NCBI GenBank assembly: GCA_963575745.1
Contig: CAUYUJ010000226.1
Location: forward strand, 186,001 to 250,000
Origin: Prorocentrum cordatum
Taxonomy: Eukaryota
DNA: 64,000 nt
Reading direction: 5' to 3'
Part shown: positions 1 through 64,000 of the stretch, in pieces
Layout: every line of letters begins with the position of its first letter
How positions within the stretch are numbered: position 1 is the first letter of the stretch
Translations under genes and position numbers: made by a program
The notes under the pieces: generated by a model
The model's database searches: none
Told to the model about the DNA's origin: nothing
What the model saw: only the letters and a program-made list of their open reading frames with translations

Positions 1-149
1 CCAGGCGTTGTGGAAGCCCGTCGGGGAGCACGTGGTGCATGAGGTGGAGGAGGAGGAGGAGGAGGACGACGACGAGGAGGAGGAGGAGGAGGAGGAGGGC
101 GAGGAGGAGGAGGAGGGAGGAAAACGGAGGATGAGGAGAAGACTGAGAA

Positions 150-2060
150 GACCTCTTTGGAGTTTCTTGGGTCATTCTTGGGGTCTTCTGTAAGCTTCCT
201 GGGGGCCTCTGTGGGGCCTCCTGGGCCTCTTTGGGGCCTTTGGGGGCTTCTTGGGGGCTTATTTGGCCTTCTAACGGCGTTCCTGGCCCGCCTGACGCCG
301 TCGGACACCGTTTTTGAAGCATCTTGGGCCGTCTTGGAACCCCCTTTCGGCGCTTCGGCCTCTTGGGCCGTCTTAGGGGCCTCGTGGGCGCTTCTTGAGC
401 AGGCTTTGGCTCTCTTGGACCATCTTGGCGGTCTTGGAGGCCTTTTGGGACCGTCTTGGAGGTCGTTTTGGGACTGGATTCAGCTGTTTTGGGGCCGTCT
501 TGCCCAGCTTGGAGACATCTTGGAAGCTATCTTTGCCCTCTTGGAGCGATTTGGGCAACGGGGTATTGGTTCATGAGCTTTCCGGGTGGCCGGCGGGTTG
601 GGCCGACGCCCCAGTGGGAGTCGACAAGACCCCATTCCCATCAAACATTCAGCACGCCGTGCACCGCTGTGGCAAACCACAGTGGGCGGCGGATCGAAGA
701 CGACTACGGCGAATCACCGCCGTCCCCTGCCTTTCAGGATACGCCTATGTGTGCAAACGTTTGGACAAAGTTTTGCCACGCTATTGGACCATGCGTTCTC
801 CCAGTCGTTGTGGAAGCCCTTCGGGGAGCACGTGGGAGGAAGAAGAGGAATAGAGGGAGGAACGAGGAGGATCCCTGGGCCTCTTGGTGGCCTTTGCGGG
901 CTCCTTGAGGCCAGTTTGGCCGTCTTGCAGTGTTCCTGACCTGTCGGAAACCGTCGTGGGAGCCTGTTGGCCGTCTCAGGGGCCTCTTGGGGCGCTTCAG
1001 GGTCGTCTTGAAGGCCATCGTGGGCATCTTTGATGCCTCTTGGGCCGTCTTGGGGCCCTGTGGGGGCCGTCTTGGGAGCCTCTTGGGCCGTCCTGGGGCC
1101 ATCTTGGAGGCCTCTCGGAAAATCTTGGGGCAAGATTGGGGGCCTTTTGGGCCATCTTGGACTGTCGGACGCCCGCTTTGAAGCAAATGCCAGAATCTCC
1201 AAGACAACGGCAAATCAATGACCTTGGTGTCTTCGGGCCTTCCTGGAGGACCTCTTGGGCGCTTCTTGGGCCGGCTTTGGTTTTTGTTGGACCATCTTGG
1301 CGGTCTTGGATGCATTTTGGGACCGTTTTCAAGCCATATCGACGCCATCTTCGGCTTTCTTGAGGCCATCTTGGCCGTCTGGGAGGTCATCTTGCCAGTC
1401 TTAGAGGCTGTCTCGAGGTCATCTTAAGCGAAAAAGCCGACAGGACGGGGGGGCCCAGAGTTTTCCAGCTGGCCGCTGGGCTGGGCCAATAGCCCACGGG
1501 GAGTTCCTTTGGAACAGAACCAAAATTCTAGACGCTTCGCTTATCCCCACCAGCCCATCCCGAAACGATGTCCAGGCGAGTTGAGGTGATCAGGGAAGTG
1601 CGGCAGCAAAGATGAGGACGGCCGAACCGTGCAAAGGAGTGAGGAGGAGAAGGAGGAGGTGGATGGATGGATGGATGAGGGAGAGGGAAGACGGAGGATG
1701 AATAGGATGAGGAGGAGGCGGAGGAGGAGGAGGAGGAGGAAGAGAAGGAGTAGGAGCAGGAAGGAGGAACAGGAGGAGGAGGAGGAGGAGGGCAAGCACA
1801 AGGGCCAGAGGTCTCTTGGATGCCTCTAGGAGCCTCTTGGAGTATCTCTTGGGCGATTCTTGGGGGCCTCTTGGGACGTCTTGGGGGTCTCTTGGCGATC
1901 CTGGGGGGCTCTTCGGGGTCTTGGGTGCCTCAGGGGGGGGCCTCTTGGGGCCTCTGAGGGTCTTCTTGGGGACCTTCTGGGGGCCTCTTGGGGGCCTCTT
2001 GGGGCCATCTTGGGACCTCTTGGGGCCTCCTGGGCGCTTCTTTGTGCCATCTTGGAGGAG
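150..2060. repeat. Degenerate (GGGCCTCTTGG)-type 10-11-mer satellite blocks
   Basis: Recurrent tcttgg-periodic blocks; also at 5910-6290, 7060-8110, 20760-21075, 42296-42520 and, inverted, 62070-62300. Confidence 0.8.
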
Positions 2061-2888
2061 ATCTATCAAAGAAGAGCTGAGCTTTAATTAGCGGTGCCCC
2101 CCCAGGAGGCCAAAATGGGGCCAAAACCCTGCTAAAATCAATGATTTTGGCTTCCTCGCCGAGGCTGTTTTGGACGCTCTGACCGCTCCCCGCCCCTCCT
2201 GTCCAGGTCAGTGGGGAGGGGGTAGGGGGAGGGGTAAACCCCTCCCCGAAGGGGAAGACGGAGGGGTGGAAGAGGAAACGCCCTAAACCACCGACGCCCA
2301 GAGGGCTGGTGGGACTTGCCAGACGTTCGGCACGCCGTGCACCATTGTGGCAAGACCACAGGGCGCGTTGGATCGAAGACGCCTACGGCGAATCATCGCC
2401 GCCCCCTATCTTTTTTGAAACGCCTAAGTGACCGAACGTTGTGGCCATGGCTCGGCCAGTTATCGGACTATCTGTTCCCCCAGCCGTTGTGGAAACCCTT
2501 GGGGAACACGTGAGGGAGAAATAATAACAATAGCACAAACAAACAGAGAGGCGGAGGAAAAAGGAGGAGGAAAAAGCAGGGCACTCCAGGCACCCAGAAG
2601 TCAGCAGGGGGCGGCGGAGCCGCTGACCTCCGGACCATCCCGCCACCGTGCCTGCCTCGGGGACCCCTGGAACCCACTGAACGTTTCGGGGCCCTCTTAA
2701 GGTCCGAGAAGTCGCCGGGGAAGACGCGGGCCTTCGGCCCACATTCCGCCATCGTGTCTGGCTCGGGGCCCTCTCCGCTTCGGAGCGCCTCCTGGGCCCC
2801 AAAGAGTATCACGGGAGAAGACGCGCCAGGGCCCGAGAGGCACGCCGGGAGCCCCCGGAGGCTTCGGAATTCGGGGCCCGGGCCCCTT

Positions 2889-3052
2889 TGAAGGGGCCCC
2901 AGGACACACAAATAAATACACACAAATAAAACAGATTCCCTATATTTTTGCATATTTTCTGGGTTTCTGTCTTCCTCCCCACTTCCCATATTTTCCCATA
3001 TTTTCTGAGAAATCGAGAATTAATTGTGTCTGTGTGTTTTTTCCTCTCGTGA
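2889..3052 (-). mobile_element. Family A short element (TCA…TCA, ~163 bp)
   Basis: Reverse-complement copy of the acacacagacacaattaat…aaaatatggg…tatttgtgtg…ccccttca element; TSD ccctt/ccctt. Confidence 0.85.
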
Positions 3053-3443
3053 CCCTTGTGTGCTCAAGCCTGAGGTCCGGGGATGGAGAGCTTTACAGAG
3101 GACCTGAGGACACTCCAACTCGTGAGTCCGTGACAGTCTGGCCACTCTCGTATGCTTCACTTCAAGGGGCAGGGCCTCCCGGACGCCTACCTCGAGGAGC
3201 GAAAGAAGGACGTGCAGGTGCTTGATTCCGCGTTGGCATTCGCGGGCGCGGGCGTTCGTGTGCACACGCGTTGCGCCGATCCGAGAAATCCGCGCAGACC
3301 TCCGAGTTCTCCTGTTTATGCCGTTGATCCTTCCCCCCCCCCCCCCCTCCCCCTTCCCCTCCCCCCCCCCCCTTCTCCGCCCACTGTCGACGCGCCGAAG
3401 AGCAAGAGAACGCTCACCGCTCCGATCTCGTGCCTCGCGGTAC

Positions 3444-3606
3444 TCAGGAGGGGAAAAAACACACAGACACAATTAATCGTCCACTCCCCAGAAAATATGG
3501 GAAAATATGGGAAGTGGGGGGGAAGACAAAACCCCAGAAAATATGGGAAAATATGGGGAATAGTTTTATTTGTGTGTATTTATTTGTGTGTCCTGGGGCC
3601 CCTTCA
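3444..3606 (+). mobile_element. Family A short element
   Basis: tcaggagggg…ccccttca, flanked by a 40-bp duplication (3404-3443 / 3607-3646, 38/40 identical). Confidence 0.85.
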
Positions 3607-3906
3607 AAGAGAACGCTCACCGCTCCGATCTCGTGCCTCGCAGCACGCTGGCGGATCTTCCTCGCTCTGTGTGAGGCTCCCCGCCGCGGGGGCCGCGGGG
3701 GGTGGGCCACCGCGGCTCCCCGGCGGGGCGCCGCGCCCGCCGCGCCGCACCCCGCCGCCGGCCCGCTGCCCCGAGGAGGGGCTCCGGCGGCCCGCGGGGG
3801 GGCGCCAGCCAGGCAGCACAGCTCGCTCGCTCAGCCCCCTCCTCCCCTCCCTCTCCCCCCTCGTCCTCGTCGTCGTCCTGCGCCTCTTCCTCTCACATCG
3901 TCGTCG

Positions 3907-4130
3907 TCCTCCTCCTCCTCCTCCTCCTCCTCCTCCTCCTCCTCCTCCTCCTCCTCCTCCTCCCACTCCTCTTTCGTGTTTTCTCATCATATTATTCCTC
4001 CTCTTCCCATTCTTCTCCTCCTCCTATTTCTTGTATCCTCATCCTCCTCCTCCTCATCATCACCACCATCATCATCAGCATCATCATCATCACCACCATC
4101 ACCATCATCATCATCAGCAGCATCATCATT

Positions 4131-4173
<43 letters not shown>

Positions 4174-4426
4174 GTATCATCATCAGCATCATCAGCATCA
4201 TCATAATCATCATAATCAGCATAGTCATCATCAGCCCCATCATCACCATCAGCACCATCCTCATCATCATCAACATCAGCAGCAGCATCCTCATCATCAT
4301 TATCAGCATCATCATCAGCATCATCATCACCACCATCATCATAATCATCTTAATACTCATCATCAGCATCATCATCATCATCATCTTAATGACCATCATC
4401 AGCACCATCATCACCATCAACACCAC

Positions 4427-4499
<73 letters not shown>

Positions 4500-4552
4500 T
4501 TCATCATCTTCATCTTCATCTTCATCTTCAGCATCTGCTTCATCATCATTAT

Positions 4553-4583
<31 letters not shown>

Positions 4584-5305
4584 AGCAGCATCCTCCTCCT
4601 CCTCCTCCTCCTTCTCCTCTATCACCTCTCTTTTCACCTCTCCCCACCTCCACCTCCGCTTCGCCCAATCCTCTCCTCCCCAACCCCTCTTCAGTCGAGG
4701 AAGGAAACACTGCACGAACAGAAACTTTCGGAGTTCCGTGCAGATTTCTTAGATCGGCGTTGGGCCCCCCCATGGTGGGCCCGGCGCCAGGGAGGGGGGT
4801 CCGAGAAGCGTGCGCGGATCTCCAACACTTGCAGTTATGGAACGTCGTATCCCTCCCCGTACCCTTCTGGCCTCAGGGGAGGGACCCACAGACCTGCCGC
4901 GGCATTGACGCCCCCCCTCTCATTCTCGCTCCTGCTCGCTCCTCCCGGCCCACCGGGGGGGGGGAGGAGGAGGAGGAGGGGGATGGGTGAGGAGGAGGAG
5001 GATGGGGGAGGAGGAGGAGGGGATGGGGGAGGGGGAGGAGAGGAGGAGGGGAGGAGGAGGAGAGGAGGAGGAGGAGGAGGAGGAGGAGGAGGAGGAGGAG
5101 GAGGTAGGAGGAGGAGGAGGAGGAGGAGGAGGAGGAGGAGGAGGAGGAGGAAGGAGAGGAGGAGGAGGAGGAGGAGGAGGAGGAGGAGGCGGAGGAGGAG
5201 GAGGAGGAGGAGGAGGAGGAGGAGGAGGAGGAGGAGGAGGAGGAGGAGGAGGAGGAGGAGGAGGAGGAGGAGGAGGAGGAGGAGGAGGAGGAGGAGGAGG
5301 AGGAG
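3907..5305. repeat. Compound microsatellites (CCT)n, (CAT/CAG)n and (GAG)n
   Basis: Seen directly: CAT-type ~4054-4590, GAG ~4964-5305. Confidence 0.95.
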
Positions 5306-6021
5306 GGGGGGGGCACCACGAGACGGCTGCGCCCGAGCAGGCGAGGCAGGGTGACACGCGACGGAGGCGTCACAGGGACGATGGGGCGCCACGGCGCAGG
5401 GCTCGTTGCGATTCCTCCGATTCGATCCGATTCGATTTCGATGGGTTCCGATTCCGATTCCGTTGGACTTGGGATTCCGATTTGGGTTCCGATTTCTCGT
5501 CGGAGGGCTACTAGCCTGCCGATTTCCACCGATTCGACTTTTTCCGACTTGGCTGCCGATTTCCGCCGATCCGATTCATTTCGATCGCCGATTCGACTTG
5601 CCGATTCGATGCTGGGCTCTCCTGACGACGCTGTTCCAGCCATGTTTCTGGGGAGTACCCCAATCGAGGGCTGAATTATCTGGGGATATCGCGGAGATGC
5701 GATGCGGACCTGAGAGCCCCAACGGAGGCATCTTTGGAGCTGCCTCGGGGCCTCTCCGGAGGCTCCTGCCACTCCTGGGGGAGGGCCTCAGCGAGGACCC
5801 TTGAGAAACATCCTGGATCATCGAGCGAAAAAACCACGCGCGAAACCGAACAAAGCACAGGGAATGGACGTCCGAGCGACGGCAAGAGGGGCGTATTGGG
5901 AACCCGTGGGTGGCCTCTCTGGGGTCCTCTTTGGGGGCGTCTCGGGGCCGTCTCGGAAGCGGGTCCCCAGCCATGCCTCCCGGCGTCTGCTCGCAGGCCG
6001 CCCGTCTGGGCTCCTCTCCTG

Positions 6022-6193
6022 TCGGAGGTGGACAGGCCTCCTACCCTGACACGTCGATTAAGGAATTTGCTGTTTTCGGTTCGCGAGAGGGCGTCGCGGC
6101 CGTCATTTTTGTGGGTCCAGGTCCGTCGGTTTCGGTCCCAGGCCGTTTTCACTCATGGGGAGGTTTACTGAAGGGAGGTTTGTCCACCGCCGA
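6022..6193. mobile_element. Family B MITE (TIR TCGGAGGTGGACAGACCTCC, ~171 bp)
   Basis: ~20-bp TIRs; flanks tcctg/tcttg (4/5); further copies at 24460 and 32975. Confidence 0.85.
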
Positions 6194-9100
6194 TCTTGGG
6201 GCCCCGTCTCGAAGGCTTCTTCGGGCCCCGTCTCGGGAGCCGTCTTGGGGCCGTCTTGCGTGCGTGTTTGTCCCGTCTTGGCGCTTGCTCTCGGGGCTTC
6301 ACAGGCAAGGGTTCAGGGGATCACAGGAGACCACCGCCACGGAGATTCCGTGGGGCCTACCCCTGGAGCGGAACCGATCCCCCGGGCGGTCCGCGGAAGA
6401 GTGCTATATCGAGTGCAGCATTGTATTCGTCGGCTCGGGGCTCCAGCACCAAACCCCAGTCCCCCCCCCCAAGACGGCCCAAGAGCCCCCTTCCGGTCCT
6501 AGGGGGTCGCGCGCGGAAAGATCTCACAGTAGAGTTCAATACATCAGGAAGTCGAAGCAGCTCTGAGCTACGAAGGCCTGATGGATGAGCCGAGTATTGT
6601 AATGCTGCTCTATTGCGCTGCGGATGACTGAACTGCTCAGTTGCTGAAGTCTCACCGACGCAGCATCGTGGCCCCCACAAGGGAGGCCGGTGGATTCATT
6701 ACGATTCGTTCACTCCGCTTGCCTATGTTGCGGCACTGCTGGAATTTGGTTATGTTGGGCAATGTCATGAGCGAGAAGGTCTTGCGAAGTTGGGGCATAC
6801 AAGTAAATGCGATCAGTACGCGCCACACGACGCGTATACTTGCATGAAGGCGTGGGGTGAATATGCAATGGCGGGGGGGACTTCGGTGGACTCATGGAAG
6901 CGTCCAAGATGCATACAGGGGTTCATTGGGGATGTCTCTTGGGAGACGTGAGAGGGGCTATTTCGGGGGGCTTCTTGCACGCCTCGCATGGTCCGCTTGG
7001 GGTGTCAGGGGGGGAGCCTCCAGGGGTTTCCTGAACCATCTTGAATCACCTTGTTGAGGCCACTTGGGGCCGTTTCGGAGCCATCTTGGGGCATGCCACC
7101 CATCGATCCTCATTCTTGGGCCCGCGGGGGCCCTCGTGAGGCCCTCTTGGAGCTGTCTTACGCCTCTTCTGGCGTCCTCATGGCTGTCGTTGAGAGCCCT
7201 TTTTGAGTGCTTGTTTGCTTTGGAGCGATCTTGGAGCCATCTCGAAGCCCGAGAAGCTCATATGAGGTGAAAGGGCGAGACAGCCCGGATCGTTCAGGCT
7301 TTTGACTGCGTCTGGCTTTCTGAAGGCGTCTTTGAGGACTGTGTGGGATCATCTCGGGCCGCCTTGGGGCCATCTTTGGGGGACCTCCTGGGGCTGTCGT
7401 GGGGGCATCCGTTGGGGCGTGCCAGCCATGGACCCCAGCTGCTGTGCCGCCTTTTTGTTTGGGCCCTCCGCGGCCTCTCCCGTGGCGCTCCTGCCTGGGG
7501 GGTCTTCGGAGCCCTCTCGTGGCGCTGCCCTGGGCGATCCCGGAGCGAGCCGCCTCGGGCCCTCGGAAGCTCACGGCATCGCGAAGAGGCGGGAGTCCAA
7601 ACAATCGTGGAGGTACGATGCGCTCTTGAGTGATCCTGGCCTCCTGGGGGCCTCTTGGGGCCCCTCTGTCTCTCTCTCTCTCTCTCTCTCAGGGGCTCGT
7701 TGGGCGATCATCTCGGGAGACGTCAGGGCATCTCTGCAATGTGGCGGAGCCAGCTTGGGGAAGGCCACCCGTTGATCGCTTCTCCTGCTCCGCTCGTGGG
7801 GCCCTCGTGGGGCCCTCTTGGTCCTGTCTTGGGCTTCCTCCTCGGCCGCTCGTGGGGCTGTCTGAAGCCCTCGTTGGAGCCCACCCGGGCGCCACTTGGA
7901 GCCATCTTGGGCGATCTTGGGGCCATCTTGCCGCTTGGGGCCCAGAAGCTCATAGGAGGCGAAAGCGCGCGAGAAGCCAAGCTCGTCTTTACACAGGTTG
8001 GAATGATGTTGGCCTCCTTGGCGCCCCTGCGAGTCCATCTTGGACCATCTTGGGCAGTATTGGAGGTATCTTGGCGCCCCTTGGGGCCATCTTGGCGTCA
8101 TCTGGGGGCCTGCCAGCCAATGATCCCCGCTCGTCGGCCGCTACATGTGGGGCTGCCGTGGGGCCGAGGGGGGCGAGAGCCGCTCCCACGAGCAAAACCA
8201 TATCTGATCCAACTCCGCCAGGACGTTTCCATGTTCATAGTGTGCGCTCTCGCGATCTAGGAACGTAGAACCACCTCGAAAATCTTACCCCGAGACTCCA
8301 GCACGCCCTTGGCACATTGGGCCAGCGAGTTCCTCTCCTACACTCTCTCTGCTCCGTCTGTTGTGTCCAAGCCTCCGAGAGGGCGGTCAGCGGGCGCGCG
8401 GGACGCCATTTCAATAGACTCGGACGGAAACCTGCCGTGCGCGGTCTGAACTTTTTCATACATTTGGATGGCTGCTGCATCACAGGGATGAGTGTTCGCA
8501 AGTGTACTTTTACTGGCGGAGCCGGATCAGGAATACGCTTTCGATGATATTCAAATGCTGCGATTGACAAACAAGCGTGCGTGATTATGCTTTGTCTGGC
8601 ACGTTCCCAGCGAGCCTCCTTAATGTCTGCCTACCATCAAGGGTTCGCTCCCAGAACAGATGCTGTCAGGGACCCACATCTGTGATGTGGTGGGCTCAGA
8701 GATGAGAGCAGAGGGGAGGAATTGGGATGAGTGGGAAGGAGGGGTTAGGGGATCGGAGGAGGGTTGGAAGGGGTATGGCATTGAGAGTCGGAATTGGCGG
8801 GGTCGTGGGGGGGGAAGGGGAGATGTGAGAAGAGAGATAAAGAGAGAGAGAGAGAGGGAGAGAGAGAGGAAGAAAGACAGAGAGAAAAAGACGCAAGCTA
8901 GGTGCCCACGATCCACATCTGATGTCCTGCCCGTCGCGCCGATCCTCTTCAATTGGCTTGAAGCCCTTCTTCTTGCCTGTCAGATCGGGCTTTCATCTTA
9001 TTGAATGGCATATGCAGTGAATGGCCTTTCGTCTACTGCACATGAGTAGGCGAATCAATGTAGGGCCAGTGGGACATTCGCAGGGAGGTTTGGCGAAGGC

Positions 9101-9652
9101 TGGGCCGAGAGAAAGCGCGCAGAAACGAGTAAAACGCCAAGCAAGAAACTGGCAAGAAGGACGCGAGAGAACAGCCAGGCTGGAGGCTGAAGCACGGGGG
9201 TGCCGGAGGAGCAGGTGGAGGAGGAGGGCGAGGGAGGAGAGGAGGCGGGAGGAGAGGGACGAAGACGTGGCATGGGGGGACGCTGAGCGGGGCGAGCGTG
9301 GATGGAGAACTTGGCCCTGCCCCCCCCCCCTGCTGCCCACGAACGGGGGGCCGCGCGCCCGTGCTGGCGGCGTGGCCTCTCCCTCCTACTCTCGCCCTCG
9401 TCGGCGGCCGCCCCCCGGCGGCCTCCCCGCCTCCGCCTCTCCCTCCCGGGCCACCCTGCCTCTCTTCTCGTGGCTGCCACCGGCTGCCTCTGCGCTCGCC
9501 GGCTCTCCCCGCTCGGCTGGTCCCCTCGCCCGCGCCCCGCCGCCCCCCCCCCCCCCGCGCGCCGTCTCTCCCGCGCGCGTCCGCCTTCCTGCCACACGCC
9601 TCTCCCGCCTCCTCCCCCTCTCCCGCCTCCTCCCCCTCCTCCTTCCTCCTCC

Positions 9653-9707
9653 TGCTTCTTCTATTCTCTGTGAGCAAGCTCCTGCTGTCTCCGCAGCTTC
9701 TCTGCCC
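9653..9707 (+). repeat. Split direct repeat A1 (55 bp)
   Basis: tgcttcttctattctctgtgagcaagctcctgctgtctccgcagcttctctgccc, identical to 20073-20127. Confidence 0.95.
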
Positions 9708-9743
9708 AAGTGCCCCCCCGTCGGCCGCGCGTGCGGACGCCTT

Positions 9744-10358
9744 ATGCAGGCGGTCGCACAAGCGGCTCTCGGGGGCGCTGGGGAGATCTTCTTCAGGGGG
9801 CTGCGGGCCGCGCTCTACGAGCGGATCGTGTCTGCCCCCCTCTCTGTGCTTCAGGACCAAGGGCCTCCTGCGCCTGCCTGGTCCATCCAGCAGGCGGACT
9901 CGTCCGAGGGTGAGGGGGCTTACTGCCCCCTCCCTTCGGCGGGTTCCGCCTGCCCCACCGTCTGCCTCGTGCTGGCGGTGGATCTGAGCGGCGGGGTTTC
10001 TCCCTGGCTGCTCAGCACGGTCGTCGCCCTCCTTTGGGTGACGGCCGCGTGCAGCGCCTGCGCAGGCTGCTGCATCGGGCTGCTGGGCCCGTACGTGTGG
10101 CGGAGGCTCAGGGCCTCCGCCTGGCCGCGCGGTGCGGTTCCTGCTTCCCCTGAGCAGGACCGCCGTGCGGCGCGAGCGCTGGCTTACGGGGTTTTTCCTG
10201 CCTTTTTTTATTTTTTTTTTCGTTTTTTTTTTATTGTTGCTTTTTTTTTTTATTTTCTTTATTTTTTCATTTTTTCTTTTTTTTTTTTTCGGCCTCGAGC
10301 GCTCGAGGCGGGCAGGCGCCCGCAATTCGGGCGGCAGTTGCCACGACAGCGTCATTGA
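9744..10358 (+). CDS. ORF0 of the YR element: small hypothetical protein with a predicted transmembrane segment
   Basis: ATG at 9744, just after repeat A1. Contains the hydrophobic run WLLSTVVALLWVTAACSACAGCCIGLLGPYVW followed by RRLR. The 3' part runs into a poly-T tract, so the true end is uncertain. Confidence 0.45.
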   Translation: MQAVAQAALGGAGEIFFRGLRAALYERIVSAPLSVLQDQGPPAPAWSIQQADSSEGEGAYCPLPSAGSACPTVCLVLAVDLSGGVSPWLLSTVVALLWVTAACSACAGCCIGLLGPYVWRRLRASAWPRGAVPASPEQDRRAARALAYGVFPAFFYFFFRFFFIVAFFFYFLYFFIFSFFFFRPRALEAGRRPQFGRQLPRQRH

Positions 10359-10447
10359 TGGTCCTTTTGTTTTGATTTTTTTGAGTCATTTCACCCCCAC
10401 TTTCATCCTTTTTTTTATATTTATTTTTTTTTTTTTTTGTTTTTTGT

Positions 10448-12379
10448 TTGCCACCAGTTGGCGGAGGGCCTCTATGGCCCGAGCTCTACCCCTTCGCGGC
10501 TCCCACGGCTCGCGATTACGCACGATGGCGCCTAGACGACGGCGACACCAGCTGGGCAGCTATCCCCCTCGCGTCTCGAGAAGGGGGCATCCTTCTGGCC
10601 CTGCCTGGCGCCTTTCGCTCTACGGCGGAGCTCGTGGCTGCCGAGGCGGATGGCTTTGCAGGAATGATAGGCCCTTTCCAGCTAGTGGACGTCCTGCTCC
10701 AGGGGGCCGCTTCACGGCCGCTCGCCACTACTGCATCCGTCCTCGTCGTAGACATCGAGGTTGCAGAGCTCGAGCTCGAGTCGCTTTACCCTCTAGAGGT
10801 CGGGGAGGACGCAGTCATCGTTCCCTTCGCCGAGGTGCGGGGCCGCGTCTACTGGCCACATCCTTCGGGGGTTCGGGTGCTTCGCGAGGGCTACGCACGC
10901 TTGCACGGCGCCCCGCCTACTGCAGGAGAAGAGCCGCTCCCAGGGGCCGATCGGGCTACTCCCTATCACTCTGCCGACGAGATGGAGGAACCCGAGGGGT
11001 TCGCGGCCGACGGGGAAGCCGACCGCACGGCCCCAAGTGCGCGATCTCCCGCGGACGCTGGAGCGCCGCGCGGCCCGCCCGCGAAGCGCGCGGGCACCGC
11101 CGCGCCGCCACGGGTTGCGGGTCCCGCTCCGATCGCTCCTGGTGCCCCTGCGGCGTCTCTGGACGACGGGGCTCCTATGACCCGTGCCGAAGTAGCTGCC
11201 GAAATGCGCGCCTTGCTTGCAGCCCACGCGGCCTCCACGATGGTCGGCAGACCCGAGCCGCTGGGCCTCGCGCCGGCTGCCCGGAGCGATCGGCCCGAGG
11301 TGCCTCAGCTTTTCAGCGACGAAGCGGTGCGCCTCGGGCTGGATCCTGCGGGGATCGAGGCCGTCCTGTCTCACGCGCCCGTGGCCCCACAGCGGGTCTC
11401 CGCGCGTCCCAAGGGTCCGACCTCCGCGCTGGTCTCGGCGTGGGAAAAGGCGCGCTCTCTTGCTGTCCCTCGGGCCCCTTCGTCCGGTTTCGGAACGATG
11501 GGTCCCCCGCCGCCTCCTGGGCTAGCCCATCCCGCTGCGGCCGACGGCTTTGCCGAGGCGGGCGGCGCCGACGGGTCAGAGCCGCCCCATGCGGCCAATC
11601 CGACGGACTTCAGCCTCATGCTACAGTGCCTGCACCAGTCCCTCCTATTGCAGCAGGGGCGGGGCCATCGCCCAACTGTCCATCCGCTTCTGGGGACCCT
11701 GAGCGACTCAGCTCAAATTCCGCCCACGAGCTCGGGCGACCCCGCGCCCGCATCGGCCCAGATGGGGGGCATTGCTCGGAGGCGCGAGTGGCAGCAAGCG
11801 CTGCTACAGCACGGCCCCGATGTGCGAGGACTGTTGAAGGAGAATTTGGCCCGTGTCCTGGGCGTGGAAGTCAGCGCCGTGACCCCCATGGCCATGCATC
11901 AGTATTTTCGGGAGCACAGTCCCTTGGGGGCTCAGCCGACGACGCACGAGTTGTTGACGCATTTTGCCTTCCTCAGCGCCGAGCTGTGGCGGGCCTGCGA
12001 AGAGGGCAACCCCGAGAGAGTCCAGACTTTACTGACGTGTCAGTGCATGTTCATCGACCAGCTGGCGGGGGACCGCGGCTATCTCGAGGCCGCCTGGTTC
12101 CTTACGGGGCTGGAGCCTCCCCCGTGTCGCGTGACCAGTCGTCACACGGAGCGCGAGGCCCAGACCCCGTTCTCACCCCTGGTGGATCCTCGCTGGCTGT
12201 CGGCGCAGGGCGAATACGTGAAGGAGCTGCATGCATTTCGGGCGCGTCTCGACGCCGAGCGCGCCGTCGCGCTCCCCAAGCATCCACCTCATCAGCCCAA
12301 GCAGCCCAAGGTTTCGAAGCCCCCCTCCAAGTCCCAGGGTGCGTCCAAGGCACCGAAGGCGGTGCCCAAGAAGGACTGA
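10448..12379 (+). CDS. ORF1, gag-like protein of the YR retrotransposon
   Basis: 643-codon ORF directly upstream of RT. Globular N- and C-terminal regions (…FIDQLAGDRGYLEAAWFLTGLEPPP…PFSPLVDPRWLSAQGEYVKEL), a Pro/Ala linker and a Lys-rich tail. The gag call is positional; the start codon is uncertain (TTG at 10448). Confidence 0.7.
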   Translation: MPPVGGGPLWPELYPFAAPTARDYARWRLDDGDTSWAAIPLASREGGILLALPGAFRSTAELVAAEADGFAGMIGPFQLVDVLLQGAASRPLATTASVLVVDIEVAELELESLYPLEVGEDAVIVPFAEVRGRVYWPHPSGVRVLREGYARLHGAPPTAGEEPLPGADRATPYHSADEMEEPEGFAADGEADRTAPSARSPADAGAPRGPPAKRAGTAAPPRVAGPAPIAPGAPAASLDDGAPMTRAEVAAEMRALLAAHAASTMVGRPEPLGLAPAARSDRPEVPQLFSDEAVRLGLDPAGIEAVLSHAPVAPQRVSARPKGPTSALVSAWEKARSLAVPRAPSSGFGTMGPPPPPGLAHPAAADGFAEAGGADGSEPPHAANPTDFSLMLQCLHQSLLLQQGRGHRPTVHPLLGTLSDSAQIPPTSSGDPAPASAQMGGIARRREWQQALLQHGPDVRGLLKENLARVLGVEVSAVTPMAMHQYFREHSPLGAQPTTHELLTHFAFLSAELWRACEEGNPERVQTLLTCQCMFIDQLAGDRGYLEAAWFLTGLEPPPCRVTSRHTEREAQTPFSPLVDPRWLSAQGEYVKELHAFRARLDAERAVALPKHPPHQPKQPKVSKPPSKSQGASKAPKAVPKKD

Positions 12380-12405
12380 GGGCGCCTTTGGCGCCCGCCT
12401 CCTGG

Positions 12406-14589
12406 ATGGGTGGGCCTTCGCGGGGCCGGGGTACGCCTCCGCACACAGTCTGCACCGACGCTGTTGCGGCTGCTAGGCGCGTTTGGGCTCAGCGAGGGCG
12501 TGAGGGTAGGAATGCGCTCTTCCAGCGATGCTGTTGCGGCCCCGCAGGGAGGAGTACGTTCCGCCACCACGCCCTTCGCTCTGCTCCGAACCGCTTCTCG
12601 GATCCCTTCGGCCATTTTGGCCGACGCCTGCCTCAGTCGAGCGCGCCCTCCAGGGGGCCTGCAGCTCCTGAGGTTGGTGTCCCTGCTGGTGCCTGTTCTC
12701 CTTCAAGCACCCCTGCTGCTCTTGCCAAAGTCGCGCCATTCGTCGCTGAATTGTCTGCCTTGCTGCGCCTGTTTCCAGGCGCGAACATTGATATCACCCA
12801 CTGGGCGGCAGCGCTGTCCCAGGTTGGGATGGGTGCTCGATGTTCTCTTGGATCTTTCTCCCGCTCATCTATGCGTGCAATGGACCGGGACGACCCGTGC
12901 CTTTTGGGGCCGCCTCCCCGCGATCCTTGGCCGTGCCCGCCTGATCCACCTCTTGGTCCCCCGCCTGACGGCTTGTCGGCGAGGCGCAGGGAGCGCTGGA
13001 GATTGCGGCGCGCGGCGCGGACGCTCGCGCAGTATTCAGTTATTGCGTTGAATTGGCTCACCTTGGGTCATCCTAGCCTCGCTCCCGCCGAGGCTCGCGT
13101 CCGCGCCACGGTCTCGCCCTGCCAGGAGGGCGTCCGCACCCGTATCGAACGGTTGTGTCGGATCGCAGTTCGCCTCGCCCGTGGCGGCAAGTGCGACTTA
13201 GGTCGAGCCTTCGCCAAGTTCGACTCCACTGAGGTCTCGCTCCATGGCCTGGCCACCCATGTTGCAGCTTTGGAGGCCTCCTTCACTTCCTCTTCTTCCG
13301 TACCCGCCCCCATGCGGCACTGCCTGACCAGCGCTCCTTCTGTGCCTGGTTCGTTGGCGGCTGCGGCGGCTTGGGACTCCACCCAGGCCGAGCCCTTCGA
13401 TTTGAAAGTCAGGGCGTCTCGCATCAAGTGGGTTTATTCGCCAGAGTTTGATCCCGTTCCCTTCCTCTCCGACGCTCGAGTCCGCGAAGCTTTCATCGAT
13501 CCAGAGGTGATGCGGCTACCGGCATCAGAGTGGCCTGCTGGCCAGAAGGGAGCGCGCGTCCATATGGACCGCGCCGAGCTGTGGGCCCTACTCCAGAAGT
13601 GGGATGCCTGTGGCGCCCTGTACCTGACTCCTGCTTCGGACCTCGCCTGGGATGAAGCCTGTGGAGCCTTCAGGGTACCGAAGGACAGCGATTTCGACAG
13701 GCTGATCCTGAACCCCACGGTCGTGAACAGCCGCTGTGCTTCAATTTCGTCCAGCACCCAGCGCCTCGGCCAAGGTTTCCTGCTGTGCCGTTTGGGGCTG
13801 GCACCTGGGGAATGGCTGGCAGTTTCTTGTGACGACCTTCGGGAATTTTACTACACGTTCCGCGTCCCTCCCGCGCGTGCCAGACGTAACGCCCTGCGCG
13901 TTCGCCTGCCATCCTCTCGTTTCAAGGCATTTCGAGCCTGGCGCCCCGAGCTGGAGGGTGTGGATGTCGCGCCCTGCCTCAATGCTCTGGCGATGGGCGA
14001 CAACATGGCTGTGGAGATTGCCAACTCTGCGCATGAAGGCGTCTTGCACAGCTTCGGGGCTTTGCGGCCTCACGAGCAGGTTGTCCACCGCTCGCCCTTC
14101 CCGCGGGGCCCGTTTGTCGAGATGCTGAATATTGATGACCACACAGGTTTTCAGAAGCTCTCGTGGCGTGGCTCCGCTCCTCGCCCCGACGACCCGTGTC
14201 GCCGTGATCGTGAGGTCTTTGCCGCCTGCGATGCGGGCTACCCGCGCGTGGGCCTGATACAGCATCCAGGCAAGCGCGCGCGCGGCGAAACGCACAAGGT
14301 GGTGGTGGGCGCCGAGGTGGAGGGGCGCATAGGCATCGTCTGCGCTCCTCGTGTGCGGACGGTGGCCTTGTGCAGACTGACCCTGATCCAAATCTACCTC
14401 GGGATCACCACCCGCTCCCTGCTAGCCTCTCTTGTGGGCTGCTGGGTCCAGGTCTTCCTCTATCGCCGCCCGATGCTCGCCATCTTTACGCACGTCTACA
14501 ACTTCTTGTCGCGCCTGGCGACGAGGACGGCATCGAATACGACTTGCCCCCTTATGTTCGCGACGAGCTTCTGGCCTGCACCTTTTTAG
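12406..14589 (+). CDS. Reverse transcriptase (DIRS-type); continues into RNase H across a frame break at ~14500-14530
   Basis: Motifs GAFRVPKDSDFDRLILNP (~13660-13715), SCDDLREFYYTF (DD at 13831), LAMGDNMAV (~13987), MLNIDD (NIDD at 14128-14139), and thumb-region LVGCWVQVFLYRRPMLAIF. ATG 12406 is the first in-frame ATG after the ORF1 stop. Confidence 0.9.
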   Translation: MGGPSRGRGTPPHTVCTDAVAAARRVWAQRGREGRNALFQRCCCGPAGRSTFRHHALRSAPNRFSDPFGHFGRRLPQSSAPSRGPAAPEVGVPAGACSPSSTPAALAKVAPFVAELSALLRLFPGANIDITHWAAALSQVGMGARCSLGSFSRSSMRAMDRDDPCLLGPPPRDPWPCPPDPPLGPPPDGLSARRRERWRLRRAARTLAQYSVIALNWLTLGHPSLAPAEARVRATVSPCQEGVRTRIERLCRIAVRLARGGKCDLGRAFAKFDSTEVSLHGLATHVAALEASFTSSSSVPAPMRHCLTSAPSVPGSLAAAAAWDSTQAEPFDLKVRASRIKWVYSPEFDPVPFLSDARVREAFIDPEVMRLPASEWPAGQKGARVHMDRAELWALLQKWDACGALYLTPASDLAWDEACGAFRVPKDSDFDRLILNPTVVNSRCASISSSTQRLGQGFLLCRLGLAPGEWLAVSCDDLREFYYTFRVPPARARRNALRVRLPSSRFKAFRAWRPELEGVDVAPCLNALAMGDNMAVEIANSAHEGVLHSFGALRPHEQVVHRSPFPRGPFVEMLNIDDHTGFQKLSWRGSAPRPDDPCRRDREVFAACDAGYPRVGLIQHPGKRARGETHKVVVGAEVEGRIGIVCAPRVRTVALCRLTLIQIYLGITTRSLLASLVGCWVQVFLYRRPMLAIFTHVYNFLSRLATRTASNTTCPLMFATSFWPAPF
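12505..12554 (+). repeat. Internal 50-bp direct repeat, copy 1
   Basis: ggtaggaatgcgctcttccagcgatgctgttgcggccccgcagggaggag, 49/50 identical to 17741-17790. Confidence 0.9.
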
Positions 14590-17500
14590 CCTTTACGGCT
14601 ATAACCGACCTTCGGGCGCAGCCTTGCCCCGAGGTGTTCGGTACGGACGCGTCTCTCGGCTGGGGGGGCGTTGTCCGCGCTCCTATCAGCCCGCAGCTCT
14701 CCGCCGAGCTGTGGCGCAGATCGGAGCACGGGGGGTGGCACGCGATCTTGCACAATCGGAGCCTCCTCGCCGTACTCAGCCGCGGCGTGCCCTTGGGCCC
14801 TGAGCTCACCCAACTGCATCACGACCTGGGGCTCCCGTCTATTGAGCCCCCCGTCGCGCCGCGTTGGGTCACCGAGCTATCAGAGGCGCTGCGCTTTCGG
14901 CTCGCGTACAAATGGGAGTTTCGCATGCCTCGTCACATCAAAATCCTTGAGACCACAGTGTATAAGAGTCTGTGCAAATACTGTTGTGTTCGCCTCCCTG
15001 ACTCTCGTATCCCCGTTCTCCTGGATTCAAAAGTGGCTTTGGGCGCGACCGCGCACGGGCGCAGCAGCTCTCCTGGTCTATCTCTTGTTCTCTCGACCAC
15101 TTTGCCCTATGTGATAGGAGGAGGTTTATATATGGGAGGCATGTACGTGCCCACGGACGTGCATAGGGCCGACGATCCCACGCGCAACCGCGCGGTGAGG
15201 CCCCCGTCCCGTGACCCTCCCGCCTGGTTAGTGGAAGCCGAGAGAGGAGAATTTACGCGCTTTGATTGCATCGCGTACGCCGACTCTCGCTCGCCATTCC
15301 CTACCTGTCTCTGGGGCCGATTTGTTGCGCAGCTTGTGGCTCGAGGCCCCGAGGGGTTGCTCAGCCACCGTTGGGCGGCCGCCCCCCCCCTCTCGGTGGG
15401 CGCGGGGATGGCCGCCGACGCCGCCGGCGACGGCGCCCAGGGCGAAGCCCTCGACCCCTCGGGCGCCGCCGAGAGCAGCTGCGAAGCTGCTCTCGCCAGC
15501 GGAGAGCGTCGCGGGCCTCGCAACGCGCTCTTCGCTGACAGCGACCGGCCTCTCACATCCACAGCAGACGCCACGCCCAAAGCGTCTGCGTCCTCGGAGG
15601 GCGGCTCGCACGGCCCCGACCCTGCCGCCGCCAGCGCTGGTTCGGCTCCCCCGGCCGCCAAGCGTGCCCCGCCTCTGGCCCTCCGCTCCAAGGCCGCGGC
15701 GGCCCCTCCGCCTGCGATCGGGGGGGGCTCGTCGCGCGTCGGCTCACGGGAAGCGCCAAAGGGGGCCACGGCTGCTACCCCCCGCATCTTCCAGCGAGCG
15801 GCCAGGGTGAGCGCCTCTCGCCAACTGCTTGGCGTCGTGGACGGGGCCTCGCGCAGCACCATCGAAGCCGCCTTCAGGCGCCAGTCCCTAGTCTACCATC
15901 CAGACAGGACTCCTGCGCACTTGGGGGCCGATGAGCGAGCAGCCCGCGCGCTCAACTGGAAGCAGCTCTGTGACGCCAAGTCAGTGTTGCTCCAGGCCCT
16001 CTCGCAGGCCGCCGCGCCGCCCGCTGGTCCTAGCACGGGCGGTGACGGTCCTGCCGCTCGCGCCTACGCCCAGGCAAAAGCGGCAGGGAAGGGCGCCCGC
16101 AAGGGCAAGCTGGCTCCTGGGTCGACCATGGCCCTTCAGGCGCTCGAAGAAGCGGTCTCTTCGCGGGTCGCCCTGGCGAGTGCCGAGCTGGCCCCTCGGG
16201 CTGCCCTCCCCGCCTCGGGCGCGCCTCTCCCAAGGAGCGGGGTTTCGTCTGCCCTCGCGACGCGGGCGGCTGAGTCTGATGCCATCCTCGCCTCCGCCGT
16301 GTCGCGCGGCCGCGTGGAGCTCGACGCACTCCGCACCGCGCGTGCCGACGCCACCAGGCGCACGGTGCAGGCTCCTGCACGCGGCGAAGGCGAGCGTGCC
16401 GTCGCTCGTGCCGAGCTCGCGGAAGGGATGGCCGATCGCGCCTACTTCCGACGCTTGCGCGAGGCCGCCAGTCGTGAGGCCGCGGGCTTGCCGCGTACGG
16501 CTCCCGTCCAGCTGGGTCGGGATTGGCGCAAAACTCTGCGCGCCGTCCTGCACAACGCTGAGGTCTCGACGGGCCTCGCCAACGCGGATCGTGCCGCTCG
16601 TGCTGGGGACGCCCCCGCGTCGTCCACTGGGCGCTCCCTGGCCGAGGTGGAAGCTGTGGACCCGCGCGCCTTGGCGAGACCTGCCGACGACCCAGCGTCC
16701 AGCTTCAGCCGTCGTGAGGGGCGCGCGGTCCGCGCCCGCCTGGGCCCGCGGGACGAAGCTGTCGAGGACCAGCCCAATCGCGGGGGTCACGCGCCGCACT
16801 CCGCCTCGCGCACGGGCGCCACGCGCAACAGGCGCGCCAAGAAGCAGCGGCGAGCTTCGACGGCGGCGCTCCCCGCCCCTGAGGGGGGGGCCGCCACGAC
16901 GCCGGGCCGCAGGGCGCGTCGCACTGCTAATGCGCGCCGCTGGGCAGGCGCGGCACGCCCCAGCTCCGCCGCGGGAGTGGGCCCTCCATCGCGGAGCCGC
17001 AGCCCTGCCCGCAGCCGCACGCGGTCTCCGAACCCGTACGGGACTGATCACACCTCTCCCTCGGGAGGCTGCTCCTCGCCTCCCATCGACGGCTCGATCT
17101 CGCCTGAGGAGCCTTCGGGGCCGCCGGCGGGGGAGGCATCGGAGGGCCCGCACACTCCTGACGGGTCTCCGCCCGCGAGCGCCCGCAGCCGCTCGAAAGC
17201 GGAGCCCGCGTGCGAGGAGGACTCTCCGACGGAGCTCGAGGACGTCGTGCTGAGTGCCCTCGCTGACTCCTCGGTGGACCTCGAGCGCGTCGTGGCGGGC
17301 CTGAACCCCGAGGTCCTCCTCCGCTTGCAGGCGGCCTTCCCTCGCCGCGCGGAGGCCTCTCCGCCCGCCGCTCACGCCGCGGCTCGCAGCCGCTCTCGGG
17401 GCCGCGGCACGCGTGCAGGCTCCGAGACGCCGCGGCCCGTCCCCCCGCCGCCGCCACCACCCCGTCACCACTCTGGTGGGCGTGCGGCGTCGCGATCCCG

Positions 17501-19904
17501 CGGGTCGGCCGCCGGCCAGGGGCTTAGTCGAGCGAACGCGCGCGACTCCTCTCGTGCGCCTTCGCGTCAGGCGACGTCGCCTGGGCGTCGCGAGGTGCGC
17601 TCCCCTCGAGTCGCTCCGAAGCGTCGCCCGAGCCCCGCCACTTCGCAGCAGCCAGCCACGCCCCGCCATGGTGCGAGCTCGGACGTCGCCTTCGCAGGCA
17701 GCTCCCGCGCGGACTCCGCTGCTCAGGCCCCTCCGACTTCGGTAGGCATGCGCTCTTCCAGCGATGCTGTTGCGGCCCCGCAGGGAGGAGGGCGTGCCGC
17801 CGAGGAAGGGGGGTCTTCGAGTGGCTTCGCGCTTGGCCGAGCTTCAGAGCCCGAGCTGCATCTCAGCGGCTCTCACAGCGGTGACGCTGGAAGCGCCGCG
17901 GCTGCAGCCTTCGCAGCGCGGCGCGCGGCCTCTGCGGCCGCTGAGCAGCCCTTGCCTCCAGGGGCCGCCAGCGCCCTAGCGTGGCGCCTCAATATCGGCG
18001 ATGAGAAGATCACTGTGGTGAGGTGGGGACCCGCCTGGCAAGCTGCCTTCCAGAGCGCGGCGTCGTGGCTGAGGTCTTTCGCACCCGCAGGGGCCGCCGA
18101 GCCCGAGGGCAAGGATGACTTGCACTGCCTCCTGCGGGCCTTGCACGCCTACAAGCGCCTGTTTCAGACAGGCGGCGCCGAGCCGATCGACGAGGCCTCG
18201 TGGTTGCATCCTTACGTGGCCGTCGTCGAGCCCGAGGCTATCCCCGCGCATGCTGACCTCCAAGCCATGGGGGCGGGCGCCATCCGTGGCATCGGGCTCG
18301 GCTCAAAGATCGAGCAGCGGCGGCGCGCGGGCAAATTGGCCTGCCTTTTCGACCTTCTGTACCATGTGCAGGACAGTCACGGCGCCATCCCAGCAGCGCT
18401 GTGGGGATCCCACTCCCCTCCGTCCGAGATCCTCGACGCCTTCGCGGAGGTGGTGCCCGTTCCACATCATTCGGGCTTCACGTCCTCGGCAGCTCGTTCC
18501 GAGCTCGCCGAAGCAGCCGCGGCTGCGCGTGCCGAGCCGCGCCCGCCTTTTGACTGGGCGACCCTCGAGGGAGGGGGCGCTCTGCCAGCCGAGATCGAAG
18601 CAGGGGCTCGCCGCGCCTACCGTAACATGGGCGGATCCTTCAGCTCGGCGCGGGCGATGCTGGCGGAGGCGTCGGGGTTCGAGACCTACGGGCGGGACGC
18701 CCTCGTTCCGCCCTTCTACGCGTCCAGGCGCAGGAGGGCCGCCACGCTGATCAGCTCTCCAAGCCCTGGCCGCCCTGCGCTCATCCTGTGGTGCGTCTGC
18801 GGCCTCTGCATCTCTCTGGGAGCCGCGGCGCCGACCGCAGGTCAAGGGCTTAGTCGGGCTGCGCCGTCCGCGCCCGCTCGCCCTCCGCGCACTCCCTTCG
18901 TGCGCGATTCTCACCTCACCTCCGCGTATCTCGACCGTCGCTCGAGATCGATTGATGCCTTCGAGCTGTGGTTAGCAGAACACACTGGCGTGCCACCCGC
19001 CACACTTTACCGAAGCGGGATACTTCTCGCCCGTTTCCTCGCGACCTTCGGCGTGTGGCTTCATGATGCAGGTTTCCCTCATTATATTTTGGTCCATGCC
19101 ATCTTGGGAATCCAAAGCGCCCATCCGCATTGGAAGGCCTTTCTGACAGAAGCTTGGGACGTAGCGAAACAATGGAAGCTTGCGGAGCCGCCAAAGCTCC
19201 GTCCCCCCTTGCCACGCGCGCTGCTGCGCGCCATGGTCGGGCTCTGTCTCGCCTGGGACTGGCCGGTGATGGCGGCCCTGCTGCTCATGGGCTTCACGAT
19301 GTTCCTCAGGCCTGGCGAACTGCTGGCGTCACGCCGCTGTGACCTGTCGCTTCCATGCGACCGTCTCGAAGTTGAAGGGGATGCTTTTCTTTCGATTCTT
19401 GTTCCAAAGACCAGAAGAACGTACCCGACGCAACATGCTCGCTGCTCCGATCGGGGCGCGGTGAAGGTATTGAATCAAGTGTTTGGGAGGTTGGCTTCCA
19501 CCGATCCTCTCGCCCCCTTCGGCGCGAGCGGCTTCCGTACTCGGTGGAATCATCTGCTTTTGGCTCTGGGCGTCCCTCTTGCCAAAGCAGGTCAGGGGCT
19601 CAACCTGACGCCCGATTGTCTGCGGGGCTCTGGCGCAACAGACTTCTATATCGCTACGGAAGACGTCCCCCGCGTCTTCTGGCGAGGGCGCTGGCGTCAA
19701 GCTTCCAGTGCCGAGCGCTACCTGCAAGCCGCCGCCGCCTCCACAGTTCTTGCTGCGCTGCCCGAGCACGCACGGGCTCGTATCTTGTTCTTCGCCACCG
19801 CCAGCGACCGCCTTGTCGCTTCGTTCCTCCAAGTCGGCCCCGCCGCTTGGCCTGCCCTGCTTGCGGCCGCCCGCCAAAACCTTGTCACTTCGCAAGGTCC
19901 TTGA
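14370..19904 (+). CDS. RNase H - J-domain - low-complexity linker - unknown domain - tyrosine recombinase polyprotein
   Basis: A single stop-free frame of 1844 codons holds RNase H motifs, an HPD J-domain and the YR catalytic residues. The functional part probably begins at ~14510 as the continuation of RT. Confidence 0.85.
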   Translation: MQTDPDPNLPRDHHPLPASLSCGLLGPGLPLSPPDARHLYARLQLLVAPGDEDGIEYDLPPYVRDELLACTFLAFTAITDLRAQPCPEVFGTDASLGWGGVVRAPISPQLSAELWRRSEHGGWHAILHNRSLLAVLSRGVPLGPELTQLHHDLGLPSIEPPVAPRWVTELSEALRFRLAYKWEFRMPRHIKILETTVYKSLCKYCCVRLPDSRIPVLLDSKVALGATAHGRSSSPGLSLVLSTTLPYVIGGGLYMGGMYVPTDVHRADDPTRNRAVRPPSRDPPAWLVEAERGEFTRFDCIAYADSRSPFPTCLWGRFVAQLVARGPEGLLSHRWAAAPPLSVGAGMAADAAGDGAQGEALDPSGAAESSCEAALASGERRGPRNALFADSDRPLTSTADATPKASASSEGGSHGPDPAAASAGSAPPAAKRAPPLALRSKAAAAPPPAIGGGSSRVGSREAPKGATAATPRIFQRAARVSASRQLLGVVDGASRSTIEAAFRRQSLVYHPDRTPAHLGADERAARALNWKQLCDAKSVLLQALSQAAAPPAGPSTGGDGPAARAYAQAKAAGKGARKGKLAPGSTMALQALEEAVSSRVALASAELAPRAALPASGAPLPRSGVSSALATRAAESDAILASAVSRGRVELDALRTARADATRRTVQAPARGEGERAVARAELAEGMADRAYFRRLREAASREAAGLPRTAPVQLGRDWRKTLRAVLHNAEVSTGLANADRAARAGDAPASSTGRSLAEVEAVDPRALARPADDPASSFSRREGRAVRARLGPRDEAVEDQPNRGGHAPHSASRTGATRNRRAKKQRRASTAALPAPEGGAATTPGRRARRTANARRWAGAARPSSAAGVGPPSRSRSPARSRTRSPNPYGTDHTSPSGGCSSPPIDGSISPEEPSGPPAGEASEGPHTPDGSPPASARSRSKAEPACEEDSPTELEDVVLSALADSSVDLERVVAGLNPEVLLRLQAAFPRRAEASPPAAHAAARSRSRGRGTRAGSETPRPVPPPPPPPRHHSGGRAASRSRGSAAGQGLSRANARDSSRAPSRQATSPGRREVRSPRVAPKRRPSPATSQQPATPRHGASSDVAFAGSSRADSAAQAPPTSVGMRSSSDAVAAPQGGGRAAEEGGSSSGFALGRASEPELHLSGSHSGDAGSAAAAAFAARRAASAAAEQPLPPGAASALAWRLNIGDEKITVVRWGPAWQAAFQSAASWLRSFAPAGAAEPEGKDDLHCLLRALHAYKRLFQTGGAEPIDEASWLHPYVAVVEPEAIPAHADLQAMGAGAIRGIGLGSKIEQRRRAGKLACLFDLLYHVQDSHGAIPAALWGSHSPPSEILDAFAEVVPVPHHSGFTSSAARSELAEAAAAARAEPRPPFDWATLEGGGALPAEIEAGARRAYRNMGGSFSSARAMLAEASGFETYGRDALVPPFYASRRRRAATLISSPSPGRPALILWCVCGLCISLGAAAPTAGQGLSRAAPSAPARPPRTPFVRDSHLTSAYLDRRSRSIDAFELWLAEHTGVPPATLYRSGILLARFLATFGVWLHDAGFPHYILVHAILGIQSAHPHWKAFLTEAWDVAKQWKLAEPPKLRPPLPRALLRAMVGLCLAWDWPVMAALLLMGFTMFLRPGELLASRRCDLSLPCDRLEVEGDAFLSILVPKTRRTYPTQHARCSDRGAVKVLNQVFGRLASTDPLAPFGASGFRTRWNHLLLALGVPLAKAGQGLNLTPDCLRGSGATDFYIATEDVPRVFWRGRWRQASSAERYLQAAAASTVLAALPEHARARILFFATASDRLVASFLQVGPAAWPALLAAARQNLVTSQGP
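14540..15190 (+). other. RNase H domain (DIRS-type)
   Basis: TDAS (14643), HIKILE (14934; cf. HINxLE), LLDS and RADDPTR (15165; cf. NxADxxSR). Confidence 0.88.
15813..15996 (+). other. DnaJ/J-domain embedded in the retrotransposon polyprotein
   Basis: ASRQLLGVVDGASRSTIEAAFRRQSLVYHPDR…ARALNWKQLCDAKSVL matches the J-domain pattern (LGV…IxxAF/YRxxxxxxHPD…AxxxL). HPD is at 15897-15905. Confidence 0.8.
17741..17790 (+). repeat. Internal 50-bp direct repeat, copy 2
   Basis: 49/50 identical to 12505-12554 but read in a different coding frame. Confidence 0.9.
18915..19904 (+). other. Tyrosine recombinase domain
   Basis: FLRPGE (R at 19308), PKT, PDCLRGSGAT (the HxxR box with D in place of H), GRW and ERYLQ (Y at 19719), preceded by a helical core-binding-like region. 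Confidence 0.92.
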
Positions 19905-19915
19905 GCACGGGTATG

Positions 19916-20070
19916 GCTGCCTCGCCGACATCGGCGACCAGACGGACTCCACCGTCTGACGCGCGGCGCCCCGGCTTGAGCGCGCGGGACGGGCCTGCCC
20001 ATTTTGGGCCGCCCCGCGCGCGCACGCCGCGGCCGCGCTCGGAGACAGCTCGCTAGCGCGCGAGCGGGAG
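19916..20070 (+). repeat. Split direct repeat B1 (155 bp)
   Basis: Near-identical to 20162-20320; the two differ only in one short GC-rich patch (net 4 nt). Confidence 0.95.
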
Positions 20071-20072
20071 AA

Positions 20073-20127
20073 TGCTTCTTCTATTCTCTGTGAGCAAGCT
20101 CCTGCTGTCTCCGCAGCTTCTCTGCCC
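20073..20127 (+). repeat. Split direct repeat A2
   Basis: Identical to 9653-9707 and separated from B1 by 'aa'. Confidence 0.95.
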
Positions 20128-20161
20128 CCCTCCCTCCTCTCCCACTCTAAGGCTGACGGGC

Positions 20162-20320
20162 GCTGCCTCGCCGACATCGGCGACCAGACGGACTCCACCG
20201 TCTGACGCGCGGCGCCCCGGCTTGAGCGCGCGGGACGGGCCTGCCCATTTTGGGCCGCACGCCCGCCGCGCGCACGCCGCGGCCGCGCTCGGAGACAGCT
20301 CGCTAGCGCGCGAGCGGGAG
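20162..20320 (+). repeat. Split direct repeat B2 (element 3' end)
   Basis: Copy of 19916-20070, followed by a (CCT)n-rich flank. Confidence 0.95.
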
Positions 20321-21258
20321 CTCCTCTCACTCCTCCTCCTCCTCCTCCCTCCTCCTCCCTCCTCCTCCTCCTCCTCCTCCTCCTCCTCCCCCTCTCCTCC
20401 TCTTCCTCCTCCTCCTCGTCCTCCCTCTCCTCCTCCCCTCCTCCTCCTCCTCTCCCCCTCTCCCGCCTTCTCCTCCGCCATCTCCCCTCCTCCGCCGCCG
20501 CCGCCGCCGCCGCCTCCTCCTCCTCCTCCTCTCCTCCTTCTCCTCCTCCTCCTCTTGCTGTTCTGTTCCGTTCTCCCTCCCCACCTCCCGGCCATCCTTC
20601 CTTCTTCCTTCTCCCTTCGTCTGCAGTCCTGCGCTCGCCATTTCTCTGCCAGTGCGCCGTTCTGGCGCCGGGCCCGACCTGCCTACCTACATCGTGTCAT
20701 CCTCTGGAGCCCCACGAGTCGACTTTGGAGGCCCAATTTGCGCGCGCGCGCGTGCGCTCGTGGGGCCGTCTTGGGCCCTTCTTGGGCCCGTCTTGGGGCT
20801 AACTTGAGCCCTCCTGCATGTATTCTGAGGCCTCAAGCGCCCATCAGAAGCGACAAGGCGGGAAGGCAACAACACATTGACGTCCTATAGGTGTTTGAAG
20901 GGTTTTGAACCTCTTTGGGGCCTCCTTCGAGGCTTCGTGGCCACTTAGTGCCGCCGTGTAGCGGCCTTGGGGCTTCCTTGAGGCATCGTGGAGGCCATCC
21001 TAAACCATCTTTGATGTCTAAGCCATCTTGGAGGTCACCTTCAGGTTCATCGGGCCCTGATGGAGCCATCTTGGACGCTCTGACCCGTCGCGACCTCCCA
21101 CCCCTCCGTCCAGAGCCAGGGAAGGGGCAGGTGGAGAGTGAAGCTACTCGCAAGCCGCAAGGCGTCTCGCTCACTCCCACCCGCCCTCCCAACACGTGAG
21201 TTGCACCCGAGAGCCTCATTCAGCGGTCGCAATTGGATGGACAGCCACTGGAGACCAG

Positions 21259-21427
21259 TACACCTTGGGCGATGCTCAAGAAAACCTAAGTTTTCGGCCA
21301 GAGTCTCGATTATTCTTCATGTTTCAATGTAAATCCTAAGATTTGAATGGGCATTCTGGGCTTTTATTTAAGTTCTGAGACTATCAATTTCTTAACCCAT
21401 GATTTCTAAAGCATTTCGCAGGGTGTA
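21259..21427. mobile_element. CACC…GGTG MITE with 2-bp TSD (Tc1/mariner-like)
   Basis: Family-consensus imperfect TIR caccttaggcgatgcttaagaaa / tttcttaagcatttcgcagggtg; TA flanks (coordinates include the TSD). Confidence 0.85.
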
Positions 21428-21989
21428 CAGACGCCAGATGCGCGATGCGGGCGACGTGCGCCACGCGCACCGGGTGCGCCGGGCGTCCCAGGGGCGCAAA
21501 CGTGCCCTACATGCGCTAAGCGTGCCGCGTGCTCCACCCGCGCCAGGTGCGCCAGTACACGTGACACGCGCGTGGGGGACCATGTCGCTCCCCGCACCAA
21601 TCTTCCTCCCTCCGCCCCTCCCCCCTCTCGAGGGAGGGGGAAACCACCCCACGACCCCGACAGTTGGCGTCTGCGACGCGGCGGCCCTGGGCATTTGCCG
21701 CACGACCCTGCCTCGGTCGATCCTTTCCTTTCGCACGTTTTGTTGAAGGCTTCGCTTGCGGGGGTGCTTATCAGAAGGATGGTTATTCGGCCCCCCCTCC
21801 TCCGCCATCCGCTCCGCCTCGCGCTGCCCCCCCTCCCATGCCCCGCCGATCCCTCGGCGAAGGCCTCCCCCGCCCCCGCGGATCGCGTGCGCGCAGGGGC
21901 GGCGCCAGTGAGCCTCTCCCCGCAGGAGGCCCGCCGGGACGCCCTGCGCCCCGACGAACACCTCGACGCCGACGACGACAAAGGCGACG

Positions 21990-21992
21990 ACC

Positions 21993-22056
<64 letters not shown>

Positions 22057-22373
22057 GGACGGGGACGGGGACGGGGACGGGGACGACGACGACGACGGGA
22101 CAGGATAAACAAGAGGGACGAGAACAACGAGGACGAGGAGGAGAAGGAGGAGGAGGACGACAACGACGACGGGGACGAGGACGAGGACGAGGAGGACGAG
22201 GAGGTGGAGGATGATGATGATGCTGATGCTGATGCTGATGATGCTGATGCTGGTGCTGATGATGCTGATGATGATGACGATGACGATGACGATGCCGATG
22301 ATGATAATGATGATGATGATGATGATGACGACGACGACGACGATGATGATGATGATGATTATGATGGTGATGG

Positions 22374-22441
<68 letters not shown>

Positions 22442-22685
22442 GCGATGCTGATGCTGATGCTGATGCTGATGCTGATGCTGATGCTGATGCTGATGCTGAT
22501 GCTGATGCTGATGCTAATGATGCTAATGATGCTGATGCTGATGATGATGATGAGAAGGAGGAGGACGACGATGGGGACGACGACGGCGATGACGAGGACG
22601 ACGACAAGGGGGACGACGACGACGACGACGACGAAGATCAGGACGTCGAAGACGACGACGACGAGGGAGGAGGAGAAGGAGGAGA
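21990..22685. repeat. Compound (GAC/GAT/GATGCT)n microsatellite
   Basis: Seen directly. Confidence 0.95.
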
Positions 22686-24360
22686 AGAACGAGTGTCAAC
22701 CCAAGTCGCTTCAATGGTGTTGAAATACACCCTCCCTCCACGTTCCCTTCTCATAGGTTCCTGTTTCATTTCATTGTGGGAAGTGGCCGATTGGAAGACA
22801 AACGTTTGAGAACCTACGCCGTGCCAATACACAGTTCCCGGGTTCTCAACGCCGGGATCAACGTAATTGTTGCGTCCTGACACATCCTAGATCGTGCTAG
22901 AAAACGGTTCATGGGTTTCTCAACACCGCGAATCAACGTAGCCTTGCGTCCTGACGATCCAGCCGCGCAAGCTCGCTACGTCATCTCGCGTGCGACCCGT
23001 TTCTTGCTCGTCGCTCGCATGTTTCTGTGACGCTCTCGAGAAGAGTTTCGTGCGATTCCCGAGTGTTTCTGGAGCGAGATCCGCCTCCTCATTTTCCTCG
23101 AATCTTGCTGGTGTTCCTCCTCCGCTAGGGTTCTCATCCTCCACCCTGTCCTCCTCCAAGCCACCATCCCTCCCGGTACATACGAATCAAGTGTGGCACA
23201 GGTTGATATTGGGATTGAAACGCGTTTCCACCTCGCAAGCAGTCAGCGCTCGCGTGCGTCCCCGCTTCCGAGGACACTGCGGAGGGAGAGCTACGCGGGC
23301 CGCGCAGGGGTGGGAGCGGCAAAATTTCGGATGGTCGCGACGAAACGAAGCATGCGCCGCGCTCACACAGCAAGGCCACTTTCGCTCACAAATTGGTCGA
23401 CGCTCGGGCGAGGCCTGCATTTCGACGCTCTCGTGCGGCCCCGCTGCCGCTGTCGCTTCTGCACGCTTCGGCGAACGATCCATGCGCCCCGCCCGCGCGG
23501 GACACCACTTCCGGGCGAAGTGCGCCGGGAGCTCGGCAAGGGCGACAGGTCGCCCATCCGCGTGGGCCCCCAAAATCTTGCGAGTGGAAAGTATGCGCCG
23601 CGTCGAGGCGGAGCGCCAGTTGCAGACGAAGTCTGCACGGCGCCCTGGCGAGAGCTACATTTTTGCCCGCGTTCGCGTCGGTGTAGTGGCGTGCGAACAT
23701 CGTGCGCCGCGCCCCTGCGGGAGTTCAATTCTCTAGAACATGAACGCGGCGCCGAGGCGAGAGCAACAATTCGGCCTTTCGCGCGGGATGCGCGCCGTGT
23801 CCCATGCGCGCCATGCATTTCGCAACAGGGACGACAGGATATTGATCATAAGACGAAGTTCATGAATGTCGTAATGTTTCTGACATGTCGAATGAGACCA
23901 TTCAGATTGGGTTGCTATGGGCCAGTGAGATGACAGAGAGGGAGTATGTACCAACAGCGGATCAGACGGAACCCAAAAGCATACACCATCACCACATCTC
24001 CCACCCCACCCTTCCCTCTCCCAGGATAGGACAGAAGAGGGGGAGATGATCGTGGAGGAGAGGGTGGGGGATGGACGTGGTGGTGGTGGTGGTGGTGTGT
24101 ATTCTTGGGGCCCGCATGTAAGGGTAGGAGGGCGCTGCTGAGGAGGAGGAGTTGGAGCAGGAACTGGCAGTGGTGAGACGCACTGCCGCAGACGTCCCCA
24201 GAGGTTGCCCAGGATGTCTCCTTGGGCCAGGGGCACTTCTGGCAACACCCAGACTGCCTGCGTTTCCTTGGAAGCCCTCGGTGGACGAGCACACCTTGGC
24301 GCTGACACACGCGTTCTGAGGACCGCCGAGGGCCGCGGCCGCGGCCGCGGCCGCGGGCAG

Positions 24361-24413
24361 GAGCTCGAGAGGGCGTGGAACGTGGACTGCGTGCGCCAGT
24401 GGCTGTCCGACAG
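24361..24413 (+). CDS. Candidate exon of an unknown host gene (ELERAWNVDCVRQWLSD)
   Basis: gggcag|GAG acceptor, CAG|gc donor, strong GC3 codon bias. Confidence 0.4.
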
Positions 24414-24459
24414 GCCGCCAAGCCGCCGGCCGGCCGGGAGGGGAGTTCGTCGACATCTG

Positions 24460-24630
24460 TCGGAGGTGGATAGACCTCCTACCCTGACACGTCGATTGAG
24501 GAATTGGCCGTTTTCGGTTCGCGAGAGGGCGTCGCGGCCGTCATTTTTGCGGGTCCAGGTTAGTCGGTTTGGGTTTCAGATGGTTTTACTTAAGGGGAGG
24601 TTTACTAAAGGGAGGTTTGTCCACCGCCGA
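24460..24630. mobile_element. Family B MITE
   Basis: TIRs; TSD atctg/atctg. Confidence 0.88.
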
Positions 24631-25815
24631 ATCTGTAGGTAGGAAAGGGGAATGGTATAAAAGGGATGTGGTGCTAACTTCATGTAAAGGGGAATATGGC
24701 GATGTTCTTTGTCGCGGATAGCAGCGCCATCTCCACGCCCCTTTGTGCCACACCCCTTTCCGACCTCCAGATGCAAGAGACGGGGCTCCATGCAAGCAGG
24801 GGTCAGCCAGAGCGCCGGAGTTTGCAGGGTCCTGCAGAACCAGGGGTCAGGATGTATGTCGATCCGATCGGTCCGATTCGATGTCGGCTCCAGCGGGCTC
24901 GATACGATTTGATTCCGATAGTCCGATGATCCGATGCGGCACGGTATTCGCACGGCGTTGGTGTGCGTCCTGGCCCAGCCGATCCGATTTGGTGTCGACT
25001 CCGTGCCCCCGATCCGACGCACGTACCTTCCGATTCGATGTTGGCTGCTCCTCGGGGTGCACTGGCCTGGGCCAGCGCGCGGGATCCTTTGGGATCCTGC
25101 AGGATCTCGCAGGATCATGTCAGGAGCGAAAGAAGGACGTACATGGACATGAATCCACGTTGGTTTCGAGAGCACGCATTGCACAAATGTTCGTATAACG
25201 CGGCCGGTCTCGCGAATCGAGGGGCCGTGTTCATGTACATAGCTGGGCGCGTACGTCCTTTGTGGGCTCCCTATCATGCAACACCCGACTGAGCCGGGCT
25301 TGCACTGACCCGGGTCAGTCTGGGCCCCAGCCCTGGGAGGGTTGGTGCTAAGAGGCAGCGCCCCTGAGGTGCTTTTTTCGAGATTTTTGAGGTCTCGGAT
25401 GCTGCACTCCTCGGGGCGCGGCCTTTTTCCAGCCTCGGGATGCCGTGCGGCGGCCGCGCTTCGCCGAGCGCGTTCCTGGGGGTGCCCAGATTGCTCCCAG
25501 CGGCCGCTGGAGACCCGAGTCATGAACCCAGAGTCCAAGACGGCGAAGAGCATTCCAGGATCCTCCGGGGGATGCAGTCACGACTGCGCTCCCGCCCAGG
25601 AACGGACGGTCTCGCTGTCGGGGGTCCATCGCCGCTCTATATCGGCGACGTGTCGCAGCTTCGAGCTCGATGCTTCCCCCCCCCCGAACTCGTCCACCCG
25701 AAGGTCTGGAGCAGGGCCGACCCTGGGCCCGGGAGCAGGTGTTCCTGGAGCGTCGAGCTGCAAACCACCGAGGCGTTTCCGGGACGTTTTCGGCATCACC
25801 CGAACATGCTTACAG

Positions 25816-25984
25816 CCGGACCAAGGTATAAGATCGAGGTCGGTTCGGGGAGGGTGCCCTAGTGTTCTTCGTGTTTGTTGGATGCTCTTGTGCATCCTGG
25901 GGAGGGTACCCTTGGATGTTCTGTGTGGTTGGGCTGGCGGAGGGTCTCAAGTTCTTGAGGGATGTTCTTCTGTCCTAGGTCCGA
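25816..25984 (+). repeat. Family J dispersed repeat (~170 bp, ggacc…ggtccga ends)
   Basis: Diverged copies at ~34327-34505 and ~36683-36855. Confidence 0.6.
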
Positions 25985-26954
25985 CCGTACGTTGTGTGTG
26001 CGTCTGCCGCCAAGGGGCCGCGCGCGAATTTGTGTCAGTAGATGTTCCGTTGCGGGGCGACTGCTGGCCATGCGGCGTGGCAGTGTACATACAGGTAGAT
26101 GTTTGTGCTACATGGTCGATTCGGACGTGCGCCTTCCAAGGGCGGCATAGTACCATCACGCCCTTCGGCGTCCCATCCTCAGGGGCGCTGCATCGCCACG
26201 GCCAGATTATCTTCAAGGTTCTGGTCCGAACGCACCCCAGAACGACTCCAGGGAATTACTTTCGGACAGGGCTAGGACGAGGATGAATCTTGTCTAAACC
26301 GTTTCGGAACGCTTTCAGGGAGCCACGGCGCCCGAGACATCCTCTAGAGCCGCCGTATCTCAGATATCCTCGATTCATCATCGCCCGGTATTATCTTCGC
26401 CCTGGTTTCGTCTTAACCTTGGGACTAGATGGGCGTCTGATTGCGAGCGTGTGTAGAGCTTTGGGGACGCAGGTCCAGGCTTCACGGTGATATTTCAGAA
26501 ATATGAGGATTTCGGTTCTCGATGTTGGGGGCACGGTGCCTGACATGATTTCTTTTCGAAAGCCAGCGCACATGTAATGAGATTCGCTTTCGCGAGTGAT
26601 CATGACGGTTAATGAAGACACCAACGTGCTAATGTTGACAATACTCGAGACAGCGCAACTCCCGACTTTGCGCACCTGTCCTCTGCGTTGCTCAGGGCGC
26701 GTCTTGACGCGCGCGCCGTTATGCCATAGTCCGCCTGATTTCCGCCCGACCCACAAAGAAATATTCTGGATGCGTTGGGGGATGCGAGGCGGTTGAGAAA
26801 GCGGATGATGACGACGAGGGGTCAGGATGGAGGAAGAACGCGCGAGGATGTTGTGGGAGGCATTCGCATAATAGTATTATTAATGATAATAACAGTACTA
26901 ATAAGAATTATCCCAGTGCGACCATACCTAGGAGTTGGAGCATCTAGGAAAGCA

Positions 26955-27490
26955 ACATCTACATCTACACCGGCAGCTGCATTAACATCTACACCTGCAT
27001 CTACATCTACATCAACATCAACAGCGAGACTCACATCTTCATCTACATCTACACCTACATCTACACCTACACCTACATCTACACCTTCATCCACATATAC
27101 ACCTACACCTACATCTACATCTACACTTTCGCATCGTTTTTTTTTATATATATATATATTAAAAATGCGCCTTGCCTTGCATTTGCATTTGAACTTGCTT
27201 TTGCTATGCTATGTTATGATATGCAATGCTGCGCTGTGCGATGCTAAGCTATGCTATGCTATGCGATGCTAGGCTATGCGATGCTATGCAATGCTACGCT
27301 ATGCAATGCAATGCTATGTTGTGCTGCGCTATGCTATGCTGCAGCATGCTATACGTTGCTATGCTATGCTGTGCTTTTCTATGCTATGATATGCTAATGT
27401 TGCGTTAAGCTACGCTAAGCTGAGCTAGGCTAAGCTAGGCTAAGCTAAGCAAGGCTAAGCTAAGATGGCATAGGCTCAGCTAAGATGAGA
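26955..27490. repeat. Degenerate (ACATCT)n, (ATGCT)n and (GCTAA)n microsatellites
   Basis: Seen directly; a related degenerate pentamer tract lies at 56170-56965. Confidence 0.85.
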
Positions 27491-27829
27491 TAAGCAACGC
27501 GAAGTTAAGGGGACGTAGCTGGGGGAACCGCGGGGCGGATGCCGGGGTAACCGCCCGGGGCGCATTGAACTGTCCGGCCCTTTAAGCACACAGGGTAAGA
27601 ACCCTTCTAGGCAGAGCCTAGGGAGGGAATCATAATAATAATGTATGGCAGAAGCAGCGGCCGTCCATTTTTTGGCGTTGTGAATTAATCATCCGCGCGA
27701 TGGTTGTAATTATGCTGAACACGCACCCGGCGCTTCCAGCGGCGCGGAGACTTCCCGGGCCCAGCCGAGCGCGCGATGCGACGGGGTTCTTTCTGCGGGG
27801 GCGCGTTGCTGCAGGGCTTCGCTTCGGCT

Positions 27830-27998
27830 CACACCTTAGGCGATGCTTAAGAAAACTTTCGTTTTCGGCCAGAGTCTCGATTATTCTTAATGTTTCAATG
27901 TAAATCCTATGAGTTTGATAGAAGTTGTGGGTTTTTACTCAAATTCTGAGACTATGAATTTCTTAACCCATGATTTCTTAAGCATTTCGCAGGGTGCA
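27830..27998. mobile_element. CACC…GGTG MITE
   Basis: Same family, flanked by CA/CA. Confidence 0.85.
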
Positions 27999-28171
27999 TC
28001 ATGGGAATTCAGAACTGCCCCAGCGGCTGCTCCATCGCATTCCTCTGACGCGGCAGCCGACCGAGGGAGAGAGCGCGCCGGGCGCTTCTCAGAATCGCGC
28101 CCGCGCGTCGACGCGCGCGCCCGCCCCGGGGGCGTCGAGGGTCGCCAGCGCGAGGGCGCGAAGGGAGTGGG

Positions 28172-28334
28172 TCGGGAGGAAAAAAAACACACAGACACAA
28201 TTAATCGTCGATTTCCCAGAAAATATGGGAAAATATGGGAAGTGGTGGGGAAGACGAAAACCCAGGAAATATGGGAAACTATGGGGAATCTTTTTATTTG
28301 TGTGTATTTATTTGTGTGTCCCAGTTTCCCTTCA
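28172..28334 (+). mobile_element. Family A short element
   Basis: TSD gtggg/gtggg. Confidence 0.85.
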
Positions 28335-31300
28335 GTGGGGGATTTCTGCGTCTCAGCGGCCATTCGCGGTGCACCGCGCTGGCGGCGGCGCGCCTCGATG
28401 TGCCGGGCGCGCGCAATTTCGCCTGGCGCGTTTTGCTTTTTATCGCGGCTGCACCTCGCGCCCCCCCGCGGGAGCGCGGCGCCCGAGGCGCCCGCGGCGA
28501 GGGGGGCGCCGCGCCAGAGGGGGGCGCGCGTTGTCGCGCAGGAGACGCGGCGCCAGGCCGACGCCGCCCGCGATCGCGCGGCCGCGCCCGAGGATGTCGT
28601 CGCGCTTCGGAGGAGGCGCGCGCGGTCGCGTCGGAAGTTCGGCGGCGGGCGCCCGCCTCCCCTCTGGGAGGGGCGCCGCGCGCCGCCCGGAGGTAGCGCG
28701 CGGCCCAGAGTTTGCGCGCGGCCCGGGTCTTCGGCCGCGCGTCGCAGGGCCGCGCTTCCTTGAGCCCAGCGCGTCTCATTCGATCGCGCAGCAAGGGGGC
28801 CGCATGCGAACCCCACCCCTACCACCCACGATTTCTGGGGGGAAGGGCGGGGTCACTTCATTCGGGAGCTCCCGAGCGAAGTGAACCCCACCCCACCCCT
28901 CAGAAATCGTGGGGGGTAGGGGTCGGGTTCGCATGTGGCCCCCTAGCAGCAGCGCGCGGCGCGGCCGATCGCGCGGGCGGAGCCGACGGGCGAAAACTCG
29001 CGCTCGCTCGAAACGGCCAATTTGGTTGGCGGGCGGCCGAGCCATTGCGCCGCTCTGCTTGGCGTGGGCTTCTGGACTGCGCGCGGGGGCGCGGCAACCG
29101 GGGTGGCGCGCGCGGAGCGCCTCTGCTCTCCGCTCGGCGCGCGGGCAGATGGCCAATCGCACCGCCGCGCAACGGCCGCCCGGCCGCGCGGCGCTGGGGC
29201 GAGGCGGGGGATCGAACGCTGGGCGTCGCGCCAGGGGCGCAAAATTTGGCGGGCCTCGAAATTTCCGCAATGCGTCTTCGCAGGGAATTTTGGAAGCCCA
29301 AAGGCATGTCCGCGCGGTAAAATGTGTTACAGCATTCATTCCGTGAAAATGCATTACCGCGTCGCCGCGCCCAATTTTCTGCGCGAACACATTGCGACGG
29401 TGCCCTCGCGCCATGAGTTGAGCACTCGCAAGTCTTAATTTTTATATACATATATGTATATACATATACACATGTACATATATACGTTATATGTGTATAC
29501 AAGTCTATGTATAGAGATGGAAATGCTCCAGGGCGCGGAGGCAGCTGCGAAACTCGCGCGGGGAACTGGCGCGTGCAATTTTGCGCGCCCGATGCATGGC
29601 GCGCGTCGCGCGTCGGATTGTTTTTGGCGACCCGACTTGCGGCGGCAGGGGTCCGTCTCTGATCTCGGCCGCCCCGCGCGGGGCGCTCGCCGCCACTGCG
29701 GGGCTCGAGCGCCGCGGCGCTGCCCGCGCCCCCCCGGGACTCTCTCGCGACGTTCCCGGCCGTCGACAATGCGACCGTCGCCCACTGGGGGCCGCGAGAC
29801 GCGCCCCGCCCCCGTCGATGAATTCAGCGCAGCGCGCCCCCTGCGCCCCCCCATCGCCGCGCGGCCAGCGGCCATCGCGGAAATTGTGGAAGAGCCCCTG
29901 CCCTTCCGCCCGTTCCCGAATCCACGCCCAGGCGTCTCGAGGCCCCCTGGCGCCCGCAACGCCGCGCGCGTTGGCCTGGATCGCCGCGTCGCTTCGGCGC
30001 CCTGCCATGAGCGACGGCGAGTCGCTCGGCGCGTTTGGCCGCCGCTAACCGGCGCGCCCCCTCTCCTCGGAGTGGCCCGCGCCGCGCCCATTCTGCAGCC
30101 GATGTCTGCGCGGCTCGCGTGGCCAGCGATCTGCTTCTCAGCGTCTCGGCGGCCGCGTGGCCATATTGTCCAATGGCCCACGGTCCCCTCGCCCACTTGC
30201 GCAATTTTGTTATCGCCAAGTTGCCTGACCTGCAATTGTCCATCGCCGCCCGTCCGTCTGGTCAGCCTAACCATGGGCGCCGCGCGCCGGTCGACGACGC
30301 GCCCCGCAGTTGCCGGGGCGCGCTTGCGCGTCTGACCTGCCCCCCGCCCCCTCCGCTGGCAACGCGGCGCGTTGGCCCGGCCGCGCGGCGGCGTCTGAAC
30401 CCAATGGCGAAGTAGCTGACCGCCCAAGCTTCGCGCCCGTCGCGCGGCTCGCGTCAACGGCGGCCCAGCAGCACGCGGGCTTTCGCCTTGGGCCCCCCCT
30501 CACCCCGCGCATTCCACCCCCGCAGCCAACTTGCCCCCGCGGACAAGCATCGCGCGACATGCCGAGCGGCCCGCGGGGCGAGCGTCGCAGCGTTATAGCC
30601 GCCGGCCGAGAGGTCCAGCGGCAGCGCCTGCCAGGCGCCCCAGCAGCGCCCTTGGCGCACAGGCTCTGTTGCCCAAAGGTCAATGCCCAAGCGGCCCGGC
30701 GGCGCTGCGGCCCAGTTGCCCCATGGCCAGCCCGGCAGTGCATCGTGCATCGCGCTGTTCCTGGCCCACTGGCGCAGCGGCCCAACGGCCCCAACCGGGG
30801 CTCTCACACAGAAGAGCGCCCCCGCTGGCGCGGTGGCGCGATTGCCCGGTGACGCGGCGCCGGCCAGTTCAGCGGCAGACTGGCGCGCTGCGCCGCTTCT
30901 CCAACTTTCCTGGAGCGGCGAACGGTGGGCCTGGAGCTCCATGGCAGATGTTTGCAAGGGGCCCTACGCGTCTGGTGAGAAGCAGCCTCCCTCTGACAAG
31001 CCCCCCCCGCCGCCGGGCGCTGCTAGAAGTGCCCCCGGCCCGAGGTGCTGCAGGATTTCCGAGGGGGCCCCCGCGGCATCCAGCGCGCCTCTCACGAGGC
31101 CCAGTGGGCCCCAGGGGCCCCACGATGGAGCGAAAAGCTGGGGGCACCTAGGGCTACGGGTGCCCCTGGCACCCCAGGGGGCGCGCATTTCCAATTTGTC
31201 AGGCGCACCCTGACCGGACAAACCGTATAGGGGCGCATAGCCCCGGGGGGCGCAAGAAATGTATCTTGAACAGCCGAAGGTCCATTTCTTCGGCGAGGTT

Positions 31301-32177
31301 CCCCGACGAAAGGAACGCGTAGCCCACAGTTGGTCTATTCGCTCCCATCGTCGGGACCGTTCCGGCTTAGTCCGGCTCGATCGCGCTCGATCCCGCTTGA
31401 TCCGGTTGGGTACTGATTCGATCCGGCCTGATCCCGTGAAGTGGCCGTTCAACTTGGCTTGATCGCCGTTGATCGTTCCAGCGGAGACCTCCCAGGAGTT
31501 CCTCCTAACCCTAAGACGAAGCCAGGCCGAGGATAAATGCGGGTGAGGATCAGTCGAGAATCTAGGATATCAAGCGGTTCTGTCGGATTTTTCGGGCGCC
31601 GCGGCTTTCCCGTTTTGGAACGCTCTGGAACGAATTCCTCCTCGCCCCAGCCCCGTCCTAATTACCCATGCCTTCATGTTTCCAGACCTTCCGTGCTGAC
31701 CTTCCGCACTCTTGCGCACAGTGAAACGTTGGGTTCTCTTGAATTCTCTCAGGTTTCCAATCGTTCCAGTGCATCACCTTCCGCGCTTTCTGCGGACGTC
31801 GGAACGCATGGAAGATGGAGCTGAAAAGGAAACACCCGGCCCTTGCGCGCGCCGCCGTGGAGATCCTCGGATCCAGACCCTGATGATATTGAGTCAAGGG
31901 AGGAAACACCACCCGGATCGGACAACGGGCCTTTATCGAAAGGTCCGGGGCGTTTACCAAGCAGCCTTGCCGTCTTTGAATTCTTTTCTGGGTGCGTTTA
32001 CCAAACGGCTTCGCGTGTCGGGGTGGTTATCATCGGGGTGGATGTTGTGCCCTCTATTGAGGGCCAACAAATAGCCCGCCAGACCTATAGACCTAGCTGG
32101 ACTGCTTAAAACCATTTCGGCGGGGCTTTAGGCGTCGAGGCACTGCTGTTTTTTGTAAGCCCTCGAAGACGGTCTGT

Positions 32178-32742
32178 CAGAGCCCCGAATCATCAGGGGT
32201 AACTCGGGTCAGGGCTAACTCGGGTCTCTTTTTCGGGAGTCCAAACCCGAGTTACCCCGCACCCGAGTTACCCCGGATCACTCGGGCGTCCAGAGCCCCA
32301 CATCATCAGGGGTAACTCGGGTCAGGGCTAACTCGGGTTCCTTTTTCGGGAGTCCAAACCCGAGTTACCCCAGACCCGAGTTACCCCGGATCACTCGGGC
32401 GTCCAGAGCCCCACATCATCAGGGGTAACTCGGGTCAGGGCTAACTCGGGTTCCTTTTTCGGGAGTCCAACCCGAGTTACCCCAGACCCGAGTTACCCCG
32501 GATCACTCGGGCGTCCAGAGCCCCACATCATCAGGGGTAACTCGGGTCAGGGCTAACTCGGGTTCCTTTTTCGGGAGTCCAAGCCCGAGTTACCCCAGAC
32601 CCGAGTTACCCCGGATCACTCGGGCGTCCAGAGCCCCACATCATCAGGGGTAACTCGGGTCAGGGCTAACTCGGGTTCCTTTTTCGGGAGTCCAAGCCCG
32701 AGTTACCCCGGACCCGAGTTCCCCCGGATCACTCGGGCGCCC
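32178..32742. repeat. 113-bp tandem satellite, 5 units, each internally palindromic
   Basis: Units start at 32178, 32291, 32404, 32516 and 32629. Each has two ggg(g/c)taactcgggt motifs followed by two cccgagttacccc motifs. Confidence 0.95.
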
Positions 32743-32863
32743 AAGTCTGGGGAGCGGCCAGCTTCCGGCCCGAGCGGCCCGCCGGGCGCGGTGCGGCGCG
32801 CGACGGGCGCGCGCGCTCGGCGCGATGGGGTGCGCCTGCGGCGGCCCGCGGGCGCTGGCGGAG

Positions 32864-32896
32864 GGCCTGCTGCTGGAGGGCATGCGGCGGCACGAG
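32864..32896 (+). CDS. Candidate micro-exon (GLLLEGMRRHE)
   Basis: ag|G acceptor and GAG|gc donor; GC3-biased; 5' boundary uncertain. Confidence 0.3.
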
Positions 32897-32974
32897 GCGG
32901 GGCCGCCCGCGGCCCGCCGCGGTGCGGCGCGGGTCTCGGAGGGCTCGGCTCCAGTCGGGCACGTCCCTCCACAG

Positions 32975-33145
32975 TCGGGGGTGGACAGACCTCCTACCCT
33001 GACACGTCGATTAAGGAAGTGGCCGTTTTCGGTTCGCGAGAGGGCGTCGCGGCCGTCATTTTTGCGGGTCCAGGTCCGTCGGTTTCGGTCCCAGGCCGTT
33101 TTCACTAAGGGGAGGTCTACTAAAGGGAGGTTTGTCCACCGCCGA
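32975..33145. mobile_element. Family B MITE
   Basis: TIRs; TSD cacag/cacag. Confidence 0.88.
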
Positions 33146-34074
33146 CACAGGAGGCATTCAAAAATGGGTACACCAAGAAAGAGTCCGGGGACGAATTGCT
33201 TATCATTTCTGGCTATTGTGGAGCATGTGTGTTGACTATGTGTTGTTTCTCTTGCAACCTCCGTCTGTAAGAGGACATGCCCGACGGAAGGCTTGGCAGC
33301 TCGGCCAGGGTCATCGAGAAACGCAGCCTTCACCCTCTTGCAACAAACATGCGCGCGAAACCGGGAACCGCACGGGGAATGGACGACCGAGCGATGGCAA
33401 GGGGGGGGAAGCCCAGGCATGATCTCAGCCACGCGCAGAGGGGGGTGGGAGGAGGGGGGAGGGCTTCTTAGAAGCACCCCTGCTGCTTAGCAGGCGCCGG
33501 CCTCATCTGTAGATGCAAGGCCGGCGCCTTCTAAGAACCAGTTTCCTTCTAAGAAATTTCCCCCCTCCCTCCACCCACCCGCTTGTGCGCGCCGCCAATG
33601 ATCGCCGCGTCTAAAAATCACAACGGGAGGTTTGTGCCCCGTTTTCAGCCTACCGGGGCCCTGTCCGGGCCCCCGGGGCCGTCAACAAGCATTTGGGGCT
33701 GAAAAGCTGGTCGTTGGGAAAGGGTCGGGACTTCTGGGGACCGCGTGCGGGAAAAATTTGGTCGTCGCATCATGTCCAGGACGGTACGCACCTATAACGC
33801 TACCCTTTCCTCGTTTTCTTTTTTCAGGCCTCCTGGGAGGCCCTCGTCGCCTGTTGGATTCGATTCGAAATTTCGGTCAGAACGCACCCGTGGCGAGGTC
33901 CGGGGAGTTGCGGTATTGGTACTGTTTGGTTTCCCCAGGGTCGCCAGCTGCTCGAGAAGAAACAGCTGCACAACCTCGTGACACTTCATGTGCCTCGCCT
34001 GAAGAGGAAAGGAAGGGCCACCCTGCTTCTGGACCCGGAGGGGGGGGTCCGCGGGCCAATGGCGCGTCCAAGAT

Positions 34075-34237
34075 TCAGGAGGGGAAGAAACACACAGACA
34101 CAATTAATCGTAGATCCCCAGGAAAATATAGGAAAATATGGGAAGTGGGGGGGAAGACAGAAACCCAGAAAATATGGGAAAATATGGGGGATCTTTTTAT
34201 GTGTGTGTATTTATTTGTGTGTCCTGGGGCCTCTTCA
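34075..34237 (+). mobile_element. Family A short element
   Basis: TSD aagat/aagat. Confidence 0.85.
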
Positions 34238-34868
34238 AAGATGGCCTCGGCGAGAAGGCCAAAACCACTGATGCTACTGAGCTGGTGGCCACCACATGTT
34301 GGCCTCCTTGGGGGGGCGTGCTACCGTCGGACCGGGGTGTAAGCTCGAGGACGGCTCGGGGAGGGTACCCTAGAATTCTTCGTGCTTGTTGGATGTTCTT
34401 GTGCATCCTGCGGGAGGGGCACCTCGAGTGATCTGATTGTTCGGGGTGTTTCGGCTGGCGGAGGGTCTCATGTTCTTGGAGGATGTTTTTCTGTCCCTGG
34501 TTCGGCCTTCCCTTTCCCTCGTCCTCGCCTTTGTGGGACTCCTGGGAGGCCCTCGTCGCCACGTCTGGATTCGCTTCAAGTTCTGGTAAGAACGCATCCT
34601 CGGAGAGGTCTGAGGAGTAGTGGTATCGGTACTTTTTGGTTTCGCCAGCTGCCGAAGCCCAAGCAGCTGCATAACCTTTTCAGTATCGTTAAACCGACCC
34701 CCATCCCGATCCCATCCCCATCCAGACCCCCACAATTTAACCACCCCAGTTTGGGACATACCCCTCGAAACCCGAAGGCTACAGCCTGTATCCTTAACTA
34801 GGGGGGTAAATCGGCCAGTGGGTCCCAGGCAACGCCGTTGGGGACAGGGGTCAGATAAACGAGCTCAG

Positions 34869-34889
34869 ATCCGCTACGATGCGGTGCAG
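34869..34889 (+). CDS. Candidate micro-exon (IRYDAVQ)
   Basis: ctcag|ATC…CAG|gt, phase 0-0. Confidence 0.3.
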
Positions 34890-35887
34890 GTCGCCATTTT
34901 ACGAAGAGGGAGCAATTGCATTAATCTTCTAATTTGTTATGTACCTCGCTCGAAGAAGAAGAAGAAGAAGAAGGCGAAACTGCATAAGCCTAAGCTGTCG
35001 GAGCTCTGCGCCGATCCTCTACTCCGCGCGGAGCTCCGAAAGTGAATGCTTACGCGGGTCTGTTCGTCCTCGATTCGCACTGCACAGATCCAGACGAGCC
35101 AGGTTCTCGAGGCCACGGCCTCACCCACCTGGTCTGGCCTAGGCCCGCATGCTGTCCGCAGCGGTGGCCGCACCGCATCGCCACTGCAGAGTCATAGACT
35201 TCCGGCGCTCCGCGCGGATCTCCTGGGTCGGGAATCTCTTTGGTCGGCGACTGGGCTCCCCTGGCGGCGCCTCCGGCGCCGCGCCTGACGCGCTCCGCAC
35301 GCAGGGGGGCGGGATCCAGCGCCGAGGAGGAAATCTGCGCTGACCTCCGATGCGATGCGATACGATGAGCCAGCTGAGCGACTCGACCAACTCGGGGCCG
35401 AGTGCGCCGATGCAGTCGGGGCCCTGAAGAAGGAGCCCTTTTCGTGGGGGAGGGGCTCCGTGTTCCTTAAGTGTTTCGCAGTTTGCCTGAGATTTTCCTT
35501 ATGTTGTCGATCGGAAATCGAAGTTTAATTTATGGAAAAAAGGGGCCTCGTCCCTTATTTAGGGTTCCTTCGGTCAAGACCCTCACTGCATAGTGGCGCA
35601 CGCCGTCCGCGTGAGCGCTCTCGTTTACCGTTTCCGATGTTGCGTTCCGCGCTAGCGGACCGAGTAAGCTGCGGTGGAAGGTCGCTGGGGCTTCTCGCGG
35701 AAGACCCGTTCATTGCCGTCGCACAGTTGGGCCCACGACTCCGGCCCGATGCGATGCGCCTCGGGTCACGGCTATCGGCCAGGGTTCGCCCGCAGGCGGG
35801 CGCGGGGATTCGATGCCGATTTGATTCGGGTCGACTCGCTGGCAGTCCGACCTGTTTGTTTCCCAGGCTTGCTAGCTGGGGTCGGCG

Positions 35888-36055
35888 TACACCTTAGGCG
35901 ATGCTTAAGAAAACCTAAGTTTTCGTCCAGAGTCTCGATTATTCTTAACTTTTCAATGAAAATCCCAAGATTTTGATAGAAATGCCGGGTTTTATTCCAT
36001 TTCTGAGACTATGAATTTCTTAACCCATGATTTCTTAAGCATTTCGCAGGGTGTA
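35888..36055. mobile_element. CACC…GGTG MITE
   Basis: TA/TA flanks. Confidence 0.85.
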
Positions 36056-38495
36056 GATGGAGTCGGAGGATCGTGCCGCACCGCCGATGCATCGTCCATG
36101 CATCGGCGGTCCCGGCTCGAGGTTGGCCCCGATTTTCTCCACGCCGCCGTCGCCGATGCATCGCTGACGTCGCCGGTGCATCGCCGATGCATGCCCGATG
36201 CGTCGGCGATGCGTCGGCGATGCGGCGGGGTCCTCCGCCCCCATGTGCTCCGACACCATCTGGAAGGCCAGCGTATTGCCTGGCGGCCGCTCTGGGACGA
36301 TCCAGGCACCCCCGGGAAGCTCTCGACGAGGCGCAGCGGCTGGGGAGCCTCCCGCGGCTGGAAAGCCGCCGAGCACCGACGACGACCGACAACCTCCGAA
36401 AACCTCGAACCCCGCACTCCTAGATCGCCTCCATGAATTAGCCCCGCCCCCCTCTGCTGCGGCCCCCTCCCGGGAGGCCTCCGAGCCGACCCGGCCTCCC
36501 GGCTCGCTCGGTCGGGCCCGCGAGGCCCGCGCGCACGAGCCGCTGCACCGCCGCTTCGGCGCGCTGTTCCCGGCGGTGGGCCTGGTCTCGGCGGCGGACT
36601 TCTCGGGCTGCGCCCGAGGCGGGGGGGCGACCCGGCGGCAACGGGCAGGAGCCTGGCATCTCGAGCTGGCAGCTACAGCCAGTCGGACCGAGGCAGAGAA
36701 GGCGGAGGTCGGCTCGGGGAGGGCACCCTGCTGTTCTGCGGGTGTGTTGGATGCTCTTGTGCCTCCTGGGGAGGGTGGTGGCCGTGGATGTTCTGTTTGC
36801 GTGGGTTCGGCGGAGGGTCTCATGTTCTCGAGGGATGTGCTTCGGTCGGCTTGCAGCAACGGGCAGGAGCCTCGTATCACGAGCTGACAGCTAGCGCACG
36901 CATGCCCATGCGACCCCTAGATCCCTTGGGGCAGAATTCTGTGGGGGGCTATGGGTGTGTATTGCTGGATGGGGGTTCCCGCTCGAACGGGAGCCCCCCC
37001 TCGGAATCCTACAACCCGCACCCCTCTGTATATAATTAGAACATTATATATCGCGCCTTCATCTGTTTGCCCTTCCCCATTTCCCCTCCCTATGGGTTTG
37101 AGGCTGTCATTTAATTTCATCACCTGTGGAGTCTTGGAGACAATGTTTGTATCTCCTGGCGATAACGGGCTTGACCAGGGGGGAGGAAGGGGGGAGGTTG
37201 CGTCGATGATCGTCGATTAGCGTCGATTCGCAAGAGCTCAGCAAAGTTGGCATGGGAGGCTCCCATGTTGCCTCAGAAGTGTGAGTCGGAGGAGAAACAG
37301 GTACCGATGCCGCTGCCCTTCCCCCAGAGAATCTGGCGTCACGTGCTTTTCGCAACGGGCGATTTTGCTGCGTTTCCCCTTGCCTTCATTCTTCCAGAAC
37401 TTCCGTGCTGGCCTTCCACACTTTTGCGCCTCGTGCAACGCTGCGTTCCCTCAGGTTCTCAATCGTTCCACTGCATCACCTTCCGCGCCCGCGGACGTCG
37501 GAGGGTATGGAAGGTCGAGGTGAAGGGTCGGCTCGAACAAAAAATAACAGAGCGACTGGTGGGACCCAGTGGTCGGCCGATTTTTCTATGATGTTGCAAT
37601 CTTGAGACGTCGGATCTCAGTGTCGAGGGTGTCCAAGACGGGGGTGAGGACATGGGGGAGGGTGTCATGGCCAAGGCTCGCGAGCTCTGCCAGAGTTTTT
37701 GGCCCCACAGCTCCTCAGCATGATAACTCGGGTGGTGGGGTTCTCCTCGAGCGCTCCTGAGCCCTACTTCCGGGGACATCGTAGAACGAGGCGGGGTCTC
37801 CCCCTCGCCGGTCCCCTTCCTCACCATCCTGCTCCTCACTGTGGGGAGGAGGAGGAGGAGGAGGAGGAGGAGGAGGAGGAGGAGGAGGAGGAGGAGGGGG
37901 AGGAGGAGGAGCGGGAGGAGGAGGAGGAGGGGGAGGAGGAGGGAGAGACAGAGACAGAGAGAGAGGGATAACGGAGGAGCGAAACGGAGTCGGAACGAGA
38001 ACGGTTCCTTTTCGAAGCCTTTGAAGGCCGAAAGGCCGCCATACCCATCCAGTCTGGAGCTCTTTGCATCCCTCACCCTTTCGGACGGGGCTAGGACGAG
38101 GGTAAGTCCGTTCCACCGCGTGCCGGAACGCTCTCAGAGCGTTCCAGAACGCTCTGAGAAGACCGCGGCGCTCGAGACATCCTCCAGAGCCGCCGGATCT
38201 CAGAGATTCTCAATTTATCCTCACCCGATCTTCTTTTCTTTGTCCTGGCTTCATCTTGTCCTTCTGCTCCTCCTCGTCATCCTCCTCGTCATCCTCCTCG
38301 TCACCCTCCTCGTCATCCTCCTCGTCCTCCTCGTCCTCCTCGTCATCGTCCTCGTCCTCCTTGCCTTATTCACGTCCTGTCCTCCTCCTCGTCCTCCTCC
38401 TCGTCCTCCTCCCCTTATTCGAAAGCACGCCCGCTGGCCCTCCATTCGCTCCACCCCGCGCACATGCCCCGGGCCATGATGCGCCCCGCCCCCTT

Positions 38496-38669
38496 TCAGG
38501 AGGGGAAGATCACATACAGAGACTCAACGACTCGTCGATCCCCAGGGAAGTGTGGGGAGCTATGGGGAGCGGGGGGGGGGGGGACGACGACAATCAAGAT
38601 GCTATGAGAAGATATAGGGTGCATCCTGGGATTCGCGTGTGTTTGTTTGTTTGTCCCTGGGCCCCGTCA
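38496..38669 (+). mobile_element. Family A, degenerate copy
   Basis: tcaggaggggaaga…gtttgtccctgggccccgtca; diverged, and no TSD is preserved. Confidence 0.55.
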
Positions 38670-39419
38670 CTCTCTCGGGCACGGGCCCCCTCCTCTCGGC
38701 GCGCCCGCGCTTCGGCGCCGACGCCGTGGTGGACGCCCGGCGCGAGGCCAAGAGCCAGCTGAAGATCGTGGACCGTCGGGGGGGCGACCTCGAAGTGCGC
38801 GGGAGTAGCGCGCCGATGCGGCGGTGCAGCGACTCGCGCGCGCGGGCCTCGCGGGCCCGACCGAGCGAGCCGGGAGGCCGGGTCGGCTCGGAAGCTGGAG
38901 GCCTCCCGGGATGGGGTCGGAGCAGATGGGGTCGGAGCAGATGGGGTTGACAATGGGGGCGATCTAGAAGTGCGAGGTTCGAGTTGTTCGGCTCATCGGT
39001 TATCGTTGGTTCTCGGCCGCCTTCCAGCCGCGGGACGCTCCCCAGCCGCTGCGCCTCGTCGAGAGCTTCCCGGGGGGTGCCCGGATCGTCCCCGAGCGGC
39101 CGCCGGAGAGCCGAGTTTGAGGGCCCGAAGCCACCCGGGCATGCGTGTAGGCCTCTTGGATGATGTGGGAGCAGATGCCCGACTCGCTGTGGATCCCGAC
39201 TCTCTGCACGCCGACGGCGCCACTGCGTCGGCGATGCGGCGCGAGCCTCCGCCCCCATCTGCAGTCAACCCGCATAATTAGTATGGATGAGACGCTTTCG
39301 CCCGCAGCCTTCCCCTTCGGCCCATGCCTGGCCTCTCTCGCTGGCCGCGCGCCGCTCGCAAAGTGTCGGCATGGCAACATTGCGCAAGTCCGATGCAAGC
39401 TCTCATGGAGCGTTATGGT

Positions 39420-39614
39420 TCGGGTCGGGCGAAAGGGGGGGATTGGGAAAGGGGGGGTTACGAAATTTGCTGCATGCAGCTGGTTTCGGCCTCACCGAGG
39501 GGCCCATTCCTCGATACATAGCCGCCTCCGGCGCCGGGAGGCGCCGGGAAAATCAGCTACGTGAGCTGATTCTCAAACCCCCCCTTTGCTATCCCCCCCT
39601 TTCGCCCGACCCGA
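39420..39614. mobile_element. Family D MITE (TIR TCGGGTCGGGCGAAAGGGGGG)
   Basis: Perfect ~21-bp TIR; TSD atggt/atggt. Confidence 0.9.
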
Positions 39615-39654
39615 ATGGTGCACGGCAACAGAGAGTCACCAACGTAGCTGTGAG

Positions 39655-39688
39655 GAAAAATGACACCTGGCTGGCGCAGCAGATCGAG
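39655..39688 (+). CDS. Candidate micro-exon (KNDTWLAQQIE)
   Basis: ag|G acceptor and GAG|gc donor; ends in phase 0, compatible with the exon at 40892. Confidence 0.35.
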
Positions 39689-40891
39689 GCAGGCAAGCGG
39701 AGCAGGAATGGAAGAGGGCCCAAAGGCGCAGAGTATGCGCCACCCAGGCGGTCTGTGATAATGAGGGCACGAACAACCGAAATCCTTCGTAACATCCGCC
39801 GGTCGGAAGAAGAGGGAACGAACTGCATGTGCAACAGTAGCTAAGCGGAATGCTGCTGTGCCTGGTCACTGTATCCCGACACCCCTTTTTCTCTGTCCAG
39901 GCAAGCGGCGCCCAAGTTAAAACGTGGCATGAGCACATCGCAAGGCAGGCGACGCTAGACATCAGCTAAGCCTGGTGGTATCTTGATGTTCCCTCCAAGC
40001 CACACCCACCAAATCATACTCCCCAGACCTCCTTTGTTTAACCAGGCAAGCTGCGACGTGGCAACATGAGGAAGTGCAATGCGGGGGAAACAAATGTAGC
40101 ATGCAGGCACGAGAGGAGACAGCAACTATATGCACAGCGTGTGACAATTCTTGTGCTGCTACCCCGGGTTTTTCGGTTGACCCCTGCTCTCAAAGGGCCG
40201 CGGGACCGTTGTGTTTTTGTGCTTTTTTGTAGGGTTTAGCACGAACATTTGTTACATTAGGCTGGCGCAGTGCAGCTTCGCTGGCCTGTAGCAGTCGGGC
40301 GGGGCCTCTCCCTGCATCCAGGGGGGCCTGAGATATATAATGCACAGGACGAAAGTACGTAGCTGAAGCGGCGTAAGGCTGAGCACAGAGAGAGAGAGAG
40401 GGAGAGGAGGGGGGAGAACAAGAGAGAGAGAGAGAGAGTGGCTGCCCTGTTGGCGATCGAATTCGCTGCAGCTGGGCAGAAGTGAGAGAGACTGTAGGTA
40501 ACATGCGAAGCTCGCAAAGACGATGGCCGACTGCGTTGCGAAAAGTACTCGTGCAATCTGCTGGCTGAAAATAACTTGTTTGAGCAAACTGGTAAGTATT
40601 CGGTCCATCTGAGTAGCGTGGCTGGCACAAAGCACTGGCTGGCCATGGTAAAGACTTTCCCGGAGTGGCCCATCGCGTGGGCAAGTATGGTCCCCTCCAC
40701 CTCCACCACTCCGCCACCGCCAAACCCGCAACCCATTCAACTCCAGAGACAGGACAGCAAGCTGATTGAAAAATGGTGAAACATATGCAGTTTCACGTAC
40801 GGGGCCACACCCTGTAACATGGGCCTACAATTCATTGTGTGACTTGGGAGGCCCGAGTAGACATGATGTGCATGCTGGAATACAGCAGCAG

Positions 40892-41031
40892 GTCGCCCAG
40901 CCGTCCCTCTACATAACCCGCCCCCGCCCCCTAATGGTCGAACTCACCCGCCTGCTCCCCATCAATATCACGCTGCTGGGCCAGCGCTGCCTGGCGCTGC
41001 CTGGCCTGGAGACCTGCGCCGTACAAAAAAG
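40892..41031 (+). CDS. Candidate exon (VAQPSLYITRPRPLMVELTRLLPINITLLGQRCLALPGLETCAVQK)
   Basis: cagcag|GTC acceptor; AG|ga donor in phase 2, compatible with 42949. Confidence 0.45.
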
Positions 41032-41922
41032 GACTTGAAATGGAGGTCCGGATGAGGCGCAGTGCTGGTAGTGTTGGCTGTATCTAGGCAGAAGAGAGAA
41101 CTTGTAGGTAACGTTCGCTGCCTGCGTAAAAAGTGTGATGGACTAGAGAGCTACTCGTGCATGTTGTTGGCTGACTGCGGATGATTGAGACAAATGAGGG
41201 CCTGACGTATAGAGGTGTCCAGCGCAAAGGCTGCTGGAGATAGAAGTGTACCTGTTGTGGCTCTTCAGCAGGCAGCAACGACGGGAAAAAAAACGTGGAG
41301 GGCAGGGCGGGGGACACCGAAAGGGACGAGCGCCAAAGCCGCATGTCTCTGCAAGGAAGTACAGGGCCTCGGCTTTCACCAACAATAAGTAAGGCACTTG
41401 CTCTGTGGGTGGAGGAGAACCCCACAGGGGCAAATTGAGGGGGAAAGGTGAGTGGAGAAGGAAAGACGAGCGACGGAGGATAGCAGGAGGAGCCTTGGCA
41501 CTAACATACTCGTATATAGCAGCTACTTGGCTACAGAACTGATGTTCCATACAAGTTATTTCGTCGAGTCGACAAACAATACGTAGCATGGTCCGCTGAT
41601 CGACGGAACATTATATTTTGTTCCCCCCAAAGGTTTGACGAAAAAACATGTTTGGGGTACGTAAATTCCTTGGTTTATCGCAGAAAGTCTTTACGCTTCG
41701 CGTATCCCCACCAGCCCATCTCACAGCAGCAACTCTTGCGAAACATGCCGGCAGTCGTGTTTTTCAGGCGTGTGTCCGCTTGGCCCCGCATATCTCCCCT
41801 GTTCCTCCTTCCTCCCGCCTCCTTGTACATCCTCCTTGTGGGGGGAGCGGGAGAAGGACGAGGCGGAGGAGGAGGGAGAGAAAGCGCTCCTCGTGATTTG
41901 AGTCGTTTGGGGTTTCTCGTCC

Positions 41923-42295
41923 TGGTGTGAGTCGTTCGGGCCCTTCTTCCTGGTGTGAGTCGTTCGGGCTCTTCGTGGTGTGAGTCGTTCGGGCTCTTCG
42001 TCCTGGTGTGAGTCGTTCGGGCTTCTCGTGGTGTGAGTTGTTCGGGCCCCTCATCCTGGTGTGAGTCGTTCGGGCCCCTCCTCCTGGTGTGACTCGTTCG
42101 GACTCCTCGTGGTGTGAGTCGTTCGGGGCCCCGTCGTGATGTGAGTCGTTCGGGCTCCTCGTGGTGTGAGTCGTTCGGGCGCCTCGTCCTGGTGTGAGTC
42201 GTTCGGGCCCCTCCTTGTGGTGTGAGTCGTTCGGGCTCTGCGTGGTGTGAGTCGTTCGGGCCCCTCGTCCTGGTGTGAGTCGTGCGGGCTCCTCG
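41923..42295. repeat. 25-28-bp minisatellite, 14 units (core tggtgtgagtcgttcggg)
   Basis: Counted directly; grades into (gggcctcttgg)n at 42296-42520. Confidence 0.9.
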
Positions 42296-42948
42296 TGGGG
42301 CCTCTTGGGGGCCTCTTGGAGCCTCTTGGGGCCTCTTGGGGGCCTCTTGGGGGCCTCTTGGGGGACTCTTGGGGGCTTCTTGGGGCCTCTTGGGGCCTCT
42401 TGGGGGCCTCTTGGGGGCCTCTTGGGGGCCTCTTGGGGCCTCTTGGGGGCCTCTTGGGGGCCTCTTGGAGGCCTCTTGGGAGGCTCCTGGGGGCCTCTTG
42501 GGGCCTCTTGGGGCCTCTTGCGACCTCCTCTGAAGCGCGAAGGAGCGCTGCCCCCTGAGAAGGACAAAATGAGCCCAAAACCTTCGTAAAATCAATGCTT
42601 TTGCTATGAAGGAAGATGAGCGCGGCCCCCATCAGGAGGCCAAAATGATGCCAAAAACGTAGTAAAATCAATGATTTGGGCTTCAAAGAAGAGGAGAGGG
42701 GCCAAACTCGGCCCCCCCGTCGGGGCCACAATCCTCGTGAGGGTCGTCGTGTTTTGGCCCTCCCAGGAGTCGAAAAAGACCCCCCTGCCACCACTCGGGA
42801 GTCCCTCTCCAGGTCCAGGGGGAGGGGGTAGGGGGAGGGGTAAACCCCTCCCCGAAGGGGAAGAAGGGGGGTTGAGGACAGAGAGGGCTCTCTAAACCAC
42901 TCACGCCCAAAGGGCTGGTGGGATTCAGAGCGGTCTCGAAATGTCCAG

Positions 42949-43105
42949 GCCAAACCCCGAGGACTGCCAGCGGCACCTGGGCCGCATGCGCCGCTTGGCA
43001 GCGGCTGGCCGGGACGAGTGGCAGGCCACCGTGGACGGGCTTCTCGCGGACCTCCTGCCCCACGTGCGCGTCGGGTCGCGGCGCGTGCCGCTGGAGGACT
43101 GTAAG
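42949..43105 (+). CDS. Candidate exon (PNPEDCQRHLGRMRRLAAAGRDEWQATVDGLLADLLPHVRVGSRRVPLEDCK)
   Basis: tccag|G acceptor (phase 2) and AAG|gc donor (phase 0); GC3-biased. Confidence 0.5.
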
Positions 43106-43149
43106 GCTTGGTGCGATCGAGCAGGGCGTCGTCGAAAAACAAAAATGGC

Positions 43150-43310
43150 GCAAACATGAGCTCGTGACAGTCCGCGCGGATTTCTTGGATCTTCGCTGGG
43201 ACCCTTTGGCGGCCCCTCCGGTGCCGCCCCTGGCGCACTCCGCGCGTCAGGGAAGGGGTCAAGCACAGCTCCAAGAAATCCGCGCGGACCGTCAAAACTT
43301 ACTGTTTATG
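43150..43310. repeat. Inverted-repeat dispersed family (tccgcgcggatttcttgga…tccaagaaatccgcgcgga)
   Basis: Clear IR here; diverged relatives near 4727-4830, 35200-35345 and 44735-44790. Confidence 0.55.
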
Positions 43311-43958
43311 CAATGTTTTTCGTTCTTCGGTATCGGCGTCACCCAAATGTGCTAATGCCGTGTGCGCATCACCCTCCCAGGGGCAGCGCGCGCGACAAGA
43401 AATCGTGCAGTAGAAGCTCTGTGGCGGTTGCTTCCTGCACATGCCGCTCGGGAAACGATGTGCTACAAGGCGGTTGCTTCCAAGGAGGACACATCGTAAA
43501 AGTGTATAATTGTGCGTCCCAGGGGAAGGACAGAGTGGGTGCGAAGACCGACGGTAGTTTTTGGAGAGCCTTCTTTGTTTGATCTCCTGGCGATCACGGG
43601 CGTGACCAGGGGTGGAAGGGCAGGGCGAGGGAGGGGGCCGGTCACGTCACGATCCGCGCCGGCGCCGCCTGGGAATGCCTAGGACTGGTACATCCCCAAA
43701 CGGCACCGGCGCGAATCTGGGCGTGACCAAGGGGGTGGGGAGGGGGGGAGGGCGTGGCTGGTCACGGGCATGATCGCAAATGATGCCAAACATTGTTTTT
43801 GCTAATTTTGAACATGGTTTGCTGTCGGCGTCGCTGCGGGCGTTGCTCATTCGAGACAGAAGGCCGCCTGCCCATCAGCAGCCGCTGTCGGGTCGGGAAC
43901 GTAATTGTTGTTGGGCATCTTACAATGTTTTCGCTACCCATCTCGGGCGTCCGAAAAG

Positions 43959-44018
43959 GTGATCGACCTGATCGACCAGCCCGGCGCGTATTTCCCTTCT
44001 ATTGACCCTGAGATCCAG
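43959..44018 (+). CDS. Candidate exon (VIDLIDQPGAYFPSIDPEIQ)
   Basis: aag|GTG…CAG|gt; exactly 20 codons, phase 0-0. Confidence 0.5.
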
Positions 44019-44306
44019 GTGGCGCAATTTGTTCAGGGATTGACGTTCGATCTATACCCCTGCTGCCCCCTCTCTGGCTGCCTGTGCGGGCAGGGCGTTG
44101 ATAAAAAGCTCGGCCCCCAGAGGCCAGATTTCTATCCATGCCCCGTCGTCGTCGTCGTCGTCCGTCGTCGTCGTTCGTCGTCGTCGTCGTCGTAGTCGTG
44201 GTGGTCGTCATCGTCGTCGTCATGCTCGTCATCGTCGCTTCTTTTTGATCTCGACGCAGGATTTTGCATGCCCGCGCTCCGTCCCCGCTGTCGTCGTCGT
44301 CGTCAT

Positions 44307-44340
<34 letters not shown>

Positions 44341-45603
44341 AGTCGTAGTCGTAGTCGTTGTGCTCGTCGTCGTCCGGCTCGTCGTCGTCGTCGTCGGTTA
44401 TTTGGGGTCACGACGCGCGATGTTGCAGGGTTTCGAGGCCAATCGGGCCCTCACGAACGGACCCGCCTCGAGAAAAGACCGCAGAGTGATGGTTTCCAGG
44501 GCTCTTCACCTAGCGTGTTCCCGCTATTCGCAAAGTGCCTATTCGCAAACAATGGGAAACATGCGGTTTTTCGATGGAATGAATTTTACATTCCCCGCGG
44601 CAGATCCAGGCAATTTGCGAGTATGTATTGTGCGAGTAGTGGCACGCGGTTGTCTAGCGAGCTCGCGTACGATGTCTCATTTTTTCACGACGTCGGATCT
44701 CAGGGGGAGAGGAAAAACTTGCACGCACATAAAATGTTGGAGCTCCGCGCGGATTTCTTGGATCGGCGTTGGGTTCCCCTGGCGGCGCTTGCGGCGCACG
44801 GGGCAAGCCCAGAATCCAAGACAAATGTGGAACCATCAACGGGAAACCAGACCCAACAATTGTTGGAACAGACCCAGCCAACCTTCGACACTCATACAAG
44901 CTTGAAAATTGAGGTCCAAATTATGAAAGAGGAATCCCAATCTCGAAAATTTGGCTGTGGCAAAGCCGGGATTGGCAAGCGCGTGCGTGCTTGGGGAGTG
45001 GGATTGGTTTGGAGTTGATTTCAGGATAAGTTGGTTATGGTGGAAACCGTAGGTCGTTCAATCGAAGAAGATGAGGAGTGGACGGCGGAGGAAGATGAGG
45101 AGTGATCATGGCTCCTCCTCTCCCGTCCTTTCTTTTCATTGCCTTTCCTCCTCCCTATCTATATGTGAGCGGGAGACAGCTAAGCTTCTCGAGGGGCTGC
45201 TGGAGGTCGAGCTGGCCATCGAGTGTCAGAGTTTTTGTTTTCTTCGTCCTCCTCCTCCTCCTCCTGTCCGTCGGTGCCCGCGTTGTCCGTTTCCCAATTT
45301 TCCGTTGTGTTTGGCCAGCGGTCACCCGTTGGCCGTGGCGGGAGGCTCAGGCTCAGGAGGCTCAGGCTCAGGAGGCGGCGCGCGAACGGCTCGCTCGCAG
45401 GTTCGAGAGATTTCTTCAGGTTGCATGGCGGAGCTTCTGAGGCATGTTCGACCTTGCCACCAGGGATCGGGAGGGGTCGTTCGTCGAGCCGCGGGCGAGC
45501 GGGGGGGCGGAAGGATGAACGACAGCAGGTGGGTGTTATATCCTGTCCGAATGTGGGTTTGCCACGCGCCTCGGCGCCAGCGGGCCAGTTCCCGCTTCTC
45601 TCG

Positions 45604-45771
45604 TCACCACCCACCAAACCACCCCAACCCAACCCGAAGGCTCAGATTTACCCTCGATTTCTAGTGGGGGGGGGTCGGGAAACATCGACAAAAACACGCG
45701 TGGAACCCTTACCCCCCCCAACCCGAAATTCGGGTCTTCGGGTTGGGTTGGGGTGGTCTGGTAGGTAGTCA
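45604..45771 (+). mobile_element. Family C MITE (TCA…TCA; subterminal IR accaccccaacccaacccgaag)
   Basis: TSD tctcg/tctcg; further copies at 57426 and 63689. Confidence 0.85.
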
Positions 45772-45958
45772 TCTCGGGGCCGCGGTCTGGGCTGGCGGCT
45801 GTAGCGGCTCCAGAGATGCGCTCGGTGACGAGGCTGCGTTAAGAACGAGCCTGCCGCGCGACTGTCCTATCGGCGCTGCGGCGGCGACATGGCTGCGCGC
45901 GGTTTGGCCCAGTTGCGGCGGAGTTGCCGGGCGCGGACTGATATTGGTCGGCATATTT

Positions 45959-46121
45959 TCAGGAGAGGAAAGAACACACAGACACAATTAATCCTCGATT
46001 CCCAAGAAAATATGGGAAAATATGGGAAGTGGGCGGGGAGACAGAAACCCAGAAAATATGGGAAAATATGGTGAATACTTTTATTTGTGTGTATTTATTT
46101 GTGTGTCCTGGGGCCCCTTCA
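45959..46121 (+). mobile_element. Family A short element
   Basis: TSD tattt/tattt. Confidence 0.85.
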
Positions 46122-48286
46122 TATTTGCTTGTCTCCAGATATCGAAGCAGCCCGAGTGACAATGGTCACTTGCTGCGGTCGTCGAGTGGGGCGCCCATCG
46201 TGTGCCGGGGTTCCGTTCTCGCGCCGTGGCGCGTTGAGCCAGATCCCAGCTCGCGGCGTCTTGTGGAGGCACTGGGGGCGGGGAAGTGGAGAGCAGCGCA
46301 GTGCCTTTGTTCTGCCCTGTACCTTTTCCAGAACCATTCGGACACCATGTCCTTCGCATATTGCGACATGCAAGTCTCGCGCGCCCGCGCAAGTTCCCGT
46401 TTCTCGACTTGTCGCTGCTTCGCCCAGGGACCTTTGCCATCCGCGCATGGTTCAGGGCCTGCTTCTTCGCTTGCCAGTCGCGCGTTTGCTTCGCCGCGTT
46501 GCCGTTCAGGCTCGCGTGCGAGGGCGGCGGGTGGCAGCGTTGCGATGAACGACTGGGGGCGTTCCAATGTCCTTCTGCCTCCTCGTTCCTCTTCCTCCCT
46601 CATCCAGCGTTCCAATGTCCCCCCTCGTTCCTCCTCCTCCTCTTCCTCTTCCTTCTTCCTCTTCAGCAGGCTAGGCGGCACTTTTTTGTTTCTTCCTGGG
46701 CTCGGCGGCGGGAGCGTTTCCGCCGCCCCCCAGGGCGCCCGGGTCAGGGGCAATCGCCCGCAGGCGGGCCTGGGCTTCAAGCCACGACGACCCTGTCAGA
46801 CGTCTCGGAAGGAGGGGCCGCCCCCCTGCTCATCTCGCAGAGACCGACGCGGGCGGCGCGTGGCCGCTGGGCCCGCGCGGTGCCGGCGAGGCGCTGCCTG
46901 TCGGCACTGCGAAAGGCTTGGGCAGTGCCAGTCCTTGCGCCGCGGGAGTTTGCTTGCGCTGGGAGTCGGGCGCCGTTCCGGCGGCTGCGGCGCGGGATGT
47001 CAGCGCGGGGCCGCTGGGCCCCGTTCGTGGCTAAGTGTCTGAACGGCGGGCTAGCCTATTCGAGCCATACAGGCTCGCTTATGCGCTATTTGTTAGTTAT
47101 CGTTCCTTCTGCGTTATTCCTTTGGATAAAAAAGGGTTTCGTTCCTTATTTATCGTTCCCTAGGTCAGGCCGATGACTGCATCTCAACGCTTATCTGAGC
47201 CCGGGCTTGTCCTGTCCAGCTGGCGCGGGCGGCGCCCGGGCACTCCCGCCCGCGCGCCGGAAGGGGCGTGGATCTCGCATCGCCCGCGAACGCGGCGACT
47301 CCGCGCGGCGACGAGATTGCGGCATTGCCACGCGTCATCCGCGCAGCCGCTTGTCTCAGCGCGAGTCACTGTGTCGCCCTCGCAGGATGCAGCGCGCCCC
47401 GCTCCGCCGCGAGCTCCCCGCTCTGCCCTGTTTGATCGCCCGCGGGGCGGGTCGGCGTGTTCTCGCGAGCGCGGCGACGGCAAGGCCCGGTCGACTCCGG
47501 CGGCGGTGGAGCGAGGAGCTAATGCATATAGTTGGGCGCGTGTTTGCATGAGGGCGCCCGCGCATGTAAATCCATTCAATAGTTATGCGAATCGACGCGC
47601 GCGTGTATATCGGGCGACGGGCGCACTGCATGCTGCCGCGTCGCCAGCGCAGCCGCTTGCTTTCACTTGCAATGCTGTTTCGCCTGTGCAGTCCCAGGAG
47701 TTCTGGCTCGTGTTTCGCCGGCTGTCCCGGCCATTTCCCCCGCGGAGCCGCGGTGCCATTCTGGGGCGGCGGGCGCCCCGCGCGACGCGAAGCAGATGGG
47801 GCTCGCGGCCAGTCGGTCGGGCGACGCCGATTTCTCGCGTCGGGGCTGCGGCCGACTTGTTGGAAGTGGTTGCGTTGGACAGGAATGTCACCCGGCGTGG
47901 CGCTGCACTTCGCGCGCGCGCCACGCGGCGCAAATTTGGGGCGGGCAGAGGGTTCGGGGGGCTTGGCTGCGCCGTTGCTTCGGGTCGTGGTTTTGAGCTC
48001 CAAGTGCTTGCGCGCGCGCCTTTGTCGCAGCTGGGCGAGGCTGGGTGGGGGAGCCGGCCAGTTCGGCGTCGAGGGCGGCGCTGGAGGCCAGGCCGCTCGC
48101 CCCTCGCGCCCCCGCCCCCCTCTCTTTTCGATGCCCTTCTGGCCCGTCTCAATCTCCATCTGCATCGCCCTTCGCGGCTCAGCCCGCGCGTCGTCGCTGC
48201 CGACCGCCGTCGAGATCGCGGGCGCCGTGGCCCTCCATGGAAATCGCCGCCCAAGCGTCGGGCGCCGGCGTCGCGGTCGGGCCAAG

Positions 48287-48449
48287 GGCGACGCAGTGCT
48301 TCGAGATGATCACGAGGGGCCGCCCTCGACTCTACGAGAAGGGCGACGCAGCCCGGGCCCAGATGGCGATCGCCCAGGCGGCTTCCGAGCTGGCGACAAT
48401 GCGCCACATCGCCATGCGCGCCCACCACGTGATGTGGACGCAGGAGATG
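48287..48449 (+). CDS. Candidate exon (ATQCFEMITRGRPRLYEKGDAARAQMAIAQAASELATMRHIAMRAHHVMWTQEM)
   Basis: ccaag|G acceptor and ATG|gc donor; protein-like composition within non-coding-like GC-rich DNA. Confidence 0.5.
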
Positions 48450-48669
48450 GCAGATGTGCGGACGCTGTCGTGCTCGAGCTGGGCACTCGGATTTGGCGCG
48501 GCAGTGCGCGCGGTCTGTCCGCGCAAGACCCCCTGCCCGCGCCGTGCCGCTCCTAGACTGCTATATATCGCCTTTTCCTCTTCCCGCCCCGTCGATTGAC
48601 GCGCCCCGCCGCTGCGTCGCCCCCCGCCCAGTTAGCGCCTGGCTGATTTTTTATCTCGGGCGGCAAGAG

Positions 48670-48831
48670 TCAGGAGGGGAAAAAACACACAGACACAATT
48701 AATCGTCCACTCCCAGAAAATATGGGAAAATATGGGAAGTGGGGGGGAAGACAAAAACCCAGAACATATGGGAAACATATGGGAATCTTTCTATTTGTGT
48801 GTATTTATTTGTGTGTCCCAGGGCTCCTTCA
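48670..48831 (+). mobile_element. Family A short element
   Basis: TSD aagag/aagag. Confidence 0.85.
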
Positions 48832-49530
48832 AAGAGTTGCTCTCGGGAGGTCGCCGCGGGCGAGCACGCTCGGCGGGCCGCGGGCCACAGGCGATATTTC
48901 TCTTTCAACTCTCCGTCGCCGCCGCCCCGCGCCGTCTCCGCGCCCCGTCGTTTTTTTCCGCGCGGGGGCGCGGGCAGAATGTCCCCCCGCCCCTTATTTG
49001 TCGTGTTTGCTCCTCCTTTTAAATGTTTTTTTTTTTTTTTTTTTTTTTACAAAAAAAAAAAAAACATGATTTTATTACTTTTATTATTTGTATTTTGTTT
49101 CCTTTTGTTTGTTCGCCCCGCCTCAAGTTTGTCTCGTTCGTTGCCCTTGCTCTCGCCGCCCTCTCTCCGCCGCCGAGCGGGGCGCGACGGATTCCGCGCC
49201 CGCGCGCGCGCGCCCGCAGAGCCGCGATACTTCCAGTCCCGCGCGCGCGCATCAACAGGCGGGCCCGCGCAGCTTATCTCGGGCCGCGCTGGGACATGCT
49301 CGCCAGATCGAGCTCCTTCAGACCGAACTCTTCGGAGCACTGGCGCCCAGTTGCCTCTGCCCCCGCAGCTTCGGGCCGACGCGGCCCCGGGGCGCCGGCC
49401 GCCAGTTGAAGGCAGATGGCGCGGGCGAGTCTCGCGCAGATCGCGCAGAGCTGGCGCGCGACCGCATCGAACTTTCAACGCGCGTCAACGTAGCATTTCA
49501 AATCGCCGCGTTAGTTTGCCGATTTTTATT

Positions 49531-49577
<47 letters not shown>

Positions 49578-51749
49578 GCGCGAGGCCGCCTGGCTGAAGC
49601 CATCCTTGCACTGGCGAGCCGACGCAGCCCAGAGCGCCAGCCGCGCGGGGCCCTCTTGCCTCGCCCCCGCCCGCGCACATCCAACCGACCTGCTCTTGGC
49701 AGGGCTCGCGCGCGACAACGGCGCTGACACCTGATCGGTTCACCCCCCTCCTCGCCCTCGCTGCACGTCCGCCTCCTCGTCGCGCCTCGGCGCCATCGCC
49801 CTTGCCACCCCCCCCTTCCCGCTGAGCCTCCGCCCCGCGCGTCTCCTCTCAGCCCCCCGCCAGTTTCTCCGCCCCCTTTCCGACTTCCCTTCGCCCCCCC
49901 GCCCAGGGGCCGCAGGCGCCGGCCAGCAGGTTGAATTCTCAATTCCTTGTTTCATTCGTTTTGCTTGTCGCGGCCTCCGGCGACGTCGAGCCGACGCCGC
50001 CCAGGGGCGCCGGCCAACGGGTTGCGGCACATCTTTAAGGATGCGCTCTGTCGGAGGCATCCACAGCGATTGCGTCTTGCGCGCCAGATCCGAGTCTTAG
50101 ACAAGATCTCGTTTCGCTTGAGCCACCGTTCCCAAGTCGAGCCGACGTTGCCCTGAACACAAGCTTCCAGGTCGAAGGTTTTTTGCTTTGCCGCGCCTTG
50201 TGTCCTTCGCGAGGCCCGCGCGGATTCGTTTGCAGATGCCCCTGTTTTGTTCAGCCCGCCTCGCCCTTGCTCTCGCTTCTGGCTTCTTCCTCTCCCGGGC
50301 GTCCTCGCCGTGCTCTGCGCCCTTCCCGCTGGGCCTCAGCTTCCAGATCTCTCTCAGCGTGTTTCTGGTTCGCGTTCCGCTCCCTGCCGTCGTGACCTTC
50401 CGCCGCCACTCGGGAAGTAGTAGGAGTGCGAGGCGCCAGGTTTAACCCGCGCTGCGTTGCGGCAGTCGCCTCTCCAGGATTGGCCGCGGGATCTGGGATT
50501 TTGGACTTGGGGCCCGGGGTTTCGCGTTTCGCGTTTGGGTTTTAGGGCGAAGCCCGCTGGGCGCATCCCAACTCGCCCGCGACCCATGACGGAGAATTCA
50601 GCGCGTCGACGATGACGGCGATGCTCTTGCCAAGAAGACAAAACGACGCATCGCCGATGCATCGGCGTAGCGTCCGGTCCCAGGTCGTTCCTTCGGAATT
50701 GAGTTCCCGCGCCGAGGCTGCCAAAGTTTCGCCGGAACCCAGGGGGCCACTGTCCAGCCTCCGCGCGGCGGCCCCTGGGGAAGGGCATGGGCGCCGCTCT
50801 TGACCCGCAAGGGTCGAGGTCGCGCCCGTGCCCTTCGCGGAAGACACTCTGAGCGAACACTTGCGCGAGAGACGCATCGCGAGCGCATCTGCCCAGGGCG
50901 CGCGCGGGCGGGGAACCCGTGCGCCGCGCGTCGAGCGGCGGCGCCGCGAGCCCCGGGGCCCCCCCAGAAGCCTCCAAGAGTTCGCCGACGCGGGGGGCGA
51001 GCCTTGGAGCGCCCGGGGCGCCTCGGGAGGCCTGGAGCTGGCGTGGCAGCGACTGGGCCGCGCCTGGGAGCGCTTGGGGGACGCATGGGGGTCGTCTGGG
51101 AAACTTGGGGAACGCCTGGGAGCGCCTCCGAGAGTCCACGCGCTCTGGAACGCCGATCTTCTAGGGAAGCTTGGAGCTGCTGCGGCAGTTCCCGGGCCGC
51201 GCCCTGGAAGCACGTGGGGGGGGCGCCGTGGAAGCGCCTGGGCAGCACCTGGGAGCCGCCCGGGAGCGCCGCGGGCACAAACGCGCGCCTGCACGCACGG
51301 GATTGTATTGGAGAGGCCTGACGGCCGGTGCCGCCGACCCTGATCGAAAGGGCTAGGAGTGGGGGGAGGAAGCGGAGGATGAGGAGGAGGAGGAGAAGGA
51401 GGAGGAGCAGGAGGAGGAGGAGGAGGAGAAGGAGGAGGAGGAGGAGGAGATCGGATTGTTTTGACATTGGTCGCTCGGCGGTGCATTTTTGCTTTGCTTT
51501 GTCAGTTCCAAGGGATTTGGGCCGTATGGGCAGAGCACTGCTTTTTCAACAAAGGATAATGGGGGCGGATATATGGAGCGGTCGAAGGGGCGGCATAAAA
51601 AGGGGTCTGCCGTATTATTGTTTGGTATTATTATTACTATTATGATGTGTATATATATATGTATATAAATGAATAAGTGCATATATAGACATATGTGTAT
51701 ATATATATGTATGTACATATATATATATTATATATATATATATGTGGTC

Positions 51750-53043
51750 GCCCCCCCCCCCCCCAGCACCCCCAAACCACCAAAACCACAAAATCTTCAC
51801 TGATCGTTTCTCCTCGTCGCTCTCCTCCTCAAACCACAAAATCTTCACTGATCGTTTCTCCTCGTCGCTCTCCTCCTCCTCCTCCTCCTCCTCCTCCTCC
51901 CCCTCCTTCTCCTCCCCTCCTCCTCCTCCTCCTCCTCCTCCTCCTCCTCCTCCTTCCCTGCGTCTCCCAAGCCAAGGAAACCTAAAATGCATTGTGTATG
52001 GCGCCGTCGGTGCAAGGAAATGCTGTGTATGTTTGGTTTTGTTGGTTTTTTTTTGTCTGAGAAGCAAGGAAACGCTGTGTAATTTTGTTTTTTTTGTTGT
52101 TTTGGTTTTGCAAGCCCGAATGCCCGCGCTGGCCTCCCTCTCAGCACCCTTCCATGCGCCTCAGACCAAGACAACCAAAATTACACAGTGTTTGTCGCCC
52201 TCGGTGCAAGGACACGCTGTGTATTTTGGGTTTGAGAATCAAGGAAACCTTGTGTATTTTTGGTTATTTTTATTTTTTCGGGTTTTGCAAGCCCCTTTCC
52301 TTTCCTCTTCCTTGTTGCAAAACAAGAAACCAAACATACACAGTGTTTGGCGCCCTCGGTGCAAGGAAACGCTGTTTTTTTTTGGTTTGAGAATCAAGGA
52401 CACCTTGTGTAGTTTGTTTTTTGTTTTTTTGTTTGGTATTGGACGCCCCGACGCTCTCACCAGCCTCCCTCCCAGCACCCTTAGAGCTTGCAAAACCCAA
52501 AAAAAAACACAAGGTTTCATTGATTCTCACACCAAAAAAACAACAAAACAACCAAAAATACACAGCGTTTCCTTGCACCGAGGGCGACACACACTGTGTA
52601 TGTTTGGTTGTCTTGGTCTGAGGCGCATGGAAGGGTGCTGAGAGGGAGGCCAGCGCGGGCATTCGGGCTTGCAAAACCAAAAAAAAAACACAAAACACAC
52701 ACAAATACACAGCGTGTCCTTTGCTTCTCAGACAAAAAAAAACAAAAAAAACAAAAATACACAGCATTTCCTTGCACCGACGGCGCCATACACAGTGCAT
52801 TTTAGGTTTCCTTGGCTTGGGAGACGCAGGGAGGAGGAGGAGGAGGAGGAGGAGGAGGAGGAGGAGGAGGAGGGGGAGGAGAGGAGGAGGAGGAGGAGGA
52901 GGAGGAGGAGGAGGAGGAGGAGGAGAGCGACGAGGAGAAACGATCAGTGAAGATTTTGTGGTTTGAGGAGGAGAGCGACGAGGAGAAACGATCAGTGAAG
53001 ATTTTGTGGTTTTGGTGGTTTGGGGGTGCTGGGGGGGGGGGGC
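51750..53043. mobile_element. Foldback-like element with ~540-bp inverted arms, inside a (TA)n tract
   Basis: 51750-52292 is the approximate reverse complement of 52486-53043. Arms contain subrepeats and (CCT)n/(GAG)n; TA microsatellite on both sides. Confidence 0.85.
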
Positions 53044-53047
53044 AAGT

Positions 53048-53089
<42 letters not shown>

Positions 53090-53869
53090 TCTTAGTTTTA
53101 AGGGCGGTGGCCTCCGAGCTGATCGGTTTTGGCTTCGGGCCTCGGGGTTAGGGCTCAGGGCTTAGGTTTGCGGGCTCACGGCCCAGGGATTTCGGAATGG
53201 GGGACGGGCGTTGGGAAGAGCAACGGCTGGAAATTCAGGGCGGAGGGTTTAGGATTTCGGTGATGGACATAGAGCGTATGGTTCGTTTTGGATGTGTTTT
53301 GACGGTGTGTCTGCTTGTTGGGTTGGGGGTTCGGTTTTTTGACATTATCGGTGTGTGGTTCGGGGATGTTGGAAGAAGGGGGGTTTCTGAGTTTGCTATG
53401 CCGGCTGCTGGGTGTGACTTTCGAGTTTTTGATGTTTGATTGATGGATTTCTGGGCCTGAGCGAACAATGGTGGGCTTGCCCTTTCCAGGCTTCTTTATG
53501 CTTTCACTTATGGGATGTCTTGGTTTGCCTTCGGTGCCGCCCCGGGGGGGTCCGCGCGACAGGGGAAAGAGTCGGGGGAGCGTAAGACCCGGGTTTGCCA
53601 GGACTCGGGTTCGCCATCGTTTTTTGACGACCGCGACTCGGATTTTGACGAGGAGGAGTTTTGTGGGATGTCTGCAGCGGGAGGCCTCGTCAACATGCAG
53701 GCTCGGCCTCGTCATTTTTTGACGACCTCGTCGGGGATTTCCGAGTCCCCCGTACCCGGGTCTTACGTCTCCCCGAAAGAGGTCCAGTGCCGATCCAGGA
53801 ATTCCGCGCGGAGCTCCGAACATGTATGTACGGGCAGTTGTTTTTTTCCGTCTCCTGCCCTATCCACAC

Positions 53870-53941
53870 GGACATCGAGTGGGACACGTACTTGTCGGAC
53901 GGCTTCCAGGTGTGGTACCTCGTCCACAATGAGGATTGGCG
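53870..53941 (+). CDS. Candidate exon (DIEWDTYLSDGFQVWYLVHNEDW)
   Basis: Protein-like sequence after a pyrimidine tract; CG|gc donor; acceptor uncertain. Confidence 0.4.
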
Positions 53942-54179
53942 GCGTGCGGGGGGGGGGGCGGAGCGAGGGGGAGCACGTTTGTCAGAAGGCGGCGGGCCTT
54001 CACAGCACCCTCTCAGAGGTCTTCCGTTTTCAAGAGCGAAAGTAGGGCGTACACGTACACGAGGCCATGCTGTTTTCGAAAGCGCGCGTTGCGCGAACAT
54101 TCGTAAGTTGAGGCTGGTTTCGCAGACTGGGGTGCCGTATTCGTGTATGCGGCTCCGGAGGGGGGGAGAGGAAGAAGGG

Positions 54180-54578
54180 TAGGAGGAGGAGGAGCAGGAG
54201 CAGGAGGAGGAGCAGGAGGAGCAGGAGGAGCAGGAGGGGGAAGCGGAAGAGGGGGAGGAGGAGGAGGAGGAGGAGGAGGAGGAGGAGGAGGAGGAGCAGG
54301 AGGAAGAGGAGAGGAAGAGGAGGAGAAGAGAAGAGGAGGAGAGGAGGAGGGAGGAGGAAAGAGGGGAGGAGGAGGAGTAGGAGGAGGAGTAGGAGGCGGA
54401 GGAGGAGGGGGAAGCGGAGGAGGAGGAGGATGAGGAAGAACAAGAAGAAGCAGAGGAGGAGGAGGAGGAGGAGGAAGAGGAGGGGGAGGCGGAAGAGGAG
54501 GAGGAAGAGGAGGAATAACAAGAAGAAGCAGAGGAGGAGGAGGAGGAGGAGGAGGCGGAGGGGTAGGAGGAGGAGGAA
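54180..54578. repeat. (GAG)n-rich tract
   Basis: Seen directly; similar tracts at 20321-20555, 37845-37945, 60193-60310 and 61460-62040. Confidence 0.9.
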
Positions 54579-54780
54579 CGCGTACGTCCTTCGTGGGTTC
54601 CCTATCTGTGCTTCGGGGAGGCCTGTGCCTTTCGGGAGGCCCGCACCGTCTGCCCTTCCCCCCCCCTCCGGGCGCGCCGCCCAGAGGAGCCTGGGAACCG
54701 GGGCAACATGTTCGTCTTCGAGACGGACCGGGTTCCCTCCCGGGCGCCCGAAGTTCTGGGCCTCCTGGACGGGGTCGGAG

Positions 54781-54949
54781 TACACCTTAGGCGATGCTTA
54801 AGAAAACTTAAATTTTCGGCCAGAGTCTCGATTATTCTTAATGTTTCAATGTAAATCCTAAGATTTGAATGGAAACTTTAGGTTTTTATTCAAGTTCTGA
54901 GACTATGAATTTCTTAACCCATGATTTCTTAAGCATTTCGCAGGGTGTA
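54781..54949. mobile_element. CACC…GGTG MITE
   Basis: TA/TA flanks. Confidence 0.85.
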
Positions 54950-54961
54950 CAGTCGAGGCGC

Positions 54962-55113
54962 TGAAGAAGGAATCCTTTTCGTTGGGGAGGGGCTCGGTGT
55001 TCCTCGACTGTTTCGCAGCTTGCCTCAGGTTTTCCTCATGTTTTCGATGGGAGATCGAAGTTTAACTTGTGGAAAAAAGGGGCCTCGTTCCTTATTTAGG
55101 GTTCCTTAGGTCA
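54962..55113 (+). mobile_element. Family I short repeat (TGAAGAAGG…CCTTAGGTCA)
   Basis: Second copy at 35425-35576 and a related 3' end near 47130-47167; flanks gcgc/gcgc here. Confidence 0.7.
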
Positions 55114-55847
55114 GCGCTCCGACTGTAGGTGGGGTCGGAGGATCGCGCCGCATCGCCGATGTATCGGCGCTGCGGCGAGATCTCCCGACCCCATCTACTC
55201 CGACCCCATTTTGGGAGGCCTCTTGACAGTGGGCGGGTGGTAATGGGGTGTGACCTAGATGGGGGTTCAGGTTCAGATGCAGCTTGCGTGCCAGCTCCGC
55301 GTGAGCGGTCCCCTGAAGGGCAGGCGGTGCTCAAAGCTACACGCTACAGATGCAGAGTACATAATAGTTACATAATGCTGCGTGCACTACTTCGGTAGCA
55401 AATCATGGGCGTCTTTAGTACCCTCTTAATTCCGTCTTTACCGTCCACTAGCGTCGATGAGCGTGTGGGAGTCGATGAGATAGCATCGATGTAGTGTTGG
55501 TTAGTCGGTTAGCGTCGACTAGCGTCGACTTAGCATCGATTTAGCGTCGATGAGCATCGAGCAACGTAGATTCGCAAGAGCCGACAAGACGGTATGGGAG
55601 GCTCCAGGGGTTCTACCGGAACAGCCCAATCGGGGGTGGGGACAAAGTCCCTAATATTGTAGGTCACCCTCCATTACCACCCGCCCGACGATACGGGTAC
55701 GGAAAAATTGAGTACGATGCCCAACAGCAAGAGTTGTCCAAAACCGACAGCGGTCGTTGATGGTCAGGCGGCCTTCTGTCTCAAGTAGGCAACGCCCGCA
55801 ACGACGTCGACAGCGAGTTTTTTTCAACCAGACAGGTTGCTCGCCCG

Positions 55848-56170
55848 CCCTGCATACCGCGGCCGCCAGATCCCCAGGCTCCCAATAATCCCGAGTGGTC
55901 CCGCCCCGCCCCCGCCTTGCATACCGTGGCCGCCAGATCCCCAGGCTCCCGATAATCCCTGGTGGTCCCGCCCCATCCCCGCCCTGCATACCGCGGCCGC
56001 CAGATCCCCAGGCTCCCGATAATCCCTGGTGGTCCCGCTCCCCACGCCGACTCGCCCACGCGGCATACTGCTGCCGCCAGATCCCCAGGTTCCCGATAAT
56101 CTCTGAGGGTCCCGCCCCCCGCGCTGGCTCGCCCACTCTGCATACCGCGGCCGCCAGATCCTCAGGCCCC
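55848..56170. repeat. ~67-78-bp tandem repeat, ~5 units
   Basis: Core gcataccgcggccgccagatccccaggctcccgataatccc. Confidence 0.85.
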
Positions 56171-56464
56171 CCACAGAACAGAGCATAACACCAAACCACC
56201 GAACAGAGCAGATCCGAGCATTACATAACATAGCATGACAGACCGTATCGTAACAAAACATACCATGACAGAGCAGTGCATACCATGGCACAGCAGCACA
56301 GCATATACAATTCCATACCATGACACATCTAGCATACAGTACTAAACCAACGCATAGTTGAACATGCCAAGACATAAAGTTTCACACCATAATGCCATGG
56401 CATATCATTTCATAGCACAGCAACACGTAACAGCGCAGGATGTGGCAGATCGGAGCATTCATAC

Positions 56465-56714
56465 CTTAGTGGGCCCTGGAAACGACAGGGCCGTTTTTGT
56501 TACTGGTTCCGTTCTGCCGTTTTTTTGCCGTTTCCGACTCCGTGTTTTCACCGGTTCCGTCGCCGTTGTTTGACTGGTTCCGGCTCCGGTTCCAATCCTG
56601 GAGCCGTTTTTTTGCCGTTTCCGGTCGCCGTTTGTTTGCCGTTTCTATTTTCAAGGGGCATTTTTTGGGAAACGATTTAAAAAAACGGCCCTGCCGTTTC
56701 CAGGGCCCACAAAG
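56465..56714. mobile_element. 250-bp MITE with 8-bp TSD (hAT-like)
   Basis: TIR cttagtgggccctggaaacgacagggccgttttt / aaaaacggccctgccgtttccagggcccacaaag; TSD attcatac; internal ccgttt subrepeats. Confidence 0.85.
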
Positions 56715-57425
56715 ATTCATACCACAGCAAAACAGAGCATACCATCAAATGGCATGATGGAGCATCACAACATACACCATGGCAGAACAAACCACAACAA
56801 AACACAGCGTCGCAGCACATATCATGACATAACATGGCAAATCATAACATGACAGAGCGCGGCTTAAGATACTATACCAGAGCAACACGGAGCATAGCAA
56901 AGCACCATACGCTATGACAGCATTAGTCACACAGAGCATAACATAAAGCCACATCTCACAACACAACGTAAGCGCGCCCGTGCGGACTCAACGCCCACTC
57001 TGCAAAGCCAACACAAGCTACCACCCGCACCACACCCCCGTGCCGACTTGCCCACTCTGCCCGCCGAGCCCCGCGCACATCCTTCCCGTGAGCGCGCACA
57101 CCTTCGGGACCAATCGCCGAAGGTTTCGTCTGGGAGCGCTCGAAGCAAAAACAATGTTTGTCTACCTGGCTCGGAGTTTCTTTCAGTCGTCATCTATCGT
57201 ATCGATCGTACCGAGATTCCACCCCATCCCATCGTTCGTATCGGTCAGGTCGATCGAATACACGGGCCAGGTCGGTCACATTGGTCGATCGCCTCGGTCA
57301 GATCCACCGGGTCGACCACGTCGACTGCACAGGAACAGTTTCCCCTGCCCGCTGCGATCCGACCGAGGTGCCGACGTCCAGCTCCTCGACGCTGCGGCTG
57401 GAGGGGGACCGCCTCGAGCAGGTGC

Positions 57426-57595
57426 TCACCACCCACCGAACCACCCCAACCGAACCCGAAGGCTCAGATTTACCCTCGATTTCCAGTGGGGGGGGGGGTC
57501 GGGAAACATAGAAAAAACACATGTGGAGCCCTTACCCCCCCCCAACCCGAAATTCGGGTCTTCGAGTTGGTTTGGGGTGGTCTGGTAGGAAGTCA
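57426..57595 (+). mobile_element. Family C MITE
   Basis: Flanks ggtgc/ggtac (4/5). Confidence 0.8.
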
Positions 57596-57777
57596 GGTAC
57601 TCCCCTCCGCCGGCCCGCGCGGCCCCGCCGCGCCGGTGGACGCGTCCGAGCTGCGCGCCCGGTACCTGGACATCCGGAGGCGAGGATCGGGGCGGTCGGC
57701 CCAGGGGACGGCATTATACGCATCCGCCCGGGAGCCTCGCCGAAGGCATGGACTATCGGCGCCCCTGCATGCATGTA

Positions 57778-57990
57778 TCTGGACGCCCGAGATGGGTACG
57801 GAAGGAAGGGGTACAATGCCCAGCAGCAGTTCTTGTGCATGGTGAACCGGACTCGCTGTCCACGCCGCCGTGGTCTGTGTCACTTCGAGACAGAAGGCCG
57901 CCTGCCCAACAGCGGCCGCTGGTGGTTTGGGACAACATTTGTTGTTGGGCATTGTACCCATTTTTTCCGTACCCATTTCGGGCGTCCAAA
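57778..57990. mobile_element. Family G MITE (TIR TCTGGACGCCCGAGATGGGTACGGA…)
   Basis: ~50-bp imperfect TIRs; TSD atgta/atgta. Partial relatives at ~43822-43954 (+) and ~55680-55815 (-). Confidence 0.82.
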
Positions 57991-59179
57991 ATGTATTGTT
58001 CTCCCCTGGGCCATTCGCCCCCGTCGTCGCCCCCGAGACATGCGGCCCGGCGAGTGCCTCGTGATGTCGGCGGGGGCAAAAGGGGTGGGCAGCGCATCGG
58101 GTCACGAGGGGCTTCGAGGGGTTCGAGGTTTTCGGATGCTTGCGTTGGTTCGAGCGGGCTTTCCAGCCTCGGGGTGCGTTCCAGCGGCTTCGCCGAGGGC
58201 GCTCTGGGGGGGGGGCCCAGATCGTCCTGATCGGGCGCCGGAAAGCCGAGTGATGACCCGAAAGCCTTATGGGGTGATCGGCCAACCCTGAGACCCTGTT
58301 TTCACTTTCACAACGGGTGAGTTTGCCTCGATTCGGGCCACTGGGTCCACACGGATGGATCTGGCTCGAAATATGCGGCAGAAAGATGGGGCTCCAGGCT
58401 CCAGGGTCCAGTTGATTTTTTTTCAATACCGCGTTGTCTATGTTTCGCGACGTGGGATCTCCAGGAAACGGCGGGCGTGACATTCACACGGTCATTGGAT
58501 TGGGAAGCCACGTCGGAGACAAGGGCCATGGAAGCCCATGGATACATGTTTTGGGGGGGGGGCAGATTCAGGGGGGTATGCATCTCAAGCAGTGCAGTGG
58601 CGAAGCGTCCCGGCTCGCCTATAGCCCCACCAAACAATGTTCTAAGAACCTTTTGTGGTTCCCACGAAATGTTCTTAGAACATGTCTGGCTGGGACTGTC
58701 TTGTTTTAACACATCGTGTTTATGTTCTAAGAACATTGCTTTTGTTGTTAGAGCATTTTTGGGTTCTAAGAACATTTCGTGGTATGACTACAGGAATGCC
58801 GGGACGGTCGGTCCCTGCTCAAGCATAGACCCTCAATCCGACATGCATCGCCTATTAGAGACCTGATGGCCCACCCCGCCAAGGGCCTTTGCGGATTTCC
58901 CATCGGGAGCTATCGCCGATCTATTGGCGATGTGTAGTCAATTCTGGGTGGATTCCTGGTCCATTGGCAATTGGTCAGCCAGGCACCCCCTTAACGTTGC
59001 CCCATGGGTGGTCGGAGCCCCTGGATACATGTGAGCGGCGGAAAAAAAACAAGTCTTATTCATGGACATTGGCGCGTCAGTTGCCCGCGTAAGTCGCGCG
59101 CAAGCACCCTCGTTTCCAGCATGGCGTGCCGCGCTGGCGGCCCGCGTACGCTACCGCGTAAGGTCGCTCTGTGTCATTG

Positions 59180-59354
59180 TCGGCCAGGGCTAGGACGAGG
59201 ATAAACCTGTTTGAGAGCGTTCCAGAACGCTCTCAGAGCGTTCTGGAACGCTCCGAGAAGGCCGCGGCGCCCGAGATCTCTTCCAGAGCCGCCGGATCTC
59301 AGAGATTCCCGATCAGTGCTCACCCGATGTTATCCCTGTCGTGGCTTCGTCTTA
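59180..59354 (+). mobile_element. Family H short repeat (tcggacagggctaggacgagg…cttcgtctta)
   Basis: Related copies at 26262-26415 (+), 31512-31660 (-) and ~38081-38258 (+). This copy is flanked by a 34-bp duplication. Confidence 0.7.
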
Positions 59355-59464
59355 CCGCGTACGCCACCGCGTGAGGTCGCTGTGTGTCTCACCGAGCGCT
59401 CTGCGCTGCTCGCAGAGTGCCTCCTCGCCAGCGCCCGGGCAGCAAAGTCTTCCGAAGTACATGC

Positions 59465-59628
59465 TGATGGGCCTGTTTTCCACCACCACCACCACCATAA
59501 GTTGGAGGGGGAGGAGGAGGAGGAGGAGGAGGAGGAGGAGGAGGAGGAGGAGGAGGAGGAGGAGGAGGAGGAGGAGGACCCCCTCCCCGACCAACTTATG
59601 GTGGTGGTGGTGGAAAACAAGCCCATCA
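59465..59628. mobile_element. Family E MITE with a (GAG)n core (TGA…TCA)
   Basis: TIR tgatgggcctgttttccaccaccaccacc…ataagttgg / ccaacttatggtggtggtggtggaaaacaagcccatca; TSD catgc/catgc. Confidence 0.88.
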
Positions 59629-60422
59629 CATGCGTGTAATGGATCGTGCATCTCCGCGGCGGGCCCGGGCCCTCTGCGAGTAGTGACTCCGCGAGGCGTG
59701 GAGCGCGCCTGTCCAGCGTCCCCGTGCGGAAGGCCCGTTGCTTACCGGCCTCGAATTTATCCCTACCCCTGAGATGGACACGCCAAAAGGCGATGACAAT
59801 CTTAGGGATGCACCCTCAGAAAATGACATCGTGATCGTGACGAGGCGACGCCCGGCACAGGGATGGCAGTCTTAGGGATGTCGGGGATCGCCTTTTGGCG
59901 TGCCCGACGATTGTCAATCCGACGATGCCCGAGATTCACCCGACGATGCCCGAGATTCATGCCCTAAGATTGTCGGGGAGGGATGACACCCGACGACGTC
60001 GGGGAGGGATGACACCCGACGATGCCCGACGAGGGATGACAATCTTAGGGATGTCGAGGATCGCCACCGTGACGAGGCGATGCCCGACATAGGGATAGGG
60101 ACAGGTTCCAGGCTGGCAAGTCGCTTGCCGCCGCGCGTGCGCGTTGCGCAGGGGGAATAGGCCTCCCAGATGGGATCCGAGTGGGACCCCAGCTCCTCCT
60201 CCCCCTCCTCGTCCTCCTCCTCCTCCTTCTCCTCCTCTTCCTCCTCCTCCTCCTCCTCCTCCTCCTCCTCCCCCTCCTCCTCCTCCTCCTCCTCCTCCTC
60301 CTCCTCCTCCCCTCTGGGGGCTCCCCGCTCTCCGTTGCGGCCGCCGGTGGTGGGCCAGCGCCTGTACCACATGTCCGACTTCCGCGTGCCGCGGCCGCGG
60401 CGCAGGCCCCCCCCCCAGCCTA

Positions 60423-60963
60423 TCGAGTAGGGGAGCGACTGCAGAATCGATGTCCTCCAGATTTGGTTCGATGGGCCTCTTTTACTCTCGGGTCGGGCGA
60501 AAGGGGGGGTTTGGGAAAGGGGGGGTTACGAAATCGAAAGGGGGGGTTTGGGAAAGGGGGGGTTACGAAATCTGCGCATGCAGCTGGTTTCGGCCCCGCC
60601 GAGGGGCCCATTCCTCGATGCATGGGCGCCTCCCGGCGCCGGGAGGCGCCGGGAAAATCAGCTACGTGAGCTGATTCTCAAACCCCCCCTTTGCTATCCC
60701 CCCCTTTCGCCCGACCCGATACTCCAGGAGGAGGAGGAGGAGGAGGAGGAGGAGGAGGAGGAGGAGGAGGAGGACCCCCTCCCCCTCCAACTCATGGCGG
60801 CGGTGGTGGAAAACCGGCCCATCATGGTCTTCCCGCCGAATTTTTGCCGGAGTCGCGTGGGATGTTCGTAGATCTGTTGGGCGTGGTACGTATATTTTTC
60901 CTTGGACTCGGCGGGAGAATCGAGTCTGGGGTAAATCGATTCTGCAGTCGATCCCCTACTCGA
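60423..60963. mobile_element. Family F MITE (TIR TCGAGTAGGGGA-CGACTGCAGAATCGAT) containing nested E and D copies
   Basis: ~29-bp TIRs; agcct on both sides (left copy offset by 1 nt); E copy at 60469-60824 inside. Confidence 0.8.
60488..60719. mobile_element. Family D MITE (nested)
   Basis: Same TIR, with an internal tandem duplication of the left subterminal region; TSD tactc/tactc. Confidence 0.9.
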
Positions 60964-61748
60964 AGCCTGCAACATATCGCCATTGGGGTTTTCACCGTTT
61001 TCGAGCTCTTGGGGCCCTGCAAGGGCCCCCGAACTATCAGAAAACTCAGGATGAGAACCTCCTCCTGGGGGAATGCCCCCGGAGCCAGGACCCGTTCCCT
61101 TCAGGACCCGTGTTCCCCATGCGAAAGGTTCCCCGCCTGGAACAGATCCTTGACCCCGTGAGTGGCACCTCCTTATCTCGGTGCCGAAGTCATGGAGCCC
61201 CTCAGCATCGGGGGACACATCCCCAGGTTTTTTTCTTCGCTCCGGGGGAGAGCAAGCTGCATATACACTGACCCCACTCCCTGGCGCGCGGAGCGCGCCA
61301 GAGGTGGCACTGGAGGCGCCGCCAGGAGGATCCAGCGCAGACCCAAGGTGTCCGCGCGGAGCGCCGAACGTGTGTGTTTATCCAGTCATTCCTCCGTCCT
61401 CTATCGTCGTCGCTTTGGGCCTGTCGACCTCGGGGGATAAGGGGTACGTTCGAGGCCGGGAGGAGGAGGAGGAGGAGGAGGAGGAGGAGGAGGAGGACGA
61501 CGACGACGACGACGAGGACGAGGAGCAGGAGGAGGAGGAGGAGGAGGAGGAGGAGGAGGAGAGGAGGGAGGAGGAGGCGGAGGAGAGGAGGAGGAGGAGG
61601 AGGAGGAGGAGAGGAGGAGGAGGAGGAGGGGGGAGGAGGTGAGGGGAGGAGGGAGGAGGAGGGAGGGAGGGAGGGAAGGACGAGGAGGAGGACGAGGAGG
61701 AGGAGGAGGAGGAGGAGGAGGAGGAGGAGGAGGAGGCCCGGCCCGCAG

Positions 61749-61853
61749 GGCCGTGAACTTCCGCGTGGCGGTGGCCCCCGAGGGCCTGCGCGTGGCCTGG
61801 GGGCCCTGGTCGCCCGACAGCTGCCTGAACCGCTGGCGCGCGCGGCGCTGCAG
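61749..61853 (+). CDS. Candidate exon (AVNFRVAVAPEGLRVAWGPWSPDSCLNRWRARRC)
   Basis: ccgcag|G acceptor and CAG|gc donor; lies between (GAG)n and (CCT)n tracts. An upstream island at ~60344-60399 (PVVGQRLYHMSDFRVPRP) ends in a compatible phase. Confidence 0.45.
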
Positions 61854-62458
61854 GCGCGGCCGGGGCGCCGGCGGGGAGGATCGGGGGGCCCTCCTCCCTC
61901 CTCCTCCCTCCTCCTCCTCCTCCTCCTCCTCCTCCTCCTCCTCCTCCTCCTCCCTCCTCCCCCTCCCCCCCTCCTCCTCCTCCTCCTCCTCCTCCTCCTC
62001 CTCCTCCTCCTCCTCCTCCTCTCCTCCTCTCCTCCTCCTCCGGGCAGCTCCTCGGGGCCTCCACGGCGGGCCGAGAGGGCCCCAGAACGCGCCCGAGAGG
62101 GCCCCCAGAAAGCGCATCGCGAGGGTCCCCGGAGGCCTCCACGCCGGGCCAAGAGGGTCCCCCAGAAAGCGCCCGCGAGGGTCCCCAGAGGCCTCCGGGA
62201 CGGGCCGAGAGCGCTCTCCAAGGCGCCCAATTAAGGTGGTCCCAAGGCGGCCCGAGAGGCCCCCAGGAAGCCCCCGAGACCGCTCCGAGAGGACGCCCTA
62301 GGAGCGTGCCTCTCCGCCGGCGGACCCCTCGCCGCTGGACTTCTGCTGCGGCGTCCGCTGGACGTCCGCCGGCCTCCGCCCCGAAGGCGGAATTTGCCGA
62401 GGGGGGGTCAGTGCGAGTGCGGTAAGCTCGCGCGGCGTCGGCGCGCGCAAGGGTGTTT

Positions 62459-62620
62459 TCAGGAGAGGAAAAAACACACAGACACAATTAATCCTCGATT
62501 CCCCAGAAAATATGGGAAAATAGGGGCAGTGGGGGGGAGACAGAAACCCAGAAAATATGGGAAAATATGGGGAATCTTTTTATTTGTGTGAATTTATTTG
62601 TGTGTTCCAGTTCCCCTTCA
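62459..62620 (+). mobile_element. Family A short element
   Basis: 12-bp duplication gcaagggtgttt on both sides. Confidence 0.85.
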
Positions 62621-63015
62621 GCAAGGGTGTTTGACGCCGCGCCGATCGCTCCATCGGGAGCCGATCGCGGCCCCGATCGTTCAAGGCTGAATCCGGTGGG
62701 GCCCAGCGGCGTTACCGTGTCCATCGGTGCTTCGCGTCGCAGAATTCAACCTTGAGCGCTGTCGCTGGGGACGCAAGCGCGCCAACGCCGCACGAACCTA
62801 CCGTCCCGTAGATGAGGTCGGAGGATCGCGCCGCATCGCCGGTGCATCGCCGATGCATCGGCGACGCCGGTGGGGAGGACAGGTGGAGAATAGCCACAGA
62901 TCCCCCCCATTCCCCCCCCCCTCGCCAAAGCGGGAGGAGCACGAGCAGAGGAGGAGGGGGGAGAGGGAGGAAGAGGAGGGCTGAGGCGGGCCTGCACGCA
63001 TGTCCGCCTCCCAAG

Positions 63016-63054
63016 GAGCTCATCTACCCGGGCAGGTACGACCTGGCGGCCTGA
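63016..63054 (+). CDS. Candidate terminal exon (ELIYPGRYDLAA*)
   Basis: ccaag|GAG acceptor; GC3-biased codons ending in TGA. Confidence 0.35.
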   Translation, partial: ELIYPGRYDLAA

Positions 63055-63688
63055 GTGCCCGCCGCCGCCGCCGAACCCGAGGAGGGCGAGCGGAGACGGC
63101 GGCAGTTGTCCCTACGGGCTTGACGATGGTTCGCCGATCGACCTGTGGGGATCGAGCCACACACACCAAAGGAAATGCAGATAAACGGAGGCAGCTCGTG
63201 GCAAGTCGTGGCGCACCCAAGCGAATCCAGAGACCTCCCAGGGCTTTTTGGGGGGGCAAAGTGTGTCCGATTCAGCGCGAGTCGAGGGGAAGGCATGGAA
63301 GCGCCGAGCCCTTCGCGAAGTTGGCCATCGGGGGGGGAGGGCCGCGGCGCCACGGCCGGGCGCCGCGCAGCGAACCGGCGCGGCTTGACCCTGGGAGGGC
63401 TCCCAGGGCCGCCCTTCGGCTGCCGCTGGCCGGAGATACAGGCCTCCCGGATGGGGTCGTTCGGATGCAATTCCCGGGAGGTCAAATCCTGACTTTCCCC
63501 TGGTCCGAAATCACTGGCATAATCCGGCTTCGTCCCGCTCAATCCGGCTGAATCCTGCTTAATCCAGCTTAGTCCCGGTCAATCCACGGCCTGACCACCC
63601 TGCGTAGTAGCCCCCCAGTGGGGCTCAATTCTCCTTCATCCTTCCGACGAAGACCTCCCAGTAGTTGCCTCCTAAGGGTGGGAGCAGA

Positions 63689-63857
63689 TCACCACCCCCC
63701 AAACCACCCCAACCCAACCCGAAGGCCCCGATGTGCCTTCCATTTCCAGTGTTGGGGGGGGGGCGGGGGACACTGAAAAAACACATATGAAGCTCCAACC
63801 CCCCCAACCCGAAATTCGGGTCTAATTCGGGCCTTCGGGTTGGGTTGGGGTGGTCTT
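63689..63857 (+). mobile_element. Family C MITE, right end truncated
   Basis: Same subterminal IRs and core; lacks the terminal …agtca. Confidence 0.7.
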
Positions 63858-64000
63858 GTAGATGGGGTCGGAGTAGATGGGGTCGGCGGATCGCCCCGCA
63901 TCGCCGATGCATCGCCGATGCGGCTCGACGTGGAGCCCGATTTTCTCCACGCCGACGTCTCCGATACCTCGCCAGCGTCGCCGATGCATCGGCGATGCGG

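What the first reader, a model, noticed from the sequence alone, without database searches (positions are those of the whole stretch)
15813..15996. Hsp70-recruiting J-domain (intact HPD) inside a retrotransposon polyprotein
Seen in sequence: LLGVVDGASRSTIEAAFRRQSLVYHPDR…ARALNWKQLCDAKSVL, in frame between RNase H and YR. Established: J-domains stimulate Hsp70 ATPase through the HPD motif, and polyomavirus T antigens use one to co-opt host Hsp70. The known accessory domains of YR retrotransposons are mainly methyltransferase or hydrolase types. Inference: the element may recruit host chaperones for RT activation (as hepadnaviral RT requires), particle assembly, or heat-stress-linked mobilisation.
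Basis: partly seen in the sequence, partly recalled or inferred. Interest (0 to 1): 0.85.

Follow-up and report, generated by a model that had tools for sequence, protein, structure and literature searches.

The report
J-domain inside a tyrosine-recombinase retrotransposon
A multi-copy jumping gene of a GC-rich aquatic microbial eukaryote carries, in frame between its RNase H-like and recombinase parts, a real Hsp70-recruiting J-domain that its relatives lack, so this lineage may have built a chaperone hook into its own replication protein.

Summary
Bases 15813-15996 encode a J-domain with an intact HPD (15897-15905). Support: Pfam DnaJ 33.5 bits on the segment; PDB sequence hits almost all J-domains; an AlphaFold model whose top Foldseek matches are all J-domains.

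It lies in a 1896-codon open frame of a 10.7-kb element (9653-20320) with split direct repeats (A1...B1-A2-B2). The C-terminal tyrosine recombinase is confirmed by fold (Cre, E 2e-7). The RT and RNase H calls rest on motifs and language-model leads only; no profile library recognises them.

The element is highly multi-copy in four public runs, with even depth across the J region. Independent diverged copies keep the J-domain in frame; P0112 has HPD intact and is 72% identical. Of the 40 best-supported differences between copies, 25 are synonymous in this frame (J: 4 of 6).

Only 1 of 150 closest representative relatives has a DnaJ match. Many relatives instead carry a 2A-like NPGP peptide between RNase H and recombinase. 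The window's lineage has a ~1150-residue, mostly low-complexity spacer holding the J-domain.

Hsp70 recruitment is inferred, not shown. I found no report of a J-domain in a retrotransposon. Verdict: real, a new variant of a known kind.

The parts
9653..9707 (+). Terminal repeat A1 (55 nt), left end of the element
   Evidence: 100% identical to 20073-20127. The identity starts exactly at 9653, and a CT-rich microsatellite lies to the left.
10385..12379 (+). ORF1, 664 codons, in the position of a gag-like gene; function unknown
   Evidence: Open frame. No Pfam family.
12505..12565 (+). 61-nt internal direct repeat, copy 1, between ORF1 and the RT module
   Evidence: 93% identical to 17741-17801. 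The two copies are read in different frames.
12870..14521 (+). Reverse-transcriptase-like module (frame of 10042); motifs VPKDSDFDRL at 13675, YYTFRV at 13849, LAMGD at 13987, IDDH at 14131
   Evidence: Aligns with relatives P0004, P0005 and P0006. In 23 of 23 long relatives one Asp (motif A position) and the DD pair are invariant. Atlas nearest named clusters carry RVT_1, score 0.97, 19 of 30 hits. No HMM library hit. The start coordinate is approximate.
14521..14522 (+). One-base frame break of this copy between the RT frame and the RNase H-J-YR frame
   Evidence: Copies laid from X2 (depth 58.5 of 58.5) and X3 (545 of 545) have one more base here; in X1 a minority do (44.7 of 149.6). With that base the two frames are one.
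14523..15371 (+). RNase H-like module (TDAS at 14643, HIKILE at 14934, LLDSK at 15018, ADDPTR at residues 319-324 of the frame)
   Evidence: 1638 database relatives at E<=1e-3. The D, E, D and D positions are invariant or nearly so in relatives. Two relatives give sub-threshold hits to the hepadnaviral RNase H family PF00336: 20.5 and 16.3 bits against a cut-off of 22.4.
15372..15812 (+). Pre-J spacer, Ala/Ser/Pro/Gly-rich
   Evidence: Composition. 48% identical to P0010, which runs from the RNase H end into the first residues of the J-domain.
15813..15996 (+). J-domain segment as flagged (Pfam match 15825-15989). Model: helix I 15777-15830, helix II 15852-15896, HPD 15897-15905, helix III 15927-16010
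   Evidence: 44 of 61 residues are identical to P0112, which keeps HPD.
15997..18080 (+). Post-J spacer: an Ala/Arg/Leu-rich stretch, then an Arg-rich stretch (about residues 831-920 of the frame), then a low-complexity Ala/Ser/Arg/Pro stretch
   Evidence: 75% identical to P0084 over 154 residues and 71% to P0112 over 80 residues. No stop in frame. No Pfam family.
17741..17801 (+). 61-nt internal direct repeat, copy 2, upstream of the pre-YR region
   Evidence: Contigs of X1, X2 and X3 branch at 17741 and 17801, with loose ends that resemble the flanks of the 12505 copy.
18081..18917 (+). Pre-YR region of unknown nature (about 280 residues, less biased composition)
   Evidence: No Pfam family. 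No match among 153 fetched relatives.
18918..19901 (+). Tyrosine recombinase, both lobes (RGSGA at residue 1804, GRWRQ at 19686)
   Evidence: AlphaFold model with pLDDT 86.2. Foldseek against PDB gave 45 hits at E<=1e-3; the rows shown are all tyrosine recombinases; best is Cre 3crx at E 2.2e-7. Atlas gives Phage_integrase clusters at 0.99.
19916..20070 (+). Terminal repeat B1
   Evidence: 97.5% identical to 20162-20320.
20073..20127 (+). Terminal repeat A2
   Evidence: 100% identical to A1.
20162..20320 (+). Terminal repeat B2, right end of the element
   Evidence: A CTC microsatellite starts at 20321.

Best explanation
The segment is a genuine J-domain of the stand-alone kind: helix I, helix II, the HPD loop and helix III, with no G/F or zinc-finger region. 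It is an integral, lineage-specific module of the pol-like polyprotein of a young, multi-copy tyrosine-recombinase retrotransposon with split direct repeats. The layout is ORF1, then RT-like, RNase H-like, a spacer of about 1150 extra residues holding the J-domain, and the recombinase. Close relatives have a short junction at this place, often with a 2A-like NPGP peptide. This lineage lost that peptide and carries the J-domain, a conserved Ala/Arg/Leu-rich stretch and an Arg-rich stretch within a low-complexity spacer. Inferred mechanism: the J-domain docks through HPD and the basic face of helix II onto ATP-bound cytosolic Hsp70 of the host and triggers ATP hydrolysis. Hsp70 then clamps neighbouring parts of the same polyprotein in cis, keeping the very long, partly disordered protein soluble and helping the RT-like part reach a template-competent state or assemble with its RNA. 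Shown: domain identity, fold, position, frame, presence across copies, signs of constraint, and absence from relatives. Inferred: translation as one protein, Hsp70 binding, and which step of the cycle benefits.
For: Domain identity: Pfam DnaJ 33.5 bits, E 4.7e-8. 44 of 46 PDB sequence hits are J-domain proteins. The model has pLDDT 85.9, with HPD in the loop between helices at 34-48 and 59-86. The roughly 50 Foldseek rows shown are all J-domains, typically rmsd 1.3-3.4 A over about 58 residues.
Element: the A1...B1-A2-B2 repeats match the layout described for Ngaro-, PAT- and VIPER-like elements (PMC6681497, passages read). The recombinase fold is confirmed.
Copies: 4451, 261, 358 and 42 contigs of runs X1, X2, X3 and X5 lie on 13000-19910. 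Depth in the J bin is 681, 55, 558 and 4.6, like its neighbours. No insertion or deletion is listed inside 15813-15996.
Independent diverged copies: P0010 runs from the RNase H end to the J start. P0112 has the J-domain with CHPDK; P0084 runs from the J end onward.
Constraint: of the 40 listed differences, 25 are synonymous and 15 not in this frame, against 7/33 and 13/27 in the other two frames. In the J-domain 4 are synonymous; the 2 replacements, S548G and N581K, give the residues of P0112. Against P0112 the J-domain is 72% identical and the spacer before it 41%. Codon-position GC in the J-domain (0.69/0.51/0.77) resembles the RT, RNase H and YR parts.
Lineage-specific gain: DnaJ is found in 1 of 150 top relatives, and in none of the 40 relatives that extend 250 or more residues past the RNase H end.
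Against: No functional data. No RNA run was listed, so translation as one polyprotein is not shown. On the whole frame, and on P0112, the Pfam score (25.9 and 25.7 bits) is below the gathering score of 27.8. All Foldseek E-values are above 1e-3 (0.015 and up), as expected for a 60-residue domain. No separate helix IV appears in the model. Only 40 of 545 variant places were shown, so HPD integrity across all copies is unknown. The post-J stretches are as conserved as the J-domain (71-75%), so constraint may not be specific to it. All other relatives work without a J-domain. The window copy itself has a frame break near 14521. Run X1 may be the window's own source, so it is not independent.
Confidence: 0.6

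Rival explanations
1. Passenger: a fragment of a host J-protein gene was captured into the spacer and is carried along without any use. It is still intact only because the family is young.
For: 38% of X1 contigs are 99% or more identical to the window (1707 of 4451), so much of the family is recent. The domain sits in fast-evolving low-complexity sequence. Relatives do without it. There are only 6 listed variants in the J-domain.
Against: P0112 is 28% diverged in the J-domain yet keeps frame, HPD and the helix II basic pair, while the spacer before it is 59% diverged. Synonymous changes are in excess in this frame only. The 903-codon spacer has no stop where shuffles give 8.5. No donor gene was found.
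Confidence: 0.2
2. A working J-domain aimed at the host rather than at the element's own protein. It would redirect Hsp70 to remodel or remove host complexes (silencing, stress response, nuclear entry), as polyomavirus T antigens do. It might act as a separate product ending before the recombinase.
For: The same evidence for a functional J-domain as above. The 61-nt repeat stands before both the RT module and the pre-YR region, at 12505 and 17741. This could mark separate expression units. Relatives separate the recombinase with a 2A-like peptide. The T-antigen precedent comes from listings and abstract starts only (PMC11720896).
Against: No host-targeting motif was identified. The frame is continuous through 17741-17801. 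Nothing here tells cis from trans action.
Confidence: 0.15
3. Not part of the protein at all: an intron, an untranslated spacer, an assembly chimera, or a chance open frame in GC-rich DNA that happens to resemble a J-domain.
For: GC is 75% at 16-18 kb, and other frames there hold open stretches of 453 and 620 codons. Gene models of P0112, P0010 and P0084 come from roughly 1-kb contigs.
Against: HMM E 4.7e-8, plus PDB and fold matches. 0 of 1000 shuffles are stop-free. Contigs from four runs and three database proteins bridge RNase H, spacer, J-domain and post-J in the same frame. Third-position bias of the differences.
Confidence: 0.05

Closest known systems
Cellular J-domain proteins of the 'J-domain only' kind (class C / type III; Pfam PF00226)
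   Same: The helix II - HPD - helix III hairpin and the conserved A[FY]RRxxLxYHPD[KR] pattern. About 36-40% identity to the DNAJB1 J-domain in the aligned core.
   Different: It is embedded in the middle of a retroelement polyprotein. No helix IV is seen in the model. No donor or close cellular homologue was found.
YR retrotransposons with split direct repeats (Ngaro-like, PAT-like, VIPER-like; order DIRS)
   Same: A1...B1-A2-B2 repeats. ORF1 followed by RT, RNase H and tyrosine recombinase in that order. Multi-copy (PMC6681497 passages).
   Different: The accessory domains described for this order are methyltransferase or hydrolase (PMC6681497). Here it is a J-domain in a spacer of about 1150 extra residues. 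The RT, RNase H and YR parts are too diverged for Pfam, NCBIfam or PHROGs. Placement among the four groups was not tested.
Polyomavirus large and small T antigen J-domain
   Same: A mobile genetic parasite encoding its own J-domain with HPD to use host Hsc70 (PMC11720896 and PMC8567380, listing and abstract start only; the rest recalled).
   Different: That one is a DNA virus with an N-terminal J-domain. No T antigen is among the 46 PDB sequence hits, so this is a functional analogy, not membership.
Hepadnaviral P protein (RT), activated by Hsp70/Hsp40 and Hsp90
   Same: A reverse transcriptase that needs the Hsp70 system to bind its template (PMC2094093, title and abstract start). Two relatives of this element give sub-threshold hits to the hepadnaviral RNase H family, and the Atlas lists P-protein clusters at 0.88-0.90.
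   Different: The hepadnaviral RT borrows a cellular Hsp40, whereas here the J-domain is encoded in the polyprotein. Kinship with P protein is only a weak lead.
2A-like ribosome-skipping peptides in non-LTR retrotransposons
   Same: Relatives of this element carry GD[IV]ExNPGP or R[IV]GEAxNPGP between RNase H and recombinase, in 24 of 150. 2A-like peptides are reported in non-LTR elements (PMC3708506, listing and abstract start).
   Different: The window's element has no NPGP anywhere in the frame; the J-bearing spacer stands in its place. I found no paper linking 2A to YR retrotransposons.

Membership tests
J-domain (Pfam PF00226, DnaJ) | Profile HMM match at or above the curated cut-off | tested here: met
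   33.5 bits against a cut-off of 27.8 on the 61-residue segment. On the whole 1896-residue frame it scores 25.9 bits, below the cut-off.
J-domain (Pfam PF00226, DnaJ) | HPD tripeptide in the loop between helices II and III | tested here: met
   HPD at 15897-15905. In the model it lies between helices 34-48 and 59-86. It is also kept in P0112.
J-domain (Pfam PF00226, DnaJ) | J-domain fold (antiparallel helices II and III with helix I packed on them) | tested here: met
   pLDDT 85.9. All of the roughly 50 Foldseek rows shown are J-domains, but E is 0.015 or more.
J-domain (Pfam PF00226, DnaJ) | Helix IV | tested here: inconclusive
   The Pfam match stops at profile position 53 of 63. In the model helix III runs on to the end of the 87-residue piece.
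J-domain (Pfam PF00226, DnaJ) | Stimulates the ATPase of a partner Hsp70 | not testable with these tools
   The one complex job was not folded. This needs a bench assay.
YR retrotransposon with split direct repeats (order DIRS: Ngaro-, PAT-, VIPER-like) | Tyrosine recombinase | tested here: met
   Foldseek gives 45 hits at E<=1e-3; the rows shown are all tyrosine recombinases; Cre at 2.2e-7. No Pfam hit.
YR retrotransposon with split direct repeats (order DIRS: Ngaro-, PAT-, VIPER-like) | Reverse transcriptase | tested here: inconclusive
   An RT-like motif order with an invariant D and DD in 23 of 23 relatives. Atlas gives RVT_1 clusters at 0.97. Nothing in Pfam, NCBIfam, PHROGs or the PDB profile search.
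YR retrotransposon with split direct repeats (order DIRS: Ngaro-, PAT-, VIPER-like) | RNase H | tested here: inconclusive
   The pattern TDAS ... E ... DS ... ADDPTR is conserved in relatives. Two sub-threshold PF00336 hits.
YR retrotransposon with split direct repeats (order DIRS: Ngaro-, PAT-, VIPER-like) | Repeats ordered A1 ... B1 A2 B2 | tested here: met
   A is 55 nt at 100% identity and B about 155 nt at 97.5%. The layout is as in PMC6681497.
YR retrotransposon with split direct repeats (order DIRS: Ngaro-, PAT-, VIPER-like) | Repeated in the genome | tested here: met
   4451 contigs of X1 and 358 of X3 lie on 6.9 kb, with identities from under 90% to over 99%.
YR retrotransposon with split direct repeats (order DIRS: Ngaro-, PAT-, VIPER-like) | Placement in one of the named groups by RT/RNase H or YR phylogeny | not tested
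   No reference sequences of the named groups were at hand.
Polyomavirus T-antigen J-domain | Sequence kinship with T-antigen J-domains | tested here: not met
   No T antigen is among the 46 PDB sequence hits or among the Foldseek rows shown.

The most novel reading that the evidence does not exclude
This lineage has internalised the co-chaperone its reverse transcriptase depends on. The RT/RNase H would be distantly hepadnavirus-like and, like P protein, need Hsp70 to become competent for its RNA. Fusing a J-domain plus an Arg-rich stretch into the polyprotein, in place of the ancestral 2A break, would then make activation a cis event and couple transposition to the host's Hsp70 supply, and so to stress. 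This would be the first retroelement known to encode its own Hsp70 recruiter.
Probability: 0.2. Interest if true: 0.85.

Novelty: new variant of a known kind. Interest (0 to 1): 0.62.

Why it matters
Chaperone dependence of reverse transcriptases is known mainly from hepadnaviruses, where the co-chaperone is borrowed from the cell. A retrotransposon that encodes its own J-domain would be a natural experiment on that dependence. It would also add a new kind of accessory domain to YR retrotransposons and give a simple handle (the HPD mutant) for testing how chaperones and stress gate transposition in an abundant aquatic protist. The element further belongs to a large family that current profile libraries do not see: 1638 representative proteins match the query, almost all in its RNase H-like part. 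Such elements therefore go unannotated in protist genomes and metagenomes.

Tried and rejected
No whole genome is held for the window. Earlier findings of the scan gave nothing.

DNA of relatives: two scans of metagenome contigs, one of viral contigs and one of genome contigs gave no relative. The single locus L001 is a bacterial DnaJ and was dropped. One search failed because the alignment had no conserved stretch. So dN/dS between full copies could not be computed.

Protein searches around the J-domain found only P0084 and P0112. The J-domain alone against longer proteins found nothing, not even P0112, so that blank is weak and no donor gene is known.

No RNA holder was listed.

Complex prediction of the J segment with E. 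coli DnaK 1-605 and ATP was not folded (pairing rule). There is no verdict.

Pfam, NCBIfam and PHROGs on the RT-like, RNase H-like and YR parts and on long relatives gave no family. A profile of 23 relatives against PDB sequences gave nothing.

Rfam and tRNA scans of the window found nothing. Pfam on 114 other open frames of 180 codons or more found only a weak BUD22 hit, below its cut-off (22.8 against 37 bits), in repeat-rich sequence.

The idea that the spacer is an internal duplication of upstream sequence was rejected. blastn and tblastx found only the 61-nt repeat.

The idea that a 2A peptide is hidden in the window's frame was rejected. There is no NPG or PGP.

Chance open frame was rejected by shuffles. 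A host J-protein gene lying next to a transposon was rejected by even depth, bridging contigs and P0010.

Literature: there were 0 papers for 'tyrosine recombinase' + 'retrotransposon' + 'J domain' and 0 for 'NPGP' + 'retrotransposon' + 'tyrosine recombinase'. The one listed hit for 'DnaJ domain' + retrotransposon terms mentions DnaJ in an unrelated context (PMC9940879). The listing showed no transposon-encoded J-domain. A survey of about 280,000 J-domain proteins (PMC10410713) has no 'reverse transcriptase', 'transpos', 'integrase' or 'retro' in its main text. Its one held supplement has no RVT, Phage_integrase, RNase_H or rve. Subscription journals and Repbase were not searchable.
Full report
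THE OBSERVATION.
- Pfam DnaJ (PF00226) matches the 61-residue piece at 33.5 bits, E 4.7e-8, above the gathering score of 27.8. It covers profile positions 5-53 of 63.
- On the whole 1896-residue frame the score is 25.9 bits, E 1.1e-5, just below gathering.
- phmmer against all PDB sequences returns 46 sequences at E<=1. All but two weak ones are J-domain proteins. The best is DNAJB1, E 2e-5, and the alignment shows the usual LG...AS...I..A[YF]RRQ.L.YHPD pattern.
- An AlphaFold2 model of residues 514-600 of the frame, built with a two-row alignment, has mean pLDDT 85.9. Helices lie at 9-26, 34-48 and 59-86, with HPD in the loop at 49-51.
- Foldseek against the PDB gives no hit at E<=1e-3, as expected for so short a domain. 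Every one of the roughly 50 rows shown is a J-domain, typically with rmsd 1.3-3.4 A over about 58 residues.
- No separate helix IV is seen.

So the domain call is sound.

IS THE FRAME REAL? The window is GC-rich, 60-66% overall and 75% at 16-18 kb, so long open frames occur by chance. Three results argue that this one is not chance.
- The 903-codon spacer 15372-18080 has no stop in this frame, against 8, 20, 5, 11 and 11 in the other five. In 1000 dinucleotide-preserving shuffles the mean was 8.5 stops, the minimum 2, and none had 0.
- Codon-position GC in the J segment is 0.69/0.51/0.77. This matches the enzyme-like parts (about 0.65/0.52/0.70) rather than the flat profile of the low-complexity stretches.
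- The differences between copies favour third codon positions in this frame (see the section on copies below).

WHAT SURROUNDS IT. The frame 14214..19904 holds, in order:
- an RNase H-like part (TDAS at 14643, HIKILE, LLDSK, ADDPTR);
- a long Ala/Ser/Pro/Arg/Gly-rich spacer that contains the J-domain;
- a region of about 280 residues of unknown nature;
- a C-terminal part with RGSGA and GRW...Y.

A model of the last 374 residues, built with 22 relatives, has pLDDT 86.2. It hits tyrosine recombinases only among the rows shown: 45 hits at E<=1e-3, with Cre at 2.2e-7, then Xer proteins and the Tn1549 integrase. The recombinase is therefore confirmed by fold.

Upstream, in another frame (10042..14589), lies an RT-like part. 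Its motifs are in the usual order: VPKDSDFDRL, YYTFRV, LAMGD, IDDH. In 23 of 23 long relatives the Asp of the second motif and the DD pair are invariant.

No profile library recognises the RT-like, RNase H-like or recombinase parts. Pfam at E<=10, NCBIfam, PHROGs and a family profile against PDB sequences all give nothing. The remaining support is at the level of leads:
- ESM Atlas nearest named clusters carry RVT_1 for the RT part (0.97, 19 of 30 hits). They also include hepadnaviral P-protein clusters at 0.88-0.90.
- The Atlas gives Phage_integrase for the last part (0.99, 17 of 30).
- Two relatives give sub-threshold hits to the hepadnaviral RNase H family PF00336: 20.5 and 16.3 bits against a cut-off of 22.4.

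I therefore call the RT and RNase H labels probable, not proven.

THE ELEMENT. A 55-nt sequence at 9653-9707 recurs, 100% identical, at 20073-20127. A unit of about 155 nt at 19916-20070 recurs at 20162-20320 with 97.5% identity. The order A1 ... B1 A2 B2 is the split-direct-repeat layout described for Ngaro-, PAT- and VIPER-like YR retrotransposons (PMC6681497, passages read). B1 begins 12 bases after the stop codon. The element thus spans 9653-20320, about 10.7 kb. It has an ORF1 of 664 codons (10385-12379; no Pfam family) in the gag position. CT-rich microsatellites flank both ends. Only one copy lies in the window.

OTHER COPIES. One stretch (15500-16500) is held in part by 20 of 24 listed public runs from 16 studies. 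Two are labelled with coded organisms, and many are marine, seawater, estuary or freshwater metagenomes. Contigs of four runs were laid on 13000-19910 at 85% likeness or more.
- 4451, 261, 358 and 42 contigs lie on it. In X1, 1707 are 99% or more alike, 1711 are 95-99%, 960 are 90-95% and 73 are lower.
- Summed depth is even from the RT part to the recombinase. In the J bin it is 681, 55, 558 and 4.6, like the neighbouring bins.
- No insertion or deletion is listed inside the J segment.
- The frame break of the window copy near 14521 is a peculiarity of this copy. Copies in X2 (58.5 of 58.5) and X3 (545 of 545) have one more base there, which puts the RT-like part and the RNase H-J-recombinase part in one frame. 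In X1 only a minority do (44.7 of 149.6).
- Of the 40 best-supported differences (505 more were not shown), 25 are synonymous and 15 are replacements in the proposed frames. The other two frames give 7/33 and 13/27.
- In the J segment 4 of 6 are synonymous. The two replacements, S548G and N581K, give the residues found in P0112.
- Caveat: X1 may be the sample the window came from.

DATABASE COPIES. A full HMMER search with residues 90-700 of the frame found 1638 representative proteins at E<=1e-3, almost all through the RNase H-like part. Three hits cover the spacer:
- P0010 (212 aa) runs from the RNase H end through the spacer and stops at a contig end in the first residues of the J-domain.
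- P0112 (253 aa, ENA) holds the J-domain with CHPDK and then skips about 233 residues present in the window.
- P0084 (162 aa, JGI) starts at the last residues of the J-domain and continues.

Identities to the window are as follows:
- P0112: J-domain 72% (44 of 61), spacer before it 41% (21 of 51), Arg-rich stretch 831-920 71% (57 of 80).
- P0010: RNase H end 81%, pre-J spacer 48%.
- P0084: post-J 75% (115 of 154).

So the J-domain and parts of the post-J spacer are held much better than the pre-J spacer.

RELATIVES LACK IT. Pfam DnaJ was found in 1 of the 150 top relatives, P0112, and in 0 of the 3 long proteins. Forty of 153 relatives extend 250 or more residues beyond the RNase H end, and none of them has it. 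Sixteen of those also show the recombinase RGxGA motif. The distance from the RNase H end to that motif is 303-354 residues in 10 of them and 617-765 in 6, against 1479 in the window.

In 24 of 150 relatives a 2A-like peptide stands between RNase H and recombinase. Its forms are GD[IV]ExNPGP or R[IV]GEAxNPGP. The window's frame has no NPG or PGP at all. At the aligned place it reads ...WGRFVAQLVARGPEG.... The J-bearing spacer is thus a gain of one sub-lineage, at the junction where its relatives have a ribosome-skipping site.

HOW IT MOST LIKELY WORKS. From established knowledge of J-domains (recalled; also the abstract start of PMC13254874), HPD and the basic face of helix II dock on ATP-bound Hsp70 and trigger hydrolysis. 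That locks Hsp70 onto a nearby client. A J-domain fixed inside a polyprotein of roughly 2400 residues, more than 1000 of them low-complexity, would load Hsp70 in cis. I think the most likely benefit is keeping this protein soluble and bringing the RT-like part into a template-competent state or RNP. The precedent is the hepadnaviral RT, which needs Hsp70 and Hsp40 for RNA binding (PMC2094093, title and abstract start). The conserved Arg-rich stretch after the J-domain would fit RNA binding or nuclear import, but that is inference from composition only. All of this is inference: no expression data were available and the complex prediction was not folded.

RIVALS. The three rival readings and their odds (neutral passenger 0.2; J-domain aimed at host complexes or made as a separate product 0.15; not translated, or an artefact, 0.05) are set out under Rival explanations with their evidence.

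COMPARISON WITH WHAT IS KNOWN. It works like a class C J-domain protein, and by analogy like the J-domain of polyomavirus T antigens. It is not their kin: no T antigen appears among the PDB or fold hits. The element fits the SDR-type YR retrotransposons by repeats, gene order and recombinase, but its group was not placed by phylogeny. The accessory domains described for that order are methyltransferase or hydrolase (PMC6681497). Full-text searches found no J-domain in a YR retrotransposon or any retrotransposon. A survey of about 280,000 J-domain proteins does not mention reverse transcriptase, transposons or integrase in its text or its held supplement. Subscription literature and Repbase could not be searched.

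VERDICT. The functional reading is plausible but untested. It is a new variant of a known kind of element. Interest 0.62.

Noticed in passing
relatives P0004, P0014, P0021, P0023 and others (protein ids); aligned place in the window about 15380-15420: 24 of 150 relatives carry a 2A-like peptide (GD[IV]ExNPGP or R[IV]GEAxNPGP) between the RNase H-like part and the recombinase. I found no paper linking 2A peptides to YR retrotransposons. The window's element has none.
   Followed up: partly
relatives P0004, P0005, P0006, P0014, P0021; the window lacks it between 14700 and 14930: In these relatives the RNase H-like part is split by an insert of about 350 residues with a conserved GPPC / G[VP]PC...FGTLRRP motif. 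The window's element has only about 90 residues there. The nature of the insert is unknown, and Pfam finds nothing.
   Followed up: no
window 12505-12565 and 17741-17801: A 61-nt direct repeat (93%) occurs inside the element and is read in two different frames. One copy lies upstream of the RT module and the other upstream of the pre-YR region. Contigs of three runs branch at its ends and depth rises there. It begins GGTAGG and contains CCGCAGG, so it could be a processing, splice or start signal.
   Followed up: partly
whole family: A large family, 1638 representative proteins at E<=1e-3, is invisible to Pfam apart from stray weak hits, and the seven sequences tried (three window segments, four long relatives) are invisible to NCBIfam and PHROGs. 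Such elements will go unannotated in protist genomes and metagenomes.
   Followed up: partly
relatives P0058, P0078; window RT part 13000-14520: There are weak pointers to hepadnaviral polymerase. Sub-threshold PF00336 (RNase H of P protein) hits score 20.5 and 16.3 bits, and Atlas P-protein clusters score 0.88-0.90. PMC6681497 reports a similar closeness for VIPER RNase H.
   Followed up: no
window 18081-18917: A region of about 280 residues before the recombinase has ordinary composition. It has no Pfam family and no match in 153 relatives. It is possibly another lineage-specific module.
   Followed up: partly
window 16700-16970 (residues about 831-920 of the frame): An Arg-rich stretch (runs such as RNRRAKKQRR and GRRARRTANARRW) is 71% conserved with P0112, as well kept as the J-domain. 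It is a candidate RNA-binding or nuclear-import segment.
   Followed up: no
window 9597-9652 and 20321-20555: The element is flanked on both sides by CT-rich microsatellite (CCTCTCCCGCCTCCTCCC units on the left, CTC units on the right). This suggests insertion into, or a preference for, such repeats.
   Followed up: no
window 21257-21430, 27831-27996, 35887-36055, 54779-54952: A short dispersed repeat of about 170 nt has four copies at 88-92% identity in the window. It was not examined.
   Followed up: no
window 10192-10450: A long T-rich tract lies between repeat A1 and ORF1; its second block (10389-10450) overlaps the annotated ORF1 start at 10385.
   Followed up: no
run X3, window 15076-16538 and 16148-16755: One X3 contig replaces 15076-16538 (RNase H end, J-domain and 540 nt after it) with 978 other letters. 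Another skips 16148-16755. P0112 likewise lacks about 233 residues after the J-domain. The spacer varies in length between subfamilies.
   Followed up: no
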